From Cyanidioschyzon merolae (taxonomy: Eukaryota): DNA of 64,000 nucleotides. The position numbers and the translations under genes are program-made. Below the pieces are notes generated by a model. That model did not search any database. It was not told where the DNA came from and was given only the letters and a program-made list of their open reading frames with translations. The stretch lies in the NCBI GenBank assembly GCA_000091205.1, contig AP006495.2. The stretch is one strand, 5' to 3'. This document shows positions 1 through 64,000 of the stretch, one piece after another; the first letter of the stretch is position 1, and every line of letters starts with the position of its first letter.

Positions 1-1264
1 CACCGAACGCTTGCTGCATATTCAGTTCTTTCTCCAGGCTTCTTTCCGCATTCGCTTGATATCACGATGCTCGGCTACTGTGCCGGGACACACGGATGCA
101 ATCCTGTGTCTGAGTTTCTCGCCTGATGCCAAGTGGCTGGCGTCGGGCTCTGGGGATAAAACGGTACGGCTATGGGACCCGGACGCTCAGCTTCCACGAG
201 CGATGCTCAACGGACACCAGGGATGGGTCCTCAATCTCGCCTGGTCACCGGATGGGCGTTGGCTTGCCTCCGGATCCATGGATCATACGGTCCGGATCTG
301 GGATATGGAGTCTTGTTTGGTGTCGGGTCGCGGGTCCAAAACGAACGCATCCGATGTGCGCTGGGTATTTACAGGCCATAGCCGCTGGATAACGGCGCTG
401 TGCTGGGAGCCGTACCATTGTAACCAGGGACGCTGTGAGCGACTCGCTTCTGCAAGCAAGGATGGTAGTATTCGCGTGTGGAACATCCGACTCGGACGCT
501 GTGAGCGCTCCCTAACTGGTCACTCTGCCAGCGTCACCGCACTGCGTTGGAGTGGGCACGGAATGCTCTACTCCGCGAGCCAGGACTGTACGATTCGGGT
601 GTGGGAACCAAGCACTGGCGTCTGCTGGAAAGTTCTGCCAATCCACGGCCACTGGGTGAATGCCATGACCCTCCATACTGACCATCTGTTGCGTTGTGGT
701 GCATATAGCGTTGAGGACAACGCTGGGCGCTCGAACGGTGCCGCTGCTTCCCGCATTCGGCGCTTGTCGGTGGAGGAGGCAGCGGATCGCGTTGCCCGCC
801 TTGGTCCAGAGCGACTTTGCGCGGGCTCAGATGATCATACGCTCTCGCTGCTGACGCTGGAATTCGACAGAAACCAAGACTGGTCGACGGCACGTTGGCG
901 CGTCAAGCGCCTGACCGGACATCAGCAGCTGGTGAATCATGTGAGTTTCTCGCCAGATGGGCGATGGATCGCCTCAGCGTCGTTCGACAAGTCGGTTCGA
1001 TTATGGAACGGGTTTTCGGGTCAACATGTTGCCACGTTTCGCCAGCATGTACAGGCAGTGTATATGTGTTGCTGGAGCTCAGATTCCCGTCTTCTTGCCA
1101 CGGCAAGCAGGGATAGCACCGTGAAGGTCTACGATATTCGGGAAGGTCTTCTCAAAAGGGATCTTCCCGGTCATGCTGATGAGGTCTACGCAATCGATTG
1201 GTCTGTGGACGGTCGAACAGCTGCTTCCGGGGGCAAGGATTGCGTACTAAAGCTCTGGCGCTAG
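1..1264 (+). CDS. NLE1: Notchless-like WD40-repeat protein (ribosome biogenesis), 5'-partial; coding runs in from before the window, stop at 1262-1264
   Basis: Continuous ORF from the window edge. WD repeats with GH...WD spacing. The segment FRIRLISRCSATVPGHTDAILCLSFSPDAKWLASGSGDKTVRLWD and the C-terminus GHADEVYAIDWSVDGRTAASGGKDCVLKLWR match the Notchless/NLE1 family along the whole length. Confidence 0.85.
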   Translation, partial: TERLLHIQFFLQASFRIRLISRCSATVPGHTDAILCLSFSPDAKWLASGSGDKTVRLWDPDAQLPRAMLNGHQGWVLNLAWSPDGRWLASGSMDHTVRIWDMESCLVSGRGSKTNASDVRWVFTGHSRWITALCWEPYHCNQGRCERLASASKDGSIRVWNIRLGRCERSLTGHSASVTALRWSGHGMLYSASQDCTIRVWEPSTGVCWKVLPIHGHWVNAMTLHTDHLLRCGAYSVEDNAGRSNGAAASRIRRLSVEEAADRVARLGPERLCAGSDDHTLSLLTLEFDRNQDWSTARWRVKRLTGHQQLVNHVSFSPDGRWIASASFDKSVRLWNGFSGQHVATFRQHVQAVYMCCWSSDSRLLATASRDSTVKVYDIREGLLKRDLPGHADEVYAIDWSVDGRTAASGGKDCVLKLWR

Positions 1265-1578
1265 AGATGATGACGGAATCTTGTGGTAGACGGTGTAGGT
1301 CTTCGATTCCGAACGACGTTCATTTCGCTTGCGTTCGACGTTTGGTGCCTGTTTGGGCGAACAGGCAGCACCGCACAGCGCTTCTGATGCCTGCAAGCCA
1401 CTTTTCGCCTGGTGTGTGCGCGCTCGCGTGCATGCTCACATGTGCAAAAGCACACGGCCTTGTTCGCAACGCCTACTCAGACACTTGCGTTTCCACGTCA
1501 CTATGGGACGACCCGAAAGCGCTCGCTGGTGTCCCTCGTGGACAGCATAGAGGGCATGTGATGCGATCATTCCGATTT

Positions 1579-1633
1579 CTGCATCTGCTGCTCTTGCTGC
1601 TGCTGCTGCTACTGTTGCTGTTGCTGTTGATGT
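1579..1633. repeat. (CTG)n/(CTGTTG)n microsatellite
   Basis: ctgctgctgctgctactgttgctgttgctgttg run; it produces the poly-Leu ORF 1198-1770, which is probably spurious. Confidence 0.9.
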
Positions 1634-3068
1634 GCCGAGCCATGTGGGCGTTTTACGACGCAAGCACAAGCGCCGAATCTCTGAGGCCGCTCTACGATTT
1701 CTCTGGGTGCGTCCCGTGTACTCAAGAAAACCGATATGTCGACACGGCGGATGCAGAAAGCGTCATTTAGAGCGAGCGACAGTCTCCCAAGGCGTGGCTC
1801 TAGTTCCAGCTGCTCCAAGCATCGCAGTGCACCATCATTGAACCCAAAACACTGCTTCGTTTGGTAAAAATCGCGGTAAAGGATGCCCACCCGTTCGAGC
1901 ATGCGTTCTCGATACCTGCAATGCTCACGACGACGTGTAAACGGGCCAGGTTTTGACATCGAGAGCACTGGGCGTATCCGATACCGGATGCTGCGCGGAC
2001 ACGGGGATCATTTGCGGGTTGAGCGCTTGTTTACCTGGAGACACAAGCGCTCAACCCGCAACAAAGCAGCTATGCAGCCCGCGATGGCAGCGTCTTCAAG
2101 AGGGAACCGAGTCGGTCCACGGCAGCGCTCGTGAATCTGTCATCAGATTCCTTGAAGGCAGAGCGTGGGCGCCAGTTTCGTGCGAGCTTGGGGCAAGTTC
2201 GGTCATCGGTATCACGGACTCGAACTGCACCATGGACTGCACAGACGAGGACTCGCTTTTCGTTTACGAACAGGTCTCGTGAGCACTGCCGTTCCCCACA
2301 GCGGGTCACGACACCTAGGTCTTGACGATGCGCCTTCTGGCTCGAGTTGCGCTCAGTGTGAGGGGCGTCTCACGGAAGGTCCAGACCAACCGTATCTCAG
2401 ACACGTGCAGCAACAGTCGCAGCAGGAACAGCAGTGGCAGTGCACCCGGGGGACCGCTCGTGACAGGGTATCATGTGAGACGCTCACGAGTGCATGCACC
2501 TCAGCGCTGCTGTGCGTCGATACCAGGTGAACGCTTTCGAGCCAGTTCGCATCCATCCATAAACTAGGCGGCTCCGAAGTTTCGATGCTTCTAATCCTTC
2601 ACTGTACTGAGAAATGCACCAGGCGGATAACGCAGTGCCAGCCGAGTGAAGGCGCTAGCGGAAGAAGTGCAGCAGCAGCAGCAACCCAGCCTGTCCTTGT
2701 TCGGGTCTGGTGTACGGCGCTCTCGAAACAAGCGATACATGGCGAAAGCGGAAGCAGTCCAGCACCGTTTCCGACCGTCCGGTATCGTATGCAGTTCGCG
2801 GGGTGAAAAGTTCATGTGCGGAACAAGGCAATCCATAGGGGTATCGGAATCGTGTGTGAAGCACCGACAACCAGGAACGATTGTGTGTTGCGGAATGCAC
2901 GTAGCGACGCTGTGCTCTGAAACACACCTACCACGCCTCGGGTACTCAGACCTATCCGGAACACAGCTGTTGCTTCAGAGATCAGCCGGAGTACACAAGA
3001 TCCATCTCAGGGCACAGGCTAAAGTCTCCGGTGTGGTACGTGCAATCCAACCCGTTCGCCGATACGCT

Positions 3069-3437
3069 TCAGCGGATCATCTCCGAGTGCGGAGGAAGCG
3101 AGCGCTCACACAACTCCGGCGGTGGGGGAACGTTGCGCTGGTACGTGCAGCCGCCTGGTAAATACGGTGCGGTGTAGGGCTCTGGGTGCCTCATCTCTAG
3201 CAAGCGACTGAGACCCCGGTTCAACAGGATCTGGGCCTCGCGAGGACCTGCGTTTTTATTGCGCTGAAACTCGGCTTGGATCTCTCGCGATCGCTCCAGC
3301 CACAAGTCAACGTCCACGAACCAGTCGCGCGCTGTCCGCAAAGCGTGACGATAGAGGCGCGTTACTCGCTGCTGGTGGGTCAGCCCCGGGGCGAACGGAG
3401 CTGCCCGCTGAGCTGGCATCGATACCGCGGCACCCAT
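3069..3437 (-). CDS. NDUFB9: NADH dehydrogenase (complex I) B22 subunit NDUFB9-like, LYR family
   Basis: The peptide LTHQQRVTRLYRHALRTARDW...EFQRNKN...RHPEPYTAPYLPGGCTYQRNVPPP parallels human NDUFB9: [21 protein letters not shown]...HPQPYIFPDSPGGTSYER. It has the LYR motif and the conserved HP-PY-PGG-Y-R block. The C-terminus is shorter than in metazoan proteins. Confidence 0.75.
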   Translation of the reverse strand: MGAAVSMPAQRAAPFAPGLTHQQRVTRLYRHALRTARDWFVDVDLWLERSREIQAEFQRNKNAGPREAQILLNRGLSRLLEMRHPEPYTAPYLPGGCTYQRNVPPPPELCERSLPPHSEMIR

Positions 3438-3535
3438 GTGCCAGTGCAGTCTCAGCGAATGTGCAGCAGATTCCCTGGTATACGCCAGCGTCTACACTTG
3501 CCCGAAGTGTTGATGCGGAAACAACCAGGTAGACT

Positions 3536-3556
3536 CCACACACACACACACACACA
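3536..3556. repeat. (CA)n microsatellite
   Basis: cacacacacacacacacac. Confidence 0.9.
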
Positions 3557-3681
3557 CTGGGCCGTCAGTACGTAACAACCGTTTCTCGAGGAAGCTTGCC
3601 GGCGAGTCCCGAGCAGCGCCTGCCCCCAAGGTGGCGCTCTTGGGGCAGCTAGCGACTAGAGCTATCAAATGATTACGGACG

Positions 3682-4050
3682 GAACAGAGCGTTCAGTGAT
3701 CGCAGCATGAATATGTCCATAAGATTCCATAAGATTCAGAAATATCCAAGAGCGTAGAAGAGACTCGAAGGCCAGCATCGGATACGGAGCGTTCAGTGAT
3801 CGTAGCATGAATGTGTCCATAATATTCCATAAGATTCAGAAATATACAAGAGCGTAGAAGAGACTCGAAGGCCAGCATCGGATACGGAGCGTTCAGTGAC
3901 TGCAGCATGAATGTGTCCACGTTGGTACATAAGATTCAGAAATATACAAGAGCGTAGAAGAGACTCGAAGGCCAGCATCGGATACGGAGCGTTCAGTGAT
4001 CGCAGCATGAATATGTCTATAGTATTCCATAAGATTCAGAAATATACAGG
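3682..4050. repeat. 100-bp minisatellite, about 3.5 tandem copies
   Basis: Units 3701-3800, 3801-3900 and 3901-4000 plus a partial fourth; each runs cgcagcatgaat(a/g)tgtcca...aagattcagaaatat(a/c)caagagcgtagaagagactcgaaggccagcatcggatacggagcgttcagtgat. It lies between the fucosyltransferase 3' end and the NDUFB9 5' flank. Confidence 0.9.
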
Positions 4051-4410
4051 ATGCATGGGTACTCCTCAGGGGTCAGCCGCGCGCTGGGAACCCAGCGTCA
4101 CTGCAGCGAGAATCCTCATGCATGCGGAATCGTTCCATCGATCAGCGCCTTTATAGCACCCATGACCGAGAATGCCTCATGTTTGACGTTTGCCGGACCT
4201 GAGCGCTTCAGAGACGGCAGGTCGCAAATACCGCCGCGGACGCCAGCACGTTCGAGTCATTAGAAGAATGCTCCCGCCCCGTGCGCCGCCCGTAACATAC
4301 CTGGAACCCCATCGCAGCTACGCAGCAGGTATTCAAAACAGAGAAGCCAATCGCCGGCGAGTGCAAGTTAGTGGCGCCCCAAAAACATCTCAGTCGTAGT
4401 AGCAAATAGC

Positions 4411-6132
4411 CTAACAGTGTGGACGAACCTGCAGCTCGTGCTGGAGCTCCGGCAGCCACCACTCCCGATCTGGATGCATCAGACGCTCCACGACAAAGCT
4501 CCAGTTTCGAGGTTGCGCCCAGCGCTCGCCGAAAAATGCACGCGGCATTGCGTGTCGACTTCGCCTCCACATGGGACGATTTGCCTTGCTAATGCGCTGT
4601 GGAGATGAACGCCCACTCCCAGGGACAGCACTGTTTTCGCCCCGCAGGCAAACATATTCCGGCCAGTACAGCGCGCCCGGAGGCTCGCCGACCGTCCGCA
4701 GTTGCCAAGGCGCCTGAACGAGGCTGCACGGCAAAGGCGCCGCCTCCGGATCGCTGTAATTTGATGGAAACTGCGGTGGTACCAGAACAGTGCTGTGTAC
4801 GGGCATCAGTCGAGCGACAAGCTGCGAGAAAGCGCTGCGAGACCCCACGAAGATATCTGCGCTCGTCATCTCGATCAGGGCGTCAATAGTAGTCATGTCC
4901 AGATGCTGCGTGATCTTGGCACCAGGAAAGCGCTCATACAACCACTGCTTAAGCCGGCTTGGATAACCATCCATGTCCACCAGCGGTGACTCGGAGAAAA
5001 TGCGAATACGAAGGAGGTGCGGAGCGCAAAAGACGGGTCCAGCGCGGTGGCAGTGAGCCTTGAATGCCGCGTCTGCAGCCGCCACATACCATGAATCAGG
5101 GAGGTTTCGTCGCAAGCCAGCTTCCACGTAGGCATTCGGCTTGTACATGGGATACCGCGGAACCTGGTCACCCCGTCGGACGTGAAGTGCGATGCTTACG
5201 GTACGCGAAAGTTCCGCAAAGTCGTCTGCATTCTGGTTTCGACGGCTTTCCATGAAGACTGCTCGCTGGCGCTGGAAGACGCTGCGCCACCACGAGGCCG
5301 TACACGCCCAGGAAGACGCCAACGCTCCACCAGGACTGAAAACAGCCTCGAACTGGAAAAAGAGTGCTCGTGTGCGGAGTGTGGGTTGGCGCTCCACAGC
5401 ACTCCGCCAATGTTGCAGGAGCGCGAGCAGTTCTCGCTCGTCTCTGTGCTTCAGAGTCGATGCAGTGATGCGAATTGCTATATGATCTGATGGGACTGCA
5501 GTTCGTGGCGTTGTGTAAAGCGACAAATTGAAAAACGCTTCAGCTTTGTCGCCGATACCGTGTCCAAGGCCGCGCATCGCCTCTGGGTCGTAGACGTGAC
5601 GCAAACCGAGCCGCTGAGCCAAATGGACGATACGGTTCATGGCGGAGATTGTATGTCCGAGTCCAGCCCTGGAGCAACATCCAGTAAGCGCGATGTAATC
5701 ATCTACGGAGCGCTTACATCCCAGCGGTACTCGAGCGCACCCGTCGAACTGCCTTGGCAATCGCAGGTCAGACGAGACGTTCCGAAAGGCGCGGGGCAGC
5801 CCATGGAGGACGCTCTGTGGCAACAGAAGCAGCAGGAGCCACAGCGACAGTAGCAGGAGTAGCAACTCTGCGACGCGGCGGTGTCTTCCTTGAAAGGAAC
5901 TGAACCAGAGAGCGTGTAGAACAGGTTGCAGGGTGCTTCCGAGGCCGCGGCTGCTGGACAGGTAGCGCCGCATCCGGCGGACCGCCTGTCTCGCGTCAGA
6001 GAGTGCTGTTGAGGTCGTAAGGTGCCGGCTCGTGCCATGGAAAACTGCGAGTTTTGGCCTCAACGCCTGCATAAGGCTTTCGTGGCCACCTTGGGACAAG
6101 TGCTCCAAGACATCGACGAACGCTGCGGTCAA
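4411..6132 (-). CDS. Type II membrane glycosyltransferase of the fucosyltransferase superfamily (GT11/GT23/GT65/GT68-like)
   Basis: N-terminal hydrophobic anchor (LLLLLLSLWLLLLLL). Conserved fucosyltransferase motif I HVRRGD (IALHVRRGDQVPR). NodZ/FUT8-like G-G-x-x-IS...GR block (AGLGHTISAMNRIVHLAQRLGLRH). Motif III FVGSRSAFSQLVARL. The true start may be an internal Met. Confidence 0.55.
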   Translation of the reverse strand: MTAAFVDVLEHLSQGGHESLMQALRPKLAVFHGTSRHLTTSTALSDARQAVRRMRRYLSSSRGLGSTLQPVLHALWFSSFQGRHRRVAELLLLLLSLWLLLLLLPQSVLHGLPRAFRNVSSDLRLPRQFDGCARVPLGCKRSVDDYIALTGCCSRAGLGHTISAMNRIVHLAQRLGLRHVYDPEAMRGLGHGIGDKAEAFFNLSLYTTPRTAVPSDHIAIRITASTLKHRDERELLALLQHWRSAVERQPTLRTRALFFQFEAVFSPGGALASSWACTASWWRSVFQRQRAVFMESRRNQNADDFAELSRTVSIALHVRRGDQVPRYPMYKPNAYVEAGLRRNLPDSWYVAAADAAFKAHCHRAGPVFCAPHLLRIRIFSESPLVDMDGYPSRLKQWLYERFPGAKITQHLDMTTIDALIEMTSADIFVGSRSAFSQLVARLMPVHSTVLVPPQFPSNYSDPEAAPLPCSLVQAPWQLRTVGEPPGALYWPEYVCLRGENSAVPGSGRSSPQRISKANRPMWRRSRHAMPRAFFGERWAQPRNWSFVVERLMHPDREWWLPELQHELQVRPHC

Positions 6133-7744
6133 CGGCGATACGCTTGTTCATCTGTCAGATACTCGGCACTGGGTGCAACGCAATTCGCGTTTGTGCCAGA
6201 ACGATGGCCCGCTGACCGCACCTATCGACAGCAACCAAAGAATAAGTGTTTTATCGATTACTTGCGGGCAAGAAGACTGGTCTATCGGGGGCCGGAACTC
6301 AGAGGACTATGCACACCTGCATGGTGCCGGTTGTGACACGGTTTGCACGACGCAGCGAGAACCTGATTACATGGCTGAATATGATGATTCCAGAAAACTA
6401 GTGGTTTTATTCGAAGCAGGCCGGGCGTTAGGTGTATGTCAGGGCTAAACGCGAGAAACAGCGGTGTGGCTTTGGCCGGAGACCTCGCACCGCTGGGCAG
6501 CATCTGCCAGCGTCCTCCATACCACGAGGTCGGCGAATGCCTCAGCTTGTCCATCTACCAAGGAGCACGCGCGAAACCGATACAATTGTTTGGATACTGT
6601 TGGATTACCGCGTTGAATCAGGGATGCCCGAATACACGTTGTCTATTCGCATTCAGGGAAAGATCCGTACCCGTTAGGGTAGCAGCGTCTAAAAGAATGC
6701 GCACGAACGCGGGCCCGAACGGCACCAGGCGAATCGCTGCACTGTAGCTACCGTTGCACTGAGAAGCACGACTCTAAGCGATAAGGTAGGCATGAGTGGA
6801 TATCCAGGTACTGAGGTCTCTTTCGTGATTCGTTGGAAGCACTTTTGCATCCAAGGGATTCTGGTCATAGACATCGAGATCAATTTTGTGAGACCCTTGC
6901 TGTGATGTATAGCGGACTATCGAAATCACGATGCATTATACCGGATAGCAGGTAAACGTATTATATGTATGTTATTTTGTGTTGAGCAGCTCAAGAAGGC
7001 CGGTATTCCTTCTTGAGGTCAGTCATTACACAGTACTCAGTTGGTTGAGGACTACCAAATGAAACAAATATATGCGCTTCGCGCCAAAAGCCGCTATTGT
7101 CAACGTGTGCTTGGAGCTCATGGTACAGAAACAACCGTTAACCACTTTACGGAAACCGCAAGCGGCAGTAGCAGCCGCTAGGAGCGTCTCTGTTTCTCAC
7201 CAGCTTGTTCGTGTGGTCCTGAAAACACTGGGAAACAGTCGGAAAAAATGAGACCTAGTTCACGCACGACCATTTTCCACCGAAATCACAACGACAGCGT
7301 TCTTTCAACATCGCCATCGCATAAAGCACAGGGACATCAGTTCTTTTCAGTCGATGGGAATTCCCTGGGACGAAACGATCGGATCGTATACGAGTATTCG
7401 AGGTATTGGGAGCTCGGTGTATGTACGATCGAACTCGATGAGAACGAGGACCTTATCTATTCTAGAAACAGTGGATTCATTTGGCAGCCTCAGTTTCGCG
7501 CGTAGGGAAGGCGCATACCACAGCATTCACTTTGCCGAATCATCGTGGACTGTTTCTTGACGCCTGGCGACATCCCTCTATTGGAAAAAGTGGCCTTGCA
7601 CCATTCCCCTTTTGTTGGAGCTGTTGCCGATTCTATCGACAAAGAGCTGCTTTTCATTCCTCCATAGTCTGTATGTGTCTCACCGATTGAGGGAGTGCTT
7701 CTCATCGCGAAACGTAATGATCGCTCGACCGAGCGAATTCTTTC

Positions 7745-7905
7745 ATTTAACAAAACATTTGCATTGATCAGGGATTCCAGACTGCGTGAATGGATATTGG
7801 CATTCGGCAATGCGTCCGTCTTGATGCACCCTGCCTTCAAGCTCCATAACCCTTCCTTCTTCTCGGATATCGTGGTCGTTACGTATATTCTGTCGTGTGC
7901 TGCGT
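7745..7905 (-). mobile_element. SINE-like short dispersed repeat, copy E (reverse orientation)
   Basis: The reverse complement matches the other copies: cacacgacagaatatacgtaacgaccacgatatccgagaagaagg ... ggttatggagcttgaaggcagggtgcatcaagacgg ... ccaatatccattcacgcagtctggaatccctgatcaatgcaaatgttttgttaaatgaaa. Confidence 0.5.
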
Positions 7906-8487
7906 GACTGCCTTGCTACACCCGCAATAAGAGTTATACCACTGGAGCAGATGCAACGCGGAGACAGAACGTCTGTGCCGTACCACTGAGGCTGTCGGCT
8001 CGAGGCGAGGTTCACTAGTCTCGGAATCGGGCCTCGACATCATTCTGGGGGCCTACAACCCGTACAGACAAGACTACTGCCTGCGGAGGCGCGAAGCGAT
8101 ATCCTACGATACTAGAACGACCAGGTCAACGCTCAGAAGGCGCCTACCTGCTTCGAGTCCCAGAATAAATTGCATTGCGGACAAGCTGCTCAGGTGTCAC
8201 GGCAACAGTAGGCCCGGGGAGAGCTTGAAGTATTAGCCCAGCAGATTCGTAAAGTCCGCGGGACCTGTCGCCTGGAAGGTAAACTTTCGACAATATGGAA
8301 ACCTTTTCCCGCTTTTGACGTTTATCATAGAGGAGGAAAGAAACCATTATCTCGTAGCTACCTAATGGTTCATTTCTCTCTCCCGTGCTAAGCTGCGCGA
8401 TGATCGTGCGCGATACAAGTTGACGAGGCCGCGCTCAACGTCTGCCCAGTGTCGTCGATTGTTGGAAAAAGCGTTCTTTGAACGGGT

Positions 8488-8522
8488 CCGCTGTGTGTGT
8501 GTGTGGGTGTGTGTGGGTGTGC
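8488..8522. repeat. (GT)n / GTGTGGGT microsatellite
   Basis: gtgtgtgtgtgtgtgggtgtgtgtgggtgtg; it creates a Cys/Val-rich spurious peptide in ORF 8478-8792. Confidence 0.9.
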
Positions 8523-8842
8523 TGCCTAGACCCGTGTCTTTGTGACCTGATAAAGCACTGCGTGCAGTGTTGGAAACAGCTCAAGCTCGCTCGGTTCGAA
8601 GGAGCGATAGGCTGTGACTGCTGTGCAATTTCGCGACTCGGGCTACCGGACTGGAGTGAGGCCCAAGTCGACGACCGTGCGTGCGCGCTTTTCGGACAGC
8701 GCAGCTGTTTCGGATTCTCCCAGCGCTCTCGCGTGGTGCTCGGGGTGTCAGTCACCGGCGACGTCGCTCACAAACACGCTCTGATCAGCTGACTCGTCAG
8801 GCACTGCATCAAGGAGAGGCAGTCTCGGTTCTGGAGTCTTGA

Positions 8843-10660
8843 GTGTCGATTTGCTCCACCTACCTTCGCGGACTGGACGGGAGGCACCGTGCATTGTATA
8901 GCGCGGCACCGAACGATAAGCTGACGTTTCCCTTGAGCAAGATTTGGGTGAGACGGCCAAGCATGCCGGCGCTGGCTCGGACAGTGCTTCGCACGGCGTT
9001 GTCGAAGGTTCTCCACCTGCATCGAGAGCGTCCGCTGCAGCACTGCCGCCGTTTCGGCGCACTAACCTCGAAACCGTACGCGTTTCGTGCTCGACCCTGG
9101 GAACTGAAAAGCACCGAATCGATCGATGTATTCGACGGTGTTGGTTCGAACATTCGCATTGATGCGGTTGGTACGGAAGTCCGTCGTATTTTACCGCGCT
9201 TGAACGAGGAGGTGAATGAAGAGTGGATCAGTGACAAGACGCGTTTCGCCTACGACGGCCTGAAACGGCAGCGCTTGACGGTTCCGATGGTGCGGATACA
9301 CACTGGTGAAGCGAACGAACAACTTGTCGGTGTGGACTGGTACAAAGCAAGGGCTATCCTAGTCAACAAGCTGGTGTCGGCCATTCGGGAGGCCGCCACC
9401 CCAGCAACAACTCAGCGATCTGCGTTCGAGGCCCATGCCATTATCGGGCCCTATGCAGATTGCGAAAGCATAGCAGCGCTACGGCGCATCTTTTACAGCA
9501 TGTTTCCTGAGGGTACCGCTTTTGTCCATGTTCAGGGACACGCGAATACGGGTACACCGCCGACGGACTTTCGCTACGCCTACTGTGCGAATACAACGCT
9601 AGCTGGTTTGGAACACGCCGATGTCATCCTTCTGGTGGCAACGAACCCGCGAGTGGAGGCGCCGCTCCTGAATAATCGTATCCGGAAAGCGGTCTTATTT
9701 GGGAATGCTCGAGTTGGCCTGATCGGCTGCCATGCCGACCTAACGTACAATCGTGAACACCTCTGGCATCTCGGGACCAGTCCCGCAACGCTTCTGCGGA
9801 TCGCCCAAGGTCGTCATGCTTTTTGCTCTGTTTTGGCCAAAGCGCAGCGACCGGCGATTATCGTGAGCCAACAGGCGTTCCAGAGACATGACGGGGCGGC
9901 TATTTTTGGCTGCCTCGCAACGTTGGTGGACCACGTCCCGCGACTTGTGCCCCGGGATGGCTCGTGGAATGGCCTGAACGTACTTCACACTGCCGCGAAT
10001 ACCGTTGGGGCGCTCGACCTTGGCTTTGATCATACGCTGAAAGGAAACCGCTGGATTGATCAGTCCGGGGCGCAACAAACCAGCGAACAGCCCTGGGCGC
10101 GTGCCAAGCTGCTCTATCTGCTGGGTGCCGATGATATCGATGGACTCGAGGAGCTCCCCGAGACCTGCTACGTGGTGTATCAGGGGCATCACGGAGACTA
10201 TGGAGCAAGCATCGCTGACCTGATCCTACCCGGTGCTGCGTATACCGAGAAGAACGGCACGTTTGTGAACACAGAGGGTCGTGTCCAGCGCACGGCACGC
10301 GCGTTCCTGCCTCCTGGCCAGGCCAAAGTCGACGCGGAAATTCTCGATGAGCTCTTGGTAGGTCTGGATCACGCTGCCGGATTTTTCGATGCAGCACAGG
10401 AAATGGAATTCCTGGCTCCTCATCTGGGTGTCCAGTATGGTTTACAGGAACCGGATCTCATTAGAACACCAAACACGGGACAGGTGCAGCTAGGCGGTGC
10501 GAAAGCAGAGCGCGCTCGTTCGTTGCCGCTGTCACCCATGCCGTTTGGACCGGTTATTGAGAATTTTTACATGACAGATCCGATTACCAGAGCGAGTGCT
10601 ACGATGGCGAAATGCGTGCGTGTTGCTCGCTATAGTAATTTTGAGGAATCCAGTTCGTAA
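8843..10660 (+). CDS. NDUFS1: NDUFS1/NuoG-like 75 kDa complex I subunit, C-terminal (molybdopterin-like) domain only, with a presequence-like N-terminus. The ORF opens with GTG at 8843; the first ATG is at 8963
   Basis: HCRRFGALTSKPYAFRARPWELKSTESIDVFDGVGSNIRIDAVGTEVRRILPRLNEEVNEEWISDKTRFAYDGLKRQRLTVPMVR is near-identical to human NDUFS1 residues about 235-320. Similarity continues to the end (IIYQGHHGDxGA, ADLILPGAAYTEKNGTFVNTEGRVQ, DFYMTDPITRASATMAKCV). No 2Fe-2S or 4Fe-4S cysteine motifs are encoded in frame upstream. The stretch MPALARTVLRTALSKVLHLHRERP looks like a mitochondrial presequence. Confidence 0.8.
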   Translation: MSICSTYLRGLDGRHRALYSAAPNDKLTFPLSKIWVRRPSMPALARTVLRTALSKVLHLHRERPLQHCRRFGALTSKPYAFRARPWELKSTESIDVFDGVGSNIRIDAVGTEVRRILPRLNEEVNEEWISDKTRFAYDGLKRQRLTVPMVRIHTGEANEQLVGVDWYKARAILVNKLVSAIREAATPATTQRSAFEAHAIIGPYADCESIAALRRIFYSMFPEGTAFVHVQGHANTGTPPTDFRYAYCANTTLAGLEHADVILLVATNPRVEAPLLNNRIRKAVLFGNARVGLIGCHADLTYNREHLWHLGTSPATLLRIAQGRHAFCSVLAKAQRPAIIVSQQAFQRHDGAAIFGCLATLVDHVPRLVPRDGSWNGLNVLHTAANTVGALDLGFDHTLKGNRWIDQSGAQQTSEQPWARAKLLYLLGADDIDGLEELPETCYVVYQGHHGDYGASIADLILPGAAYTEKNGTFVNTEGRVQRTARAFLPPGQAKVDAEILDELLVGLDHAAGFFDAAQEMEFLAPHLGVQYGLQEPDLIRTPNTGQVQLGGAKAERARSLPLSPMPFGPVIENFYMTDPITRASATMAKCVRVARYSNFEESSS

Positions 10661-12934
10661 ATGCCTTTGCTCAGAGCATGACCCTAGAGTGGAGTGGGAT
10701 ACCAGTAGCAACAGCAGCAACGGCAGCAGCAACTGAAGCAGGTTTTGCGCGGGTCGTGCGCTGGTGAGCGGTTGCCCTTGCGACGACGGAACCTATGATT
10801 GCTGAACAGAGGCCCCTGGTGATACGCACACGCTTTCAACAAGAATAGCTATGCCCAGTGCTTTCCTCTTAAAGAACAGCAAGCAGCTACCGCACCCGCC
10901 GTGTAGTCCCTTAAATGATGAAAACTGTACGACTAGAGGAGCAGAAATTACCGGCTTGCGTGTAGACGAAGGTTCGTCTTGGAACGAATCAGAGCCAAGC
11001 GGCAACACAAACCCATCCACGCGTACACACACATGAACCGCCTGCACGTGTACACGCCTATCCCCAGTCCCGCAGCATCCTATGGGATATGCGCTGTTTT
11101 CATTGTGCACGAGTTGCGTATGACTCATCCGCCACGGCAAGATAAACATGAAGCAGCCATGCAAGTGCTGGTTGCAATCAATCACAAAGCTTCACACTTG
11201 GAAATGTGAATTCTCGAATGCCTGTACCAAACTGCGTTTTTCGTTTTCGTCTGTCTGTCTCGCAGGAGTCCAACAATGCGATACATGCTGCGGAGAGGCG
11301 ACAGGTCGCGAACGTAGTTTGTGCTGCAACCGCTAGCTTGCGTAAATTGCCCTGTCTGTACAAGTCCGTCATGCTATGGTAAGCAGGTGGATGAAGTGAC
11401 CGCTTTTCTCGTCGTGCTTATGCTGGACGTCGTGCTCCCAAAACAGACCCTGTCAAACGCTGGCTACTGGAGTGTGTTGTCACCATTCCATACCACTCGT
11501 TACGTTCGCTAACAAATACTATCAAAGAAGCTGCAGGATGTGAAGGTTCCGCACCGTTGAATCAGAAGGTGATGGAGAGAAGCGATTCGACAAAGAGGAC
11601 TGCAGTGTTCCAGGGGAGACCATCACGCGATCGACAAGACACCATCGATGACGTATAGACATGCGAACGCTTCTCCCAGGAGAGGCAGATGTACGTCTTT
11701 CTTTATGGGAATTCATTTGGGCGAAATCTTACACCTGTATTCTGCGCGCAATTTGAGATGGGGTAACCGCTGTTCGCAGTGTGGAAACGAGCCAGAATGA
11801 AGACAAAATCAGATCTAGCCGCGATGCTACTGTGTGGTCGTCTGCAGATCGCCAAACGGAGAGCGACATCAACCAGCACATCTTTCGTCGAAGCATTGTA
11901 CGGCTTCTGCGTGCCCCAATGCTCTGCCTTGTTCGCAGATAAGGTCGTTTTACATCACTCGACAGCGGCGCGGCAGAGCGCAGCTGAGCTTGGCATCGAG
12001 CTGTGCTGTGCGTTCCGGCTGCTTCTCCTTTGTTCCATCGAGTCGAGGATGTGTTCTCTGTTGTAAACCGCTATTTCAGCACTCACAGATCTATCGACGA
12101 GTCGTTCGCATCCGTGTCATAAATATGGTTCCAGTAGTCGTTCGTTTCTACGTTCACCGGCCCGGAACATCTCCGTTGCGTCTCTGCTCTTGCGCGGGAG
12201 GGAACGGAAGGACCCGCCTCAGCTCCTAGGCATGCTCGCGACGGAGATGCTGACAACGAGGTTCTCACGGAATCGGGTATACACAGACAGAGAAAATGCG
12301 AAATGCAGTGCCCCCGTCGGCCGAGTGCGTCTCCGTCCCCTGGGAAAATGGGTACGGAGTACGGCAACCATTTCCATGCCACCCCGACATGCGATCGAAA
12401 ACCAGAAGAAATCAACTGACGAAGAAGAGTGAAATGCTCGTGGAAATAGGACGCAGAGTGACAGGAACGAAACCGTGACCGACCAGAGAGATCTGTCTGA
12501 AACCGATGTCGAGGCCTCTCAACTGGAACATATCTATGGGGAGAATACCCCAAAATATGTGATGCAGGATGCCATGAGGGATCGTGTAGCATCCTACTCG
12601 AGGAAGGCTGGCGTAGCTTCTCTCGCGTTGACGCACCTCGTCTAGGAATTGTTCGTTCGAGTTCCGGAATCAGGGATACCCACTGTCCGCATCCCTCTGG
12701 AGTGTATCGAGCAAACCTCAGAGCGACCACACAGCTGACGCTGGGATCAGGTGATACGATACCGCTCGCTGGAACGATTCGAAGTTTGCACACGCACGAG
12801 CCCGTGTCGAGTGCACAACGTCCCGAGCCGACGCCCCCAGAGGTATGGCAAAGCCGTTCAGTCACGATGATGCATCCGCTCCAGTAGTTTCGGCACCAAG
12901 TCGGGTGCCCACGACAGGCACTCGTCGCACGAGA

Positions 12935-13090
12935 GAAAATACGAAACGACCATAACATCCGAGAAGAAGTATGGGTAATGGAACTTGGAGGTAGGCGCTT
13001 CATGATGGACGCTTTCTCGAAAGCCATTATCGATCCCGAGTGCTGGGATCCATGGTCAATGGAAACGTTTTGTCATCCGGAAAAAAATTT
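12935..13090 (+). mobile_element. SINE-like short dispersed repeat, copy A
   Basis: gaaacgaccataacatccgagaagaagtatgggtaatggaacttggaggtagg ... catgatgg ... gaaagccattatcgatc ... ctgggatcc ... aaacgttttgtcatccggaaaaaaa. It is collinear with copies at 17455 and 50790 and reverse copies at 34050 and 7745, and has an A-rich 3' end. Confidence 0.6.
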
Positions 13091-13280
13091 GCGCAGCATC
13101 GCGCTGGACAGTAATGTCCATTAATATCCATATGCACCCAATCTCCTCATTTCACAGCAGTGGCAAGCGCTACACTCCCCATACCGCACACGAGAACAAA
13201 CAATCATACCTTTCCGTTCTTCGGGTCGGCAGCGCATCTGCATATGAGGTTCCCTTTTCTAGAATGACGCTGCCATAGAA

Positions 13281-14255
13281 ATGGTGCCGTGTCCTTTCGC
13301 TCAGCGTTTGACTGAACAATCCTCGTTGGGTGAATTGAACACCCCTGGAGAAGCCGAGGCCGAGAACGACCCAAGTCGACGGCCCCAGTGCCCATTTCAA
13401 CGGTCTGTCGAGAGCGGCACGGAAGCGCCGAGCCGCAGCGGTGACCAATGGACACACGCTCGCTCTGAAAGCATCCTGTGCCCGCTGTGTCATACACCGC
13501 CGGTGCCGCGCGCTGGCGGCTACGCCCTAGCACTGCCGTGCACACACGTGTACTGCGGCGCGTGCGCAGCGAACGGTGTACGCGACTGTCTACTCTGTGG
13601 GTGTACGGTCTCGGGGTTTGTGCAAGGCTCCGAGTACGTGAAGGAAGACGCACTGTTCGAGGATATTCGCCAGACGGCCGCAAAGTATTTGACGCTGAAC
13701 GCAGCTCAGCTATGCGTGCAGCTCGGTGTCAAGCGCCGAGAACCGTTCCTGCTTGAAACCGCTATTCGAACGTATGCACGTGAGCTTGAGTGGAGTGAGC
13801 AGAAAGAGGCCCTGACTCAATTGCAGGCTGAAGCAGTTTCTCCGGTTGCGTCAGCGACGTGCCCGTCGATTGCAGAGGGTTCCGCGTCAGAAGATGTTGT
13901 CGCGAACAACGGACCGTCCATGGAGCTTGCGGAAGACGCATGGCTAACAATGCCGAAACTGCGTGCGCGAGTACTCTACGCTGTGGCGTGTGGGATCCTC
14001 GCGGAAATGAAGCTTTCTGCCGACTGGTCGTCCCTGGAGCTTGCAACACGTTCCGATACTGTTCGAGAAGCATATCACTACGCAAAAACCTCAGTCGATG
14101 TTCTTCTTGGTCTAGATCGGTTGGGCTCACCATTCATTGAACAGGCTTTAGAGCAGAGTCTCATGCGTTTGGAATGGGCAGCGCGCGTGCTCAGAAACTT
14201 GCGATCATCGACTACGCGCGCAGACAAACTGCACCTGTCGACTGAAGCGGCTTAG
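13281..14255 (+). CDS. RING finger (C3HC4-like) protein, function unknown
   Basis: CPLCHTPPVPRAGGYALALPCTHVYCGACAANGVRDCLLCGC fits C-x2-C-x13-C-x-H-x2-C-x2-C-x7-C-x2-C. Long ORF with normal composition. Confidence 0.5.
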   Translation: MVPCPFAQRLTEQSSLGELNTPGEAEAENDPSRRPQCPFQRSVESGTEAPSRSGDQWTHARSESILCPLCHTPPVPRAGGYALALPCTHVYCGACAANGVRDCLLCGCTVSGFVQGSEYVKEDALFEDIRQTAAKYLTLNAAQLCVQLGVKRREPFLLETAIRTYARELEWSEQKEALTQLQAEAVSPVASATCPSIAEGSASEDVVANNGPSMELAEDAWLTMPKLRARVLYAVACGILAEMKLSADWSSLELATRSDTVREAYHYAKTSVDVLLGLDRLGSPFIEQALEQSLMRLEWAARVLRNLRSSTTRADKLHLSTEAA

Positions 14256-15361
14256 CCGGGCACCAGCCTCGCCAGGTTGCCAGCGGTGCGGCTTGCTGCC
14301 CGCTTGGCATGCAGAACGGGAACATTCTCAGTGGAGACGGCCTTGAGTGGGTGCGTACCTGGCTCGGAAGCACCGGCCAGCGCTATTGCATCGATGTCAG
14401 CGACAGCCGGTGACGCGGGTGATAGGCTCCTGTGGTGTGTCGATGACCGAGCGCCCTGTGCACCCTTTTCTGGTGTTGAGAATTCGGACAGCGCATCATG
14501 CACAGCGGGCGTGCAAGTTCTGGGATCATTTCGTTTGGCACGTTCCCGTTGAGCACAGGAGGCCGGGTCCTCGCGAGGGCACTCCGCCACAGCAGCGGCA
14601 GCTGCACCGCCACCGCTCAGGGCCAGCTGCCGGAGAGCAGCGAGCGTCTGGCGCCAGGACGCTGCAGGGCCCGCCACAGGCGATTCGTTGACTGCAGGTT
14701 CATCGCTTTGCGGCTGTGGAATAGCGCGGTTCGGAGAGTACGCCCAACTGGCAGCCGCAAGCAAGTCTGCGGTGGACGGCGACTTTGCAGCCGCACCGCT
14801 GCCCATGGATGCGGGAGCGTTTCGGGATTGGCGACTCGAGACGCGCACAGGCGATAGCACTAGGCTACTTCCTAGAAGCCGTCTTTGGGCCGGTGATGCA
14901 CGGACAGGGGTTAGCGTGACGCGGGACCCGTACATTGCCGCCGGTTTCATGGAGTCCTGTCGAGTCTTTTCTGGGGCGCGGGCTTCGTTTCCGGCGTTGG
15001 TGCCGATGGTCGCTGAAGTATGGCCAGTTTGTGGCAGTTCGTCGGTGCCGTCAACTCCGAACTCAAGTCTCCGTGGCTGCTGGAAAGCGTCCAGCTCGAG
15101 CTGACGACGCCGTCCGCGGTACAGAAATTGCTCGCCTTCCACAAGAGTTCGATGAAGTGCGGTGTGGCGGCGAGATCGGCTGCGACGGTCCAGCGGAGGC
15201 GCCGTCATCACCAGGGCAGTGTCCGTAGAGGATCTGTCGCAGATGCGACTCGCTCCACGCCGCTCGCTTGTCAACGGCGTCGACGGTAGCTCGAGCACTG
15301 GTACCGTCGACAGGCCTGCGGGCCGATGCAGCGACCTACTTGGCGAACACATGGAAATCAA
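14252..15361 (-). CDS. Hypothetical Ser/Ala/Pro/Arg-rich low-complexity protein; may be a chance ORF in very GC-rich DNA
   Basis: 369-aa ORF convergent on the RING gene, with the stop codons overlapping by 4 nt. No recognisable domain. The composition is typical of antisense or GC-driven ORFs. Confidence 0.25.
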   Translation of the reverse strand: MISMCSPSRSLHRPAGLSTVPVLELPSTPLTSERRGASRICDRSSTDTALVMTAPPLDRRSRSRRHTALHRTLVEGEQFLYRGRRRQLELDAFQQPRRLEFGVDGTDELPQTGHTSATIGTNAGNEARAPEKTRQDSMKPAAMYGSRVTLTPVRASPAQRRLLGSSLVLSPVRVSSRQSRNAPASMGSGAAAKSPSTADLLAAASWAYSPNRAIPQPQSDEPAVNESPVAGPAASWRQTLAALRQLALSGGGAAAAAVAECPREDPASCAQRERAKRNDPRTCTPAVHDALSEFSTPEKGAQGARSSTHHRSLSPASPAVADIDAIALAGASEPGTHPLKAVSTENVPVLHAKRAASRTAGNLARLVPG

Positions 15362-15664
15362 GCGGAGGAAAGCGTATCAAACACAGTTCTGCAGCGGTGC
15401 GTGGCGTCAGGGAGGGCTCCAAACGCGGTGCGTTCCGATAGGGTTTGATGGCAGCGTCGGCGTTTTGTGGTGCGAAGCGTTGCCTTCAGCAAGCACGCAA
15501 CAACAGGAAACAAAACTCAAGAACACTAGATCGGCTGATGCACCGCGTCCGTTGCCACAGATAGGACAAGATTGACACGTACGTTAGTACTGGAATATGC
15601 GCCACAGGTGCCAGAAGACGTGTTACGAGCGACTTGAAGAACGACGTGTCCGGAGCTTTTCTGC

Positions 15665-15718
15665 CGCACGCAATCGCACGCAATCGCACGCAATCGCACG
15701 CAATCGCACGCAATCGCA
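15665..15718. repeat. 10-bp tandem repeat (gcacgcaatc) x5
   Basis: Direct reading of gcacgcaatcgcacgcaatc... Confidence 0.9.
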
Positions 15719-15838
15719 GGCGAAGCAGGCACCGGCGCGCATCCCAAATCGTAACCGCCATTGGTGCGCGCCATGGTGAGCATGCTTTCTCCCGCGATGC
15801 CGTTTACGATTGCGGCCTGGGGGGTGGTTCCAAATTCG

Positions 15839-15961
15839 TTTGTGTGCGTGTGCGTGTGCGTGTGCGTGTGCGTGTGCGTGTGCGTGTGCGTGTGCGTGTG
15901 CGTGTGCGTGTGCGTGTGCGTGTGCGTGTGCGTGTGCGTGTGCGTGTGCGTGTGCGTGTGT
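15839..15961. repeat. (GTGTGC)n hexanucleotide microsatellite, about 20 units
   Basis: gtgtgcgtgtgcgtgtgc... over 120 bp. It generates the (HT)n and (VR)n/(CA)n ORFs 15526-16020, 15634-16164 and 15810-16061, which are artefacts. Confidence 0.95.
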
Positions 15962-17454
15962 CGGTCAGCCATGCTGCAATCCGAAGAAGAGTCGTGCCGC
16001 GGTCGCTGTCGTGCGGGCATGCACGCAGCGTGCAGGCAGCATTTGCCTCGCGGGGCGATGACCGCGCATCACGCTGGTACCGCCTCTTCCATTTTCAGTG
16101 CCCGATGCGTACGAGACCGCGATGGCGTATAGGCGCGTCGCAGAGACTGATATTGGTACCGTAAAGTTTACAATACATTGGAGCGAGTTCTCGGGATACG
16201 TTGCTGCAGCGCTTCTTCATATGAGCAGCTCATCACGAGAGAATGGTTGTGCGGGCCCCTAAGAAAACCGGGTCTTCGTCTCCGTCAATGATGCTTGAAC
16301 GCGGATTGCGTCAGGTAGGTCCCTCGTGGTGCCTTATACAACGTATCGATATGGGTTGAACTGAACCGGGTGCCGACATGAATGATCTACGACGGGGCCG
16401 TTCGCACTGCCCACGTTAGGTGCGACCTGCTGAATCATGGGCATGGATTTGTTGGCAGCGGCTGCTCCACGAGATAAGCAGGTGGCACGGGACAGCATAT
16501 TCAGGGCTGGCGCTGCGATGAAAACCGGCACCTGCCATTCCCGCTGGGTGCGACAGAGCGCGCTCCAGAATCCAGCGTTTCCCTCAACGCACGACGCTAC
16601 GCTGAGGCTGCAACGAATGAAATACCAGTACCTAGACTGGTGCGGTCCCCGAAGGACTCGCGCGGCTCGCAGCGCTGTCGCACAGGCATGCACCGACCGT
16701 GCATAGCATGTGGGTGCCCCGCATACGCCCCACGAGGAAGTGCCGGCATTCTAGCAACCGAATGTATGGCTGCATATGAAACACCCGCGTTTCGAGCTCT
16801 GCCGCCATTGCCATGAGGAACGTCCTCAGCGCGTGGACCCCGAAACTCGATTTTATTTGTTCGTGCGAGTGCCACCAGGTGCAAGCGGATGCAACGAGGA
16901 TCTTGCGTATACAGCGCGCCGCGCTTCGGTGCCGCTGCGCCCAATCGCTCCGCGAACGTCACCGCGAGAGCCCATCAACGGCGTATCCGGCCACGCACTC
17001 TGAGTGTAGCACTGGCAACTGATGGTCCGCTAAACGAGCCTCAGCGCTCATTAGTGGCGCACAAACTCACACTCTACCTTCTAGGCGGAAGGTCCAGCGA
17101 ATCGGATGCGCACCCGGGCTCAATGCGCTCTCTGCGCCTACCTTCTGTGGTGGGTGTCGAGCTCAAACCCGCATTGCCAACCGACAACGCATTCCATGCA
17201 TGATCACGAAGGAGAGAGGCGGCTTCCACGATATATCCTAACAACCAAGTTTCTCCAGCGTGTCGTGCAGCGAAGACAAACCTGCATCCGTAGACTGTCT
17301 GAGCACAAACTGACGACGAGACCCGATTCTACGTCGGGTGAAGCACCCCTCGAGCTGACGCCCTCTATGGTATAGAAATGCTGTTCTAGCTCTACGAACT
17401 ATCTGCTCGAGCGGTTCAGGTGCAAAGGCGGATACAGAAAGGCAGGTTCTAGGC

Positions 17455-17645
17455 ACACACGATAGGACGTATGAAACGACCAGAATATCCGAGACGAAGT
17501 ATAGGTAATGTAACATGGAGGTAGGGGGTTGATGGATACCTCACCGCGCACTGAAAAAAACACACACAAAAAAGTAAGAAAAGAAAAATGCGCATAATCG
17601 GAGAACGCTGGCCTAAGTAAACGTTTTGTCCATGAAAAAAACGGC
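17455..17645 (+). mobile_element. SINE-like short dispersed repeat, copy B (with an internal A-rich expansion)
   Basis: cacacgataggacgtatgaaacgaccagaatatccgagacgaagtataggtaatgtaacatggaggtaggg ... gtaaacgttttgtccatgaaaaaaa. Confidence 0.55.
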
Positions 17646-17773
17646 GTGTCCGGCGCCGGTTGTGCTCCCGCGCGACTCTGAATGGAGGCATCGATCTCGC
17701 ACTGTAGGCGGAAAGCGAGCGGCGCGCGTAGGAACTCGCGCATTCCGCTGAGAACCGGGACAAGAGCCCGGAC

Positions 17774-18276
17774 TTGGTCACCATCCTGCCGAGATTCGGC
17801 CAGGGGCCTTCGTTAACCGCGGAGACCGAGTCCGGTTCAGTCGAGTTCATGCGAGAGGTGCTTCGCGGCCGCTTGGCATTGGGTGTGCCCGCCCGGCAGC
17901 AGTCCATTGTGGACGTTCGGGATGTTGTGCTGGCGCATCTCCGTGCTGGCAGCGAGAAGAAGCGCGTCCCCAGTGGCCGGTAATTGTCGTTGCTGGGTAA
18001 AAGTCTATTCTGGAGGTGGCGTATGTGCTGCGAGCCAAATGGGGTCAGCGCTTCCGATCACCCCGACGAGAGCTTCCCAAGTGGCTCATATACTTCGCGG
18101 GTCCATTTATCGGACTGCCGTGGGAGATGATTCGTCATCGAGTTGGTATTCCGATTTGCTTCAATGTCGCGAAATCGAAGATGCTTCTTGACATCGAGTA
18201 TCGCAATGCCGATCTGACGATTCGAGAGCATGTTCAGCAGATGATTGCGGATGGCCTGGTTCCTTTGCAGCGCTAG
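17774..18276 (+). pseudogene. Remnant of an NAD(P)-dependent epimerase/dehydratase (SDR, cinnamoyl-CoA-reductase-like) gene: only C-terminal fragments survive, in two frames
   Basis: Fragment 1 (17774-17983) reads ...QQSIVDVRDVVLAHLRAGSEKKRVPSGR then TAA where family members have GRY. Fragment 2 (18016-18276), in another frame, carries a C-terminal-like segment. The N-terminal Rossmann part is absent, and the SINE copy B sits immediately upstream. Confidence 0.4.
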
Positions 18277-19141
18277 TTTTCGTGGTAATGGTGATAATGG
18301 CGAAGGTGGTGGCAGTGTTGGCATCTCGGAAATGACCTTTGCCTGCGGGAAAGCGGCGATCTTTGCATAAGCGAGCTGCGTCAGCAACGCGACGCGGTCG
18401 GTAGCGCTTTTGCGCAGCGGTTCACGCTGCAAAACTCGAGCAACGAGACCTCTGCGCCCGCGCAGGGCGCAGCATGCACTACATTCTTTTTCTGTGAAAC
18501 AAGCTGGATCCGCCTAATCAGGATTCATAGGATGCGCGAATGGTGCCTGTTACCACGGAAGCGATCTCGCACCAGCCGCAGACGCTTCTATGTGCTACGA
18601 ACCCGAGAACGGTCTCGTCGTCGGGCTTTGACCTTTGATTGACCAAGCAATAAAAGACCTCGAGATGCCGTGCCTGAGATAAAAGTCGCCAACCGCGGAT
18701 CGCACAGTATTGCGGTTCCGTTGCGGCTAGCGACCCGGAGTGCAGCGCCTTCGTCCCCGCTCGCATCATCACTGCGTCGATGCGATGCGACCGTCGATAA
18801 ACGCGTTCGCACATGGACTCGACTGGGGTAGACCTCGTGGACCGCGTCTGGAATTCAAGGACCTAGGTATGCGCGCTTTGCAAAATCACGAGCGCTGTCG
18901 CTTTCCTGACACCGAACGACGAGGGCGACACCCCGCAGTGTCATTTTTGGATGGCGCGGGACGCATGCGACGAAGCTGCACCCCTCGGATGCGCATGTAC
19001 TGTCCACGAAACGGCCTCACAGACACGGGATTCATTGCAAAGCCGTCGGGATCGCTTCACTGGATCGCAACTCTGTTTCTGTGATTCCAGTTCAGATTCA
19101 CAGGCGCAAGCAATGGATTCGACGAAGGTATCCAGCATGTG

Positions 19142-19495
19142 TCAGGGTTTTCACCAAAATAGAGCACGTTTACGGGGAAGACGCACAGGCAGTCGACTTG
19201 ATCATCATGCAAAAGGGGTTCAGCAAAATTCAGGGTTTTCCCCATTATAGAGCACGTGTACGGGGAAAAACGCACAGGCAGTTGATATGATCATCATGCA
19301 AAATGCGTTCAGCAATATGTCAGGGGTTTCACCATATAGAGCACGTGTTCGGGGAAAAACGCACAGGCAGTTGATATGATCATCATGAAAAATGCGTTCA
19401 GCAATATGTCAGGGTTTTCACCAATATAGAGCACGTGTACGGGGAAAAACGCACAGGCAGTTGATATGATCATCATGCAAAATGCGTTCAGCAGC
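19142..19495. repeat. About 89-bp minisatellite, 4 tandem copies, followed by (GCAT)5
   Basis: Units start at 19142, 19230, 19320 and 19409: tcagggttttcaccaatatagagcacgtgtacggggaaaaacgcacaggcagttgatatgatcatcatgcaaaatgcgttcagcaatatg. gcatgcatgcatgcatgcat follows at 19511-19530. Confidence 0.9.
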
Positions 19496-20065
19496 CGCTT
19501 CAACCTGACCGCATGCATGCATGCATGCATCGAGCTGCTTGCCCGCCGGTGCGTGCAGCCGAGTCGCGACGCGCACGCCTCGGAATCGACGGCGGGAAGA
19601 TCGACGCGCGCGCAGCGGCAGGCACGCAACTGATGCGAGGCGCGGCAGCAAGATGCGCGCCTGCAGTGCGACCCCCCGGTAGGGCATCCAGAAACGGACA
19701 TGTGAGCGGCTCAGCGCGCCGGGCTTCGGCGTCGCTTCCACAGAATCGTGACAGCACGTAGCGCGTCACTGCGTGTGCTTCTTCTGTTGCAGCGACGTGT
19801 GCATCGTTTGCGCTCGTAACGCGCGGTATTTGGAAAGAAGCTTGCTATTCTACCACACAACGCTGTGTGTGTGTGTGTGCGCTGATTGCGTCGTGTGCTT
19901 GCGACTACGAACCCGAGTGGTGACGGTAAACCCTAGGGCAGCTTCTGCGAGACGAGCGTACGCTTCTTGCTAGCGCGTTGACCAGTATAACGGAACCCTG
20001 TCTGCAAGGTATCCACTCAGCTGAACACCAGTACTACAACTACCTGTACTTTTCGTTGGCGTAAG

Positions 20066-20692
20066 ATGGCTTCAACGACAGTTAACGGTGAAGTAGGCGG
20101 GTCTGCCGCACGGACTGGAGGGAAACGCGGCACAGGCCGCGTCGGGGACGCTGCCAGCGGCGACCTGGTCTTCACGAGTGCGTGCCGCCTCGTGCGTGAC
20201 CAAAGCGAGACTTTGTCTGCGTCAGACGCGAAAAGTCTGCCTTCCATCAAGGTATCGTGGGATCAAAAGCTCTCCACGTACATCTACAGGACAAAGCGTT
20301 TTCTGCTCAGTTCAGAGCGCGTGTCCATAAGTGGTATTGGGATGGCTATCACGAGCGTCGTGATGTGCGCTGAGATACTGCGCAATGAAGGGTTTGTAGA
20401 TATCGTGAGTATCGAGACGTCGATGCTCAAGAGCAAGGCGCAAAACGCCCCTGCGCACCAGAAACCGGTTGTGGAGATCGTCGTGGAGCGCACGCCGCAG
20501 TTCCACGAGCGTATGGAGGCCGAGAATGCAGCCCGTGCTGCCAGGCGACCAGATCGAGAACGCAGGGCTGCGACTGGTGCACCATCCGGGCGCCGAGGCG
20601 GTGGGAATGCTCGCTCTGCCGCAGATGCGCGACCGCACCCACGAGACGGTGAAGAGGAAAGCGAAGAAAACGAGGACGCTGAGCACGAATGA
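20066..20692 (+). CDS. Alba-domain nucleic-acid-binding protein with a C-terminal RGG/acidic tail
   Basis: RVSISGIGMAITSVVMCAEILRNEGFVDIVSIETSM...KPVVEIVVER is an Alba/Rpp25-like core. The tail RRPDRERRAATGAPSGRRGGGNARS is followed by the acidic stretch EEESEENEDAE. Confidence 0.6.
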   Translation: MASTTVNGEVGGSAARTGGKRGTGRVGDAASGDLVFTSACRLVRDQSETLSASDAKSLPSIKVSWDQKLSTYIYRTKRFLLSSERVSISGIGMAITSVVMCAEILRNEGFVDIVSIETSMLKSKAQNAPAHQKPVVEIVVERTPQFHERMEAENAARAARRPDRERRAATGAPSGRRGGGNARSAADARPHPRDGEEESEENEDAEHE

Positions 20693-21490
20693 CCGACAGC
20701 GGCGAATGACGGCGAGCACGAGCTGTACGACTGCAGCCCGCGGCGACGCGTCTCGTTGTGTACGCAGTTGAGCGCGCGGCACCGATCTTGGGATGAGGTG
20801 CTACCTCGGTTCGCGGACGACTGATATGCTGCTTTACCGTTCGGGTCCGTTGCGGTCTCGCGACATGGCCACGGAATGGATCACGATCGAGTTCGAGTAA
20901 CGTATACAAATTCAAGGAAGTGCATGTGGGTGGCGGATCAAACTTTCAAGATGACGGCAATATATCCCGAACGACATAAAGGAGCGATGTTGTATACGAT
21001 TCCGGACGAAAGCCTTGCGGTACATGAATCGGCACGAGGTGCTGACGACCCAGTCAGGCGCTACGCCGCTTTTGAACCGAGCGGAGCAGCATAGCGCTGC
21101 AGTCACTCGCCCTCTGGCAATAGCAGGACGCGCTGCGCAGCGGTGTTTTACCGCATGGGGTCGATGAACCTAACCAGATGCCCGTGATTCGCGAATGCGC
21201 AGATCCGGTCACCGGGGAAGAGGGCATAGTCCCTTGTGGAACCTCCAACGCTCCACAAGCTCCGAGTCTGTCTTCTCGTCGGAAATCGACGCTAGATGAA
21301 GCAATCCCCGGGTGCTGGGATGCGTGGCCGTTCACGCGTCAAACGCTACCCCGAGCGACACTGCTTCGCCCTGTGCGCAGATACCGACTCGGCATGTAGT
21401 GGGCTGGTGCAGGCCACGCTAGCGAACCGCAGCCACGAACACAGACGGGAACTACCCGCTCCGGCTGCATGCCTGGTTCGGCGTCCTGCG

Positions 21491-21850
21491 TCAGACGGCA
21501 GCAGATCCACCTGCTGCTTCCTCCGTTATCGCTTTCAGAATATCCGAGTCGCCTGGATCTGTTATCGCCATCACCATAACTCGAAAATAACGCCCGCAAG
21601 CTGTACCGAGCTCTATCGAGCTGGCTGGATAGCGGTATACCTGCGCCTTGGCCAACATCGCATAGTAATCGAGGGTGCTCTTTCGCAGGCGCGGACAGTT
21701 ACTCGCGATGATAACAAGCTTACACTTACCCTGGCGAAGGCTCTTTAACGTGCTCTTATATCCAAGGTGATATCGACCGGACTTCATAACAAGCGCCAGA
21801 CGCGCGTTGATCGCTTCGGAAACGCTCCTGGTCTTGCGCGTAGCACTCAT
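21491..21850 (-). CDS. RPL30: 60S ribosomal protein L30e. The start is taken at the internal ATG at 21850-21848; the listed ORF extends further upstream
   Basis: [105 protein letters not shown] is collinear with eukaryotic RPL30 (human [92 protein letters not shown]). Confidence 0.9.
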
Positions 21851-22340
21851 GGTAAGCGGCGGTGCGTGAGCTTCAAGTGTATGTTCGAGCTGATCAACGA
21901 GACTTTCGAGAACTAGACTAGAGTGCAGCGCACGCACGAGACAGCGGAGCGTTCCGCGTAGGCCAGTGGATTCGTTCTTGCGTGCCGCTGCTGCGTAGCT
22001 ACAGCACAAATACACGTTTCGAGAATGAAGTTGTTCAGGGGCGCTGAAGCCGCAGCAGCGCGTAGCGCAGGCACCGCGACGCCGTCGTCGCCTGGCTCTA
22101 TAAAGCTGTACTATAATGTAATTTATGGTTCAAAACTTTCCATCACCAATCGTGTCGATCGCAACGTCACGCAGCGGATGCGCCTCAGCGCTCCGCGCTG
22201 CTCGAATACACAACATGTAGCGTGGCATATACACCATCGTGGTACAGGAAGCGTTTATGAAGTCACAGTGGCTACTGAACCAGTAGAAACTAGATGCACT
22301 GTCCTGGTGGCTACCGCTGTAGAGGTATTCCACGCTGAAA

Positions 22341-22736
22341 ATGAGTGAAATCGCCTGGTATAGGCTTCGAAACCTATATCGCAGTATCCTCCGGAAACAT
22401 CAACAGTGTCTGCCGTTGGAACTCCGCGTCCTCGGTGACCAGTACGTAGCAGAAGAGTTTCGACGAATGCGCGAATTCTTGTTGCGTTCCCAGTCTCAAA
22501 CTGCTAGTAGGCAGCTCTCCGAGTTCCTAGAGCAGTGGCAAATGTACCTTGAGAGCGTCGGCCCCGAAGGACTGACCACTGTGGACGTGGAACCGGCTCT
22601 GTGGCAGCAGCTCAGCCCGGAGCAGCGACTGCAGCTGGAGCGACTCCGCGCAACAGCAACAACGCGCGGAGAAGGCAAGGCGCCTGCAAGTGTGTTTGGG
22701 CGGGCAGGGCCCCCGACGAGATCGAGCTCCGAATAA
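22341..22736 (+). CDS. LYR-motif (Complex1_LYR family) small mitochondrial protein
   Basis: The N-terminus AWYRLRNLYRSILRKHQQ...LRVLGDQYVAEEFRRMRE fits the LYR family consensus L-Y-R...L-R...EF-R. The exact orthologue (NDUFA6, SDHAF, LYRM) is not resolved. Confidence 0.5.
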   Translation: MSEIAWYRLRNLYRSILRKHQQCLPLELRVLGDQYVAEEFRRMREFLLRSQSQTASRQLSEFLEQWQMYLESVGPEGLTTVDVEPALWQQLSPEQRLQLERLRATATTRGEGKAPASVFGRAGPPTRSSSE

Positions 22737-23697
22737 AGGCGGACTTCAAGCAGCGCGCGTTCACGTTGACGCGTTATTCGACGTGGATCACCGCGGACAC
22801 CGCCCGTGTCCGTACTGGTGAGAGACTGTATTTGAAGGTCCTTGACACTAGAGAGGAACACGGAACGTATTTGCACAGACAAGGGTTTTCATGAAAACTG
22901 GAGAAACGGGCTTTGGAAGATGTCTCCAATGAAAGCAGGGCTCGGGAAGCGCGTCATCGTCGCAGGTGCTGACGCTGTAACCATTTCAGCTAGCGGCCGC
23001 GTCTGCCACGGTGATCGACCCCGCAGCAAGTGCTTTCCGCCATTCACTTGCCTCTATCGGACGGGTTCCATCAAATAACGCTCAGCGATCATGACCATCA
23101 AGAGTACAGACCGAAAGCATGACGCATACTGTGTGATTGCAGCTGGCGGAGATTGCGTCGATGCGGCCCCGTACACGACGCCTATGGCGATGCACAGGTC
23201 GGCACTGGGCCTGATCCGAAGACGCATCATCGATGCGAATGTGTGCTCCTGCTGAATCGTTGCCAGGAGAAGGCACATATGTAGAGCACGCCGCGCTACA
23301 TCAACGGGGCAGGCGCGCGAGCCAGCTCAGGCGCTACGGTGTCAACGCTTCTCGGACGTAGACGCATCTTTCGAAGTGACAGCCGCTGGTGGCGTCTTTC
23401 CGAACAACGCGCTCATTCAGATGTCGCGGAAACACCACCATGTGGTGCCTCTTGGCTGGCTTACACGCGGAAAGCATGAGAAAGCGCTAGAGGTTACCGC
23501 ACAGGGCCCCGATCGATGATGAGCATCAGCGGCTGCGAGACTGGAAGCGACGCTGCATGCGTCTATATCTGGGATGCGAAGCTATATCGTACAAGCACTA
23601 CGCCCCAGTTGCAGTATGTTGGCGTCGGACGCTACCAACTAGGTTATATTACGGACGTGAACGTCCAGAGGCGCTCGCTTGTGCAACTTCGGAGGCG

Positions 23698-23737
23698 GCA
23701 TCTCGCCTCGCCTCGCCTCGCCTCGCCTCGCATCATT
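23698..23737. repeat. (CGCCT)n pentanucleotide microsatellite
   Basis: cgcctcgcctcgcctcgcctcgcctcgc, about 200 bp upstream of the TCF25 start. Confidence 0.9.
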
Positions 23738-23940
23738 TCATAAAGTTCGTCTCAGCGACGATCAACGCGAGTTCTGGTGTAAAACACGCCTCGATATTAC
23801 GTACAAAGACAGAGGTTTTGGTCACGACCGCTGCGCAAAAATAGAAAACAGCTTCCTATCAGAGTAGGCACCGGCGCTTAGCACCGAGACTGGCGGATCA
23901 CCTGCTTGGCACGAGGCGAAGCTGGCACCCGCCCCAAACC

Positions 23941-25836
23941 ATGTCAAGCCGTGCCGTTCGCAAGCTGCTCTCCGCGGACTCGGTCCCGGAAACGAACGCA
24001 AGCGAAGAGCCTGGCGTTGCGGTGGACGATCACTCGGTGGCTGCAAACGAGGCTCAGGTCGGTGTCCGGAACCCCTTCGCTGTGCTCGCTGACCAGCAGG
24101 AGCACGAGGATGGCTTCGGAGAACCTGAGAAACCTCAAAACCAGCTCTCTGATTCTGTGGAAACTTTTCTGGTGCCGGAATCAGGTGCACCGTCACGCCG
24201 TAAAGGCAGATCAAGACGAGCAAGCCGGGTTGCAGGCCAAAAAGTCTCAGCGGAAACGGAGTTTACTATAGGCTATCGGGAGCGCACCTTGCATGGCACC
24301 CGAAAGGACGCCTCTCGAGAACCACAAGTTGACGATGAAAACCTCAGCCATCACTCTGAACTGAAGCATCGTTGGTATGCACAAACATGTGCCGGATTCG
24401 AGCCCTTTGCTGTGGACACGAGCAAACTCAATGCGGACGGTGAGCTGAAGCACTTGTTCGGTCGTGAGGTCGTCGAGCGCGACCATCTCGACCAACAACG
24501 TGCCCAGTCCGCAACCGCTACCAGCAGTCGAGGCTCGCGGGCGATTCGCCAGCAGCAACGTCGTTATCGGGAACGCAACAAGTCGTCGCGATACGCGCTA
24601 GACCTGCGACGGCGCTCATTATTCGTGTACCCGAACCCGGACTGGTTTCAGTTGGTACGGGGCCTCACAATGGAGCCAGCACCAAACTGGAATGCGCCTC
24701 GTCCAGTGTATAGGTACCGCTTCCGAGATCCATACAATTCACTTGAGGAAGGTTTTGAGCAGGTGGTGCGCTCCGGAGACCATGAGCTTTTAATCGAGTT
24801 CTCATGGACGAATCCGTTTCACGTCGGCGCTCTGTTGCAGCTTTCGGAACTCTATCGCGTTTTCGCTGAGGCCGAACGCGAACAAGAGGCGATAGAGCGA
24901 GCGCTTTGGGCTCTAGAAATCAGTACACATCCGCGTTATCGACCGGGCGAGGCATATCTGCCTTTCGCATACGTTGAAAACCGACAGTACTACCGAGCGC
25001 TATGCTGCGCAGCGGAGCGCGCGCGAAGCAAAGGCGCCTACCGCTCCGCCACGGAAATCGCCAAGGTGCTCTGTACCCTCGATCCACCGGTCGACGAGAC
25101 AGGCTCGACAAGACGTCCGTGGAGCGACCCAGTAGGCGCGTTGCTGGTGATAGACGCGTACGCGTTACTGGCAAAGGAGTGGCAATGGATCTGCCAGTGC
25201 CTAGAAAGCGAACATCCTGCGGCGGTGTTGCTGCGCGATCTCCCGAATTGGCAGTTCAGCTATCTGTATGCGAAATACAAAAAGAATGGGATCGGAGCCT
25301 CGCAGATTCACGCGTCGCTAGTCGACGCGCTGCTCCTGAAGCAGCTACGCATGTGTGTGGAGCGCTTTCCTCATCTAGCTCGACTGCTCGCCTTCGATGC
25401 ACGTGACGGTATGGAGTCGTTGCCACTGCTGTGCCGCCGCGCGATGTTCGGCTACGCCTCACGTACCGCTGCTCTCTGGCGGAACAGTCCGCTCATGGAT
25501 TGTATCCGGCAGTGTCTGGGAACCTCAGACGCACGAAGTATTCCAGCGTACCCGATATCCACGACCGATGCGTCTTGGATCGGATGCGTTGGCTATAGCG
25601 ATGATATTCGGTACACGGAATGGATTCATCGAGGCGATACCGCTCCAGCGAATGGCAGTGTATCGTTCGGCGAGGAGGAGGCAGCTGCATCGGCAACGAC
25701 CATAGCGGATGAGCTGCAGTTCTTGTCCATGGGCACCAACACCGAATCAAACCTTGACACAAATGCGAGTTCAGAAGTGGAATCAGGCGAAATGACACCC
25801 AACGGATCCGATAGCGACGCAGTTGCCGAACGTTAG
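23941..25836 (+). CDS. TCF25: TCF25/Nulp1/Rqc1 family protein (ribosome quality control complex subunit)
   Basis: Central block PDWFQLVRGLTMEP...EEGFEQVVRSGDHELLIEFSWTNPFHVGALLQLSELYRV matches the TCF25 domain signature (NPYHVDSLLQLSE...). Acidic N- and C-terminal tails. Confidence 0.7.
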   Translation: MSSRAVRKLLSADSVPETNASEEPGVAVDDHSVAANEAQVGVRNPFAVLADQQEHEDGFGEPEKPQNQLSDSVETFLVPESGAPSRRKGRSRRASRVAGQKVSAETEFTIGYRERTLHGTRKDASREPQVDDENLSHHSELKHRWYAQTCAGFEPFAVDTSKLNADGELKHLFGREVVERDHLDQQRAQSATATSSRGSRAIRQQQRRYRERNKSSRYALDLRRRSLFVYPNPDWFQLVRGLTMEPAPNWNAPRPVYRYRFRDPYNSLEEGFEQVVRSGDHELLIEFSWTNPFHVGALLQLSELYRVFAEAEREQEAIERALWALEISTHPRYRPGEAYLPFAYVENRQYYRALCCAAERARSKGAYRSATEIAKVLCTLDPPVDETGSTRRPWSDPVGALLVIDAYALLAKEWQWICQCLESEHPAAVLLRDLPNWQFSYLYAKYKKNGIGASQIHASLVDALLLKQLRMCVERFPHLARLLAFDARDGMESLPLLCRRAMFGYASRTAALWRNSPLMDCIRQCLGTSDARSIPAYPISTTDASWIGCVGYSDDIRYTEWIHRGDTAPANGSVSFGEEEAAASATTIADELQFLSMGTNTESNLDTNASSEVESGEMTPNGSDSDAVAER

Positions 25837-28800
25837 ATGCAACGGGGTGAGTATTTCCAAGGTTTGGTGCTGGCAGCGCACACTCGCGGATGTATGCGCG
25901 ATGCTCCGTTTGCCTCGCGAACTAGCTCTTCGAGAAGAAACATTGTGTTTGGCTGCTCATCGCTCATCGCTGCAATACTCGGGTACGGCAGGCATTTCCG
26001 CAGCAAGTGCAAAGCTCTTCATGCCGAAGAGCGTGGATCACTTCTAACCGGGACATCGACTCGCTCTGGGAGAATCTGGGCGAGCATGCAATGCTCGGCC
26101 GTACCACCTCGTTCCGACGCACTGCTCGACAAAACCCAGCGCTTTTTTTTCGCGAGTATCCGCTACGGTGCTTCGATGTACGGGCTGGTGGTACGTGCCC
26201 AGCAATATTGAAAATCGAGCGCCATGATCGTTCAGCAGTGGCCCAGGAGAACTGTTTCAGGTGTATACACGGGGCGCCAGAGCCCTGCTGGATTCCCGAC
26301 ACGTCACGTACCGCTGCCTCGTGCCGAGCTGGGGATTCAATGCCCTCTCGCCTGATCAGTGCTTCTTTCATGCAAGTATTGGGCGTTTCGGTACGATACC
26401 CGTGCGGCGTACTAAACGATGCTTTCGACAGTTCGCTCGTTAGAAAGCCACTGGACGATCCGGAAGTAGCAAATATTTCTGAATGTTGATCGATACTTTC
26501 AACTCTCGGTCCAGAAAGTGCTTCCACGCAATGGTGCTGATGGAGTCACACCGCAGCCAGCACCTCAACCTCCATGGTCTCGCTATCCGGCAATCGATGA
26601 GCGTACCGCACACTCGTTGGAGCATCGGACTCGGTTTCATTCTCTTATTCTGTACCAGTTTCAGCATGCACGCGTGCTCGCGATGCGTTGATATGCTCCT
26701 GAATGCATCGATGCGAATCGTTTACAATCGATTCCTGTACTCGTTGTACGCTCTCGTCGAGCGAGCAGGCGAGAAGCGTTGCGCGCTCCAGTACGTCCAG
26801 CGCCAAAGGCTACTCTAAAGCGAAGCGACTCGCTGGTCATTGCCGTTTCCAACTCATTCAGCAGGCTGCCGAAAATGCGCTTCTTGTCGTCGTACGACCG
26901 AAACCGTTGGCGAACCAGCTGGATCTCATGGCTGTCTGTCAAAAAGATCGTCTGCATGATCCATTTTTACGTTCATGTTCGCTCTGAATGAAGCGTACGA
27001 AACATGCCGTCTGGTCGGTACGGTGTCCGGAGCGTTGGGACAAGCTCTGACGCGGTCATTTGATTTTTCGGGGGAATCCTCCTAGTGCCTATGATGCACG
27101 TGTCTCGATGATGTTGAGCCGTCGAAAAATCTGAGCAGCGCCATCCGCTTTTCTTTCAGGTCTTCGGCTGCGTTCTCTTGATGTGGAGGCACGGCGGCAT
27201 CCATGATGTCCTTGAAAGCGGGATCCGCGCCCATAAAGAACTCTGTCTCTCTCCATCTGCCGTGAACGATTAAAATCAGTCTCGTAGCGCGACTCGGACC
27301 AAGGTTTCAAACAGCGCCTGCGAATGGGTATGTCGTCGATCGGGATCGTCGCTGTAGAATTGAAACCGTGAGCGAGCTCCACCAGTGCCTGTCGTGGAGC
27401 TGTTCGAAGGCGTTGTACGTGCTAGCAGAGCCCAGCCACAGCTCGCTGAGGAAACCGCACAGTACAATATAGTACCGAAACGTCCTGTAATATATTCGTC
27501 CTTGATGTGACAGACGAGGTCCATACCGCATAATACCAATTTCAGTCGCGAGCTGCACTACCGCTCTTGAATGATGGAAAGCGAGGTTGTCTACCAGCAG
27601 GACAGAGGTATTTAAGAGTGAGGAACCGGGAAGCGTGCGTCGAAAAAGAATGGTGTGTTGCACGATCCTATCTTTTCGGCGATTTGTAAGCGACTACAGG
27701 ATTGAATCATCGCTAGGGCTGATCTTTTCGTGATTATTGCTAGTTGCTTTCTGATGAGCGGCGGTTTCCCCATTTTTGAATACTCATATGCAACTGGTCT
27801 ATCCCTTCTCCCGACTGAGGTCTCGTCGAGCGAGACGAACGCTCGCTAACCTTGTCATAAACGTTCGCATTGCAGTACAACATCCATTGCGTGTCGGTCA
27901 ACAAGTGACGATCGTCTACACAAGCGTGCATTTTCGTTTGTCCATCCGTGCCCCTTTATCAACTTTCTTCTCAACGGTATGGAAACGCCCATCCTGTGAC
28001 CTCTTTGTTCGCATTTTTTCCTGAACGTGTGGAGTGGGACGGATCGACGACGAGACAGTCGAGCAGATACACTTTCCCCAGTTCTTTCTTGGATGCACGA
28101 CGTTCAGGATATTGACCACGGAGTGCGTGGCTCATTCACCTCCTGATCGTAAAATGAATGACTTGCACAACTAAGGCCGTTTTCGCGAGCGAGCAGGGAC
28201 AGCGACCGTCTTTCCGCGACCTCTCATCAATCCACCGCATACAATCGTCTTGGAACGGACTCGCGAGAAAACAAACAAACAAACCGAAAACGACGCACTG
28301 GTATATGTATTCGAGCGGTCACGGCTCTGAGTCAAACGGCCAGTTCTGAGCGCTGCCCGCCTGCAATCGCACATCGACGGTGCCGTCTTCGTTTCCAGTG
28401 CCTGGATAAATGCTGAAACATGACGAAAGGTTGCCTCTGTGCGGTTCGAGGTGTGCACCGGTCACTTGGATCGAACGACCAACCGAAGCAGACACTGTTG
28501 AACGCATCACCCCTTCAACGATGATAGATGCCCACTCAAGCTGTCCCGATGATCCGCAAGGTGCCAAACATCGCGATGGCCGACAATTTTCGTAGAATTG
28601 CGTAGTTGTGTGAAAAACTGCGATATGGACGTGGACGCTTGTACACTGCCTTCATTGCAAGTGCGTCTAGCGCTAAAAAACCTCAATACTTCAATTTGAC
28701 AATCGCACCGAACACCGAGAGCATGTGACTCGGCCAACGCATTCGAGGATCAATGGAGATTTGTATCCTTGCTAGCAACAACAGCTGGCACACGTCCCGA

Positions 28801-30120
28801 AATGACACGCTCGTTTTCTTGATTTTTGCGAAAGGAGAACCCATGCGTTGCGAGCAGACACGTTCCCATCGAGTGTTTGGCGATGGAGATCAACGCCTTG
28901 CCAAACAAGCGGTGCCTTGCACGCCAACATATCCACCGCAGTCAGTTTCAGATGGTGTTCGCGGAGTGGCGGACCGCTCTATCCAGTGTGAGTAGCAGTG
29001 GCGGTCCCTCAACACGCGTTTCGAACGAAGTGGTGCAGCACCGTTTTATGCATGTGTTCGTGACAAGGCCAGAGTCGCTCCAGCCGAACGACATGAAACC
29101 AAGACGCAGCGCCACCGGAGAAACATCGAAAAAGCTTATCTAGCTCCACACGCTGCCTAAGGACTTGCCAGTACGTAAGTCAGCGCATTCATGAAGCGTG
29201 GCAAGCGTTCGGTGACGTGAGGCGCTACGAGCACTCGAGAAAGCATACATGCAAGGAGCGTAGTTTCCTGTATGCGGTCTGCTTCTATTCTGGCCAATCG
29301 GTGACTCAGGTTCAGCACAAATACATGGAACACGAAAGCGTCGTGCAGAAGCACTTTAGGGTTCGTGTCTCTCTCTGCAAACCAAAACACACACCATTTC
29401 CTGAGCATATGCCGGTGCAAGCGCGGCTGCGTAGACGCAGCGACGGACAAGCCAACAACAGAGCAGTGTTTTGTTCGCGGGAACGTTTACACTAACCGGG
29501 GAACCTCGGAGTGCCCAGTTAGTAACGGCACTCGGAAAAACGTTCATTGCTCAACGTCCTACCTCCAAGCTCCACTACGCCTGCTTCCCGCTCGGACGTA
29601 CTGGTCACTTGCCACGTTCTATCGTACGTCGAGCCTGCCGTGAGCGCCCGCGATAGCACATGTGCCGCCAGTACGGACGCAGCACGGAGACAGAGCGACT
29701 TTGACGTCTCATGAAGGGTACCGACTCCCGGCGTCGTTCACCCGACACGGTGCCGCCTCTCGTCGTCGATTCGCGCTCGGACAGTCTACGTCCGCAAGCG
29801 TGCCTTTGCGGCACGACGCTTTCGAGAGAGCTGGCTCTTCGGATGAAGACCCTAAGGTCCTCACCCGTCTCCTGCGCAAACCTGTGTGGAAAGCGTTCTC
29901 GGTTGACAGCGCGGGCTTTTGATCCGCAACCATCTGTGTGAAAGTCCCCAAAACACTAGACCCGCGTTCTCATCCAGTTCACGGAGCCTTGCACCTGGAG
30001 TCAACAGCGCAAGGCCTTGCCACCCGACCTGAGCCCTGCACTGGACGCCGCGGAGCGCCGACGCCGTGGCTTGGGCGCGTCCTCCACACTCGGGTTCCAC
30101 TGGGGAGGCCCTCGCTCAAC

Positions 30121-31398
30121 ATGACGCCCAAGTCTAGTGCTAGTCTTGCCGAGCAGCAACGTTCCCTATCGTTTCAGATACCGTCTGATGCTGGTGAGAA
30201 CGGATTGTCTACAGATTCGTGGCCTCTTTTGCTAAAAAACTATGATCGCCTCAACGTGCGTACCACGCACTACACACCGATACCGGATGCAGGCTACTCG
30301 CCACTGAAACGACCGATACAGGAGTACATCCGAAGCGGTGTGATCAACCTGGACAAGCCGGCAAATCCGTCCTCGCACGAGGTTGTGGCCTGGATCAAGC
30401 GGATTCTGCGTGTGGAGAAGACCGGGCACTCGGGTACACTGGACCCGCAGGTCACTGGTTGTCTGATCGTATGTATCGAACGAGCGACGCGTCTGGTTAA
30501 GTCACAACAGTCCGCGGGTAAAGAATATGTCGCTGTTTTGCGTCTGCATGGTATGCGTCCCGAGCTCGACGAGGCGACTGTGCGGCGAGCGATCGAGACG
30601 CTGACTGGACCGCTGTACCAGCGGCCGCCTCTGATCAGTGCCGTGAAGCGACAGCTTCGGATCCGAACCATCTATGAATCAAAACTATTAGAATATGATC
30701 CGAAACGAAGACTGGTGCTTTTCTGGGTATCATGCGAGGCAGGAACGTACATTCGGACGCTATGCGTGCATCTAGGTCTGCTGCTTGGTGTCGGTGGTCA
30801 TATGCAGGAGCTTCGCCGCGTTCGCTCCGGGGTTCACAGCGAGTACGACGGTATGGTCACCATGCACGACGTTCTTGATGCCCAGTGGCTCTTCGACACC
30901 ACCAAGGACGAATCTTACCTGCGACGAGTCATCAAGCCCTTGGAAAGTCTCTTAGTTCACCACAAGCGCATTGTGATCAAAGACTCGTGCGTGAACGCGG
31001 TTTGCTATGGTGCAAAGCTCATGCTTCCTGGTGTGCTGCGATACGAAAACGACATTGAATGCGGGGAAGAAGTGGTGATCATGACGACCAAGGGTGAGGC
31101 TGTTGCCTTGGCCATAGCGCACATGAGCACATCGGAAATCGCCAGTTGCGATCACGGCGTTGTTGCCCGGATCAAGCGTGTAGTCATGGAGCGAGACTTG
31201 TATCCGCGGCGATGGGGTCTCGGCCCGGTAGCGAGTCGCAAAAAAGCGATGATCCAACGCGGTGAACTCGACAAGCACGGTCGTCCAAATGAACACACAC
31301 CGTCTGACTGGCGACGTGTCCAACCTGAGCTCGAATCAGCACCAAGTCGAATGGAGAGACAAGCGGGTCCACCGGTTCGCCCGCCTAAATCGCACTGA
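30121..31398 (+). CDS. CBF5: H/ACA snoRNP pseudouridine synthase dyskerin/Cbf5. The start is taken at the ATG at 30121; the listed ORF begins at 29938
   Basis: Near-identity to dyskerin over about 380 aa: [135 protein letters not shown], and the PUA region [16 protein letters not shown]. Confidence 0.92.
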
Positions 31399-32360
31399 GC
31401 GATCCAGAGTGCTACACCCGAGAGAATCAGTGGACGCTGCAAACCGAATGCTCACATATTGCCGGCGTACTCGGGTTCATAGATGCGCACCCGAGCCTAG
31501 GGGGCAAATTCTTCCAGTTCAACTTTGCGGTATTCCATGCACAACGCAGAATGCTTGGTGACGCGAGCTGTCGTAACGGCGGCTGATGCGCAGCGGGGCT
31601 GCTTTTTTCCAGCACGGAATACTCGGGCGGTGTTGCGTCGAGAACCTGCGAGCGTCCATGAATTCGAAGCAGCCTCGCCATGCGTTTGGATGTTTTGTAC
31701 GAACGCATCCCCAGAGAAACATACGTGTATACACAAGTATCCAAGTGAGCTTGATTTGTGTTGCTTGCTCGCCAGCGGACTCTTTTCATGGACCCGGTGA
31801 GGGCAGCATTGCCGCACGTCTGGGAAAACTGGGCGATCCATGCTCCAGGAACCGTACCGGAGCACCTTACGATGCATTCGTCTGACGTATCATCGGTCGG
31901 CACCGAACCCTACACTGGATTTACTTTGACAAAGAAGCAGGCGAATCCGAGACCTCTGACCCGTCAGCAACCCGCAAAGTCACTGAACGAGACACGCAAC
32001 AGGTGCACGGTGCAACAGCGTGACTGTACAGACGGTAGCGAATTCGTCCCGATTGAACGCAGTCGCTGTATGCCGGCTCCGGTCAGTGGGGCTTTGGTGT
32101 ACCGCGGAACCGACTCGAAACCGGAGTCAACTGGTAGCCTGGAGAGGCGTCACGACACGTACGCGTAGAGGTGCGGTTGTGCGAATCTCGTGGGGCTCGC
32201 TTCCGACGATCCCCAGCCGACGTCGCTACGCTCCGATAAGCTCGTCTCGTTTACAAAAAAAACCGTGCAGAGCGTTTGGGTTCCCGTGCTTGCCCTTCAC
32301 CATTCTAGCTCATCAGGAATCCGGTACACCGACCAGATGGCCGCCCGTCTATATACACCG

Positions 32361-33872
32361 TCACGAAGACTTTGTTGACATCTCGGTCGTGCTCTCGTCG
32401 CACTCAGGCTCGTAGATCTCTTTCAACTGCGCAACGCGTAAATGTGCGAGCAGATTGCGCGCAGCCTTGGTGTGGTTGTAAACGTCCCCGTTGAACGCTT
32501 GCGTTGCGTCCCGGACGTTCCAAAACTCAAGAATGCGCTGCCCGCCAGGGTGCTGGACTTTGAACCGCGTACAGTCGTGTACGATACCCTCGATCACGAC
32601 GAGGAGACGGTTCTCCTCCTTCGCTAGGCGTTGCACATCCTTCCAAGTCCACACCGGCAGACTTTCAATGGGCTTGCCCCAATCGACCCGCTTTTTGGCC
32701 TCGTCCAGTATTTCCTGACGCACCTGTAGGCGCGCCTTCACGAGTTCATTACGCGGGAACCGAACCAAATGCCACGCGAGTCCAGCCCATGATAGGAGCC
32801 GGATTACCCACTTGGTAGGGTCCCAGTGATACCACACCACGCCATTGCGATAGTCATGCGGGAATTCATGGTGGAAATTGTGGTAGCCCTCGCCTAGTGT
32901 GACCAGTGCGGTGATAACCGAGTCGTAGCTGGTATGCCGGCGTGAGAAGGTTTGCTCACCCCACCAGTGCGCGAGGGAATTGACGCAGAATGTTGATTGC
33001 TGGACAAACAGCATCCGCCCGAGACAAGCGTACACAAGGCCACCCCAGAAGTCTCCCCATCCTAGCGTAGATATCGTCAACGGGATCACAAACGAGAAGA
33101 GAATCGCAATCTGCAGGTAGTAGCGATGCTGGAACCGCAGGATCGGGTTGGCGTTCAAATCGGTAATGTCGACACGGCCCTGGCGCTGCCGTGGTAGCTT
33201 GAAGACCATCCACCACAAGTGCGCGTACCAGAATCCCTTCTCAACCGCGTACGGGTCGCGGTCCGAGTCAACATAGCGGTGGTGCGCGCGGTGTAGACGG
33301 CACCAGTAGCGGGCACTACCCTCAAACGCCGCCGCTCCGAAACACGCCAGAATGACTTGTACGAGCCAGTGCGCCTCGTAGGAGCGGTGGCTCCACAAGC
33401 GATGATACCCGCCGGTAATGCCAAGTCCGCAACAGAAATAGGTCACTATCGCGAGTACGAGCGTTTTCCGCTGAAGAGGCACGAACCAGATCCCAATCAG
33501 CGTTCCAATGAGCGGCGTGAAGATGATGCTCGTCGAGAGCCAGTTGATGCGCTGTAGAAGCGGCAGTTCGTTCAGTTCCTTCTCGCTCATCCACTTCGAA
33601 CTCCGCGTCTTCTCGAATACAAGGCCACGTTGTGGGTCAAACTCAACACCCTCTCGCTCCAGCGGCTCCACAGCCGGTTTCGGACGCGGTTTCAGCGTTG
33701 GGATAACCGCACCGCTGTCGTCCGCGGCGGCTGTGGACGGATTGCTGCCCTTTTCCTCTTCACGAACTTTTGATTCAACCTTGGCTGTCATAGTGCGGTT
33801 CTCAAAAGTGTGCAGAGGCTGTCCACAACACAGATGTTTCACGTAGAGGTCGTCCTGCGCAAAGTGCGTCAC
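32361..33872 (-). CDS. OLE1: Acyl-CoA delta-9 (stearoyl-CoA) desaturase with a fused C-terminal cytochrome b5 domain (OLE1-type); the start may be the internal Met at 33791
   Basis: Three histidine boxes HRLWSH, HRAHHRY and HNFHHEFP; multiple TM helices; C-terminal HPGGQRILEFWNVRDATQAFNGDVYNHTKAARNLL is the cytochrome b5 HPGG haem-binding motif. Confidence 0.85.
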   Translation of the reverse strand: MTHFAQDDLYVKHLCCGQPLHTFENRTMTAKVESKVREEEKGSNPSTAAADDSGAVIPTLKPRPKPAVEPLEREGVEFDPQRGLVFEKTRSSKWMSEKELNELPLLQRINWLSTSIIFTPLIGTLIGIWFVPLQRKTLVLAIVTYFCCGLGITGGYHRLWSHRSYEAHWLVQVILACFGAAAFEGSARYWCRLHRAHHRYVDSDRDPYAVEKGFWYAHLWWMVFKLPRQRQGRVDITDLNANPILRFQHRYYLQIAILFSFVIPLTISTLGWGDFWGGLVYACLGRMLFVQQSTFCVNSLAHWWGEQTFSRRHTSYDSVITALVTLGEGYHNFHHEFPHDYRNGVVWYHWDPTKWVIRLLSWAGLAWHLVRFPRNELVKARLQVRQEILDEAKKRVDWGKPIESLPVWTWKDVQRLAKEENRLLVVIEGIVHDCTRFKVQHPGGQRILEFWNVRDATQAFNGDVYNHTKAARNLLAHLRVAQLKEIYEPECDESTTEMSTKSS

Positions 33873-34049
33873 GTCACCCCAGCGTACACCTGGATGGAGA
33901 CTGGAACGAGGTCACGCGCACCTGTGCCCCGTCGAGCGCAGCGTCGCAGCAGCATCGGCGCCATTGGCGGCGCTGCTGCGGCGAATGTGTGGTGATTCTG
34001 CGGCAGCGGCGACGGCGACGGCGAATTCTTTGCTAGATTGACAAGGACA

Positions 34050-34185
34050 TTTCCATGGACCTGCGTTCTCCGGCAGTGCGCTTTATATTCGCGCGCAGTG
34101 AAGCATCCGTTGCTCCGCGCCCTACTTCCAAATTCCATTATCCATACTTCTACTCGGATCCAGTGGTCATTGCCTATGTTCTATC
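34050..34185 (-). mobile_element. SINE-like short dispersed repeat, copy D (reverse orientation)
   Basis: The reverse complement ...gaacataggcaatgaccactggatccgagtagaagtatggataatggaatttggaagtagg...ggtccatggaaatgtccttgtcaatc matches copies A and C. Confidence 0.55.
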
Positions 34186-34941
34186 GTGCGCCGCATGCCG
34201 GTTGTTTCGTATCCCCCTGTGGCGCTGGAACAGATGTGTCATAGAGCCGGACCTGCATTGCCATACCACTGAGGGCGTCGGATCATGGCGGGGTGCACTC
34301 GACACGGATTCGGGACTGATCAGCATGCTGGGAACCAGCAAGTTGTGCTAATAGACGAACTGCCTGCGGCAGCGCGAAGCGATCCACTAGGAGTCCATTG
34401 CGACCTGAGAAACGTGCAGACGCTGCCTATCTGCACCTAGTTTCAGAATAATATGCGTGGCGGGCGAGCTGCTCAGGTTTCGCGGCTGCAGCAGCCACTG
34501 CAGAGTCGCACGAAGCGCAAACTCGGCAGACTCGTACAGTTCCAGGGACGTTCCGCCTCGAAGGTGAACTTTCAAAGTTACGGGAACGTTTCCCCCTTTC
34601 CAAGTTCATCGTACAGGGCGGCAAGGAATATATTCATATATTGGCTGGTGAATCGAGAGTCTCTGTGCTTTATTCGAAATAGCGCGCTCGATGCGCGCAC
34701 CTGAGAGATCAGGCAGTCACGAGAATGACGCGAATTTCAATGTTGGAGGGAAACGCGAGCATGACAGTACGTTTTCTTGTTGGTCTACCCTTAATGTTGT
34801 ACGTGCGTTGTATTCGTGGCAAAGTATAATTTTCAGTTTAACTGTGTTTCAGTCCTCAAGCAATTATATTCAACTGATTTTTCGCGATTTATAACAGAAG
34901 CGTTCGAAGTGCGCTCTTTTTCAAAAAGATAAAAACGGAAA

Positions 34942-36800
34942 GTGATGGTAAAGCACGTAGGTGATCCTGGAGGCCCAATGTCGCTGGCTGCCAGAAAAAA
35001 AAACAAAAAATGGAAGAGCAAAGAGGAACAGGAGAAGACGAAGAAGCAAAAGAGGGAGCCCCTACGTCAAAGGCTGCAAGAAAGACGACTGTACGGCGAG
35101 ATGGCGGTGAAATCCTGTCTTCTTAAACATATGAAGGATCCGTACATGGAAAAGCTGCGAGAGGCTATCAGAAACCGTATTGAGTCGCACACCTTGAGTA
35201 TTGTAAAGGCTTCTTCAGGACTAATGCATTTGGCGAAGAAGATATATCATGACGTGACGAACATCAAAACAGTCGAGTTTCCGGAAGAATTTTTCTCAAC
35301 AAAACCTTTTTCGTCACCTGATGCTTGGCACCGGGGAAGCGTCGAGGGCAGATGAGCGAGTGCATGCCCTCCCCGAGAATTACGCCGAGCACTGCCTCAG
35401 CGGTATTCGATACATGGGTGACGCAGATATTTACGAATACGGGGCGATCAAGGACCTCACGAACCTGAAGAACCATCCGACTATGAACCTCGAACGTTTC
35501 ATGATAGGCGCCGTGTTTGCGCTGTACCCGGGCCTCACTCGCCAGGGGATATGGGCTATCATCAATGGCATCACGAACGATTTCCAGTTCATACTGGAGA
35601 TCGAATTCGTCGGCAAGAAGGCACCATGCAGGAGAAAGAATGAAGCCTCTGTCATCCGTGTGGCTGTTCAAGAGCACCGTGCGGTCTTGGGGCTTGTCAA
35701 ATCCTGCAGAAACGATATCAGAGTTGAAAAAAGATGGTATCCCCTCATCCTGCGGTATTTCCTGTTCCTGAAGCGAGAACTCGAACGCAAGGCCGAGATG
35801 GAGCTGATTTGGTGAAAAATGAAGACTCGGAGAGACCGACGGCTGCACTTCTGGATAAGCGCTTCAACGTCGTTCCGATATGCGAGATCGAGTCGCATTT
35901 TGTGACAATCGATTCCAGCGTCCACTAAGGCACCATGAGGGAGCTCAGTCTGGAGTTCGATGTAGGCAGCAAGGAATTTACGGGTGAAAACCGGGAGAAG
36001 TACAGGAAGAATATCTTCGAATTTAAACGTCTCAATACGAGCAAGCAAAAGGTATTCACTGGGATCATCGAAACCGATGGCGTATCCATGTGAGTGTCCA
36101 CTACCGGCGGTTGAATGCGGACCGTCCACTTCCGTCCTCGACATTGCCCGTGACGAAGCATGAAGATGGGAAGGGGGAGGATCCAGCGACACAGAAAGTG
36201 CATGAGAACGACATTGTCGTTGGCGCGGGCCCCGGAAACACGAATATCGTAACCATTGCACTCCCATATGCAGGAAAGATGGTATCGACGGCAGCTTATG
36301 CCAGAACAACATGCATCTTTTAAATTTATCGATAGCAACATATTACCGAGAATCGGGAAGAATGAATGCAAGATTGAATAGTGAAACGTGGAATGCAGGA
36401 GTAAAGGAGCACATGGAGATGCCATCAGGTGCGAATGCCGCACCCGGAATCGTACATATCCCCAAGTACACGTCAGTTGCTGAGACAACGTCCATACAGG
36501 ACGAATCCGTTTCTACCATACAGCATCGAGGGATGTAACATGTATTCCTATGGCTACTGAATGCAAGCGCACGAAAGACATGAGATGGATCCGCTTTTCC
36601 GACGGGTATTGGACCAGTATTGGCAATGTTACACTGCTCACAGGCATGCAATTTGACGCACGCGGATAAGGTGGGTCACTGCGGCTACTGATGACCAGTT
36701 CCGCTCATTGGGCGTACTTCTCATGGCATTGGATCAACGAAGCGGAGCCGATTCCGCTGCCTTGCGAGCGCCATCAGGTCTCAGGCAGGAGAATTTGCCT
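34942..36800 (+). mobile_element. Degenerate TnpB/Fanzor-like element (subfamily 1, copy A): a long ORF broken into at least 5 frames, with a K-rich NLS-like N-terminus
   Basis: Collinear with copy C on the opposite strand (KDPYMEKLREAIRNRI vs KDPFKQKLREATRHL; DLTNLKNHPTMNLERFM vs YLTNLKNHMTMNLERFM). A G-x-G-P-G run [18 protein letters not shown] could be a degenerate RuvC-I. The stretch SETWNAGVKEH...GIVHIPKYTSVAETTS parallels the TnpB W...V.VdPkyTSq block. A degenerate RuvC-III-like WINEAEPI lies at about 36740. Confidence 0.4.
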
Positions 36801-37140
36801 CCTCCATAGACGCTACCACTTTTCACTGAGACCACACGAGAATTATCCCACGGAACAGAGGCATTGTGCAGCAACTTTGCGATTGACATACCAACTTTGA
36901 ACCTCGTTCTTTGCGACACGCCAGCCTGGCTTGGAATTCGCAGGCGTCGGCTCTGGGGAGAAATTCAAAGGCTACTCGCCGCTTTGCCGCACGGCATCAT
37001 CGCTTTCCCGTTTCGTCGTTGTGGCCCGCAAGAAACCTAGCATCGAACTGTAGGGGGCTCTTCGGAAGCAAGGTGTACTATTTCCCACAGCTTGACGTAA
37101 ACGACTGTTCAAGCTGAGCGCTGCGTACGCATTCTCGAAG

Positions 37141-39360
37141 TTGCTACCACACTGCACGATTTTCGTGGAAGCATTCACGCATATGACGCATGTACCAAGC
37201 GAAGACTCCCACAAGATCCAAGTGTCGACAGCGAAATCGCCACCGCCTAATTCGAAGCGAACTATCGCTCACGAGCTGGAGTCGATGGAAACCTCTGCTA
37301 GGCCGAGTCGCTGCCGCGAGACAAACGGCGGGCCCGCAGGCCCCTGCAATCCCTGGACAGGTAAACCGTTTTCGAGCCTCTATTACCAGCTCGAGGAGAA
37401 GCGACGGGCGCTTCCGGTGTTCCAGGAGCGTGAAAGAATCGTCGAAATCGTTAAGCGAAACCGCGTCGTTGTCCTACAGGGAGAGACCGGCTCAGGGAAG
37501 ACAACCCAGGTACCGAGGCTCCTCCTCGAGGCGGGGTTTCAGCGTATTGCTTGTACCCAGCCACGACGCATAGCTGCAGTAAGCGTTGCGACTCGGGTGG
37601 CGCATGAGATGGATGTGCGGCTTGGCGAGCTGGTCGGCTACACCATTCGCTTTGAAGACGTTTCGCATCCGAAACTGACGCGACTCAAGTATGTGACGGA
37701 CGGCATGCTGCTGCGCGAGGCGTTCCAAGATGATAGGCTCTCGCGCTACGACTGTATCATTTTAGACGAGGCCCATGAACGTACACTGAGCACGGATGTG
37801 CTCATGGGTCTTCTCAAGGGTATTCTGAAGCAGCGCCCCGAACTGCATATGGTCGTGATGAGCGCAACCCTGGAACGTGATCATTTTTGCACCTACTTTG
37901 ACCATGCTCCGTTGCTGAATGTAAGCGGTAGAATGCATCCCGTGGATATTCGCTTTGCAGAGCGTCCTGTCTTCGACTATCTGTTCGCAGTGGAGCAGCA
38001 GGTACGCCAAATTCATGAAAACGAACCGGCTGGGGATGTGCTGATCTTCCTCACCGGTGAAGAAGAGATAGAGGATATGTGTAGCCGCCTGCGTCACTAC
38101 TCACGAGCGACGGCGCGAAAACACGGAGCGCCGTTGCAAGTGCTGCCGCTGTATTCGGCGTTGCCCATGTCCGTACAGGAGCGGGTCTTCGAGCCGCCAC
38201 GCCCACCGGAGGCCCGCAAAGTCATCGTCGCAACAAACGTAGCGGAGACCTCGATCACTATCGACGGGATTACCTATGTGATTGATCCAGGCTTTGCCAA
38301 GGTCAAAATTTACAACCCGAGCACTCGCGTGGAATCGCTTTTGGTTTCGCCAATCAGCCAAGACAGTGCAAGACAGAGGGCAGGTCGCGCAGGCCGAACC
38401 CGTCCCGGTATTTGTTATCGTCTGTATACAGAGGAGGCTTTCCGAACAGAGCTGCCGGCGCGCTCACATCCCGAAATCCTTCGTTCCAATCTCTGCAACG
38501 TCGTACTCACTTTGAAGAAACTCGGTATTCATGATCTTATTCACTTTGATTTCATGGACCCGCCGGCGCCAGACACCATGATCCGGGCTTTGGAGATGCT
38601 CTTCTATCTGGGCGCCGTCGACGAAGAAGTCGAACTGACACAACTGGGACGCCAGATGGCAGAATTTCCACTCGATATACAGATCGCTCGAATGCTGCTT
38701 GAGTCGCCACGTCACGGATCGAGTAACGAAGCAATCACACTGGCCGCCATGCTCTCCGTCCCAAACGTTTTCTTGCGTCCACGTCAGCAAGCAGACGAGG
38801 CCGACGCTCGAAAGCAGCGTTTCGTTGTATCCGACAGCGATCACGCCACTTTGGTGCGCGTCTTTGAGGCCTTCATGGACCACGGCTGCGATCGCCAATG
38901 GTGTGCGGAGAACTATTTGAATGATCGAGCGCTCATGCACGCGGTGAACATCCGCCGACAGCTGGAGCTCATGATGCAACGAATGGGTCTACGTATCTGC
39001 TCGCCGGGTAGGCGCGCTCCGGACCGTTGGATACGACTGCGTCGCTGTGTGTTGGAAGGGTTCTTCTCGCAAACTGCATTCTGGATGCGACGACGGGATT
39101 ACTTGACGATTCGGGATGAACAGCTCGTTGGCCTTCATCCCAGCAGCGTCATTCGCCATCGACCTTCGTGGGTAGTATTCCACGAGTTTGTACTTACAAC
39201 CGGGAGCTATATTAGAACAGTGAGCCAGATTGAACCGAAGTGGCTCTTCGAGCTGCCTACAAAATACTACGATCTACTGGAATACAAGGAAGGAGCATCG
39301 CGCAGGGCGCTCGAACTCGCCGCCCGTCTAACAGGACAGCGGCGCTCCGCGGCACCGTGA
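37141..39360 (+). CDS. DEAH-box ATP-dependent RNA helicase, Prp43/DHX15-DHX35 subfamily
   Basis: Motif I GETGSGKTTQ, TQPRRIAA, motif II DEAHERT, SAT, FLTGEEEIE, TNVAETSITIDGITYVIDPGF, QRAGRAGRTRPGICYRLYT; the HA2 and OB-fold C-terminal region is collinear with DHX15. Confidence 0.88.
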   Translation: MLPHCTIFVEAFTHMTHVPSEDSHKIQVSTAKSPPPNSKRTIAHELESMETSARPSRCRETNGGPAGPCNPWTGKPFSSLYYQLEEKRRALPVFQERERIVEIVKRNRVVVLQGETGSGKTTQVPRLLLEAGFQRIACTQPRRIAAVSVATRVAHEMDVRLGELVGYTIRFEDVSHPKLTRLKYVTDGMLLREAFQDDRLSRYDCIILDEAHERTLSTDVLMGLLKGILKQRPELHMVVMSATLERDHFCTYFDHAPLLNVSGRMHPVDIRFAERPVFDYLFAVEQQVRQIHENEPAGDVLIFLTGEEEIEDMCSRLRHYSRATARKHGAPLQVLPLYSALPMSVQERVFEPPRPPEARKVIVATNVAETSITIDGITYVIDPGFAKVKIYNPSTRVESLLVSPISQDSARQRAGRAGRTRPGICYRLYTEEAFRTELPARSHPEILRSNLCNVVLTLKKLGIHDLIHFDFMDPPAPDTMIRALEMLFYLGAVDEEVELTQLGRQMAEFPLDIQIARMLLESPRHGSSNEAITLAAMLSVPNVFLRPRQQADEADARKQRFVVSDSDHATLVRVFEAFMDHGCDRQWCAENYLNDRALMHAVNIRRQLELMMQRMGLRICSPGRRAPDRWIRLRRCVLEGFFSQTAFWMRRRDYLTIRDEQLVGLHPSSVIRHRPSWVVFHEFVLTTGSYIRTVSQIEPKWLFELPTKYYDLLEYKEGASRRALELAARLTGQRRSAAP

Positions 39361-40496
39361 CTTGCATCCAGAATAAGGTTTGACGTATTTCCCAAGTTTG
39401 CGGCGTCTCGCCGGTGAGCACTGCAGCGCCAACCTCGGGTGTATGCGAACGTGCTTGCCCTTGCGATACGGAACAACTCGCATCCATGGGTGAGTGGTGA
39501 ACACTCAATCGCACAGAGCAAGTTTCGCCAGCCTCGAATACACGAGAGAGTGCGCACCGGTCATCGGTAACCAGAGAGGAGGCCCTCGTATCTATCGAGA
39601 CGCTTCCATGCTCAGTCAGCGCTAGGCCAGTCTTCTCGTCGGGAACGGGGCTGGCATCCATCTATCCATCTATCCATCCATCGCACGAGCGAGCGGCTTA
39701 CGGGTGTGCGGTCTCGTGCATGTGCTCACTGCAACGCTAGATATGCCGCTACGGTCTCTGCACCGAGACAGAACGACCTTGGCGTAATCGTCAGGGCATT
39801 CACTTGAAAGCCACTTTTCATTTGGGATTGCCACGTCGCTCTGCTGGCACCAGTGATGGAGTACTGCGGATGAACGCGAGGGTATCGGAACGCGTCTGCG
39901 ATAGCTCGCTAAACGCGTGCCTCTAGGCGTACGTTGCATACGGCGACTTACACAGCGTGCCTCCGCCGTTCCCAAACGCATACCAGACTCGCAACGCCTT
40001 CACACGACATGATACCTCGAGCTTCATTCAGTTCCCGCGAAGACGGCGTATGGTGTTGGCAAATGCGCCGAGTGCCAAGCATCGCCGAACGTGGGCAAAG
40101 GACTTTGTCACCGGCGTCGGTTGAGGCGGAAACTCACAGCGAGGCGCGCACGAGACGCCTCGCCTGTGTACGAGTCTGCGTTCTCAACGACGCGGTGCAG
40201 ACGCTTGCTTCGTGCTCTATAAGCGCTAGCCACTGGGACATTACGGCTGCGTATTTTCTCTCCAGTGATAGAGAATCGCACCACAGGCGGGAGTGCAGCC
40301 GCCTCACAGCTTATCGATTCGAATGGAGCATTGCTTGAGGCAGCGTATCCCTTGCCTCGGTAATGAGGCGCGGACTGGTGCAAACCCCAGAAACGTGCAG
40401 AGCGCCAGCTCCACGTGTTTTGTGGTTGCATGCAGCGGCGATGACGCTGGCAGAAGCGCGCACCTCCATCGAAAGGACCCATCAAATCCGAGGCAG

Positions 40497-40530
40497 CAGC
40501 AGCAGCAGCAGTAGCAGTAGCAGAATCCAG
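40497..40530. repeat. (CAG)n microsatellite
   Basis: gcagcagcagcagcagcagtagcagtagcag. Confidence 0.9.
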
Positions 40531-40614
40531 CACGACATCGCTCCGGGCGTGCCCTGTGAACGACTGCAGACCTTGGCGGCGGTTTCATTCGTACACTTCT
40601 GGAGGTCATGCTCC

Positions 40615-42129
40615 CTATGACTCAGTGCAGGCCTGATCACGCAGGGTCGCCAGCGCTACTTGGAGCGCACGACGCAGCGGACGCAGCGGTACCTGAACTG
40701 CCTGATCCCGGAGATACACACGACTGCTGGTCTGGGAATCGGGATAGTGCGCAGTCGCCGTCGCTGCCGCAAAATCCAGGTCCGCAGCATCCATGTCATC
40801 GGTTTCGCGCTCCCAGAAAGGTAATGGTGACGACGGTATCGGAGGCGAATCACCCTCTACGGAGAAGTAATGGACCGGAGCTCCGCCAGCATGAGCGTAC
40901 ATGTCGTGCTGGAATCCGTAGGGAAAGAGCTCGATCAGCGCTGATCGCCACGGTGGTAGTAAACTAGCGTAGACGAGCTGGGCACCATGAACGGATATCA
41001 GTACATGCGTTCGCTGAATCATCTCTACCAGCCGTTGAACACTGCTGCGCGTGGTATCGTTCGCGCTCGCCTCTACAATGGTAAAGTCGTAGGCGTAGGC
41101 CTCGCGATAGCGGCGGAGTAATGCAACCACAGCATCCTCGTTCGCAAGGCATCGACGACGACATGCGGCTTGCGAGCGCTTCTCCGCACCTCTGCGAAGG
41201 TACGTCACCTGCAGCCGTGGCGACGGTCGGTGCCACAGCGGCATTATCGAAGGGACCGCCCTGCACTGGTCACGACCGCTGGTATCCGCTGGGAGCATAG
41301 TCCGCTGGGCTGGTGCGCTCTTCATACCCAGATGATCGAGTACAGCTGCGCGCCATGCCATTGCATCAGCTGGTGAACGAAAGAAACGACTTTTCAAGAG
41401 TCCAGGCAGGAGCAGCCGAGAGCCGCACAGCACCGTGTTGCGCCGGAACGGAAGCTCCCGGCCTTGTTGCCTCGAATACGCAGTCACCATTGCATGCAGA
41501 TATACACAGAATATGCTTTGGTTATCGCGTTCAGTGCCGCAGGCGTATAACGGACTGGTTGCGTGCTGGGCGTGCGCTGGCCACCAGAGCACCACCGGAG
41601 CGTGGCGCTTTCCCTCCGAGGCGCCAAACTGCCGGGGAAGGCCCCAGTTCGCGAGCCATTCTCCGGCGAAATGTGCCGGGTTAAAGTAGGCAGCCCTGGA
41701 GAACCAGTTGAGGACAAGCGTCTCATTTGTCAGGTTGGGAATCGCGCGTCGTACGGGTTCCAGCGACGTGACCCGCTCGACTCGAACGCGCTTTTGCTGG
41801 AGGAAGCTCTGCACACGGTGCGTTGCGTCGGGGTCCACGGACCTCTGGGAACCACTCGCTTCGATAAAGAGCACTGCGTTGGTCGAGTTAAAGCAGAACG
41901 GTGAGCGCACTTCTAAGACGTGTTCCGTGTACTGCTTGGAGACGACGCCCGCCGTTCGGTGCCGCCAAACGTGCAAACGGAAACGGGCGGAACGCGCTCC
42001 ACGTTGTAACAAACTTGTTGGCAGCGAGTGCGCATCGAGCTCCGATCTGGGTTGGTGGAAGGCGAACCAGAGCGCCAGATTTCGTACTAGTTCGAAGATC
42101 AGTCCACAGAGCAGCACCTGTCGCCACAT
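40615..42129 (-). CDS. GT61-family (DUF563) glycosyltransferase, EOGT/xylosyltransferase-like
   Basis: C-terminal signature THVLISVHGAQLVYASLLPPWRSALIELFPYGF matches the GT61 block hGAGLtn.lF.p....viEl.P. The N-terminus has a hydrophobic anchor. Confidence 0.55.
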   Translation of the reverse strand: MWRQVLLCGLIFELVRNLALWFAFHQPRSELDAHSLPTSLLQRGARSARFRLHVWRHRTAGVVSKQYTEHVLEVRSPFCFNSTNAVLFIEASGSQRSVDPDATHRVQSFLQQKRVRVERVTSLEPVRRAIPNLTNETLVLNWFSRAAYFNPAHFAGEWLANWGLPRQFGASEGKRHAPVVLWWPAHAQHATSPLYACGTERDNQSIFCVYLHAMVTAYSRQQGRELPFRRNTVLCGSRLLLPGLLKSRFFRSPADAMAWRAAVLDHLGMKSAPAQRTMLPADTSGRDQCRAVPSIMPLWHRPSPRLQVTYLRRGAEKRSQAACRRRCLANEDAVVALLRRYREAYAYDFTIVEASANDTTRSSVQRLVEMIQRTHVLISVHGAQLVYASLLPPWRSALIELFPYGFQHDMYAHAGGAPVHYFSVEGDSPPIPSSPLPFWERETDDMDAADLDFAAATATAHYPDSQTSSRVYLRDQAVQVPLRPLRRALQVALATLRDQACTES

Positions 42130-42849
42130 ACAAACGCAGGACTAGGGTTTTAGTGCGGATGCTGCAGCGGCGCTACAGCCCTGAGCGCAGACACGTCGGA
42201 TGGCGTCCTTGAGGGCAGCGTTAACCTGTTGCTCGCGAAAGAGTTCAGGTGTATGAGCTGGTTCGTAGCAGCATTCGCGTACACAAGGCAGCATGATCAG
42301 GTTTATCGATCCCAGCTCCTTCAGACATGCTATGACTGTGTCAGTAACTGAAATCAGACACGGAAATGCTTGCTCTGTTCCTGCATTCCGATGTTTCCGA
42401 CCATGTTTCGAACGCACTGCATCGGAATTCGAGATACAGCAATGACGGCTTACGGATGCATACGTAGTTTTATGATTATCGGTCGTTTTTCGGAGTCGCT
42501 CCTTTGACTCGTTGCCATCTGGATTTCGCTTTGTTATCGTACTGAAGATGATTCGCGACGCGCTCCAGCAAGAGTTCTCAAAATAACAGGTACCGTTATG
42601 CCGTGCATCAGTGCATGCCTCTAAGCTTCTTCTTTTCTTTACGTGGAGCATGCTCAAGTCACGCATTCTTCAAGTTTTCGATGTTCCTGTTTCAAGGCCG
42701 CTCGGGGCACAGCAATGCGCGCCGCTGATTCCAGGGCGAGAGAAACTTCACGTCGTCCGACTACGACTTGCTCACCAGCTCATGCGGAACCTTCACGGAA
42801 ATGTTGACTGTAGGGAATCCTTCCCGTTCGGAGGGAAAATCCTGCTTTA

Positions 42850-43700
42850 TTTGTGGCCATCAGCGAGAGGCCGTTCGATACACATATGATGCTGCTCACA
42901 TCATTTGTATCCAGAGGCTCCCGTCTCGTCCGTTTGCATGCGAAAAGGTTTCGAGCTAGAACTGGAGCCATCGCAGCGACCGTATACTGTGAAGCGTGCG
43001 TCAGTGCGTGGCAAGAAGGGAGCGTAAACGGGTCAGGACCTGTCGACTTGTTCTCTAGTCTGGACATTCCTTCCGGTTCTTGGTTCATCATGGGCAACAT
43101 GGTGTTCCATGAACCCCCAGTCGAATGGAACAGCGTACGATTGCGCATCCAGACAGAACAGAGACCTTGCTGAACAGTTCGCGTACAGAAAATGCCTGCG
43201 ATCGTAGTTTTTACCCAGTTGGGCGCGGAAACGGACGAGCACATCCCTGGGGGGAGCCTCTGCTTCCAGTCAAGAGCAAGTACCAAGGGAAGAAGCCAGC
43301 GTGCATGCGCTACAAGGCAACCCTGGGAGCAGGAGAAAAAGGTTCAATAGACATCTTGAAACACCTGATCACAGTCAAAATGTGAACGCCGCGACAAGCG
43401 TAACGATGTTGTATTCAAAGCAGGTGAGCATGAGAAGCGATTCGTAGATCGCATTCCCCACCTTTGCTCCAAATGCGTCGCTGACACCGGGAAGCCGAGT
43501 CATCGGGACTTGAACGCTGCCATCAACCTCCGTCGACTGCGGAAAACGGTACTCGAGGGAGATGCGTGACCAAAGTCTTTCAATCTGGAGATACGAGAAA
43601 AGAAAAGCAGGCAATCACACGGAAGGCCAGCAAACGCCACCGCTGATAAACCTGGGAGAAGACCAATATACTAGTATCCATGCCCGACATGGAATTCTCT
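42850..43700 (+). mobile_element. TnpB/Fanzor-like RuvC nuclease remnant (subfamily 2, copy B), 3' portion with frameshifts
   Basis: Frame 1, 43369-43569, reads SQSKCERRDKRNDVVFKAGEHEKRFVDRIPHLCSKCVADTGKPSHRDLNAAINLRRLRKTVLEGDA. That is a zinc-finger C-x2-C followed by the RuvC-III motif RDLNAAINL. Upstream frames carry W...F and TEQ-RPC (a degraded yTSQ-C). About 100 bp downstream is homologous to the copy D flank. Confidence 0.55.
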
Positions 43701-43908
43701 ATTCGTTTTCCCCTACTATGGGTGTATGGCATTTCAAACACCCAAGCAAAGTGCATCCAGTGTACACAATCATCCGCCGCCGCCGCCACCGCCGCCGCTG
43801 CACCGCCGGCGCGATGGACAACCGCTGCCTTCATCGCGTGAATACTCCAACTGCTGAGATCTGTTCCTGAAGTTCCTTCTCAGCACTGCTTGTGAGCTAG
43901 CCAAGCTG

Positions 43909-44946
43909 ATGTTCGTTCTCGGTTTGCTGCACGCTGCGCGGCCTAGTCTTTCTTGGCAGAAACTTGAGCGTCGGCGACGTCTGCACTTGGGGCAGCGGAG
44001 ACCGCGCTCCAGTGGACGTGGTTGCGTGGTGGCGTTGCGGCCGCCACCGGGTGACCCCATCGCCAAGAAGTACGCCGAGCTGGACAGCGACCCCTACGGA
44101 CCCGCGCGTATTCGAAACGAGCCCCAGATGGAAAAGAATCAGTTTGGGATAGAGCAACCGGTGCTAAAACCGTTGGAGCAGTTTCAGGTCTCGATTTTTG
44201 GAGAGCTCCGTGAACCTGTCGAGGAGCAGGACTTTACATATCGCTGGGAGCGGGACAGCGACGAGGACTGGCCCGTCTGTCCGCGCGGACTTTACCCAGA
44301 AAACTACCCGCTTTCGGATGTGCTGAAGGCGGAGTTGGACATGCCAACTGTCGAGGAGTATGACTATGATGAGCGCGTGTACCATATCGTGGAGCTCGAG
44401 CCATCCATCCTCGATATGCTCCAGGAAGACGGCCTGTTGAGAGTTCGAGACAAGCGAGCGCCCAGCGACGCAACGGGTACGAAATCCAAGCGAGGTCAGC
44501 GCGGCATCAGAGCGCCGGTGGAGGGCACCGAACCCGCTCGGGCCTCGAAAGCTGGTCGACGTCGCCGGGAACGTGACGACAGCGAGGCGCTCTTTGACGA
44601 TGTAGAGGATGTCGCATTTGGAGACGATGTTTCGATCCATGAGCTACCGGACGTCGATCCCGACGAACCCACCTTGCTTGAAGACGAGTCTCTTGTGGAT
44701 GGTGATCTCGAAATCGATGACATGATCGACGAAGGCGATCTGGACGTGGATTCCGAGTATGATGACACTGCATTCGAGGACGATACAACGGACTACGACG
44801 CAGACGAGGTACTGGATGATGACAGCGATGACTATCGGTTGGATAGTTTGGACGAAGATGTTGATGTGGATTTTGACTATGACGGCGGGTTCGGTAGCCG
44901 TGCCACCGGACCAATCGGTCTCAGTGATGACTTTGACTATGATTAG
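43909..44946 (+). CDS. Hypothetical protein with an extremely acidic D/E-rich C-terminal half
   Basis: 345-aa ORF. The C-terminus is about 45% Asp/Glu with repeated DxD/DYD units (DDVEDVAFGDD...DLDVDSEYDD...DFDYD). No recognised domain. Confidence 0.4.
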   Translation: MFVLGLLHAARPSLSWQKLERRRRLHLGQRRPRSSGRGCVVALRPPPGDPIAKKYAELDSDPYGPARIRNEPQMEKNQFGIEQPVLKPLEQFQVSIFGELREPVEEQDFTYRWERDSDEDWPVCPRGLYPENYPLSDVLKAELDMPTVEEYDYDERVYHIVELEPSILDMLQEDGLLRVRDKRAPSDATGTKSKRGQRGIRAPVEGTEPARASKAGRRRRERDDSEALFDDVEDVAFGDDVSIHELPDVDPDEPTLLEDESLVDGDLEIDDMIDEGDLDVDSEYDDTAFEDDTTDYDADEVLDDDSDDYRLDSLDEDVDVDFDYDGGFGSRATGPIGLSDDFDYD

Positions 44947-45320
44947 CGGGGTAGGGCGATTTCGATGGGTACATAGACCTGTTCTTTTTTTTGTTTGCAT
45001 GCGAGCAGCCTGACGGATCAAGTGGAAACCGGTTGATGACGCGGCGATCATCATGCGCATCGGTGAGCATCTCCTTGGAACGAATAACGCGCGAGTACGC
45101 ATCAACGATTGTGCAGCGATGACACGCCCAGTCGATGAGTGCCTGGTACGGTCGTGCGCCTGTCGGAGTATGCGAATGTGTGCTCATGTTCGCAAAGCGG
45201 AGCATTGGAGTTATTCGGATTGGGGCAAATATCATAGACGTTGACGGGATCTTGACGAGTTTTGAAACGCGAAGCTCAGTGGGTCGCTTCTGAGCGACCT
45301 GTCATGATTCGAAACGCTGT

Positions 45321-45722
45321 TCATAAACTTGAGAATATGGATATATGTTTTCGTAGACGATCTGCACGGTACACGTCCGCCACGTCCGTCGGATTGTCAC
45401 CGAGCTCGCTGGCCTGAAATGCGGCCGAGAAGCGCCAGCCGGGGCTCCTGAGCACAACGTGCTGGGCTCGCAAGAGACCGCCATCGATAAGTCTTGCAAG
45501 GGTTCCCTTTCCAGAGCGAGTAGCCGGTTGCTGGTACTCCCAGCGAGGTTTTCGGCGTTCGATATTCGAGAGTCCTGTCGTGGTTTCCGAACACTGGACA
45601 AAAAGCATACTTGTCTCTGTCATGGTTATCCTGGATCGCAGAGCGCCTGCGCCCAGTTGCGACTGGAAGCCGTGCGCCAGGGATGCTGCTTCGCCACCGT
45701 GATTCCGTCTACGCCCGAGCAT
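45321..45722 (-). CDS. Possible NDUFS4-like (18 kDa AQDQ) complex I subunit; weak
   Basis: GAGALRSRITMTETSMLFVQCSETTTGLSNIERRKPRWEY loosely parallels human NDUFS4 [37 protein letters not shown]. Later SPGWRFSAAFQASE parallels PLMGWASTADP...FSTKE, but only with a roughly 19-aa insertion. It has an Arg-rich presequence-like N-terminus. Confidence 0.3.
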   Translation of the reverse strand: MLGRRRNHGGEAASLAHGFQSQLGAGALRSRITMTETSMLFVQCSETTTGLSNIERRKPRWEYQQPATRSGKGTLARLIDGGLLRAQHVVLRSPGWRFSAAFQASELGDNPTDVADVYRADRLRKHISIFSSL

Positions 45723-46824
45723 TCAGCGCACGATCGGATTGTGTACTTGCCGCTGCTGGAAGCGTACGAGTTTCATGTCGATGCATGATGCGTCCTCAAG
45801 TCGCCTGTCATGGAAATCAATGGAGTATGGACGTCCGTCACGCTTCCGAGGAATCTCATCCAATGAGCGGTGCCTGTTCGACGAGAGATGCATCGGTCTT
45901 GGTTCGCATTCGCCACAATCCCATGCGAACCAGAAATCCACCACTGTGCATCGCACGGACATCGAGCGCGAGGGATGAGTCGGAGGTGGTCACGAAGGAG
46001 GAAATGGTGCGCCCAGCGCTTGCTAGAAGCGTGTCGGGAACACAACCACTGCATGCTGCCACTGCCATTGAAACCGATGATGACTCGGTACTCGTGATTG
46101 TTTCAGCGGGCGAAACACTCACTGGCAGAGATCATGTGAATCCTGAGTGAGCGCGTGGCACCGTGACCCGATGCTCGGGGTAGCGAACGGATGTCGCACA
46201 GCTACCCGAACGTGACGCCGAGTGGAAGCCAGGCGGAACAGCTGCAGCGCCTCTGTATGACGCGCGTTCCGAGAGGTCTGCGGAGAGAGATGCCCACCAC
46301 TGACACTGAAGCCCGTCGCATAGATCGTACGTTTCGCCCCGGAACCCGATCTAGCTACCGGGAGACCATGTGGATGCGTCATGTATGGACGGTGGAGTTT
46401 ACCACGCGCTCGTTCGGAATCGTATACACAGGCGATGCACGTTCGCTGCATCGATCGGACGCACAGGAAGACGCAGACACCGTCATGTTTGCACGGGACG
46501 ATTCTGGACAATTACGAACAAGAATGCTTTCCGCGTGGCGTGCGCTTGTTGGGCGCATGGGACTTTTCTGAACAAATAGGTTCAAAGATTGCATTCCAGT
46601 TGGAACGCCCCTGAAGAGGCGATCGGTGCGGGGCGCGCATGCTACACGCCCGGTTGTGTTCCGATACGAGCGGCATTATCGCAGGCTGCGCAGTCGTACG
46701 CTTATACGTAACGACACGGTACCAGGAGCGTACTGGTCGCACTGAAAACAGCGACCATACAAACGTGCAAGACGCGCCGAACTCTAGCTCCTATCGGGCA
46801 GAGGTCGCTAACGGCTATCGCATA

Positions 46825-47736
46825 ATGTCCGTGTTTCGGCGGTTTCTTTATCACCTCGGGTACCTGGCACGGGAGACGGGACAGGCACTCGATCGAGCGG
46901 GCTGCTTTTTGCAAGGCAACTTTGCTTATCGAGAAGCGCTTTACTTGTCCCGACACCGCCAAATCATGAACCTGGTTGATCGAAAACCCATAATTTCTCC
47001 GCAGGTCCAGTTTATAGCTCCGAATGCTGCTATAATCGGTGACGTCGCTATCGGTGCTGCGAGCTCTGTCTGGTATGGCGCCGTCATTCGAGGCGACGTC
47101 AACAAGGTGGTCATCGGTGAGCGAACCAACGTACAGGATCGTGCCGTGATTCACGTCGCCTCTGGAGGCGGTAAGCTCGAGAGAGCGTTACCCACTTTCA
47201 TTGGCAACGAGGTAACGATTGGGCACGGAGCTATTCTTCATGCGTGTGCTGTTGAGGACCAGGCGGTTGTTGGTATGGGCGCCATTGTTCTAGACGGGAG
47301 CAGAGTCGAAAGCGGTGCAGTGATCGGAGCGGGGAGTGTTCTGCCGCCGGGCACTGTTGTCGGTGCCGGCCAGTTGTGGTTGGGTACGCCTGCGCGCTTC
47401 GTGCGCCTTGTTTCTGCCGAAGAGAAGCAGCAGTTCGCTGTCCAATGTAGTCAGTACGTCGAGCTTGCCAAAATGCATGCCACAGAATGCGGTAAGACGC
47501 CAGACCAATTGGATGCGGAGCAAATGGCGGCTCTGCTCTGGGAGGAACGCAGCGAAGACTATTTGAGCAGTCTCGGTCTTCTTGGAAAAGAAGAGGACGT
47601 TATGGCCGCGCAGAAGGCCTATTTGGCCCACGAACGACAATTGGCCGCGTCTGGTGCACCAAAAGGCAGCGGGAAACCGGAAACAAAGATTTCCTCGTCG
47701 ACTGATGCACGGCAGCAGGTGTCGGCTGGGCACTAG
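46825..47736 (+). CDS. Gamma-type carbonic anhydrase (left-handed beta-helix), complex I-associated gamma-CA/CAL. The start is taken at the ATG at 46825; the listed ORF begins at 46639
   Basis: MSVFRRFLYHLGYLARETGQALDRAGCFLQGNFAYREALYLSRHRQIMNLVDRKPIISPQVQFIAPNAAIIGDVAIG is collinear with the plant gamma-CA N-terminus (MGTLGRAFYSVGFWIRETGQAIDRLGSRLQGNYYFQEQ...). Hexapeptide repeats and conserved His residues (VIHVA, IGHGAILHAC) are present. Confidence 0.82.
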   Translation: MSVFRRFLYHLGYLARETGQALDRAGCFLQGNFAYREALYLSRHRQIMNLVDRKPIISPQVQFIAPNAAIIGDVAIGAASSVWYGAVIRGDVNKVVIGERTNVQDRAVIHVASGGGKLERALPTFIGNEVTIGHGAILHACAVEDQAVVGMGAIVLDGSRVESGAVIGAGSVLPPGTVVGAGQLWLGTPARFVRLVSAEEKQQFAVQCSQYVELAKMHATECGKTPDQLDAEQMAALLWEERSEDYLSSLGLLGKEEDVMAAQKAYLAHERQLAASGAPKGSGKPETKISSSTDARQQVSAGH

Positions 47737-48410
47737 GAGGCGGCCGCGCAACCTCACGCACCAGGCAACTGTGCTGTGCACCGCCACATGCTCTGGCATG
47801 CTTTTTAATGTGCGTGCTCGTAGATAAAAGGCAACCATGGCAATAGTTAGGAGGAATCATTGAATCGGTCGTTGAACGAGCGATTTTGGTGAAATTTCGG
47901 TTCGTTTCGAGCGAAACTATGATCGATGGCCATCATGTGATCGCAGCAGGCGATCCAGGCGTTCCTTGGAGCACATCGACTGAAGTCGTGCCCGCTCACA
48001 TGCGCCTAGCGATGAAGCATCGAATGACGAAGCTGGACGTACGTGCGTTGAAGAGGCCAGTCTCGGGAACAGCAGACCATGCTCTGGTGACAGCGTCAAA
48101 AGGCACGACGAGATACACCTTGAAAAGGCCGCTTGTGAGCATTCCGTATCCATGCTCTCGCACCAGCGTAAACAATCACTACGAAATGGATGGAGAAACG
48201 CCGTGCTCCGCGCTTGCTTCAGATACTCACCTGAAGAGCGATTGCCCATGCACGAGGTATTCATCGCGTTTGAGTGCATGACCATGATCGGGTGTATGTT
48301 CATACACCGACGTGCAGACGCTTCCCAGTGGTTCTCGAACGGCGACCTACTACTCGTTTCAACTTCTACTTGTGCAGTTCGAGCCTACGAGGTCGGTCCA
48401 CAAAGTTGGT

Positions 48411-50010
48411 TCATGACAGGCTTGGAGGTCTCCTCTGCGGTATCGCACATTTCCTGATATTGACTGCGGCGTTGACGTCCCCGTTCACGAACTCCGTACG
48501 TTTCCTGCCGCTGGATGAACGCGCCAGTGCAAGGAGTTCTCGAACTCGAGCACTCTTTGCCGTTTGATGCGCTTCAGCTCTTCGTACTTTTCTATCCCCT
48601 GAGCGATAGACTGGCCCGTTTCCATCCCGACTTTCTGAAGTGTACATCGCAGCTCATGGTGCACGTATGTCTTTCGGAACGCATCTATGGGGACCGTGTC
48701 AAAACGCTGTGCGCACTGCTCGTGCGCTAGTGTCGACGGAGCCGGTGTGCTCCCTTTCTGAGGCACCCAGCGCCATGCTCCGTATGCTATTAGGAGCATT
48801 TGACTCTTGTCTTCCTTAAAGACGCTCAACTGATTGAAGAAGTTCACGAATGCATGCTTCTTCCTGCAGCACAGCCTCATTCGCTGACGAGCCCGCCGGG
48901 CTTTGTGTACAGTTTCCACAGCTCCTCGAAATGAGCAGCTTGAGTTGCCAGGAACTCTAGAAAGGCTCGAAAGCTCGCGCATCGGCTCGTCACATTGCTG
49001 AACTCCTTCTTATGGACGTCGAGCTCAAGGCTGATCTCCTCTATGTTGCCGTGAACGGCGCTGGAATCGATTGGCTCAAAGTAGGACGTGATGTTGCACA
49101 GCAGCACGACGTTGAAGCGCTTCCCCAGTAGGAAAGCCTTCTGTCTCTCCGAATCTTCATTTTCTTCCGCATCCAGCTGAATCTCCGCCATGCGTTCGAG
49201 TTATCGGTCCGAAAACACGAAATACCGCAAGATGAGGGAATAACATCTTTTTTCATCTCTGATATCTTTTCTGCTGGATTCGCCAGCCCCAAGACCGCAC
49301 GATGCTCTTGAATAGCCGCACGGATGACGGAAGCCTCATTCATGCTCCTGCGTGATGTCTTCTCGTCGACAGATTCGATCTCCTGTTCATGCAGGCGATC
49401 GTTCATGATGCCATTGATAATCGCTTATTTTCCTCTGCGAGAGATGCCTGGGTAGAGCGCAAATATGGAGCGTTTCATGAAACGCTCCAGGTTCATGGTC
49501 ATATGGTTCTTCAGATTCGTGAGGTACTTGATTGCATCGTAAGTGTGCATATCCGAGTCATTCCTGTGTCGAGCACCGTGAAGCGGTATTCGGCGTGATT
49601 TTCCTGTAGGGTATGTACTCGATCGTTTACGCTCGACGTTTGCCCGGTGCCAAGCATCAAGTGCCGGATAATGGCCTTGTTGAAAAATTCTTCCAGAGCC
49701 TCTAATGTTTTGTTGTCCGCTACGTCGTGGCACGTCTCCTTCACCAAATGCATTATTCCTGAAGAAGCGTTACGAACACTGCTGGAGTACGACGCGACAA
49801 GGTGTCTGGTGGCCTCTCGCAACTTTTGCTTGAAGGGATCCTTGATACCGCGTCGAAGAAAAGCTGTCAGTACAATCTCGTCGTACTGTCGTCTTTCTTG
49901 CAGCATTTGACGTCGGGCCTCCGCCCTTTGCTTCTTCGTCTTCTCCTTTTACTCTGAACTCGGCACTGTTTTTCGTTTTTCTCCGGCAACCGGAGATACT
50001 GGTCCTCCAG
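48411..50010 (-). mobile_element. Degenerate TnpB/Fanzor-like element (subfamily 1, copy C), inverted relative to copy A; it retains a clean RuvC-III motif
   Basis: ORF 48411-48647 reads ...GRKRTEFVNGDVNAAVNIRKCAIP (DVNAAVNI). An upstream frame reads ...VPIDAFRKTYVHHELRC (yTSq-C-like). The 5' part is collinear with copy A, including the K-rich N-terminus EKTKKQRAEARRQ. It has multiple frameshifts. Confidence 0.5.
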
Positions 50011-50789
50011 AATCCTCCGCCTCTATACCCATACGTTTATTTTTTATGTTTCAAAAAGAATTCAATTTGAAAGCATCTGCCATGAACCAAGAAACCTCAC
50101 TGGAATACAGTAATGTGAAGGTTGAAACTCAACTGAGGTCAAACACCGTATTTGGCTATGACTGTAACATCGTTACAGCACGTACGTTAGAGCGGCACGC
50201 TAATCATCAGGATCACGTTTCTCTTGAACGGCGAGAGGCGCGTCGTGTCTCCTGCCTTCCTGATCCCGAGATGCGCATATCGACCGCGCTATAGAAAAAG
50301 GAAAGCAACGAACCGCAAACTAGCAATGAGATAGCATTGTTGTCATCGTCTATGGTGCAAATTCAAAGGGAGAAAAGCTTTCCTCATTGCCGAGAGTTTA
50401 CCTTTTAGGTGGAAGGTCCTGCGAGCCAGACGAGTGTGCCCGGTTTGCGCTCCGTGCGACTCTGCAGTGGCGGGTGCTGTGGTGACATCTGAGCGGCTCG
50501 CCCGCAACGCTGTTTATTCTGGGATAAGCGGCTGTTAGGCTGCGTCCGCGGGCGTCACCCTGGCCGTGGTAGACTCTCAGAATATCGCTTCGCGCTGGCG
50601 CAGGCAGTTCGTCTATCAACACAACTTTCTGGTTCCCAGAATGACAATATGTCCCGACCCAGTATCAGGTGTAGCATTCCCGGAGCCGACGTCCTTAGTG
50701 GTGTGGAAAAGCCGTTCATTCTCTATGATGCATCCGCACCAGCGGTACAGGTGCTATGACGGGTGCTCAAATCAGACACTCAGTGCACA

Positions 50790-50950
50790 ATAGAACATAA
50801 GAAACGACCCGCACATCCGAAATGAAGTATGGATAATGGAACCTGATGGTAGGGTGCATCATGATGGCTGCTGCCCAGAAAGCCAATACCCATTTCGCAA
50901 TCTGGGATCGCTGACCAGTGTAAACTTTTTTCATCAAAAATAAAATTCGA
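50790..50950 (+). mobile_element. SINE-like short dispersed repeat, copy C
   Basis: aagaaacgacccgcacatccgaaatgaagtatggataatggaacctgatggtagggtgcatcatgatggctgctgcccagaaagccaatacccatttcgcaatctgggatcgctgaccagtgtaaacttttttcatcaaaaataaaa. Confidence 0.6.
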
Positions 50951-51135
50951 AATCGCCGCTTGCCGCTCGCGCCACTGAGGTAGGTGACCTCGCGCGTGCG
51001 ACGTTCCGTAGAGCGCCAGGGAGCCGTACACGCCGCAACTTGCCGGCGAGTGTGCGCTTGAAACGCTGACTCAAGATCTCTAGACACGAACTCAATAGTT
51101 CCACGACTTGCAGCTTGCCGTGACTGTGGTGCGGC

Positions 51136-52362
51136 GTGGTAGTCGGGGAGCTCCGTCTAGGCAAGCGGCGGCACGCGTTGTGCATAGCGGGACTGGTGCC
51201 TGGCGTCGAGATAGCAACACTGAGACCTGCAGCGCTGTCGAGACCTGCGAATATGAACGCTGCGGTTCTTCGTGCCCCGACAGACGTGGTTCTCGTCGAC
51301 ACTGGAACAGCAGACGACACGTTCCGGGTCGACGATAACGTGGACGCTGAGAAAGTCTCGCCCAGAGTTCAGCGTTTGTCAGACCTAGACGACGCGGAAC
51401 AACCCCGGAAACAAGACGTTCATCGTGAATTGGATCCAGTGCCCACAGGTCCGCCAGTTCCTTTAGGCGAAATACCGAATATCAACTACATGATCACGAA
51501 CAAGTTCTCGGGGAAAGATGCCACTCTGAAAACAATCCACTCTTTGCTTTTTTGGAGACCCGGTACGCATCTCAAAGTAAAGCAGAGCCTCCGGCAATGG
51601 GCTGGAGTCCCCGCTGACGAGCCACCGTCGGTGGCGGATGCACGCAGACAACGAATGCGTCAGCGACTCATGCGCCTGCGGATGGACGAATTGAAACCAA
51701 TATGCAACGTGCTCGACCTGCCTCTAACGGGGGCAAAAGAAGATCTAACGCAGCGTATCATGCGCTTCCTAGAGCATCCGTTTATCTGGCCTGGACGGCG
51801 CGATCTCGCTGCAGCAGCGCAGCGTAGACGCAAACGCCGTGCGACTCCATCGAAAGGATCCACCGCGTCGAAACGACGACAGCGCCCGCATCCGTGCCCG
51901 AGACAGTCCAAGGACTCCCATTCCATGCATGCAGCTGCGAATACGCTCTCTGACGAATCGTCGGCAGCTTCCGAGGCTTCGCTGGATGACTCCGACTCCG
52001 TACCGTCGGATGCGTCATCCGATGCGGACTTTGTCTCTCATGCGCCTCGAGTGAAGCGGACACCATCGGCTTCCTCAACGGTCCGCGCAGTGGCAGCACC
52101 GAAAGCAGCTCGTTCGCCTAGTGGCGAGCGAGCGCAAGAGAAATCATCAACTCGGACGCTGCGGGCTCAGGTGACGGAAGCACTGGAGACGATCCTGCAA
52201 GACGCCAAAGACCGACTTCATTCCTTGACCATGAACCAGCTGCGGGCACAAGTTTCGCAACGAATTGGGACACCGGTCACCGACGATGAAATGGTTGCTT
52301 TTCGGCAGTTTGTTCGCTCGAAGCTCGTTTCACAAATGCAAGCTGCGAACGCCTCAAAGTAG
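51136..52362 (+). CDS. DEK: DEK-like chromatin protein (DEK core/pseudo-SAP, SAP and DEK_C domains)
   Basis: IHSLLFWRPGTHLKVKQSLRQWAGV vs human LHKLLYNRPGTVSSLKKNVGQFSGF. The SAP box LKPICNVLDLPLTGAKEDLTQRIMRFLEHP vs LKSICEVLDLERSGVNSELVKRILNFLMHP. The C-terminal DEK_C-like LHSLTMNQLRAQVSQRIGTPVTDDEMVAFRQFVRSKL. Confidence 0.72.
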   Translation: MVVGELRLGKRRHALCIAGLVPGVEIATLRPAALSRPANMNAAVLRAPTDVVLVDTGTADDTFRVDDNVDAEKVSPRVQRLSDLDDAEQPRKQDVHRELDPVPTGPPVPLGEIPNINYMITNKFSGKDATLKTIHSLLFWRPGTHLKVKQSLRQWAGVPADEPPSVADARRQRMRQRLMRLRMDELKPICNVLDLPLTGAKEDLTQRIMRFLEHPFIWPGRRDLAAAAQRRRKRRATPSKGSTASKRRQRPHPCPRQSKDSHSMHAAANTLSDESSAASEASLDDSDSVPSDASSDADFVSHAPRVKRTPSASSTVRAVAAPKAARSPSGERAQEKSSTRTLRAQVTEALETILQDAKDRLHSLTMNQLRAQVSQRIGTPVTDDEMVAFRQFVRSKLVSQMQAANASK

Positions 52363-54513
52363 CATAGATCGTCATCGAAGACATGATGCACTGCGTTGGA
52401 CGAGAGAACATGGCATGGCGCACAACACGATGCGCAGCATCTTGTGCACAATATTGACTAGTGCACCAGACGCCCAACGAGGTCAGCTATGCTGCAGAAA
52501 GATGCCACATATTCGGAGCGCGCGCACGACACGGCCAGCGATTCTGATGTACGCGCTGTGAACAAGCTTGCTGCGCGGCGACGCAGGTGCATCGCAGTCA
52601 AGCTCATATCGAAGCGGTTCATCTTACACATGCCAGCTGCATTCACTGGACAGCTCGGCATACTTGGCGGCGAGGAATCCTATCAATGCAAGCGAAACGT
52701 TCAGTTCGCGTGATAGCAAGAGGTGCACGATCCAAGGGGGGCTCTCCTGCGAGTGCCATCACCGTCATCGCTGAAACCGCCGGAGGAATCATTACGTGCA
52801 TGCTCATGATTTTCAGTTTACGAGAGCGAGCACAAGAGCTGATTGCTTTTTTTCCAGCGCGCTGCTGGCGGTGAAGTGATCTTGTATTTGGATGAGCGCG
52901 AGTGCGAGATACCGGAATCTATGCCCGTACAAGAGCAGTCCTGGGTGCCACCGACCCATCCTGAACCAGGCCACGAGATGCGGATTTGCCCGCTTGTTTA
53001 ATATGCCTCATGACGGCGAAAACTGGGTGCAGCCCCGCATGCATCCCGTAGCCTGGAAGAATCCGAAAGGCGCTCGCTTCTGCTTCACCAAGCACTTGCA
53101 CCGTGATGCAAACCGAGGCTGTTTTTGATGTGGCTTGCCCCGGCCCCGTTGCATCGAGTAGGCGTCACGACTCGTTGGAAAACATATTATTCCGCAGCGA
53201 TGTTCGACGACCAAGCGCAGCGTTACCTGAGCGACTGTGGTCTCCAAGAAAGAAAGTCCCGCAAGGCCTTTGCGCCAGCGCATCTCGTCTCTTGGACGCG
53301 GAAGAGGGGCATGAGCGACCAGCTTGTTCGCGTTTATCCGCAACGATTCAGTAGAGCTCATTTTGAACGCAAACAAGCTATTTTTTGTTCCGAGCAGGGC
53401 ATCACCGAAGTACGTCGGTCCGATCCGGAGCAGTGGTAAACGCGACCTGCAGACGTGCGCCTTGGACTATGGGATACTCACGAGCGCGCGACGGAAAAGT
53501 GGAAACACGACTGCAGAGGTGCTGGGGACAAACGAAAGTTAGCATTGGAGAAATGTGCTATAAGCGGCACATCAGCGAACTTGAATACTCGTGCTCGGCA
53601 CTCGTGAATGACACGCAGCTGTCCACCGTTGCCGGCATGCAGACGATGCATTGATGACGAGGCTGCTGGTACAGCGAGCCATTGCTGTGCGGACTGGATG
53701 CAATTCGCATTGCTGTCACAACGGTGGCGCATGCGTGACGCCTACGTGTCCATAGCAATGCGTGCTGGTGCATGGACCCGTGCCACGCACGCACTCGATC
53801 TGTGCGTGCACATGCGACGTACTGCAGCGCAAGACTTGCTGAGCGATCATTCGCGCTGCCCGATGCACTGCACTGCACTGCACTGCATGATGCATTCGCG
53901 TTTGGCGCGGGACCAGCATCGAATGGTGCTTCACATGACGCACGTGTCCATTCAACAGCGTAGACGCGTTGCTGCTGTTACGACTGCTTGTGCAGAGCCG
54001 TCGGGGTTATGGATCGCTCGCTGGCGGCGTCGCCGAAAGCAGCGCGCTGCGATCGCCGGGCGATACACGGCGCCAGCCGCGTGCACGTTGATAATCAGCC
54101 TATTGCTGTCGCTATGCGATGGAAAAGGGTGTGGTGCTGTACCCAGCGAACCCACATGAAACGCATGTAAAGAGAGCGTGCTGCATCCAGAAGCACACTG
54201 CCGCTGCTCCATCCAAGACGCAAGCACCGAACATGTACAGGATACAGGCATCTGTTTCTTTCATCATAGTTTACATCAGTCTGTACAGAATTCTGAATGG
54301 ATTCGCGATCGACGCTTGCATACCGTGGCCTGCGCAAATGCAGACGTTCGTCAGTAGCGCAGATTCTGCAGAGGTAAACGTTTCAGCAAATCGCCGCGGG
54401 TGTTGGCAGCTGCGGCTTCTTGAATGCCGCTGTCGGCACAGGCGCGCCACCAGCCGCGATGACGCGCCTCGCTTTCGATACATAGACAATGGTGTGTCCA
54501 CGGTGGCGGCCGG

Positions 54514-55641
54514 CTATTCGCTTTGCTGCAGCGAGGTTGGCTCGGTCTGGCCCTCCGTTGATGGCGTTGTTGCGGCCTGCGTGCCGGACGACACGACCCT
54601 GCACGACGGCAACGCAGGCTGTTGACCACGAGTCGCTTGGTGCTGTCGTCTCGCTGCCCATCCAAGGCGCACTGCATGACCCAGTAGGAGTAGGCACACT
54701 GTGCCGCTCAGCGCCGTGTATGCAGATACACCATGCGCACTCGAGACCGCCATGCTCGCCTCTAGACCCGCGAGTGCGCTGAGCCAGCCATAGAAAAATA
54801 CCCAGTAGGGAGAGAGGGCTTGCTCCTCCTCGAGACGCCATGCACTGCCCTGCTGCAATGCCTGCCGACTCGGAAGCGCTGCGCCAGCGCTCTCATCAAA
54901 CCGTACAAGTGACGTGCGTTCGGCGTGTTTGGGAGCCGCACCTGACCGGGGCACTGGTGTATGCGGTGATCCGCGCAGCAAAGACTCGATCTCGTCCTGT
55001 GTCTGACGGAGGACGCGAGCGCGCTCTTGCGCGGCTTCCAGGCGCTCCTCGACCTGTGCCCACGAGGGTGCTAGCTCGTTAGCGCGCCGATCCATCTCTT
55101 CCGTCCGCAAGGTCAGCCGCTCTCGATAGCTGTCGAAAAGCAGCTGCAGCTTCTCGCGGAGTTTCACGAGCTCGACAGCCACCAGTAAGTCGATCCGATC
55201 GATCGCCCGTTGCCGAGCAAGCTCCACCCTCAGCTGACCCTCGAGCGACTCCTGCAGTCTTCGGTGTATCTCTGAGAGCAGACGCTCCGCTAAGGCTTCG
55301 GTCGACGCAGACACCTGCACGTCCACGTCGTCGTCGCTGCGAGGTACCCGTTCTGCGTCCTCGGAGCCAGGACTGGGTTCTGAAACCGCCTGAACCACTG
55401 CTGGTGCGACGGACGCACTACGGGAGGTGTACGGACGCCATCGCCGCCACCGCTTCCGCGGCAGCAGCGCAGCAGACTCGCACCCAGACTTTTGGACAGC
55501 GCAACGACGTCCGCTGCGTCCGTACGCGGGGCTGGGACGCACCACGCGCGTCACGAAACTGGGCACTGTTCGGGTCGGGCCACCAACGTGGTTGTTTCCA
55601 TTCAGTACTGCCCAACATAGTGAGTTCGGTTCCGGGTCCAT
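54514..55641 (-). CDS. Hypothetical coiled-coil protein with two C-terminal transmembrane helices
   Basis: An approximately 130-aa heptad-rich region (ERLLSEIHRRLQESLEGQLRVELARQRAIDRIDLLVAVELVKLREKLQ...) followed by the hydrophobic segments YWVFFYGWLSALAGLEASMAV and ALSGTVCLLLLGHAV. No family assignment. Confidence 0.35.
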   Translation of the reverse strand: MDPEPNSLCWAVLNGNNHVGGPTRTVPSFVTRVVRPSPAYGRSGRRCAVQKSGCESAALLPRKRWRRWRPYTSRSASVAPAVVQAVSEPSPGSEDAERVPRSDDDVDVQVSASTEALAERLLSEIHRRLQESLEGQLRVELARQRAIDRIDLLVAVELVKLREKLQLLFDSYRERLTLRTEEMDRRANELAPSWAQVEERLEAAQERARVLRQTQDEIESLLRGSPHTPVPRSGAAPKHAERTSLVRFDESAGAALPSRQALQQGSAWRLEEEQALSPYWVFFYGWLSALAGLEASMAVSSAHGVSAYTALSGTVCLLLLGHAVRLGWAARRQHQATRGQQPALPSCRVVSSGTQAATTPSTEGQTEPTSLQQSE

Positions 55642-56408
55642 AAAGTCGTATCAGCGTTCGCCGGATAACGCACGAACGCGTTCAAAGCACCGCTTTCGAA
55701 GCGGAATGCAGTCAGGCGCGTTTAAAGAGCCGCAGCACGCAGCGAGATTGCCGCGTTGTCCAACGTGTGTCGCTGCGACAGCGCGCCAGAAATTCCTGTA
55801 CAATTGCGACGCACGTGCTGCTGCTGCTGCTGGAGGGCAGCGCTTGACGCTCCAGCAGGCTGGCGATATGCAGCACGCTCGGACGACGTCGTGGTGAATA
55901 CTATCCCGAAGGTATCCGTGGTGCAGGCTGCAACATGCGGTTTGTGGTGTTGCATGGCAGTGGGTTGCCGACCTTGCTCCCGTCGGGGTATCGGTGCATA
56001 CTCCGGTGTCCATCGCGCGATGCCGACAGCACGTGATGCATCACGCCAGAGCCGGGAAACGGAAACCTGTGTTTCCGCGCTTGTGCGACTCGGGTATTGC
56101 TGGGCATAACATCTGCCGGGATGCCTGCTGAGCACCGATGCGGCCTGTTCGCCCTAGCGTCGCAAAGCCTAGTACCCGCAACAAATGGCAGCGTCTCTTG
56201 CCAAGTAGACCTGTTCGGGGAAACAGAAAAGGCGTCAGACGTATTCACTGTGGATGCGTGTGGGCTTGCGTACCCGTTTAGGGAACGCAACACCTCACAG
56301 GAGAATGTTATGAGCAAGTTTTCACGGATTTGAAAGCGATCGCTTGCAGTCAACATCTTCGATCAGCGGGCATCGGTGGAAGCCACACTGGAGGCATCAT
56401 TCTATGAG

Positions 56409-56700
56409 CGAAAAGCATCACAGGCGCTTCCAGCAACCGCAGGCTATCCATAGGCTAGATCAGCGTCCATGCGAGCATGCCGTGTCACGAAATACCGTCA
56501 CGAGTAATCAGCTGCACAAGGTATCGATGCTTCATCCGTAGACAATACAGAATGCGAAAAGCATCACAGGCGCTTCCAGCAACCACAGGCTATCCATAGG
56601 CTAGATCAGCGTCCATGCGAGCATGCCGTGTCACGAAATACCGTCATGAGTAATCAGCTGCACAAGGTATCGATGCTTCATCCGTAGACGATAAAAAATG
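56409..56700. repeat. 146-bp tandem duplication (2 near-identical units)
   Basis: Units 56409-56554 and 56555-56700 (gcgaaaagcatcacaggcgcttccagcaacc(g/a)caggctatccataggctagatcagcgtccatgcgagcatgccgtgtcacgaaataccgtca(c/t)gagtaatcagctgcacaaggtatcgatgcttcatccgtagac). Confidence 0.9.
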
Positions 56701-56969
56701 TATCACCAATGGCGGCCGATGCACTTTGCAGCAGAGGCCGCTGGACGGGGATGGCGACGCGCCCGGCCCCGCGAATCGTCGTAATTCGAGCACGTGTTAG
56801 AGGCCTGGCAGCACCGATGCAACGCAACGCACTATGAGCTTTGCATGAACCGCAACTGGAACGTTGGGTGAGCTAGGTGCCCGCGACTCGACGCGACGCT
56901 GCCAGACGGTAGCTGGGTCGCACCGGCTGATGCAGGAGGCAGCGCAGCGTTGTACCTTCAAGCACCGCT

Positions 56970-58247
56970 ATGGGCAGTGGTGAAGGCACTACAGGGCGGG
57001 CGAATGTTATCTACAACTTTGCGATAGGCTCCAATGTGAACACGGAACGCCTTCGTACGCGAGCGCGCTGGCTTGGTGATCAAGCCGAAATCAAGTTCCT
57101 CAGTGCTGAGCCGGCGGTACTTCGCGGCTACCGCATCGTGTTCAACACGCCGGGGTTTCCCCCCGCAGAAGCAGCGTTCTGCTCCGTGCGAGCTTGTGAG
57201 TGTGGCGGCGGTAGGCGCTGCCCGAGCGAGGTGCACGGCGTGCTCTATGCATTCGACCGTGCTTCGTACGAGTTGCTTTGGGTGACTGAAGGAGGCCTTG
57301 GCGGGCGCGAGTACGGCTCCAGTTACGTGGAGCGGCGCGTGCACGTGGAGACCTACAGGCGTCCGGGGGTGCTCCACGAGGCGATTATCTTCGAGACACG
57401 GCCCAGTCGAACAGTGGAGACCTGGTATCGACGCTGGCTACGACGTGACGTTTATCGACGACGCTGGCTCGCGAGCGAGTTCCGCTGCATTGCGACGAGT
57501 GCTATGGGTGCACTCGAACAAGAACTCGCTGCGCAACGCGTGGCGAATGCCGCGGATCAAGTTGCGTCCACTTCATGGTTGCCGAAAAACGGCAGTGCTG
57601 CACTCCCGCTGTGGTATACGCAGCATGCGCATGTGCTGGAGGTGACCCAGGCGTTGCCACAGGATCATTCCGATCGAATAGCACTGGAGCTGGAACGGGT
57701 GCTCATTCGACCGTCCATGCGATATCTGGGTCTTATTCGGGACGGCGCTTTGCAGTCCGGACTCGATGCAGACTACAGGCGGTTACTTGAAACCTATATG
57801 GTGCACTGGCGGGTCTCGTGTCCATGTGCAGCGCGACCGCAGCCACTCCAGGGGTGGCTTACGGTGTCTGTGAACATGTCGACGCCGGGGTTCTTCCGGT
57901 GGCTGTGGTGGGCGCACCTCACCGGTCGCAAGCGTGTTCTACGCTTTCTGTACCAGCTCTGGAATCGCTGGTTTCTACGGGTTCTCAGTTTCTTTGCGAT
58001 GGAGCGCGAGTTACATGCGATGCGGCTGGCGCAGCGAACGCACGCCTGTATAGGGAAACCGCAAGTGCTTCTCCACTGGGTAGCGGTGTACTTTTGCAGT
58101 GTGATAATTTTGATATGGACGCTGCCGATTGCGCTCGCTGGCCTGCTTTATGGAAGGGGCAACTTCTTTCATGTGCGAGCATCGACGCCGGCGCTTGTTC
58201 CAGGGAATGCTGCACCCGCAGCGCGGTCTGCGAATGTACACGCATAG
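56970..58247 (+). CDS. Gamma-glutamyl cyclotransferase-like (AIG2/GGCT fold) domain protein with a C-terminal extension ending in a transmembrane helix
   Basis: The N-terminus NVIYNFAIGSNVNTERL...VHGVLYAFDRASYELLWVTEGGLGGREYGSSYVERRVHV fits the AIG2/GGCT pattern YFAYGSN...G.LY.l....LD..EG....Y.r..v.V. The C-terminal LLHWVAVYFCSVIILIWTLPIALAGLLYG is a predicted TM helix. Confidence 0.5.
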   Translation: MGSGEGTTGRANVIYNFAIGSNVNTERLRTRARWLGDQAEIKFLSAEPAVLRGYRIVFNTPGFPPAEAAFCSVRACECGGGRRCPSEVHGVLYAFDRASYELLWVTEGGLGGREYGSSYVERRVHVETYRRPGVLHEAIIFETRPSRTVETWYRRWLRRDVYRRRWLASEFRCIATSAMGALEQELAAQRVANAADQVASTSWLPKNGSAALPLWYTQHAHVLEVTQALPQDHSDRIALELERVLIRPSMRYLGLIRDGALQSGLDADYRRLLETYMVHWRVSCPCAARPQPLQGWLTVSVNMSTPGFFRWLWWAHLTGRKRVLRFLYQLWNRWFLRVLSFFAMERELHAMRLAQRTHACIGKPQVLLHWVAVYFCSVIILIWTLPIALAGLLYGRGNFFHVRASTPALVPGNAAPAARSANVHA

Positions 58248-58949
58248 GCCCGTGACTGGTAAGCGATGCTCGTTATTCCTTGCGGGGGCTTGTTTGCGTT
58301 TGCGCTCCAGGCCTGAGTTGCTGCTGCTGGTGCTGGTGCTGAATGCTTGATGGAGACCGCACCAGGCCAGCGGTTGCCGCGACTCAAGCGAATCGCACAG
58401 GATGCCGGTAGAGGCAACAACAGACGAGCGACTCGGGCATTCGACATGCACTGATCTCTACCCATGTAAAAAATGAAATGGATTACTGAACTGCTATATT
58501 GATTCCTGCCTTTCGATGGATTTCCGAACGTTTTCTCGATGTACAGACTCTGTATTCGAAGTCCAGCTGCTAGGGTTTATGGATTCATACGCAGTTTTTC
58601 GATTTTCGATCGTTGTTTCGCCGCGGATGCATCGACACATTGCTGCTGGAATTCGTTATCCTACCGGAATGATGATGATTCATGATGCTTTCAAACTACG
58701 GCACGTAAAATTACGAACTCTTATATCCTAATCAAATGTACACGTCTCCGCGCTCTTCATTTCCTAACGTTTGGCATGCATGAATCACGCATTCTGGCAG
58801 TTTTCAACGTTTCTGTTACAATGCAGCTCGTGGGCGCCTCAGTTCTCGCCGCTGGAGTGATGACGAATAAAAAACTTGACGTCGTCCGTTGACGACTTGT
58901 TCCGGAGCCCTTGCCGAAAATCCATCGAACTTTTCACGTCTAGTAATCG

Positions 58950-59850
58950 ATTCCTTCTCAAGGACAAATCAGCCTTGCTTTGCGGATTTCAATGAAAAAA
59001 TACTCTCCATCAGCATCATAACTCTCAGAGGATAAGCTCATAGAGGAACGCGTTTGATTTATTTGCACGGAAAGGGGTCTTAGAGTCGGACTTGGGCCAT
59101 CGCACCGATCGCTTCCCCCGGTATGTGCGTCGCCGCCTCGCACGCAGGAGACCTATATCAATCGAAACTGCTCGACTTGTTCACCAGTGTGTGTTTTCAG
59201 TCCAGGACTTGCCTCATCATCCACGATATCGCATTCCATAAATCCCCTTGGGAATGGAACAGCGTTCGTCTGTGCATGCAGCAGACATTGGGCTCGTTGA
59301 GGCCATTGCCCAGAAGAAGCCCGTGATCCTGAGTTCCGGTACCGGGCATTGAATCGGAAGATGATCTCGAGGGGTGACATGTGTACCCGCCAACGACAGA
59401 TGCCGAGCGATGATGCGAGCCTTCGCGCGCTACCGTTCAGTCTGCTGAGAATGAGGAAGTGTGATGGATATATGCGAACACCTGACCGCTATCAAGTATC
59501 GCCGCTGTACATGGCGCACCGAGACTGAATACGAAGAAGATAAAGTTGAGAAGCGGTGCATAGATCGCAACCATCGTCTTTACATGAAATGCATCGACAA
59601 CCGTCAAAAGCAGCGACATCGGGACCTAAACGTTGCTATCAACATCCTTCGACTGCTGGCTACGAAGCCCGCGGGAGAGATGAGGCAGGCATATTTGGAG
59701 CCACAGATGAGAGACAGAAAACCCAAGTGACCGGAGGAAGCGCTCGCAAAAGCTGGTGTTGATGATGCCACAAAAAGACCCCAACCTCCTATGCATACCC
59801 AAGAGTCGACTTTGTGGAAACGTTCCACTTTATGGTGAAATCGGTGTATG
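58950..59850 (+). mobile_element. TnpB/Fanzor-like RuvC nuclease remnant (subfamily 2, copy D), 3' portion with a frameshift
   Basis: ORF 59461-59730 reads ...KRCIDRNHRLYMKCIDNRQKQRHRDLNVAINILRLL (zinc-finger remnant plus RuvC-III RDLNVAINI). The upstream ORF 59123-59326 FHKSPWEWNSVRLCMQ is homologous to copy B FHEPPVEWNSVRLRIQ at both DNA and protein level. The downstream flank is homologous to copy B. Confidence 0.55.
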
Positions 59851-61812
59851 CATGCGCGGATTCTGTTCTCGGTGCCATGTTGTTTTATTCTTTTCTGCTT
59901 TGTCGTACTGCTCAGGGCACAGACTCGAGACGCAGTTCATTGGACACGGAGCCGGGACTTGTATTTATTCTTAGAGTCGTCAAGCTGCGCAAACAAGCCC
60001 ACTGCCGGCGACGGCGCGAAGCAATGTGCCACGAGACCACCACGACCAGCAAGACACCTAGACGCAGATGAATCGCTCCCAGGCCTCGGGTAAACTGCGT
60101 ACCGGTAGAGCTGCTCAAGTCGCGCCTCTGCTGAGGTGCGCGGAGCTCTCGCCCGACGGACTCATCCGGCGTCGGTGATCTCACGCTTTGGAGGTAATCT
60201 TTCGAATATACCGAAACCTTTTCCTACTTTCAACGCTATCCATAGAATGGGAAACAACTTTTATCGAGTTGCCAGATAGAAATACATTTTCGATTCGACT
60301 CTTCTGTATGATGCTGGCGAGGGATGGGATCGACATCTCAGGGCGCTGCGCGTGCGCGATCTCTGCAGGTCTACATTCTCTACTGTCAAGACATGTTCAT
60401 GCGTATCCATCTAGCAGATGAATATATCGTTTCTCAAGTTGGAATCTTTTGATGGTGTCGCGTATCGACGGAGTGCCGTTGAACGCATTTGAACGTGGCG
60501 AGTGCCTTGTGCATGTGCCTTGATTCGCGCTCGCATATGAGGGAGGCGTACAAGCCGCATTTACAGACCCACCGCCCGGGGTGCTGCTGGGCACTGTGGG
60601 AGTCAGAGCGCAGCTGAGAAACCTTCGCGTCCGAAAGCGTTCATGGCATGTACCTAGGCATATGCAGTGCACCGACGCGTGTCGCTTTGGCACAGAGCAT
60701 CCCTGCGTTGACATATGTATCGTCGAGATGAGGTTTCGGAGCTGCAATCTGCTCAATCTCCTGCTCTACCTGAGCATAAAAACGCTAATCCCGACGAAAG
60801 AACGCCAAGAAGACTTGCGTGTTCCGTTGTTCTTTCCAGAGAGGCGGGCAGGTGTGTCGCGCTGTACGGCTGCACTCGCTCACAGCGTACCCAATAGATA
60901 ACAAGTACCGATAACCTGCTGGACACGTTTGTTCAAACCTGACGGTCTCTTGCGCCGACGATATCTGAGCTGCGATGCCATGGACGCGGATTCAGCAGTG
61001 TCGCACTGAAAATTCTTGACCATAGTCGGTTGCTGTCGAGGCCTCGGTGTCGCTCACCGTCAGAGAGGCGACACTGCAAAAACGCCACGGGAGACGGCGC
61101 AGGCGTTGTGCCAGAGCTGCAGAAAGCGCCTGGGTCGATGGCTTGCCATGTCGTCGCAAAGTCGGTATGGCGCTAGGCACGCACAGCATAGGAATCGCTC
61201 ATGTCTAGTTCAGAACAATGCGCGGGATTCGCCTCCAAGCATGGCTCGTCATTGTTCCCGTGTCTGCTCAGGCCCGCGATATCCCGCTCAAGCTGGGTGG
61301 ATTCTGCGACGCAACCCGAGAATTCATCAGGATGATTGCTCCAATGCTATGGATCGTCAGACGACCCAGCGTGCGCCCTTGGTAGCGAACCGATACGCTG
61401 GGGTTGGCGGTCCTCGAGGACAGGGCAGCTGCTCATTACCGTCGAGTTTATCACTGCACCGAACGGGAATCGACCAGGGCGTAGTGTATTCCCCGAGAAG
61501 AGCAGCGCTTGCCTACCTGTTTAAGCGAGTTTGTGAATGTATCTGTCTAGCTGTCTGCCTGTTATTGTCGCCCCGCTGTAGCAAGTACATACTGGTCACT
61601 AATCCGTCTGCTAGGATGGGACACATCGCTGGTGATAGTCAGGGAGCAGGCATACCTAGTTCAGCTTGCATGGCCTGATCACTGTGACATTCACACAGCG
61701 CATTCCGGGTTCGTGCACTATGTCTGGACTGGCATCAGCATCGCTGTGAAATGCAGCGGACAGAAGCGGTACCGCAGAACGCTAAGCATCGTCATTTCTT
61801 TAAAATCATTTC

Positions 61813-63993
61813 CTAGAGCGTTTTGGTATGTCGATCGGCAACCGGGCCGCGAGGCACCACGTCATTCCCGTCCTCTGCAATCTCCTGGCTTGCAAACACG
61901 CACGGAAAATACCACATACACATTACGGCCATCCAGAGCGCAACAAGCGAGACACCAGTCGAGAAGTAGAGCTGCTCTCTCGAGATAGATTCGATGGGTC
62001 GATCATCAAGAACGACATCTTTGATGAAGTACAGACGCCATCCTTGGTTCTCGTAGCCGAGCCATACATCGCTCTCCTCAAAAGCGCCCTCAAATTCTGG
62101 ATCCGAAATCTCCGGTTCCAGCAAAATATGACTCACTCTGAGGTATCGAAGCTGGTTCAAGAGCTCCGTTCCATTCCTACCCTCACCTCGAAGCAATTCG
62201 TCCTGAAACTGTTCTCGCTCGTAACAATCCCGAAGACCGTGGGACCACACCCAGCCTAAGTGTCCGGAATACAACGTTCTTCCGGCGAGGGCACAAGCAG
62301 GAGAACTGTGCCCCTCATTTGTAAGAAACACCGAGCGCAAGTGTGTGTTCGCCTTGATCCATTCACCCACCTCTTGGTGAGCCGGTGTGAACAGCTCAGC
62401 CGTAACGCCACCCCATTCTCGACGAATCCCCAACAAGCCACTGAAAATCATGAAAAACAGGATCAGCGGGGTCAGGAGCTTGCCCAGAGGCCCACCGCGC
62501 CGCCATAAACGCACCAGCAGATACCCAACGACACCTGCAGCCTGAAAGAGCCAAATATACACGAGCTTGACGTTATCCTTGACCCATGGCGGAATAAGGA
62601 AAAGATTACAGAAAACGAAAACTGCAGCGAATGCGGGGAAGAACTTCAAACGCCAGTAATGTGAAGGCCCGCTAAAAGCCGGAGCAAGGCCCCACAGCAA
62701 GTGCACAACGCGGTTTTGGATGCGTTCCACGATCGGAAAGTATCCGCGTACTCCGAAAAGTCTCTCCAGATCTGCAAGCGCCTGTGCCAACAGCACCACG
62801 GACACAATGCCAAAAACAAGTGTATAGACTGGAACGTGTAGAGTCAGGGCGCGGAACCAGGTTCTCCAAAACCCACTGTTGAAGGATGACATTGCCGTCC
62901 AAGAGAAGCGAAGAAAGCCTCTTTGCTCCCTCGACGATGCCACCCTCCCGATGTATACCGGAAGCTGGGGCGCCGACAACGCCAAACCGATGAAAGCGGC
63001 TGTGAGCCACCCTCGCCAGAGAAGATCCATATGTGTGTACCATCGGTCGAAATCCATAATGAAGAGCACAGAGCAGAGAATCACCGCACCAACAAATGCG
63101 TGCGCCTGGAATAAGGGCAAGATACCGGCGACAAAGGCCGCCAGCCTCAACACAATAGCGCTCTGTTGAAGCGGAACACCTTCGGTCATGGCAAGAACAA
63201 GCAGCAGGATAACAATGAGGATCAGGGGAATTGCATACGTGGCCGGTCGCTGTGGCAAGAACACATGCCCAAAGTAGGCAAACCACAGGATCTCTTGTCT
63301 GCCGCCCTCACGGTCAGCTTGGACCGGATCCACATCCCAGGCTACGCACGTCGCGTGACTCCAGCCTCGCTCGATCCAGTGCTCAAAGGACCCGGTACCA
63401 CCTGCACACATGACGAGGAGAACGGAGAGCACGGCAGCGGCGCGACTGCCGGTTAAACGCCAGTTCACCGCATACAGCAGCGCCGATGCTGATACAGCCA
63501 GAAACAGTGCCGGTAGCAGAAAACTCATGCGCCAGCTCATGCCCGATACCAGCAGACACGCTGCATGAAAGTCTGGAAGTAGTGGATAAACAAGGCGCGA
63601 ACCCGCATAAAATGCTGCCTCTGTGCGACGATAGTCGAATTCCCGGTTCGTTCCATAGAGGAACGATGCCGCAATATTCATGTGGAACGGCAAATCGGCC
63701 CAGGTTGCGCCACCTGAGCTCACGCTACCATCTGGTTCGTTCCGCAGGAAACGACTCGAGACCATGGGCCAGACAATCAAAGCCGTCAATGCTGTGAAGC
63801 CCATCCCAGGCCCGTGCGGTGCTACCTTCGCGCTGCGGGCCGGCGAGTCCCTCATGGTGCCAGCTGGCTCATGACCCGCCTTTCTCCGTCGCTGCACCAG
63901 CCACACATGAAACAAGCCGATTGCAGCTTGCACTAGCCAAGCAGCTCGAACGGATCGTACGTCAAGCGTTTGGTAGCGCAGCGACGCAAACAA
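61813..63993 (-). CDS. Large polytopic membrane protein (at least 10 predicted TM helices), possibly a GT-C-fold glycosyltransferase; the N-terminus may extend past the window end
   Basis: 726-aa ORF with many hydrophobic helices separated by short loops, and a hydrophilic C-terminal domain (LGWVWSHGLRDCYEREQFQDELLRGEGRNGTELL...). No firm family motif recognised. Confidence 0.45.
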   Translation of the reverse strand: MFASLRYQTLDVRSVRAAWLVQAAIGLFHVWLVQRRRKAGHEPAGTMRDSPARSAKVAPHGPGMGFTALTALIVWPMVSSRFLRNEPDGSVSSGGATWADLPFHMNIAASFLYGTNREFDYRRTEAAFYAGSRLVYPLLPDFHAACLLVSGMSWRMSFLLPALFLAVSASALLYAVNWRLTGSRAAAVLSVLLVMCAGGTGSFEHWIERGWSHATCVAWDVDPVQADREGGRQEILWFAYFGHVFLPQRPATYAIPLILIVILLLVLAMTEGVPLQQSAIVLRLAAFVAGILPLFQAHAFVGAVILCSVLFIMDFDRWYTHMDLLWRGWLTAAFIGLALSAPQLPVYIGRVASSREQRGFLRFSWTAMSSFNSGFWRTWFRALTLHVPVYTLVFGIVSVVLLAQALADLERLFGVRGYFPIVERIQNRVVHLLWGLAPAFSGPSHYWRLKFFPAFAAVFVFCNLFLIPPWVKDNVKLVYIWLFQAAGVVGYLLVRLWRRGGPLGKLLTPLILFFMIFSGLLGIRREWGGVTAELFTPAHQEVGEWIKANTHLRSVFLTNEGHSSPACALAGRTLYSGHLGWVWSHGLRDCYEREQFQDELLRGEGRNGTELLNQLRYLRVSHILLEPEISDPEFEGAFEESDVWLGYENQGWRLYFIKDVVLDDRPIESISREQLYFSTGVSLVALWMAVMCMWYFPCVFASQEIAEDGNDVVPRGPVADRHTKTL

Positions 63994-64000
63994 ATACGCG

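Follow-up and report, generated by a model that had tools for sequence, protein, structure and literature searches.

The 75-kDa subunit of complex I is very probably encoded by two separate genes in Cyanidioschyzon merolae and other red algae

Introduction

A gene of Cyanidioschyzon merolae encodes a clear homologue of the 75-kDa subunit of complex I (NDUFS1/NuoG, also Nad11), and the part of this subunit that carries the iron-sulfur clusters is missing from it. Where is this part encoded, if at all? An earlier note on the locus had named three possibilities: a gene fission with the Fe-S half located elsewhere, a paralogue that lost the domain, and an unrecognised upstream exon or frameshift. 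Here, we weigh these possibilities. We conclude that the 75-kDa subunit of C. merolae very probably derives from two nuclear genes, as it does in red algae of five sampled classes, and that the gene described here provides the C-terminal half.

Results

Identity and extent of the gene

The window, i.e., the whole analysed stretch of 64 kb, contains an open reading frame (ORF) at 8843-10660 on the + strand, which is the single long ORF of its region on that strand. Its first ATG lies at 8963, and the frame remains open for 40 codons upstream of this position. The 565-residue product is 100% identical to BAM80927.1 / XP_005536963.1 of C. merolae 10D, whose gene resides on a contig of 866,983 bp, and the window is therefore nuclear DNA. 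C. merolae is a nearly intron-free red alga. The following features are referred to below.

8478..8792, + strand: spurious ORF with the peptide 'HCVQCWKQ...', outside the gene, without Pfam match and unconserved in Cyanidiococcus
8492..8521, no strand: (TG)15 microsatellite (Tandem Repeats Finder), non-coding, upstream
8963..10660, + strand: coding sequence of the C-terminal half of split NDUFS1, 565 residues plus stop, stop codon included
8963..9055, + strand: basic leader, putative mitochondrial presequence, 31 residues with 7 R+K and 1 D+E
9056..9085, + strand: junction peptide GALTSKPYAF, the first NDUFS1-homologous residues; tblastn matches start at 9053/9056
9104..9256, + strand: Fer4_NDSU1 domain (Pfam PF22151, E 2e-27), without cysteine ligands
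9272..10354, + strand: molybdopterin-oxidoreductase-like domain (Pfam PF00384, E 1.8e-79)
10475..10615, + strand: NADH_dhqG_C C-terminal domain (Pfam PF09326, E 1.1e-14)

All three domains (Fer4_NDSU1, Molybdopterin and NADH_dhqG_C) score well over the Pfam cut-offs. Fer2_4, NADH-G_4Fe-4S_3 and Fer4_Nqo3 were not found in the window ORF by Pfam. In an alignment to solved structures, residues 31-555 correspond to residues 228-714 of mouse NDUFS1 (E 1e-113), and nothing aligned before residue 31. When the N-terminal 290 residues of six full-length homologues were used as tblastn queries, only the sequence from 9053/9056 onward was matched in the 64-kb window, and the best other match in the window had an E value of 0.38. 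Pfam, structure alignment and tblastn thus agree with the earlier note that this is an NDUFS1/NuoG homologue without the N-terminal Fe-S module, and the homology does extend from GALTSKPYAF through to the C-terminus.

As to the individual clusters, the N1b 2Fe-2S domain (four Cys) as well as the N5 (His-Cys3) and N4 (Cys4) sites are absent from the window ORF and present in the partner protein BAM82506.1 described below. The earlier note was right about the loss of these three and counted N7 as a fourth, which does not hold, since the Fer4_NDSU1 domain belonging to it is kept. In some bacterial enzymes N7 is located in this domain; to our knowledge, it is absent from mitochondrial enzymes. With only eight scattered cysteines in total, and none within residues 32-140, the window protein is predicted to bind no Fe-S cluster, despite its name 'iron-sulfur protein'.

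Leader and upstream region

The leader of the C-half, MPALARTVLRTALSKVLHLHRERPLQHCRRF, contains seven basic residues and one acidic residue. It had been described as an Arg-rich amphipathic stretch. Its basic character stands, and its amphipathicity is no more than the composition gives, as 17% of the shuffled sequences reach the same value. A function of this leader as a mitochondrial presequence is plausible. The leaders of both C. merolae halves are basic, poor in acidic residues and non-homologous to NDUFS1.

Upstream of the gene, the frame at 8550-8620 ('HCVQCWKQLKLARFEGAIG') had been considered faintly reminiscent of the N7 signature. We attribute this resemblance to chance: Against the real N-half, this frame reaches a Smith-Waterman score of 30, which equals the mean of 1000 shuffles and is reached by 47% of them. 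No Pfam match was found in the upstream ORF 8478-8792, and the upstream region shows none with Cyanidiococcus, the closest relative, in terms of conservation. The (TG)15 tract lies approximately 440 nt upstream of the ATG, and the structure of the gene is explained without it.

The Fe-S half is encoded by a separate gene

NuoG sequences number tens of thousands. We chose an exhaustive search for the N-half because a red-algal N-terminal fragment was unlikely to emerge from this mass of sequences in nearest-neighbour searches. The 200-residue N-terminal domain of a full-length fungal homologue served as HMMER query against 1.84 billion cluster representatives. Among the best 150 matches, there are several short proteins that consist of an N-terminal extension and the whole domain, and end soon after CPVG. 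One such representative (P0239) was identified by cluster look-up as BAM82506.1 / XP_005538542.1 of C. merolae 10D.

BAM82506.1 has 278 residues and comes from a complete ORF of its own, with a separate leader and stop codon. Its leader of approximately 70 residues is rich in Arg, Ser and Thr, its C-terminal end reads ...DLCPVGALTRKRYEH (also written ...SGNVIDLCPVGALTRKRYEH), and Pfam finds all of Fer2_4, NADH-G_4Fe-4S_3 and Fer4_Nqo3 in it. None of the twelve ligand positions of N1b, N5 and N4 varies among 86 N-only sequences, which include BAM82506.1. Given this complementary domain content, the two C. merolae proteins jointly hold every part of canonical NDUFS1. The fission considered in the earlier note is thus borne out, the Fe-S half being the product of a gene on another contig of the same genome. 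The contigs reported for the two clusters differ (1,253,087 bp for the gene of BAM82506.1 vs 866,983 bp for the C-half gene), which places the two genes on separate chromosomes. When the true C. merolae N-half was used as tblastn query, it matched nothing else in the 64-kb window. In a comparison of the eukaryotic with the bacterial consensus, no column differed among those conserved in both. A single-sequence AlphaFold model of the N-domain reached a pLDDT of 37 and was discarded for fold search. Both gene models of C. merolae have been public for years, and they carry the same product name.

Anatomy of the junction

The split falls where the Fe-S domain borders on the molybdopterin-like domain. 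The N-half end lies 10 residues past CPV, and the homology of the C-half begins three residues past the position of the last N4 cysteine of unsplit proteins. The motif D(L/I)CPV is found in 65 out of 65 full-length proteins. The leaders of the C-halves are non-homologous and comprise 21-91 residues; after them come a conserved (I/L)-R-(A/P)-V and then GALTSKPYAF, which is identical in 48 out of 48 C-halves. The matched region of the C-half, spanning the junction peptide and the beginning of Fer4_NDSU1, is 74-81% identical to canonical NDUFS1 in the tblastn matches.

The homology had been thought to start at the last cysteine before GALTSKPYAF. This cysteine, in the motif HCRRF, was considered as a remnant of an N4 ligand and rejected: It is found at position -4, whereas the ligand of CPV occupies position -3. 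At position -3, 37 of the 48 C-only orthologues have Arg and a single one has Cys. The R-3 rule describes a site of the mitochondrial processing peptidase, and the Arg at -3 before GALT would fit such a site.

The N-halves carry the junction as well. Here, the motif G-A-(L/F/I)-T-x-K-x-Y-x-F comes after CPV; out of the 86 sequences, 84 have its T, 80 its K, 79 its Y and 80 its F. The same ten residues are therefore present, in some version, on both polypeptides, the copy of the N-half being degenerate. The tail behind this copy is variable (approximately 10 residues in Cyanidiales, 55-75 in most others). Since the junction peptide overlaps between the halves, its anatomy suggests a fission via duplication followed by complementary truncation.

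Distribution in red algae

With the C-half as query, 49 clusters of 515-590 residues were found, none of which has the N-terminal domains. Named C-only members come from Cyanidiococcus, Cyanidium, Galdieria (three species), Hildenbrandia, Porphyridium and Agarophyton, and Porphyra was added through cluster look-up. Named N-only members come from Cyanidiococcus, Porphyridium, Timspurckia, Rhodosorus, Pyropia, Agarophyton, Gracilariopsis and Gracilaria. Altogether, the split is seen in named members of five red-algal classes. Both halves are named in C. merolae, Cyanidiococcus, Porphyridium and Agarophyton, and the contigs differ within each of them (among the species concerned are Porphyridium purpureum and Agarophyton chilense). 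One half each is named in Galdieria, Cyanidium, Porphyra, Pyropia, Rhodosorus, Timspurckia, Gracilariopsis, Gracilaria and Hildenbrandia. No red-algal protein with both domain sets occurs among the best 120 matches of either half, and in Galdieria, Porphyridium and Cyanidiococcus, gene tables and tblastn revealed no N-half gene up to 10 kb away from the C-half gene.

Between red-algal lineages, the C-halves share 49-60% identity, and their identity to full-length proteins is 41-49%. A single clade unites them in 100 out of 100 neighbour-joining bootstraps, against an outgroup of fungal, animal, filasterean and alphaproteobacterial sequences that contains no plants, glaucophytes or stramenopiles. 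A clade against this narrow outgroup fits a single old fission. In the neighbour-joining tree of the N-domain, four groupings were tested, namely the red-algal N-halves by themselves and joined with N-only proteins of glaucophytes, eustigmatophytes or both, and none is supported, with bootstrap values of 1-16%. Three N-only representatives (P0149, P0151 and P0170) stand apart from the named red algae and were left out of the red-algal count. The glaucophyte N-only proteins, with leaders and tails of their own, resemble the red-algal N-halves.

Discussion

Alternative explanations

Among the alternatives to a working pair of halves, a relic fares best, improbable as it is. Here, the fission would be real, with only the Fe-S half at work in complex I and the C-half in another role or in none, a situation like that deduced for diplonemids and kinetoplastids, which lack the C-part. 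The C-half indeed carries no cofactor ligands, and Euglenozoa do without the canonical C-terminal part (PMC12699882). However, every sampled red-algal lineage has kept a C-half with a leader, its junction peptide is invariant and its terminal domain intact, and the stramenopiles with the same split retain both parts (PMC4824035). A C-half devoid of a role in complex I is unlikely because of this strict conservation.

We give still less credit to a domain-loss paralogue, that is, a truncated copy in another role beside a normal full-length NDUFS1 of red algae. Truncated paralogues exist among molybdopterin-family proteins in general, and nothing more direct speaks for one here. Against it, the best 120 matches for each half include dozens of single-half proteins and no full-length red-algal one, and the junction region of the C-half has retained its high identity to canonical NDUFS1.

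Finally, the suspicion of a normal full-length gene masked by a frameshift in the (TG)n tract or by an upstream exon that escaped recognition could appeal to the microsatellite upstream and to the 40 open codons above the ATG, but it can practically be dismissed: N-terminal homology is found nowhere in the 64-kb window, the N-half is a complete ORF with leader and stop on another contig, the tract is approximately 440 nt away from the ATG, and the same start, a leader and then GALTSKPYAF, is shared by 48 orthologues whose sequences come from independent genomes and transcriptomes.

Comparison with known split subunits

We thus return to a fission with two working products. Splitting of NDUFS1/nad11 is already known, and the red-algal case adds a new lineage. 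In stramenopiles, split nad11 occurs in eustigmatophytes, the PX clade including brown algae, some diatoms, bicosoecids and labyrinthulids (PMC4824035). The split subunit is functional there. The split lies at the same boundary as in red algae, between the Fe-S and the molybdopterin-like part, has at least four origins, and one part is sometimes nuclear (PMC4824035; PMC7194472). In brown algae, the C-part is nucleus-encoded with a predicted transit peptide, and the nuclear N-part of eustigmatophytes ends in a novel C-terminal tail (PMC4824035). The red-algal arrangement is alike in that the Fe-S N region and the molybdopterin-like C region are separate polypeptides. Unlike red algae, stramenopiles usually keep one of the parts in the mitochondrial genome. 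We take both C. merolae halves as nuclear because the red-algal mitochondrial genome is without nad11 (PMC7194472) and both genes reside on the large contigs of 866,983 and 1,253,087 bp. The red-algal C-halves are a clade of their own against fungal, animal, filasterean and alphaproteobacterial sequences, and the red-algal split is presumably independent of the stramenopile events.

A second case is Euglena gracilis, where NDUFS1A and NDUFS1B (PDB 8iuf) are both seen together in the cryo-EM structure of complex I; its authors noted that the splitting of a hydrophilic core subunit was previously unreported in eukaryotic complex I (PMC10884005). As in red algae, NDUFS1 consists of an Fe-S part and a scaffold part, both nucleus-encoded. 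The positions of the break differ: In Euglena it falls inside the beta-sheet of subdomain II, so that Fer4_NDSU1 belongs to the N-part, a feature absent from the red-algal split, where the break comes approximately 100 residues earlier. Euglena NDUFS1A (385 residues) accordingly includes a region of the red-algal C-half, residues 30-107 of which align to 8iuf_1A 250-333. In diplonemids and kinetoplastids, only the N-part of NDUFS1 has been found (PMC12699882).

Compared with the unsplit mouse NDUFS1 (PDB 6g2j chain G), the two C. merolae proteins in sum have all domains and all N1b, N4 and N5 ligands. Unlike the unsplit protein, they are made from two genes, have two leaders and carry the junction peptide in duplicate. 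We found no description of a split NDUFS1 of red algae in the full-text literature, including the papers on nad11 splits.

Proposed assembly

According to our model, both halves would be imported into the mitochondria separately and their leaders removed, whereupon they would rebuild the NDUFS1 fold within the NADH-oxidising module. The cleavage of the C-half is predicted within three residues of G32, and residue counts without the leaders give estimated masses of about 23 kDa for the N-half and about 59 kDa for the C-half. The small half would pass the electrons from the flavoprotein onward via N1b, N4 and N5. The large half would serve as a cofactor-free scaffold only, as it does in unsplit mitochondrial enzymes. 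From the conservation of the C-half, we infer its incorporation into complex I, and we put this no more strongly because the C-terminal part appears to be dispensable or replaced in other Euglenozoa. A more speculative extension, which we regard as doubtful, is that the two junction copies left by duplication and truncation pair as an intermolecular clasp, and that the fission may predate the red algae. The latter reading is due to the similar look of the glaucophyte N-only proteins.

Implications

The finding corrects a misleading annotation, as an 'iron-sulfur protein' is predicted here to be without a cluster. A whole phylum joins the lineages with a two-piece 75-kDa subunit, and in this phylum both pieces would be nuclear and separately imported. 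It reveals no new kind of mechanism. If the fission did predate the red algae, it would provide a rare genomic character for resolving the branching order within the Archaeplastida. The genetically tractable C. merolae is a convenient organism for studying how the NADH-oxidising module is assembled from separate halves, and it also suits the question of whether the large cofactor-free domain is dispensable.

Genomic context of the NDUFS1 C-half gene

The features considered in the window around the gene for the C-terminal half of NDUFS1 are the following.

11-1264, WD40 gene
3069-3437, minus strand, 122-aa ORF with a Complex1_LYR domain
4411-6132, minus strand, ORF without Pfam match
12083-13027, minus strand, ORF without Pfam match
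13281-14255, plus strand, ORF without Pfam match
14252-15361, minus strand, ORF without Pfam match
about 15560-15960, long (CA)n/(GT)n microsatellite
21491-22015, minus strand, L7Ae/L30e-family ribosomal protein
22341-22736, plus strand, Complex1_LYR_2 protein
23941-25836, Tcf25 gene

The order of the WD40, L7Ae/L30e, Complex1_LYR_2 and Tcf25 genes matches that around the orthologue of the C-half gene in Cyanidiococcus (locus L004). C. merolae and Cyanidiococcus thus share local synteny here, although the intergenic DNA of the window cannot be aligned with that of L004.

The 122-aa Complex1_LYR ORF, located on the other strand 5.5 kb upstream of the C-half gene, carries an NDUFB9-like 'HPEPYTAPYLPGGCTYQRN' motif and probably encodes the complex I accessory subunit B22. 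In Cyanidiococcus the matching relative place is occupied by an LYR gene (L004 6962-7504). None of the four ORFs (314-573 aa) flanking the C-half gene has a match in Pfam; the 573-aa ORF has a 554-aa positional counterpart in Cyanidiococcus, which likewise yields no Pfam match. The microsatellite is intergenic low-complexity DNA, whose overlapping mechanical ORFs spell poly-His-Thr and poly-Arg-Val/Cys-Val.

Junction peptide and N-only proteins

The conserved junction peptide is found in both halves of the subunit, as GALTSKPYAF in the C-halves and as GA(L/F/I)TxKxYxF in the N-halves.

window 9056-9085, C-half copy
residues 269-278 of the partner protein P0239, N-half copy

The canonical position adjoining cluster N4, the Cys4 Fe-S cluster of the N-half, can accommodate only one copy.

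NDUFS1 proteins with the Fe-S domain alone also occur in glaucophytes, namely P0349 (302 aa, from the Gloeochaete wittrockiana transcriptome) and P0385 (285 aa, gene model tig00000101_g4446.t1). Both are built like the N-halves of red algae: they begin with a leader and continue past CPVGALT into a tail. No relationship was recovered for them in the neighbour-joining tree of this domain. Since glaucophyte mitochondrial genomes contain a nad11 gene (PMC4224345), NDUFS1 may be split in glaucophytes as well, perhaps in a eustigmatophyte-like arrangement.

Follow-up and report, generated by a model that had tools for sequence, protein, structure and literature searches.

A probable truncated and decayed copy of the Fanzor1 family CMe-1A upstream of a DEAH helicase gene in Cyanidioschyzon merolae

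A stretch of DNA at 34.1-36.4 kb of the window analyzed here (64,000 nucleotides of nuclear DNA from chromosome 13 of Cyanidioschyzon merolae 10D, a thermo-acidophilic red alga) is, judged by its sequence, the relic of one of the ~150 old copies of the transposon family CMe-1A. This relic, here referred to as copy A, is almost certainly a 3'-truncated, frameshifted, and non-functional Fanzor1 element that drifts neutrally in the intergenic DNA upstream of a DEAH helicase gene. The finding is real but ordinary, as it concerns a published transposon family and an already-known kind of element. Fanzor1 and Fanzor2 were defined by Bao & Jurka 2013 (PMC3627910, Mobile DNA 4:12), who listed one Fanzor1 family for C. 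merolae, namely, CMe-1A, with ~150 copies per genome that are each ~80% identical to a 3169-bp consensus. The family has no TIRs, its TSDs were left undetermined, and it contains a single intronless ORF encoding a 734-aa Fanzor1 protein (PMC3627910). According to the same authors, some CMe-1A copies still encode intact protein, and the first 635 bp of CMe-1A are also present in TE-N2_CMe, a short repeat of ~70 copies (PMC3627910). The consensus DNA and protein used here were taken from the supplements of that paper.

In a blastn alignment, bases 84-2386 of the CMe-1A consensus correspond to window positions 34121-36417 on the plus strand, with 81.3% identity over 2321 columns, i.e., the level published for typical copies (~80%). 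Per block of 100 columns, identity is 70-93% up to the 3' breakpoint and 78-89% just before the drop. The start of copy A lies at ~34100 (BLAST from 34121, visual alignment back to ~34103), and consensus bases 1 to ~70-80 are poorly aligned. The 5' non-coding part (34100-34944, plus strand; consensus ~70-905, delimited by blastn and visual alignment), of which the ~635 first consensus bases are the portion in common with TE-N2_CMe, is followed by the remnant of the Fanzor1 ORF (34945-36417, plus strand), which corresponds to aa 1-494 of 734 in the codon-level alignment and tblastn and has HMM matches at 35032-36430. Copy A is like CMe-1A in its organism, in the order of a ~900-nt 5' non-coding region followed by an intronless ORF, in its N-terminus, and in its RuvC-I box; it differs in that it is frameshifted and lacks consensus 2387-3169, and it is not a complete unit of ~3.2 kb with both ends. 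An earlier note on this DNA, made from the letters alone, had placed the element at 34942-36800, whereas it begins ~850 bp earlier and stops ~380 bp sooner (~34100-36417).

The plus strand at 34942-36430 can be read as a single protein only with several frame changes. When the CMe-1 protein was compared with the window by tblastn, it matched in five collinear pieces in frames 1, 2, 1, 3, and 2 (34945-36418, E 2e-140). These pieces bear out the description of one protein running across at least five frames, but not its length of ~1.8 kb, as the coding relic measures ~1.47 kb. The K-rich N-terminus described in the earlier note is present as a K/R-rich, NLS-like stretch, ARKKNKKWKSKEEQEKTKKQKREP (34990-35061, plus strand, read from the ORF translation), which is homologous to consensus aa 15-38, where its counterpart is AAGKKRKTVPSPEEQEKTKKQKRE; N-terminal NLSs are typical of Fanzors (PMC10530073). 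The RuvC-I box (15 aa; 36216-36260, plus strand, placed by motif position) reads VVGADPGNTNIITIA in the consensus, with GADPG at aa 429-433. Copy A has GAGPG at this place, and the replacement of Asp431 by Gly (codon GGC, 36228-36230) had been recognized correctly.

Assignment to Fanzor1 is based on homologues as well as on the published consensus. A search with a composite translated from copy A and copy C, the latter being a second copy in the window, retrieved 34 proteins with a best E of 1e-203, all from metagenome or assembly collections (33 with JGI as source), and most of these carry the Pfam domain PF26935 (DUF8286). The intact homologues show IVGADPGNTNII, VDEFRTSYTHHELGC, and VNRDFNAAINIRKC, i.e., the D / E / D arrangement known from TnpB-like RuvC nucleases; they read GADPG and keep all three residues, unlike copy A. 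A family profile (alignment A1) was built from 17 homologues. In an hmmsearch of the PDB, this profile matched SpuFz1 of Spizellomyces punctatus (8GKH, E 1.8e-4), and the alignment covers the TDG, RuvC-I DPG, DE[FY]-x-TS, and RD motifs, in which SpuFz1 and the C. merolae family are alike. When A1 was compared by hhalign with an independent Fanzor1 profile (green-algal VCa-1, CRe-1, CRe-4, and CVu-1), the match reached 99.2% with E 7e-20 over 356 columns.

The predicted active-site residues of the consensus are Asp431 (GADPG), Glu603 (VDEFRTS, aa 601-607), and Asp672 (NRDFNAAINI). Where the canonical RuvC-II residue would stand, the consensus has a Gly (VVAYGAG, aa 568-572), and a Glu follows ~35 residues downstream, which fits the rearranged catalytic site of Fanzors described by Jiang et al. 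2023. The C. merolae family is thus like other Fanzors in the Gly at canonical RuvC-II (AYGAG), the Glu further downstream, and the basic, NLS-like N-terminus. It differs from SpuFz1 by low sequence similarity, and a clear C4 zinc finger is missing from its TS-RD interval; in the consensus this interval, TSYTHHELGC...EKC, holds only two Cys and two His, so that even the intact family is without a clear C4 zinc finger. Bacterial TnpB has the ancestral RuvC nuclease architecture (D...E...D) and is encoded inside a mobile element (Bao & Jurka 2013, PMC3627910). The C. merolae family shares the RuvC D...E...D architecture and the location in a mobile element with the TnpB proteins of IS200/IS605 and IS607, but it is eukaryotic and nuclear, has a long N-terminal extension and a relocated glutamate, and comes without a TnpA partner and without an OrfB_IS605 or OrfB_Zn_ribbon match.

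The earlier note had proposed a profile search of the frameshift-corrected translation. Scanned against a Pfam-A release that is older than PF26935, such composites gave nothing relevant, OrfB_IS605 and OrfB_Zn_ribbon included, and the same held for the single ORF fragments and for the intact homologues. That silence, together with the fact that two of the four motifs named in the earlier note are indeed chance, would be expected if the Fanzor-like motifs had arisen by chance or belonged to a different transposase family. This explanation is given no credence at all, given the E of 2e-140 against the published Fanzor1 consensus, the hhalign E of 7e-20 against independent Fanzor1 proteins, the match of the profile to SpuFz1 in the PDB, and the presence in the homologues of PF26935, which the Pfam copy scanned predates. 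With 81% identity to CMe-1A and these profile matches, the description of the locus as a decaying Fanzor1-type gene holds. An AlphaFold2 model of P0001, the best homologue (17-sequence alignment), had a mean pLDDT of 45.6 and a pTM of 0.36 and was of too low quality to confirm the RuvC fold; fold-level support for Fanzor1 comes from the sequence profiles and the published classification.

To count the damage, copy A was aligned codon by codon with the consensus CDS (906-3110). Nine indels are present, none of which is a multiple of three (near 35294, 35310, 35588, 35593, 35694, 35730, 35808, 36092, and 36261). In addition, the CAC codon of consensus aa 331 has become TAA by substitution (35926-35928), which gives the only such stop. 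Substitutions are nearly evenly spread, at 14.5, 11.8, and 18.0% for the three codon positions, and non-synonymous codon changes number 130 versus 48 synonymous ones. The slight excess at third positions (18% vs 12-14.5%) may reflect coding-constrained divergence of the source subfamily before copy A died, so that not all of the differences seen in copy A need be post-insertion decay.

At the 3' side, identity in the alignment to the consensus falls from ~80% to 42-53%, i.e., random level, past ~36417-36450; the breakpoint is uncertain by ~30 bp, as weak similarity may reach ~36450. Global alignment, local DNA and protein alignment with shuffle controls, and a six-frame HMM scan of 36418-37140 all failed to recover the missing C-terminal third. 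In local DNA alignment of 36418-37140 to consensus 2387-3169, the score was matched by 13 of 200 shuffles, and a positive control upstream of the breakpoint scored 800 versus 25 for the tail. Protein scores of the same segment in three frames were matched by 65, 30, and 160 of 200 shuffles, and the family HMM had no match in six frames between 36431 and 37140; in the six-frame scan of the whole window, its last match to copy A ends at 36430, at profile position 461 of 659. On the grounds of random identity, failed shuffle tests, and no HMM match, 36418-36800 is non-homologous intergenic DNA outside the element, upstream of the DEAH helicase gene. Copy A is without consensus 2387-3169 (~780 bp) and without aa 495-734 (240 aa), so that Glu603, the TS/Cys region, the RuvC-III RD motif with Asp672, and the 3' non-coding end are gone, and it differs from Fanzor1 in having none of the C-terminal catalytic elements. 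The relocated catalytic Glu block D-E-[FY]-x-[TS]-[TS] (consensus aa 601-607), which both the consensus and P0001 possess, is absent in copy A, with no HMM or BLAST signal after 36430. Also absent in copy A is the RuvC-III motif R-D-x-N-A-A, which is found in the consensus and, as DVNAAVNI, in copy C.

Two features that had been interpreted as mutated catalytic motifs lie in this flanking DNA. One is a supposed zinc-finger block with lost cysteines, IVHIPKYTSVAETTS (36449-36493), which is past the homology breakpoint, scores at shuffle level, and has 1 of 15 residues in common with the true VDEFRTSYTHHELGC; the W ascribed to it belongs to the genuine ETWNAG (36383-36400). The other, WINEAEPI (36730-36753), had been taken for a mutated RuvC-III motif, but is 300 bp outside the element and scores no better than shuffles, and HWINEAEPI and RDFNAAINI are alike at three of nine aligned residues. 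Since both lie beyond the breakpoint and score no better than shuffled sequence, they are chance resemblances, not mutated catalytic positions. Here, the sequence-only reading over-extended a real homology into unrelated DNA.

By analogy with SpuFz1 and other work on the family, an intact Fanzor1 would enter the nucleus via its basic N-terminus, bind a guide RNA that is transcribed from the 3' end of the element encoding it, and cut matching DNA with its RuvC site, which in the CMe-1 consensus would consist of Asp431, the relocated Glu603, and Asp672. Guide RNAs of Fanzor and TnpB are normally encoded in the 3' non-coding end. Copy A is incapable of these functions, because it has lost the last ~780 bp (with Glu603, Asp672, and the presumed guide-RNA region) and carries D431G, nine indels, and a stop.

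Four metagenome contigs from sister strains (L003-L006) are collinear with the window from 30.6 to 50.9 kb at 99.1% identity, and copies A and C are both present in them. Between the window and L005, the ORF remnant of copy A differs at 26 of 1473 sites (1.77%) and contains two strain-specific 1-bp indels (35312 and 36021), both inside the "coding" part. The corresponding values are 37 of 7858 sites (0.47%; Fisher p 1e-6 vs copy A) for six flanking coding regions and 58 of 6366 sites (0.91%; p 0.007 vs copy A) for non-repeat intergenic DNA. Strain divergence of copy A is ~4x that of the pooled CDS and represents the highest class in the region, and the tail at 36418-37140 is also ~1.8% divergent between strains. 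A segment just upstream of copy A, 33873-34034, differs from the sister strains by 3.7%, the region maximum, although the numbers are small (6 of 162 sites).

Nine long ORFs of the window were looked up as exact sequences in a 15-billion-sequence collection, and eight were found, seven of which are identical to annotated 10D proteins (CMM036C, CMM039C, CMM049C, CMM051C, CMM056C, CMM057C, and one conserved hypothetical protein). None of the ORFs of copies A and C is a called protein in this collection. Three accessions lie between BAM80934 and BAM80938, and exactly three large ORFs lie between those genes, from which it would follow that no protein gene is annotated at ~33.9-37.1 kb. No sign of constraint is seen on any frame of copy A, and the near-even substitutions over codon positions, the ~4x CDS divergence, the strain-specific indels, and the lack of a called gene point to neutral decay, not domestication.

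The earlier note had kept open a domesticated or inactivated-nuclease derivative, i.e., a catalytically dead Fanzor kept by the host as an N-terminal REC/WED-like fragment or as a nuclease-dead RNA-guided DNA binder. The replacement of the catalytic Asp by Gly and the retention of the relic at the same locus in sister strains would suit such a protein, but retention among strains that are 99% identical is uninformative on selection. The nine frameshifting indels and the stop (the longest sense ORF has 164 aa), the missing C-terminal 240 aa, the even substitutions over codon positions, the region's highest strain divergence with its strain-specific 1-bp indels, and the absence of a called gene on copy A make domestication extremely improbable. 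Co-option of the dead gene as non-coding DNA, e.g., as promoter or enhancer of the DEAH helicase or as a template for small or antisense RNA, is very improbable as well. The relic lies ~0.7 kb upstream of the helicase ORF (37141-39360, plus strand) and on the same strand, and long open stretches are present on its antisense strand, both of which would be in keeping with such a use; however, a conservation signal is lacking, as the relic and the tail at 36418-37140 (~1.8%) are above other intergenic DNA, and Rfam and tRNA scans of the 64-kb window found nothing. ORFs longer than 150 aa do occur on both strands, as previously noted (164 aa on the plus strand; 194, 214, and 187 aa on the minus strand). 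The three antisense ORFs were considered as real genes and rejected, because comparable open stretches of 116-197 aa are found in the antisense of the CMe-1A consensus and none of the ORFs is a called protein; they are a compositional by-product of the purine-rich sense strand.

The region at 34.1-36.4 kb, which has no called gene, and the similar debris in the rest of the window are best masked as repeats (CMe-1A/Fanzor1) rather than taken for candidate genes. Beyond annotation, the relic is of little importance.

Long open copies of the family occur elsewhere. P0001 has a 752-codon open frame in which D, E, and D are intact, and is 71% identical to the consensus, with gaps that stem mostly from the tandem repetition of a ~25-aa unit immediately ahead of RuvC-I. 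This unit of ~75-78 bp (KHEE-K-EADPATQEVQDND-VV-DA), upstream of the RuvC-I Asp, is present as several tandem repeats in P0001 (aa ~380-480; L001:7221-7376) and has undergone expansion in P0012 and P0002 too, whereas the consensus and copy A have only one such unit. P0001 was considered as a pristine intact copy, which was rejected because its canonical ATG region is altered or lost, and it is only referred to as a long open copy. The genes flanking P0001 (L001:6001-8259) cluster at >=90% identity with BAM82337 and BAM82338, two proteins that are neighbors in C. merolae, and P0012 is flanked by relatives of BAM82147 and BAM82148. In 10D, the accessions within each pair are consecutive, with no protein annotated between BAM82337 and BAM82338 nor between BAM82147 and BAM82148. 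These flanking-gene matches imply that P0001 and P0012 are copies in C. merolae-type genomes, at loci that are unannotated in 10D, and the reference annotation appears to omit the whole Fanzor1 family. Long open Fanzor1 frames were seen at L001:6001-8259 and L002:6001-7677. The long open copies agree with what was stated in 2013, namely, that coding capacity persists in some copies. As a family from a thermo-acidophilic eukaryote with no obvious C4 zinc finger and with long open natural copies, the C. merolae Fanzor1 could merit biochemistry, an appeal that is a property of the family and not of the dead copy A.

The window is strewn with further remnants of the family. Copy C (48306-50935, minus strand) was delimited by blastn, tblastn, codon-level analysis, and ORF translations, and consists of consensus 2-1950 directly joined to 2394-3092. 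Its internal deletion of 443 bp takes out the RuvC-I box; further damage comprises four frameshifting indels, one in-frame deletion of 3 bp, and six stops, and the alternative Glu has been substituted (IDAFRKT). Copy C keeps the RuvC-III motif DVNAAVNI, which the earlier note had reported for it, at 48459-48482 (minus strand). Copy C is inverted with respect to copy A and 75% identical to it over 34867-35963, and the two have in common a frameshifting 10-bp deletion at consensus 1689 (35730 in copy A, 49250 in copy C), which suggests that they belong to one subfamily or arose from an element that was itself defective. Copy B (26449-27252, minus strand; tblastn E 1e-16, HMM positions 385-638, translations) is a highly diverged Fanzor remnant spanning RuvC-I to RuvC-III, about 28-33% identical to CMe-1 and P0001 and with several stops, and either it predates copies A and C by far or it stems from a second Fanzor1 lineage outside the 2013 list, which has one family for this species.

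The truncation of copy A (~36417; consensus ~2386-2420) and the distal end of the deletion in copy C (~48999; consensus ~2390-2394) lie within ~10-30 bp of each other, a closeness that could be coincidence or a recurrent breakpoint. The joint proposal that consensus ~2386-2394 is a recurrent, CMe-1A-specific breakpoint (e.g., a recombination or self-cleavage hotspot located shortly past the RuvC-I region) and, separately, that copy B represents an older second Fanzor1 lineage is regarded as unlikely.

Weak matches to the family HMM were also observed at 12445-12642 (plus strand, E 1.6e-6), 43378-43539 (plus strand, E 0.033), and 59482-59697 (plus strand, E 0.004), and cover N- or C-terminal portions of the Fanzor profile. 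A 314-aa ORF at 12083-13027 (minus strand), which is a called protein nowhere, overlaps the match at 12445-12642 as well as a TE-N2-like fragment and is probably spurious. Lastly, five solo fragments, at 7750-8370 (plus), 12802-13077 (minus), 17075-17525 (minus), 29482-29750 (plus), and 59897-60279 (plus), resemble the CMe-1A consensus in its 5' ~620 bp only, with 69-84% identity in their main pieces, and are probably copies of TE-N2_CMe.

Follow-up and report, generated by a model that had tools for sequence, protein, structure and literature searches.

Fanzor1 proteins, whose biochemistry and structures were published in 2023–2024, work with an omega-RNA that is derived from the transposon end and carries a 3′ guide, and they depend on a TAM; the catalytic residues of SpuFz1 are D383, E541 and D606 (PMC10432273). 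RNA-guided, TAM-dependent cleavage of double-stranded DNA has been demonstrated for SpuFz1, GtFz1 and others (PMC10432273). For the red alga Cyanidioschyzon merolae a sole Fanzor1 family, CMe-1A, is listed, with a consensus of ~3.2 kb (Bao and Jurka, 2013, Mobile DNA 4:12, PMC3627910). It is present in ~150 genomic copies, each ~80% identical to the consensus, and it has no TIRs and undetermined TSDs; its 5′ 635 bp also occur as a separate repeat, TE-N2_CMe, and some copies retain intact ORFs (PMC3627910).

We analyzed a 64,000-nucleotide stretch of C. merolae DNA (hereafter the window), in which a Fanzor-like sequence, copy C, had been predicted at 48411–50010 and described as an inverted paralogue of a second one, copy A. 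The reference was the 3169-bp CMe-1A consensus together with the 734-aa CMe-1 protein, both taken from the supplements of PMC3627910 (the DNA from Additional file 2). We are highly confident that copy C (48306–50935, minus strand) is a dead insertion of CMe-1A, a Fanzor1-encoding transposable element of this alga. It is already known in kind, since its family, host, consensus and Fanzor1 nature were published in 2013.

Anatomy and decay of copy C

In blastn searches with the published consensus, consensus 2–1950 matched window 50935–48999 at 80.5% identity (E = 0), and consensus 2394–3092 matched window 48999–48306 at 74.8% identity. The alignment spans 2.6 kb with E = 0 and is therefore not due to chance. 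At the nucleotide level copy C has the family order of a TE-N2-like 5′ module, a leader and a Fanzor1 ORF, with 75–81% identity across the three parts, the same host organism and the same protein motifs, and its divergence from the consensus is at the published ~80% level for CMe-1A. Blastn and a three-way alignment show a complete 5′ end, an internal deletion and a truncated 3′ end. By alignment to the consensus, the 5′ module (consensus 2–635) occupies 50298–50935 and the non-coding leader, which joins it to the start codon (consensus 636–905), occupies 50033–50297, both on the minus strand. The Fanzor1 (CMe-1) pseudogene follows at 48306–50032 (minus, ATG at 50032–50030), as delimited by codon-by-codon comparison with the consensus ORF at 906–3110. 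The predicted extent was therefore slightly short: the pseudo-ORF runs from its ATG at 50032 to ~48306, and the element from 50935 to 48306.

From ~50030 to ~48300 the minus-strand frames of copy C are fragments of a single protein, and tblastn matches over the copy are spread across three different frames. The ORF at 48411–48647 (minus) begins with ATG, encodes 78 aa and contains SSSGRKRTEFVNGDVNAAVNIRKC / GRKRTEFVNGDVNAAVNIRKC, and the ORF listing and a three-frame translation place KDPFKQKLREATRHL, YLTNLKNHMTMNLERFM and VPIDAFRKTYVHHELRC in other minus-strand frames, from ~49900 to ~48640. Both VPIDAFRKTYVHHELRC and DVNAAVNI fall within consensus 2394–3092. The original prediction took DVNAAVNI in this ORF for a RuvC-III motif, and correctly so: at 48479–48456 (minus) it corresponds to DFNAAINI of the CMe-1 consensus, in an alignment column where at least 90% of the 108 relatives have Asp. 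The longer motif of copy C, NGDVNAAVNI (48456–48485, minus; consensus NRDFNAAINI), keeps the catalytic Asp codon GAC at 48479–48477. A six-frame scan of the window with the pattern [DE]xN[AS][AS]xN[ILVM] returned two sites, the one in copy C and another at 43507–43530.

Copy C differs from the consensus in lacking consensus 1950–2393 and the last ~77 bp, and in carrying frameshifts, stops and a Glu to Ala change at RuvC-II. The junction of the internal 444-bp deletion lies at 48999–49000 (minus), where 148 codons were removed in frame. This deletion takes out the RuvC-I motif GADPGNTN, including the catalytic Asp; mapped on the predicted structure of the intact relative P0014 (see below), the lost stretch would correspond to the first three RuvC strands plus a portion of the WED beta-hairpin. 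An intron-like gap, or a spliced retrocopy, was considered for this segment and rejected, because its boundaries are not GT...AG. At the other end homology stops at consensus 3092, and the absent ~77 bp are conserved between the consensus and two metagenome copies. At RuvC-II copy C reads IDAFRKT (48668–48688, minus) against VDEFRTS in the consensus, the catalytic Glu codon GAG having become GCG (Ala) at 48682–48680. Of the Fanzor1 catalytic triad, the RuvC-III Asp alone is left. The pseudogene contains four frameshifts, all deletions (−1 at ~49579, −10 at ~49251, −1 at ~48901 and −1 at ~48573), and five stops in the consensus frame, which begin at 49951, 49427, 49203, 48413 and 48368. Copy C is a Fanzor1 member by descent, not a functional member.

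When compared with the consensus ORF, 303 codons of copy C are identical, 69 carry synonymous and 199 non-synonymous changes. The corresponding dN/dS is 0.58–0.59 (NG86) and not 1, which implies either that part of the divergence predates the insertion or that NG86 is biased; we infer a neutral decay of copy C after insertion, which the ratio shows only approximately.

Could copy C, or its ORF at 48411–48647, nonetheless be a functional gene, either for a shortened Fanzor derivative devoid of nuclease activity or for a small protein of other origin in which DVNAAVNI occurs by chance? The ORF does open with an ATG and reaches 78 aa, and related algae from hot-spring metagenomes have an intact ORF of 562–602 aa with the identical 148-codon deletion. 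However, the 78-aa ORF is one frame segment within the 2.6-kb CMe-1A alignment, and the reading frame of its upstream part (MYTSESRDGNG...) differs from that of the family protein. The frame of copy C as a whole is broken by its frameshifts and stops, non-synonymous changes outnumber synonymous ones, and its dN/dS compares with 0.39–0.41 in the intact relatives; moreover, the homologues found include no annotated C. merolae protein. A functional role for copy C or this ORF is thus extremely improbable, and a dead CMe-1A insertion accounts for the locus.

The annotation of the region was also considered. For seven proteins of the window, exact look-ups returned identical C. merolae 10D entries of chromosome 13, within BAM80927–BAM80943 (CMM locus tags). 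BAM80940 lies at 46.8–47.7 kb and BAM80943 at 57 kb, and two accessions are left for the two long ORFs between them; judged from these consecutive numbers, no annotated protein gene would lie over copy A or copy C. An exact protein look-up of a 631-aa window ORF gave no match, and nothing was found with Rfam over 47800–51200.

The retention of DVNAAVNI had been taken to argue that the family was recently an active nuclease. This argument does not hold for a copy that is devoid of RuvC-I, has Ala at RuvC-II and is interrupted by four frameshifts and five stops, and two of the eight motif residues are themselves altered (F to V and I to V). Survival of one Asp codon at ~20–25% divergence is unremarkable, and the persistence of a motif in one decayed copy does not show that the family was recently active. 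Rather than the motif of copy C, it is the D/E/D triad of the intact relatives and their predicted Fanzor1 fold that would speak for a working nuclease in the family.

Fanzor1 assignment of the CMe-1A family

Homology searches recovered 36 and then 141 relatives (E ≤ 0.001), nearly all of them metagenomic, with the precomputed labels DUF8286 (PF26935) on some and PF07282 on one. When 108 relatives, most of them full-length, were aligned, D398 (RuvC-I) and E569 (RuvC-II) proved invariant, and the Arg-Asp of RuvC-III, which includes D636, was conserved in at least 90%; the Asp, Glu, Asp triad of Fanzor1 is thus present in the family at large. An AlphaFold2 model of P0014, an intact 676-aa relative with 39% identity to the copy C composite, had a pLDDT of 91.4 and a pTM of 0.89. 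When the model was compared with the PDB by Foldseek, the best seven matches were the Fanzor1 structures SpuFz, PpFz and GtFz (E 1e-17 to 2e-15, TM 0.52–0.73), and Cas12f came next. The predicted fold is that of Fanzor1/TnpB proteins (WED-REC-RuvC-NUC).

The model superposes over its full length on SpuFz1 (PDB 8GKH, 9CEU–9CEZ), PpFz and GtFz with TM 0.63–0.73 and E ~1e-17, and the predicted arrangement of WED, REC, split RuvC and NUC, as well as the positions of the D/E/D triad in the red-algal family, are those of the characterized proteins, although sequence identity is only ~15%. A further difference concerns the [TS][TS]xx plus C4 zinc-ribbon region (OrfB_Zn_ribbon / PF07282) between RuvC-II and RuvC-III, which reads EFRTSYTHHELGC in CMe-1, with few cysteines, and AFRKTYVHHELRC in copy C; when compared to SpuFz1, the C4 signature is degenerate in CMe-1 (THHELGC... 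vs. CxxC...CxxC). Bacterial TnpB (IS200/IS605, IS607) and Cas12f share with the family the RuvC-III signature RDxNAAxNI, and members of the family give sub-threshold matches to PF07282 (Cas12f1-like TNB). In contrast to them, CMe-1-type proteins are much larger and have a eukaryote-type K/R-rich N-terminus, and CMe-1A is without a TnpA partner and without known TIRs or TSDs.

Pfam searches with the copy C fragments and seven homologues returned no domain, and a search of PDB sequences with a family profile yielded neither Fanzor nor TnpB. PF07282 reached E = 0.51 on the CMe-1 consensus and 25.9 bits on the relative P0232, just below the cut-off of 26.3. The link to Fanzor is drawn from the structural match, from the motifs and from the 2013 paper. 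The predicted Fanzor origin of copy C is borne out by its alignment to the CMe-1A consensus, whose relatives combine the triad with a predicted Fanzor1 fold.

SpuFz1 cleavage has been assayed, whereas the red-algal family is known here from sequence and predicted fold. By analogy with the characterized relatives, ancestral CMe-1A would have encoded a Fanzor1 protein of ~734 aa, a eukaryotic TnpB homologue, able to bind an omega-RNA transcribed from the transposon end. The 3′ flank of this RNA would act as the guide, and double-stranded DNA would be cut next to a short TAM by a split RuvC active site (Asp, Glu, Asp). It is on this analogy that we infer RNA-guided cleavage by the ancestral protein; in the literature searched there was no report of such cleavage for the red-algal family. 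The source of copy C belonged to a sub-lineage already devoid of 148 codons, including RuvC-I, that had been lost in frame. Once inserted, copy C would have decayed neutrally, with accumulation of its four frameshifts, its five stops and the RuvC-II Glu to Ala change. It has also lost its last ~77 bp, which make up the 3′ terminus, where the omega-RNAs of characterized relatives end and the guide begins. Neither a nuclease nor a full guide RNA can come from copy C.

The 3′ end of the consensus contains a possible long-range stem around the stop codon (CAGTAGTGG / CCACTACTG). It was not significantly more stable than shuffled sequences (z = −1.77), and a comparison of three sequences gave one compensatory pair. 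Copy C is without the 3′ half of this candidate stem, because the last ~77 bp are missing. The intact relatives in the metagenomes, which derive from thermoacidophiles and have a confident fold model, could be tested as heat-tolerant RNA-guided nucleases.

Relation of copy C to copy A

By blastn, the window holds two ORF-bearing CMe-1A copies and five solo fragments of the TE-N2_CMe-like 5′ module, as befits a dispersed multicopy family. The solo modules lie at 7750–8370 (plus), 12802–13077 (minus), 17322–17525 (minus), 29482–29750 (plus) and 59897–60279 (plus); they are 69–84% identical to the consensus and amount to about one per 13 kb of window.

Copy A, the second ORF-bearing copy, lies at 34121–36417 (plus) and corresponds to consensus 84–2386 at 81.3% identity (blastn). 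It is 3′-truncated and carries several frameshifts, one stop and an Asp to Gly change at RuvC-I (GGC at 36228). It retains consensus 1950–2386 with the RuvC-I region, a stretch that is absent from copy C, and its homology stops at consensus ~2386 (window ~36417). The 780 bp that follow, up to the PRP43 gene, were searched for the element tail by Smith-Waterman alignment, and the local score of 26 was no better than the shuffle mean of 26.9; a tblastn search for the RuvC-II/III tail at 36415–37200 gave a best E of 1.3. A tail that is decayed but present was therefore rejected. The RuvC-III region of copy A is absent rather than decayed, contrary to the earlier statement that the motif had decayed there, and A and C are partial copies that complement each other. 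The noted collinearity between them stands for the part from the N-terminus to EISLELDVHKKEFS (consensus nt 906–1949, 50032–49000 vs. 34945–~35980, the first ~350 codons), whereas VPIDAFRKTYVHHELRC and DVNAAVNI are without a detectable counterpart in copy A.

Comparison of the window with itself aligned 49016–50857 with 35963–34117 at 71% identity. Over 1836 shared sites the identity is 0.716 and K2P is 0.36; within the ORF the identity is 0.753 and K2P 0.30, with NG86 values of 0.39 for dS, 0.27 for dN and 0.69 for their ratio. Identity to the consensus is ~0.82 for copy A and ~0.81 for copy C, a divergence (18–19%) close to the family average.

The most economical reading is that A and C are two old insertions, in opposite orientation, from related source copies. 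The description of copy C as an inverted paralogue of copy A would instead require that one insertion had been duplicated locally in inverted orientation, with two true paralogues now ~13 kb apart. Some similarity beyond that of unrelated copies does exist: derived substitutions common to A and C number 51, against ~20 expected if the copies were independent, the identity of 0.716 exceeds the 0.679 expected under a star phylogeny, and both copies carry an identical 10-bp frameshifting deletion of consensus 1689–1698 (~35730 in A, ~49251 in C). Subfamily structure by itself, however, predicts common substitutions, and the 10-bp deletion is flanked by direct repeats (AAAGAT...AAAGAT), at which slippage could recur. 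The divergence of the pair is large (K2P 0.36, dS 0.39). Homology ends inside the 5′ end of the element (34117 / 50857) and does not enter the flanking DNA. The lesions also differ, the 444-bp deletion being found in C and not in A, and A ending at consensus 2386 where C runs to 3092; the same 444-bp deletion in an unlinked metagenome copy sets the sub-lineage of C apart from A. Homology without flanks and differing lesions fit two old insertions and not a local inverted duplication, which we regard as very unlikely. A and C are 72% identical to each other and belong to a dispersed family of ~150 copies; they should be annotated as CMe-1A relics, and neither as gene candidates nor as the products of a local duplication.

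The two deletions give conflicting characters on a simple tree: the 10-bp one is common to A and C, and the 444-bp one to C and the metagenome contig L004, which is without the 10-bp deletion. This conflict implies recurrent slippage or recombination between copies. The end of copy A (consensus ~2386, window ~36414) and the end of the deletion in copy C (consensus 2393, window 48999) are within ~10 bp of each other in two independent copies, which may be a coincidence or mark a fragile site.

A deletion sub-lineage and other relics

The junction GAG/TTCAGCAAxGTGAC (1950/2394) of copy C also occurs in L004, together with the same adjacent change of AGCGAG to AGCAAx, and there it falls in an intact ORF of 562 aa (P0001). 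We considered and rejected L004 as the orthologous locus of copy C, because the two are 70.7% identical and their flanks are unmatched. Intact ORFs with this junction are located at 422–2110 of L004, 7457–9259 of contig L005 and 3988–5790 of contig L006, and the P0001 cluster has 18 members, including ORFs of 564–602 aa. ORFs of this type adjoin the same ABC-transporter gene in two samples, a shared neighbor in the contig sequences that suggests a single locus in a different population of Cyanidiales. They are devoid of RuvC-I and have Met or Lys at the position of the RuvC-II Glu.

Measured against the consensus, L004 has a dN/dS of 0.41, which falls to 0.25 for its C-terminal part, similar to the values for a full-length copy, L001 (0.39 and 0.19, respectively). 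The own branch of L004 is ~0.13 substitutions per site long. In neutral-decay simulations the ORF was stop-free in 0.07% of the runs (~0.0007) over this branch, and in 2% when half of the branch was taken to follow the deletion.

Nuclease-dead TnpB derivatives that have been exapted as RNA-guided regulators exist (TldR type). The metagenomic deletion ORFs resemble them in staying open although RuvC-I is gone and the RuvC-II Glu is replaced by Met or Lys; they differ in that core RuvC beta-strands are also missing, and copy C itself is a pseudogene. We regard it as unlikely that the open deletion ORF is a nuclease-dead Fanzor derivative kept by selection and that copy C belongs to the same lineage but has decayed. 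Should this be true, the deletion ORF could, for example, encode a protein that binds DNA under RNA guidance or one that the element needs in order to move, and its persistence in relatives is a small lead to such a possible derivative. The main text of PMC3627910 says nothing of the deletion variant; the sub-lineage is the only part that might be new, and it concerns the relatives and not copy C.

Other relics were found in the window. A much more diverged Fanzor1-like pseudogene, copy B, lies at 26383–27465 (minus) and possibly extends further upstream; in tblastn it has ~30% aa identity to P0014 and P0015 (E 4e-32), and it was undetected by blastn with the CMe-1A consensus. GADP is preserved at RuvC-I, the RuvC-II motif is IDAF, with Ala for Glu, RuvC-III reads RELKVSINI, and several stops interrupt the sequence. 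Copy B looks like a second, older Fanzor1 family of C. merolae, for which the table of Bao and Jurka gives one (PMC3627910). An N-terminal Fanzor1-like fragment of the same diverged type lies at 12304–12726 (plus; 41% identity to residues 34–121 of P0119, E 1.6e-13 by tblastn) and adjoins the opposite-strand TE-N2-like fragment at 13077–12802.

The second site of the RuvC-III pattern, 43507–43530 (plus, context ~43380–43570), belongs to a third kind of TnpB/Fanzor-like relic, IPHLCSKCVADTGKPSHRDLNAAINLRRLRKT, in which a CxxC is followed by a textbook RuvC-III motif. It matches PF07282 (Cas12f1-like TNB) with E = 0.003, was undetected by tblastn with CMe-1-type relatives, and lies just upstream of an ORF at 43909–44946. 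Among the annotated neighbors, BAM80940 (46828–47736, plus), named 'transcription factor APFI', clusters with JGI carbonic anhydrase/acetyltransferase-like proteins of the isoleucine patch superfamily. CMM057C (56970–58247, plus) has a second copy on the same chromosome, CMM171C, which is at least 90% identical (same protein cluster).
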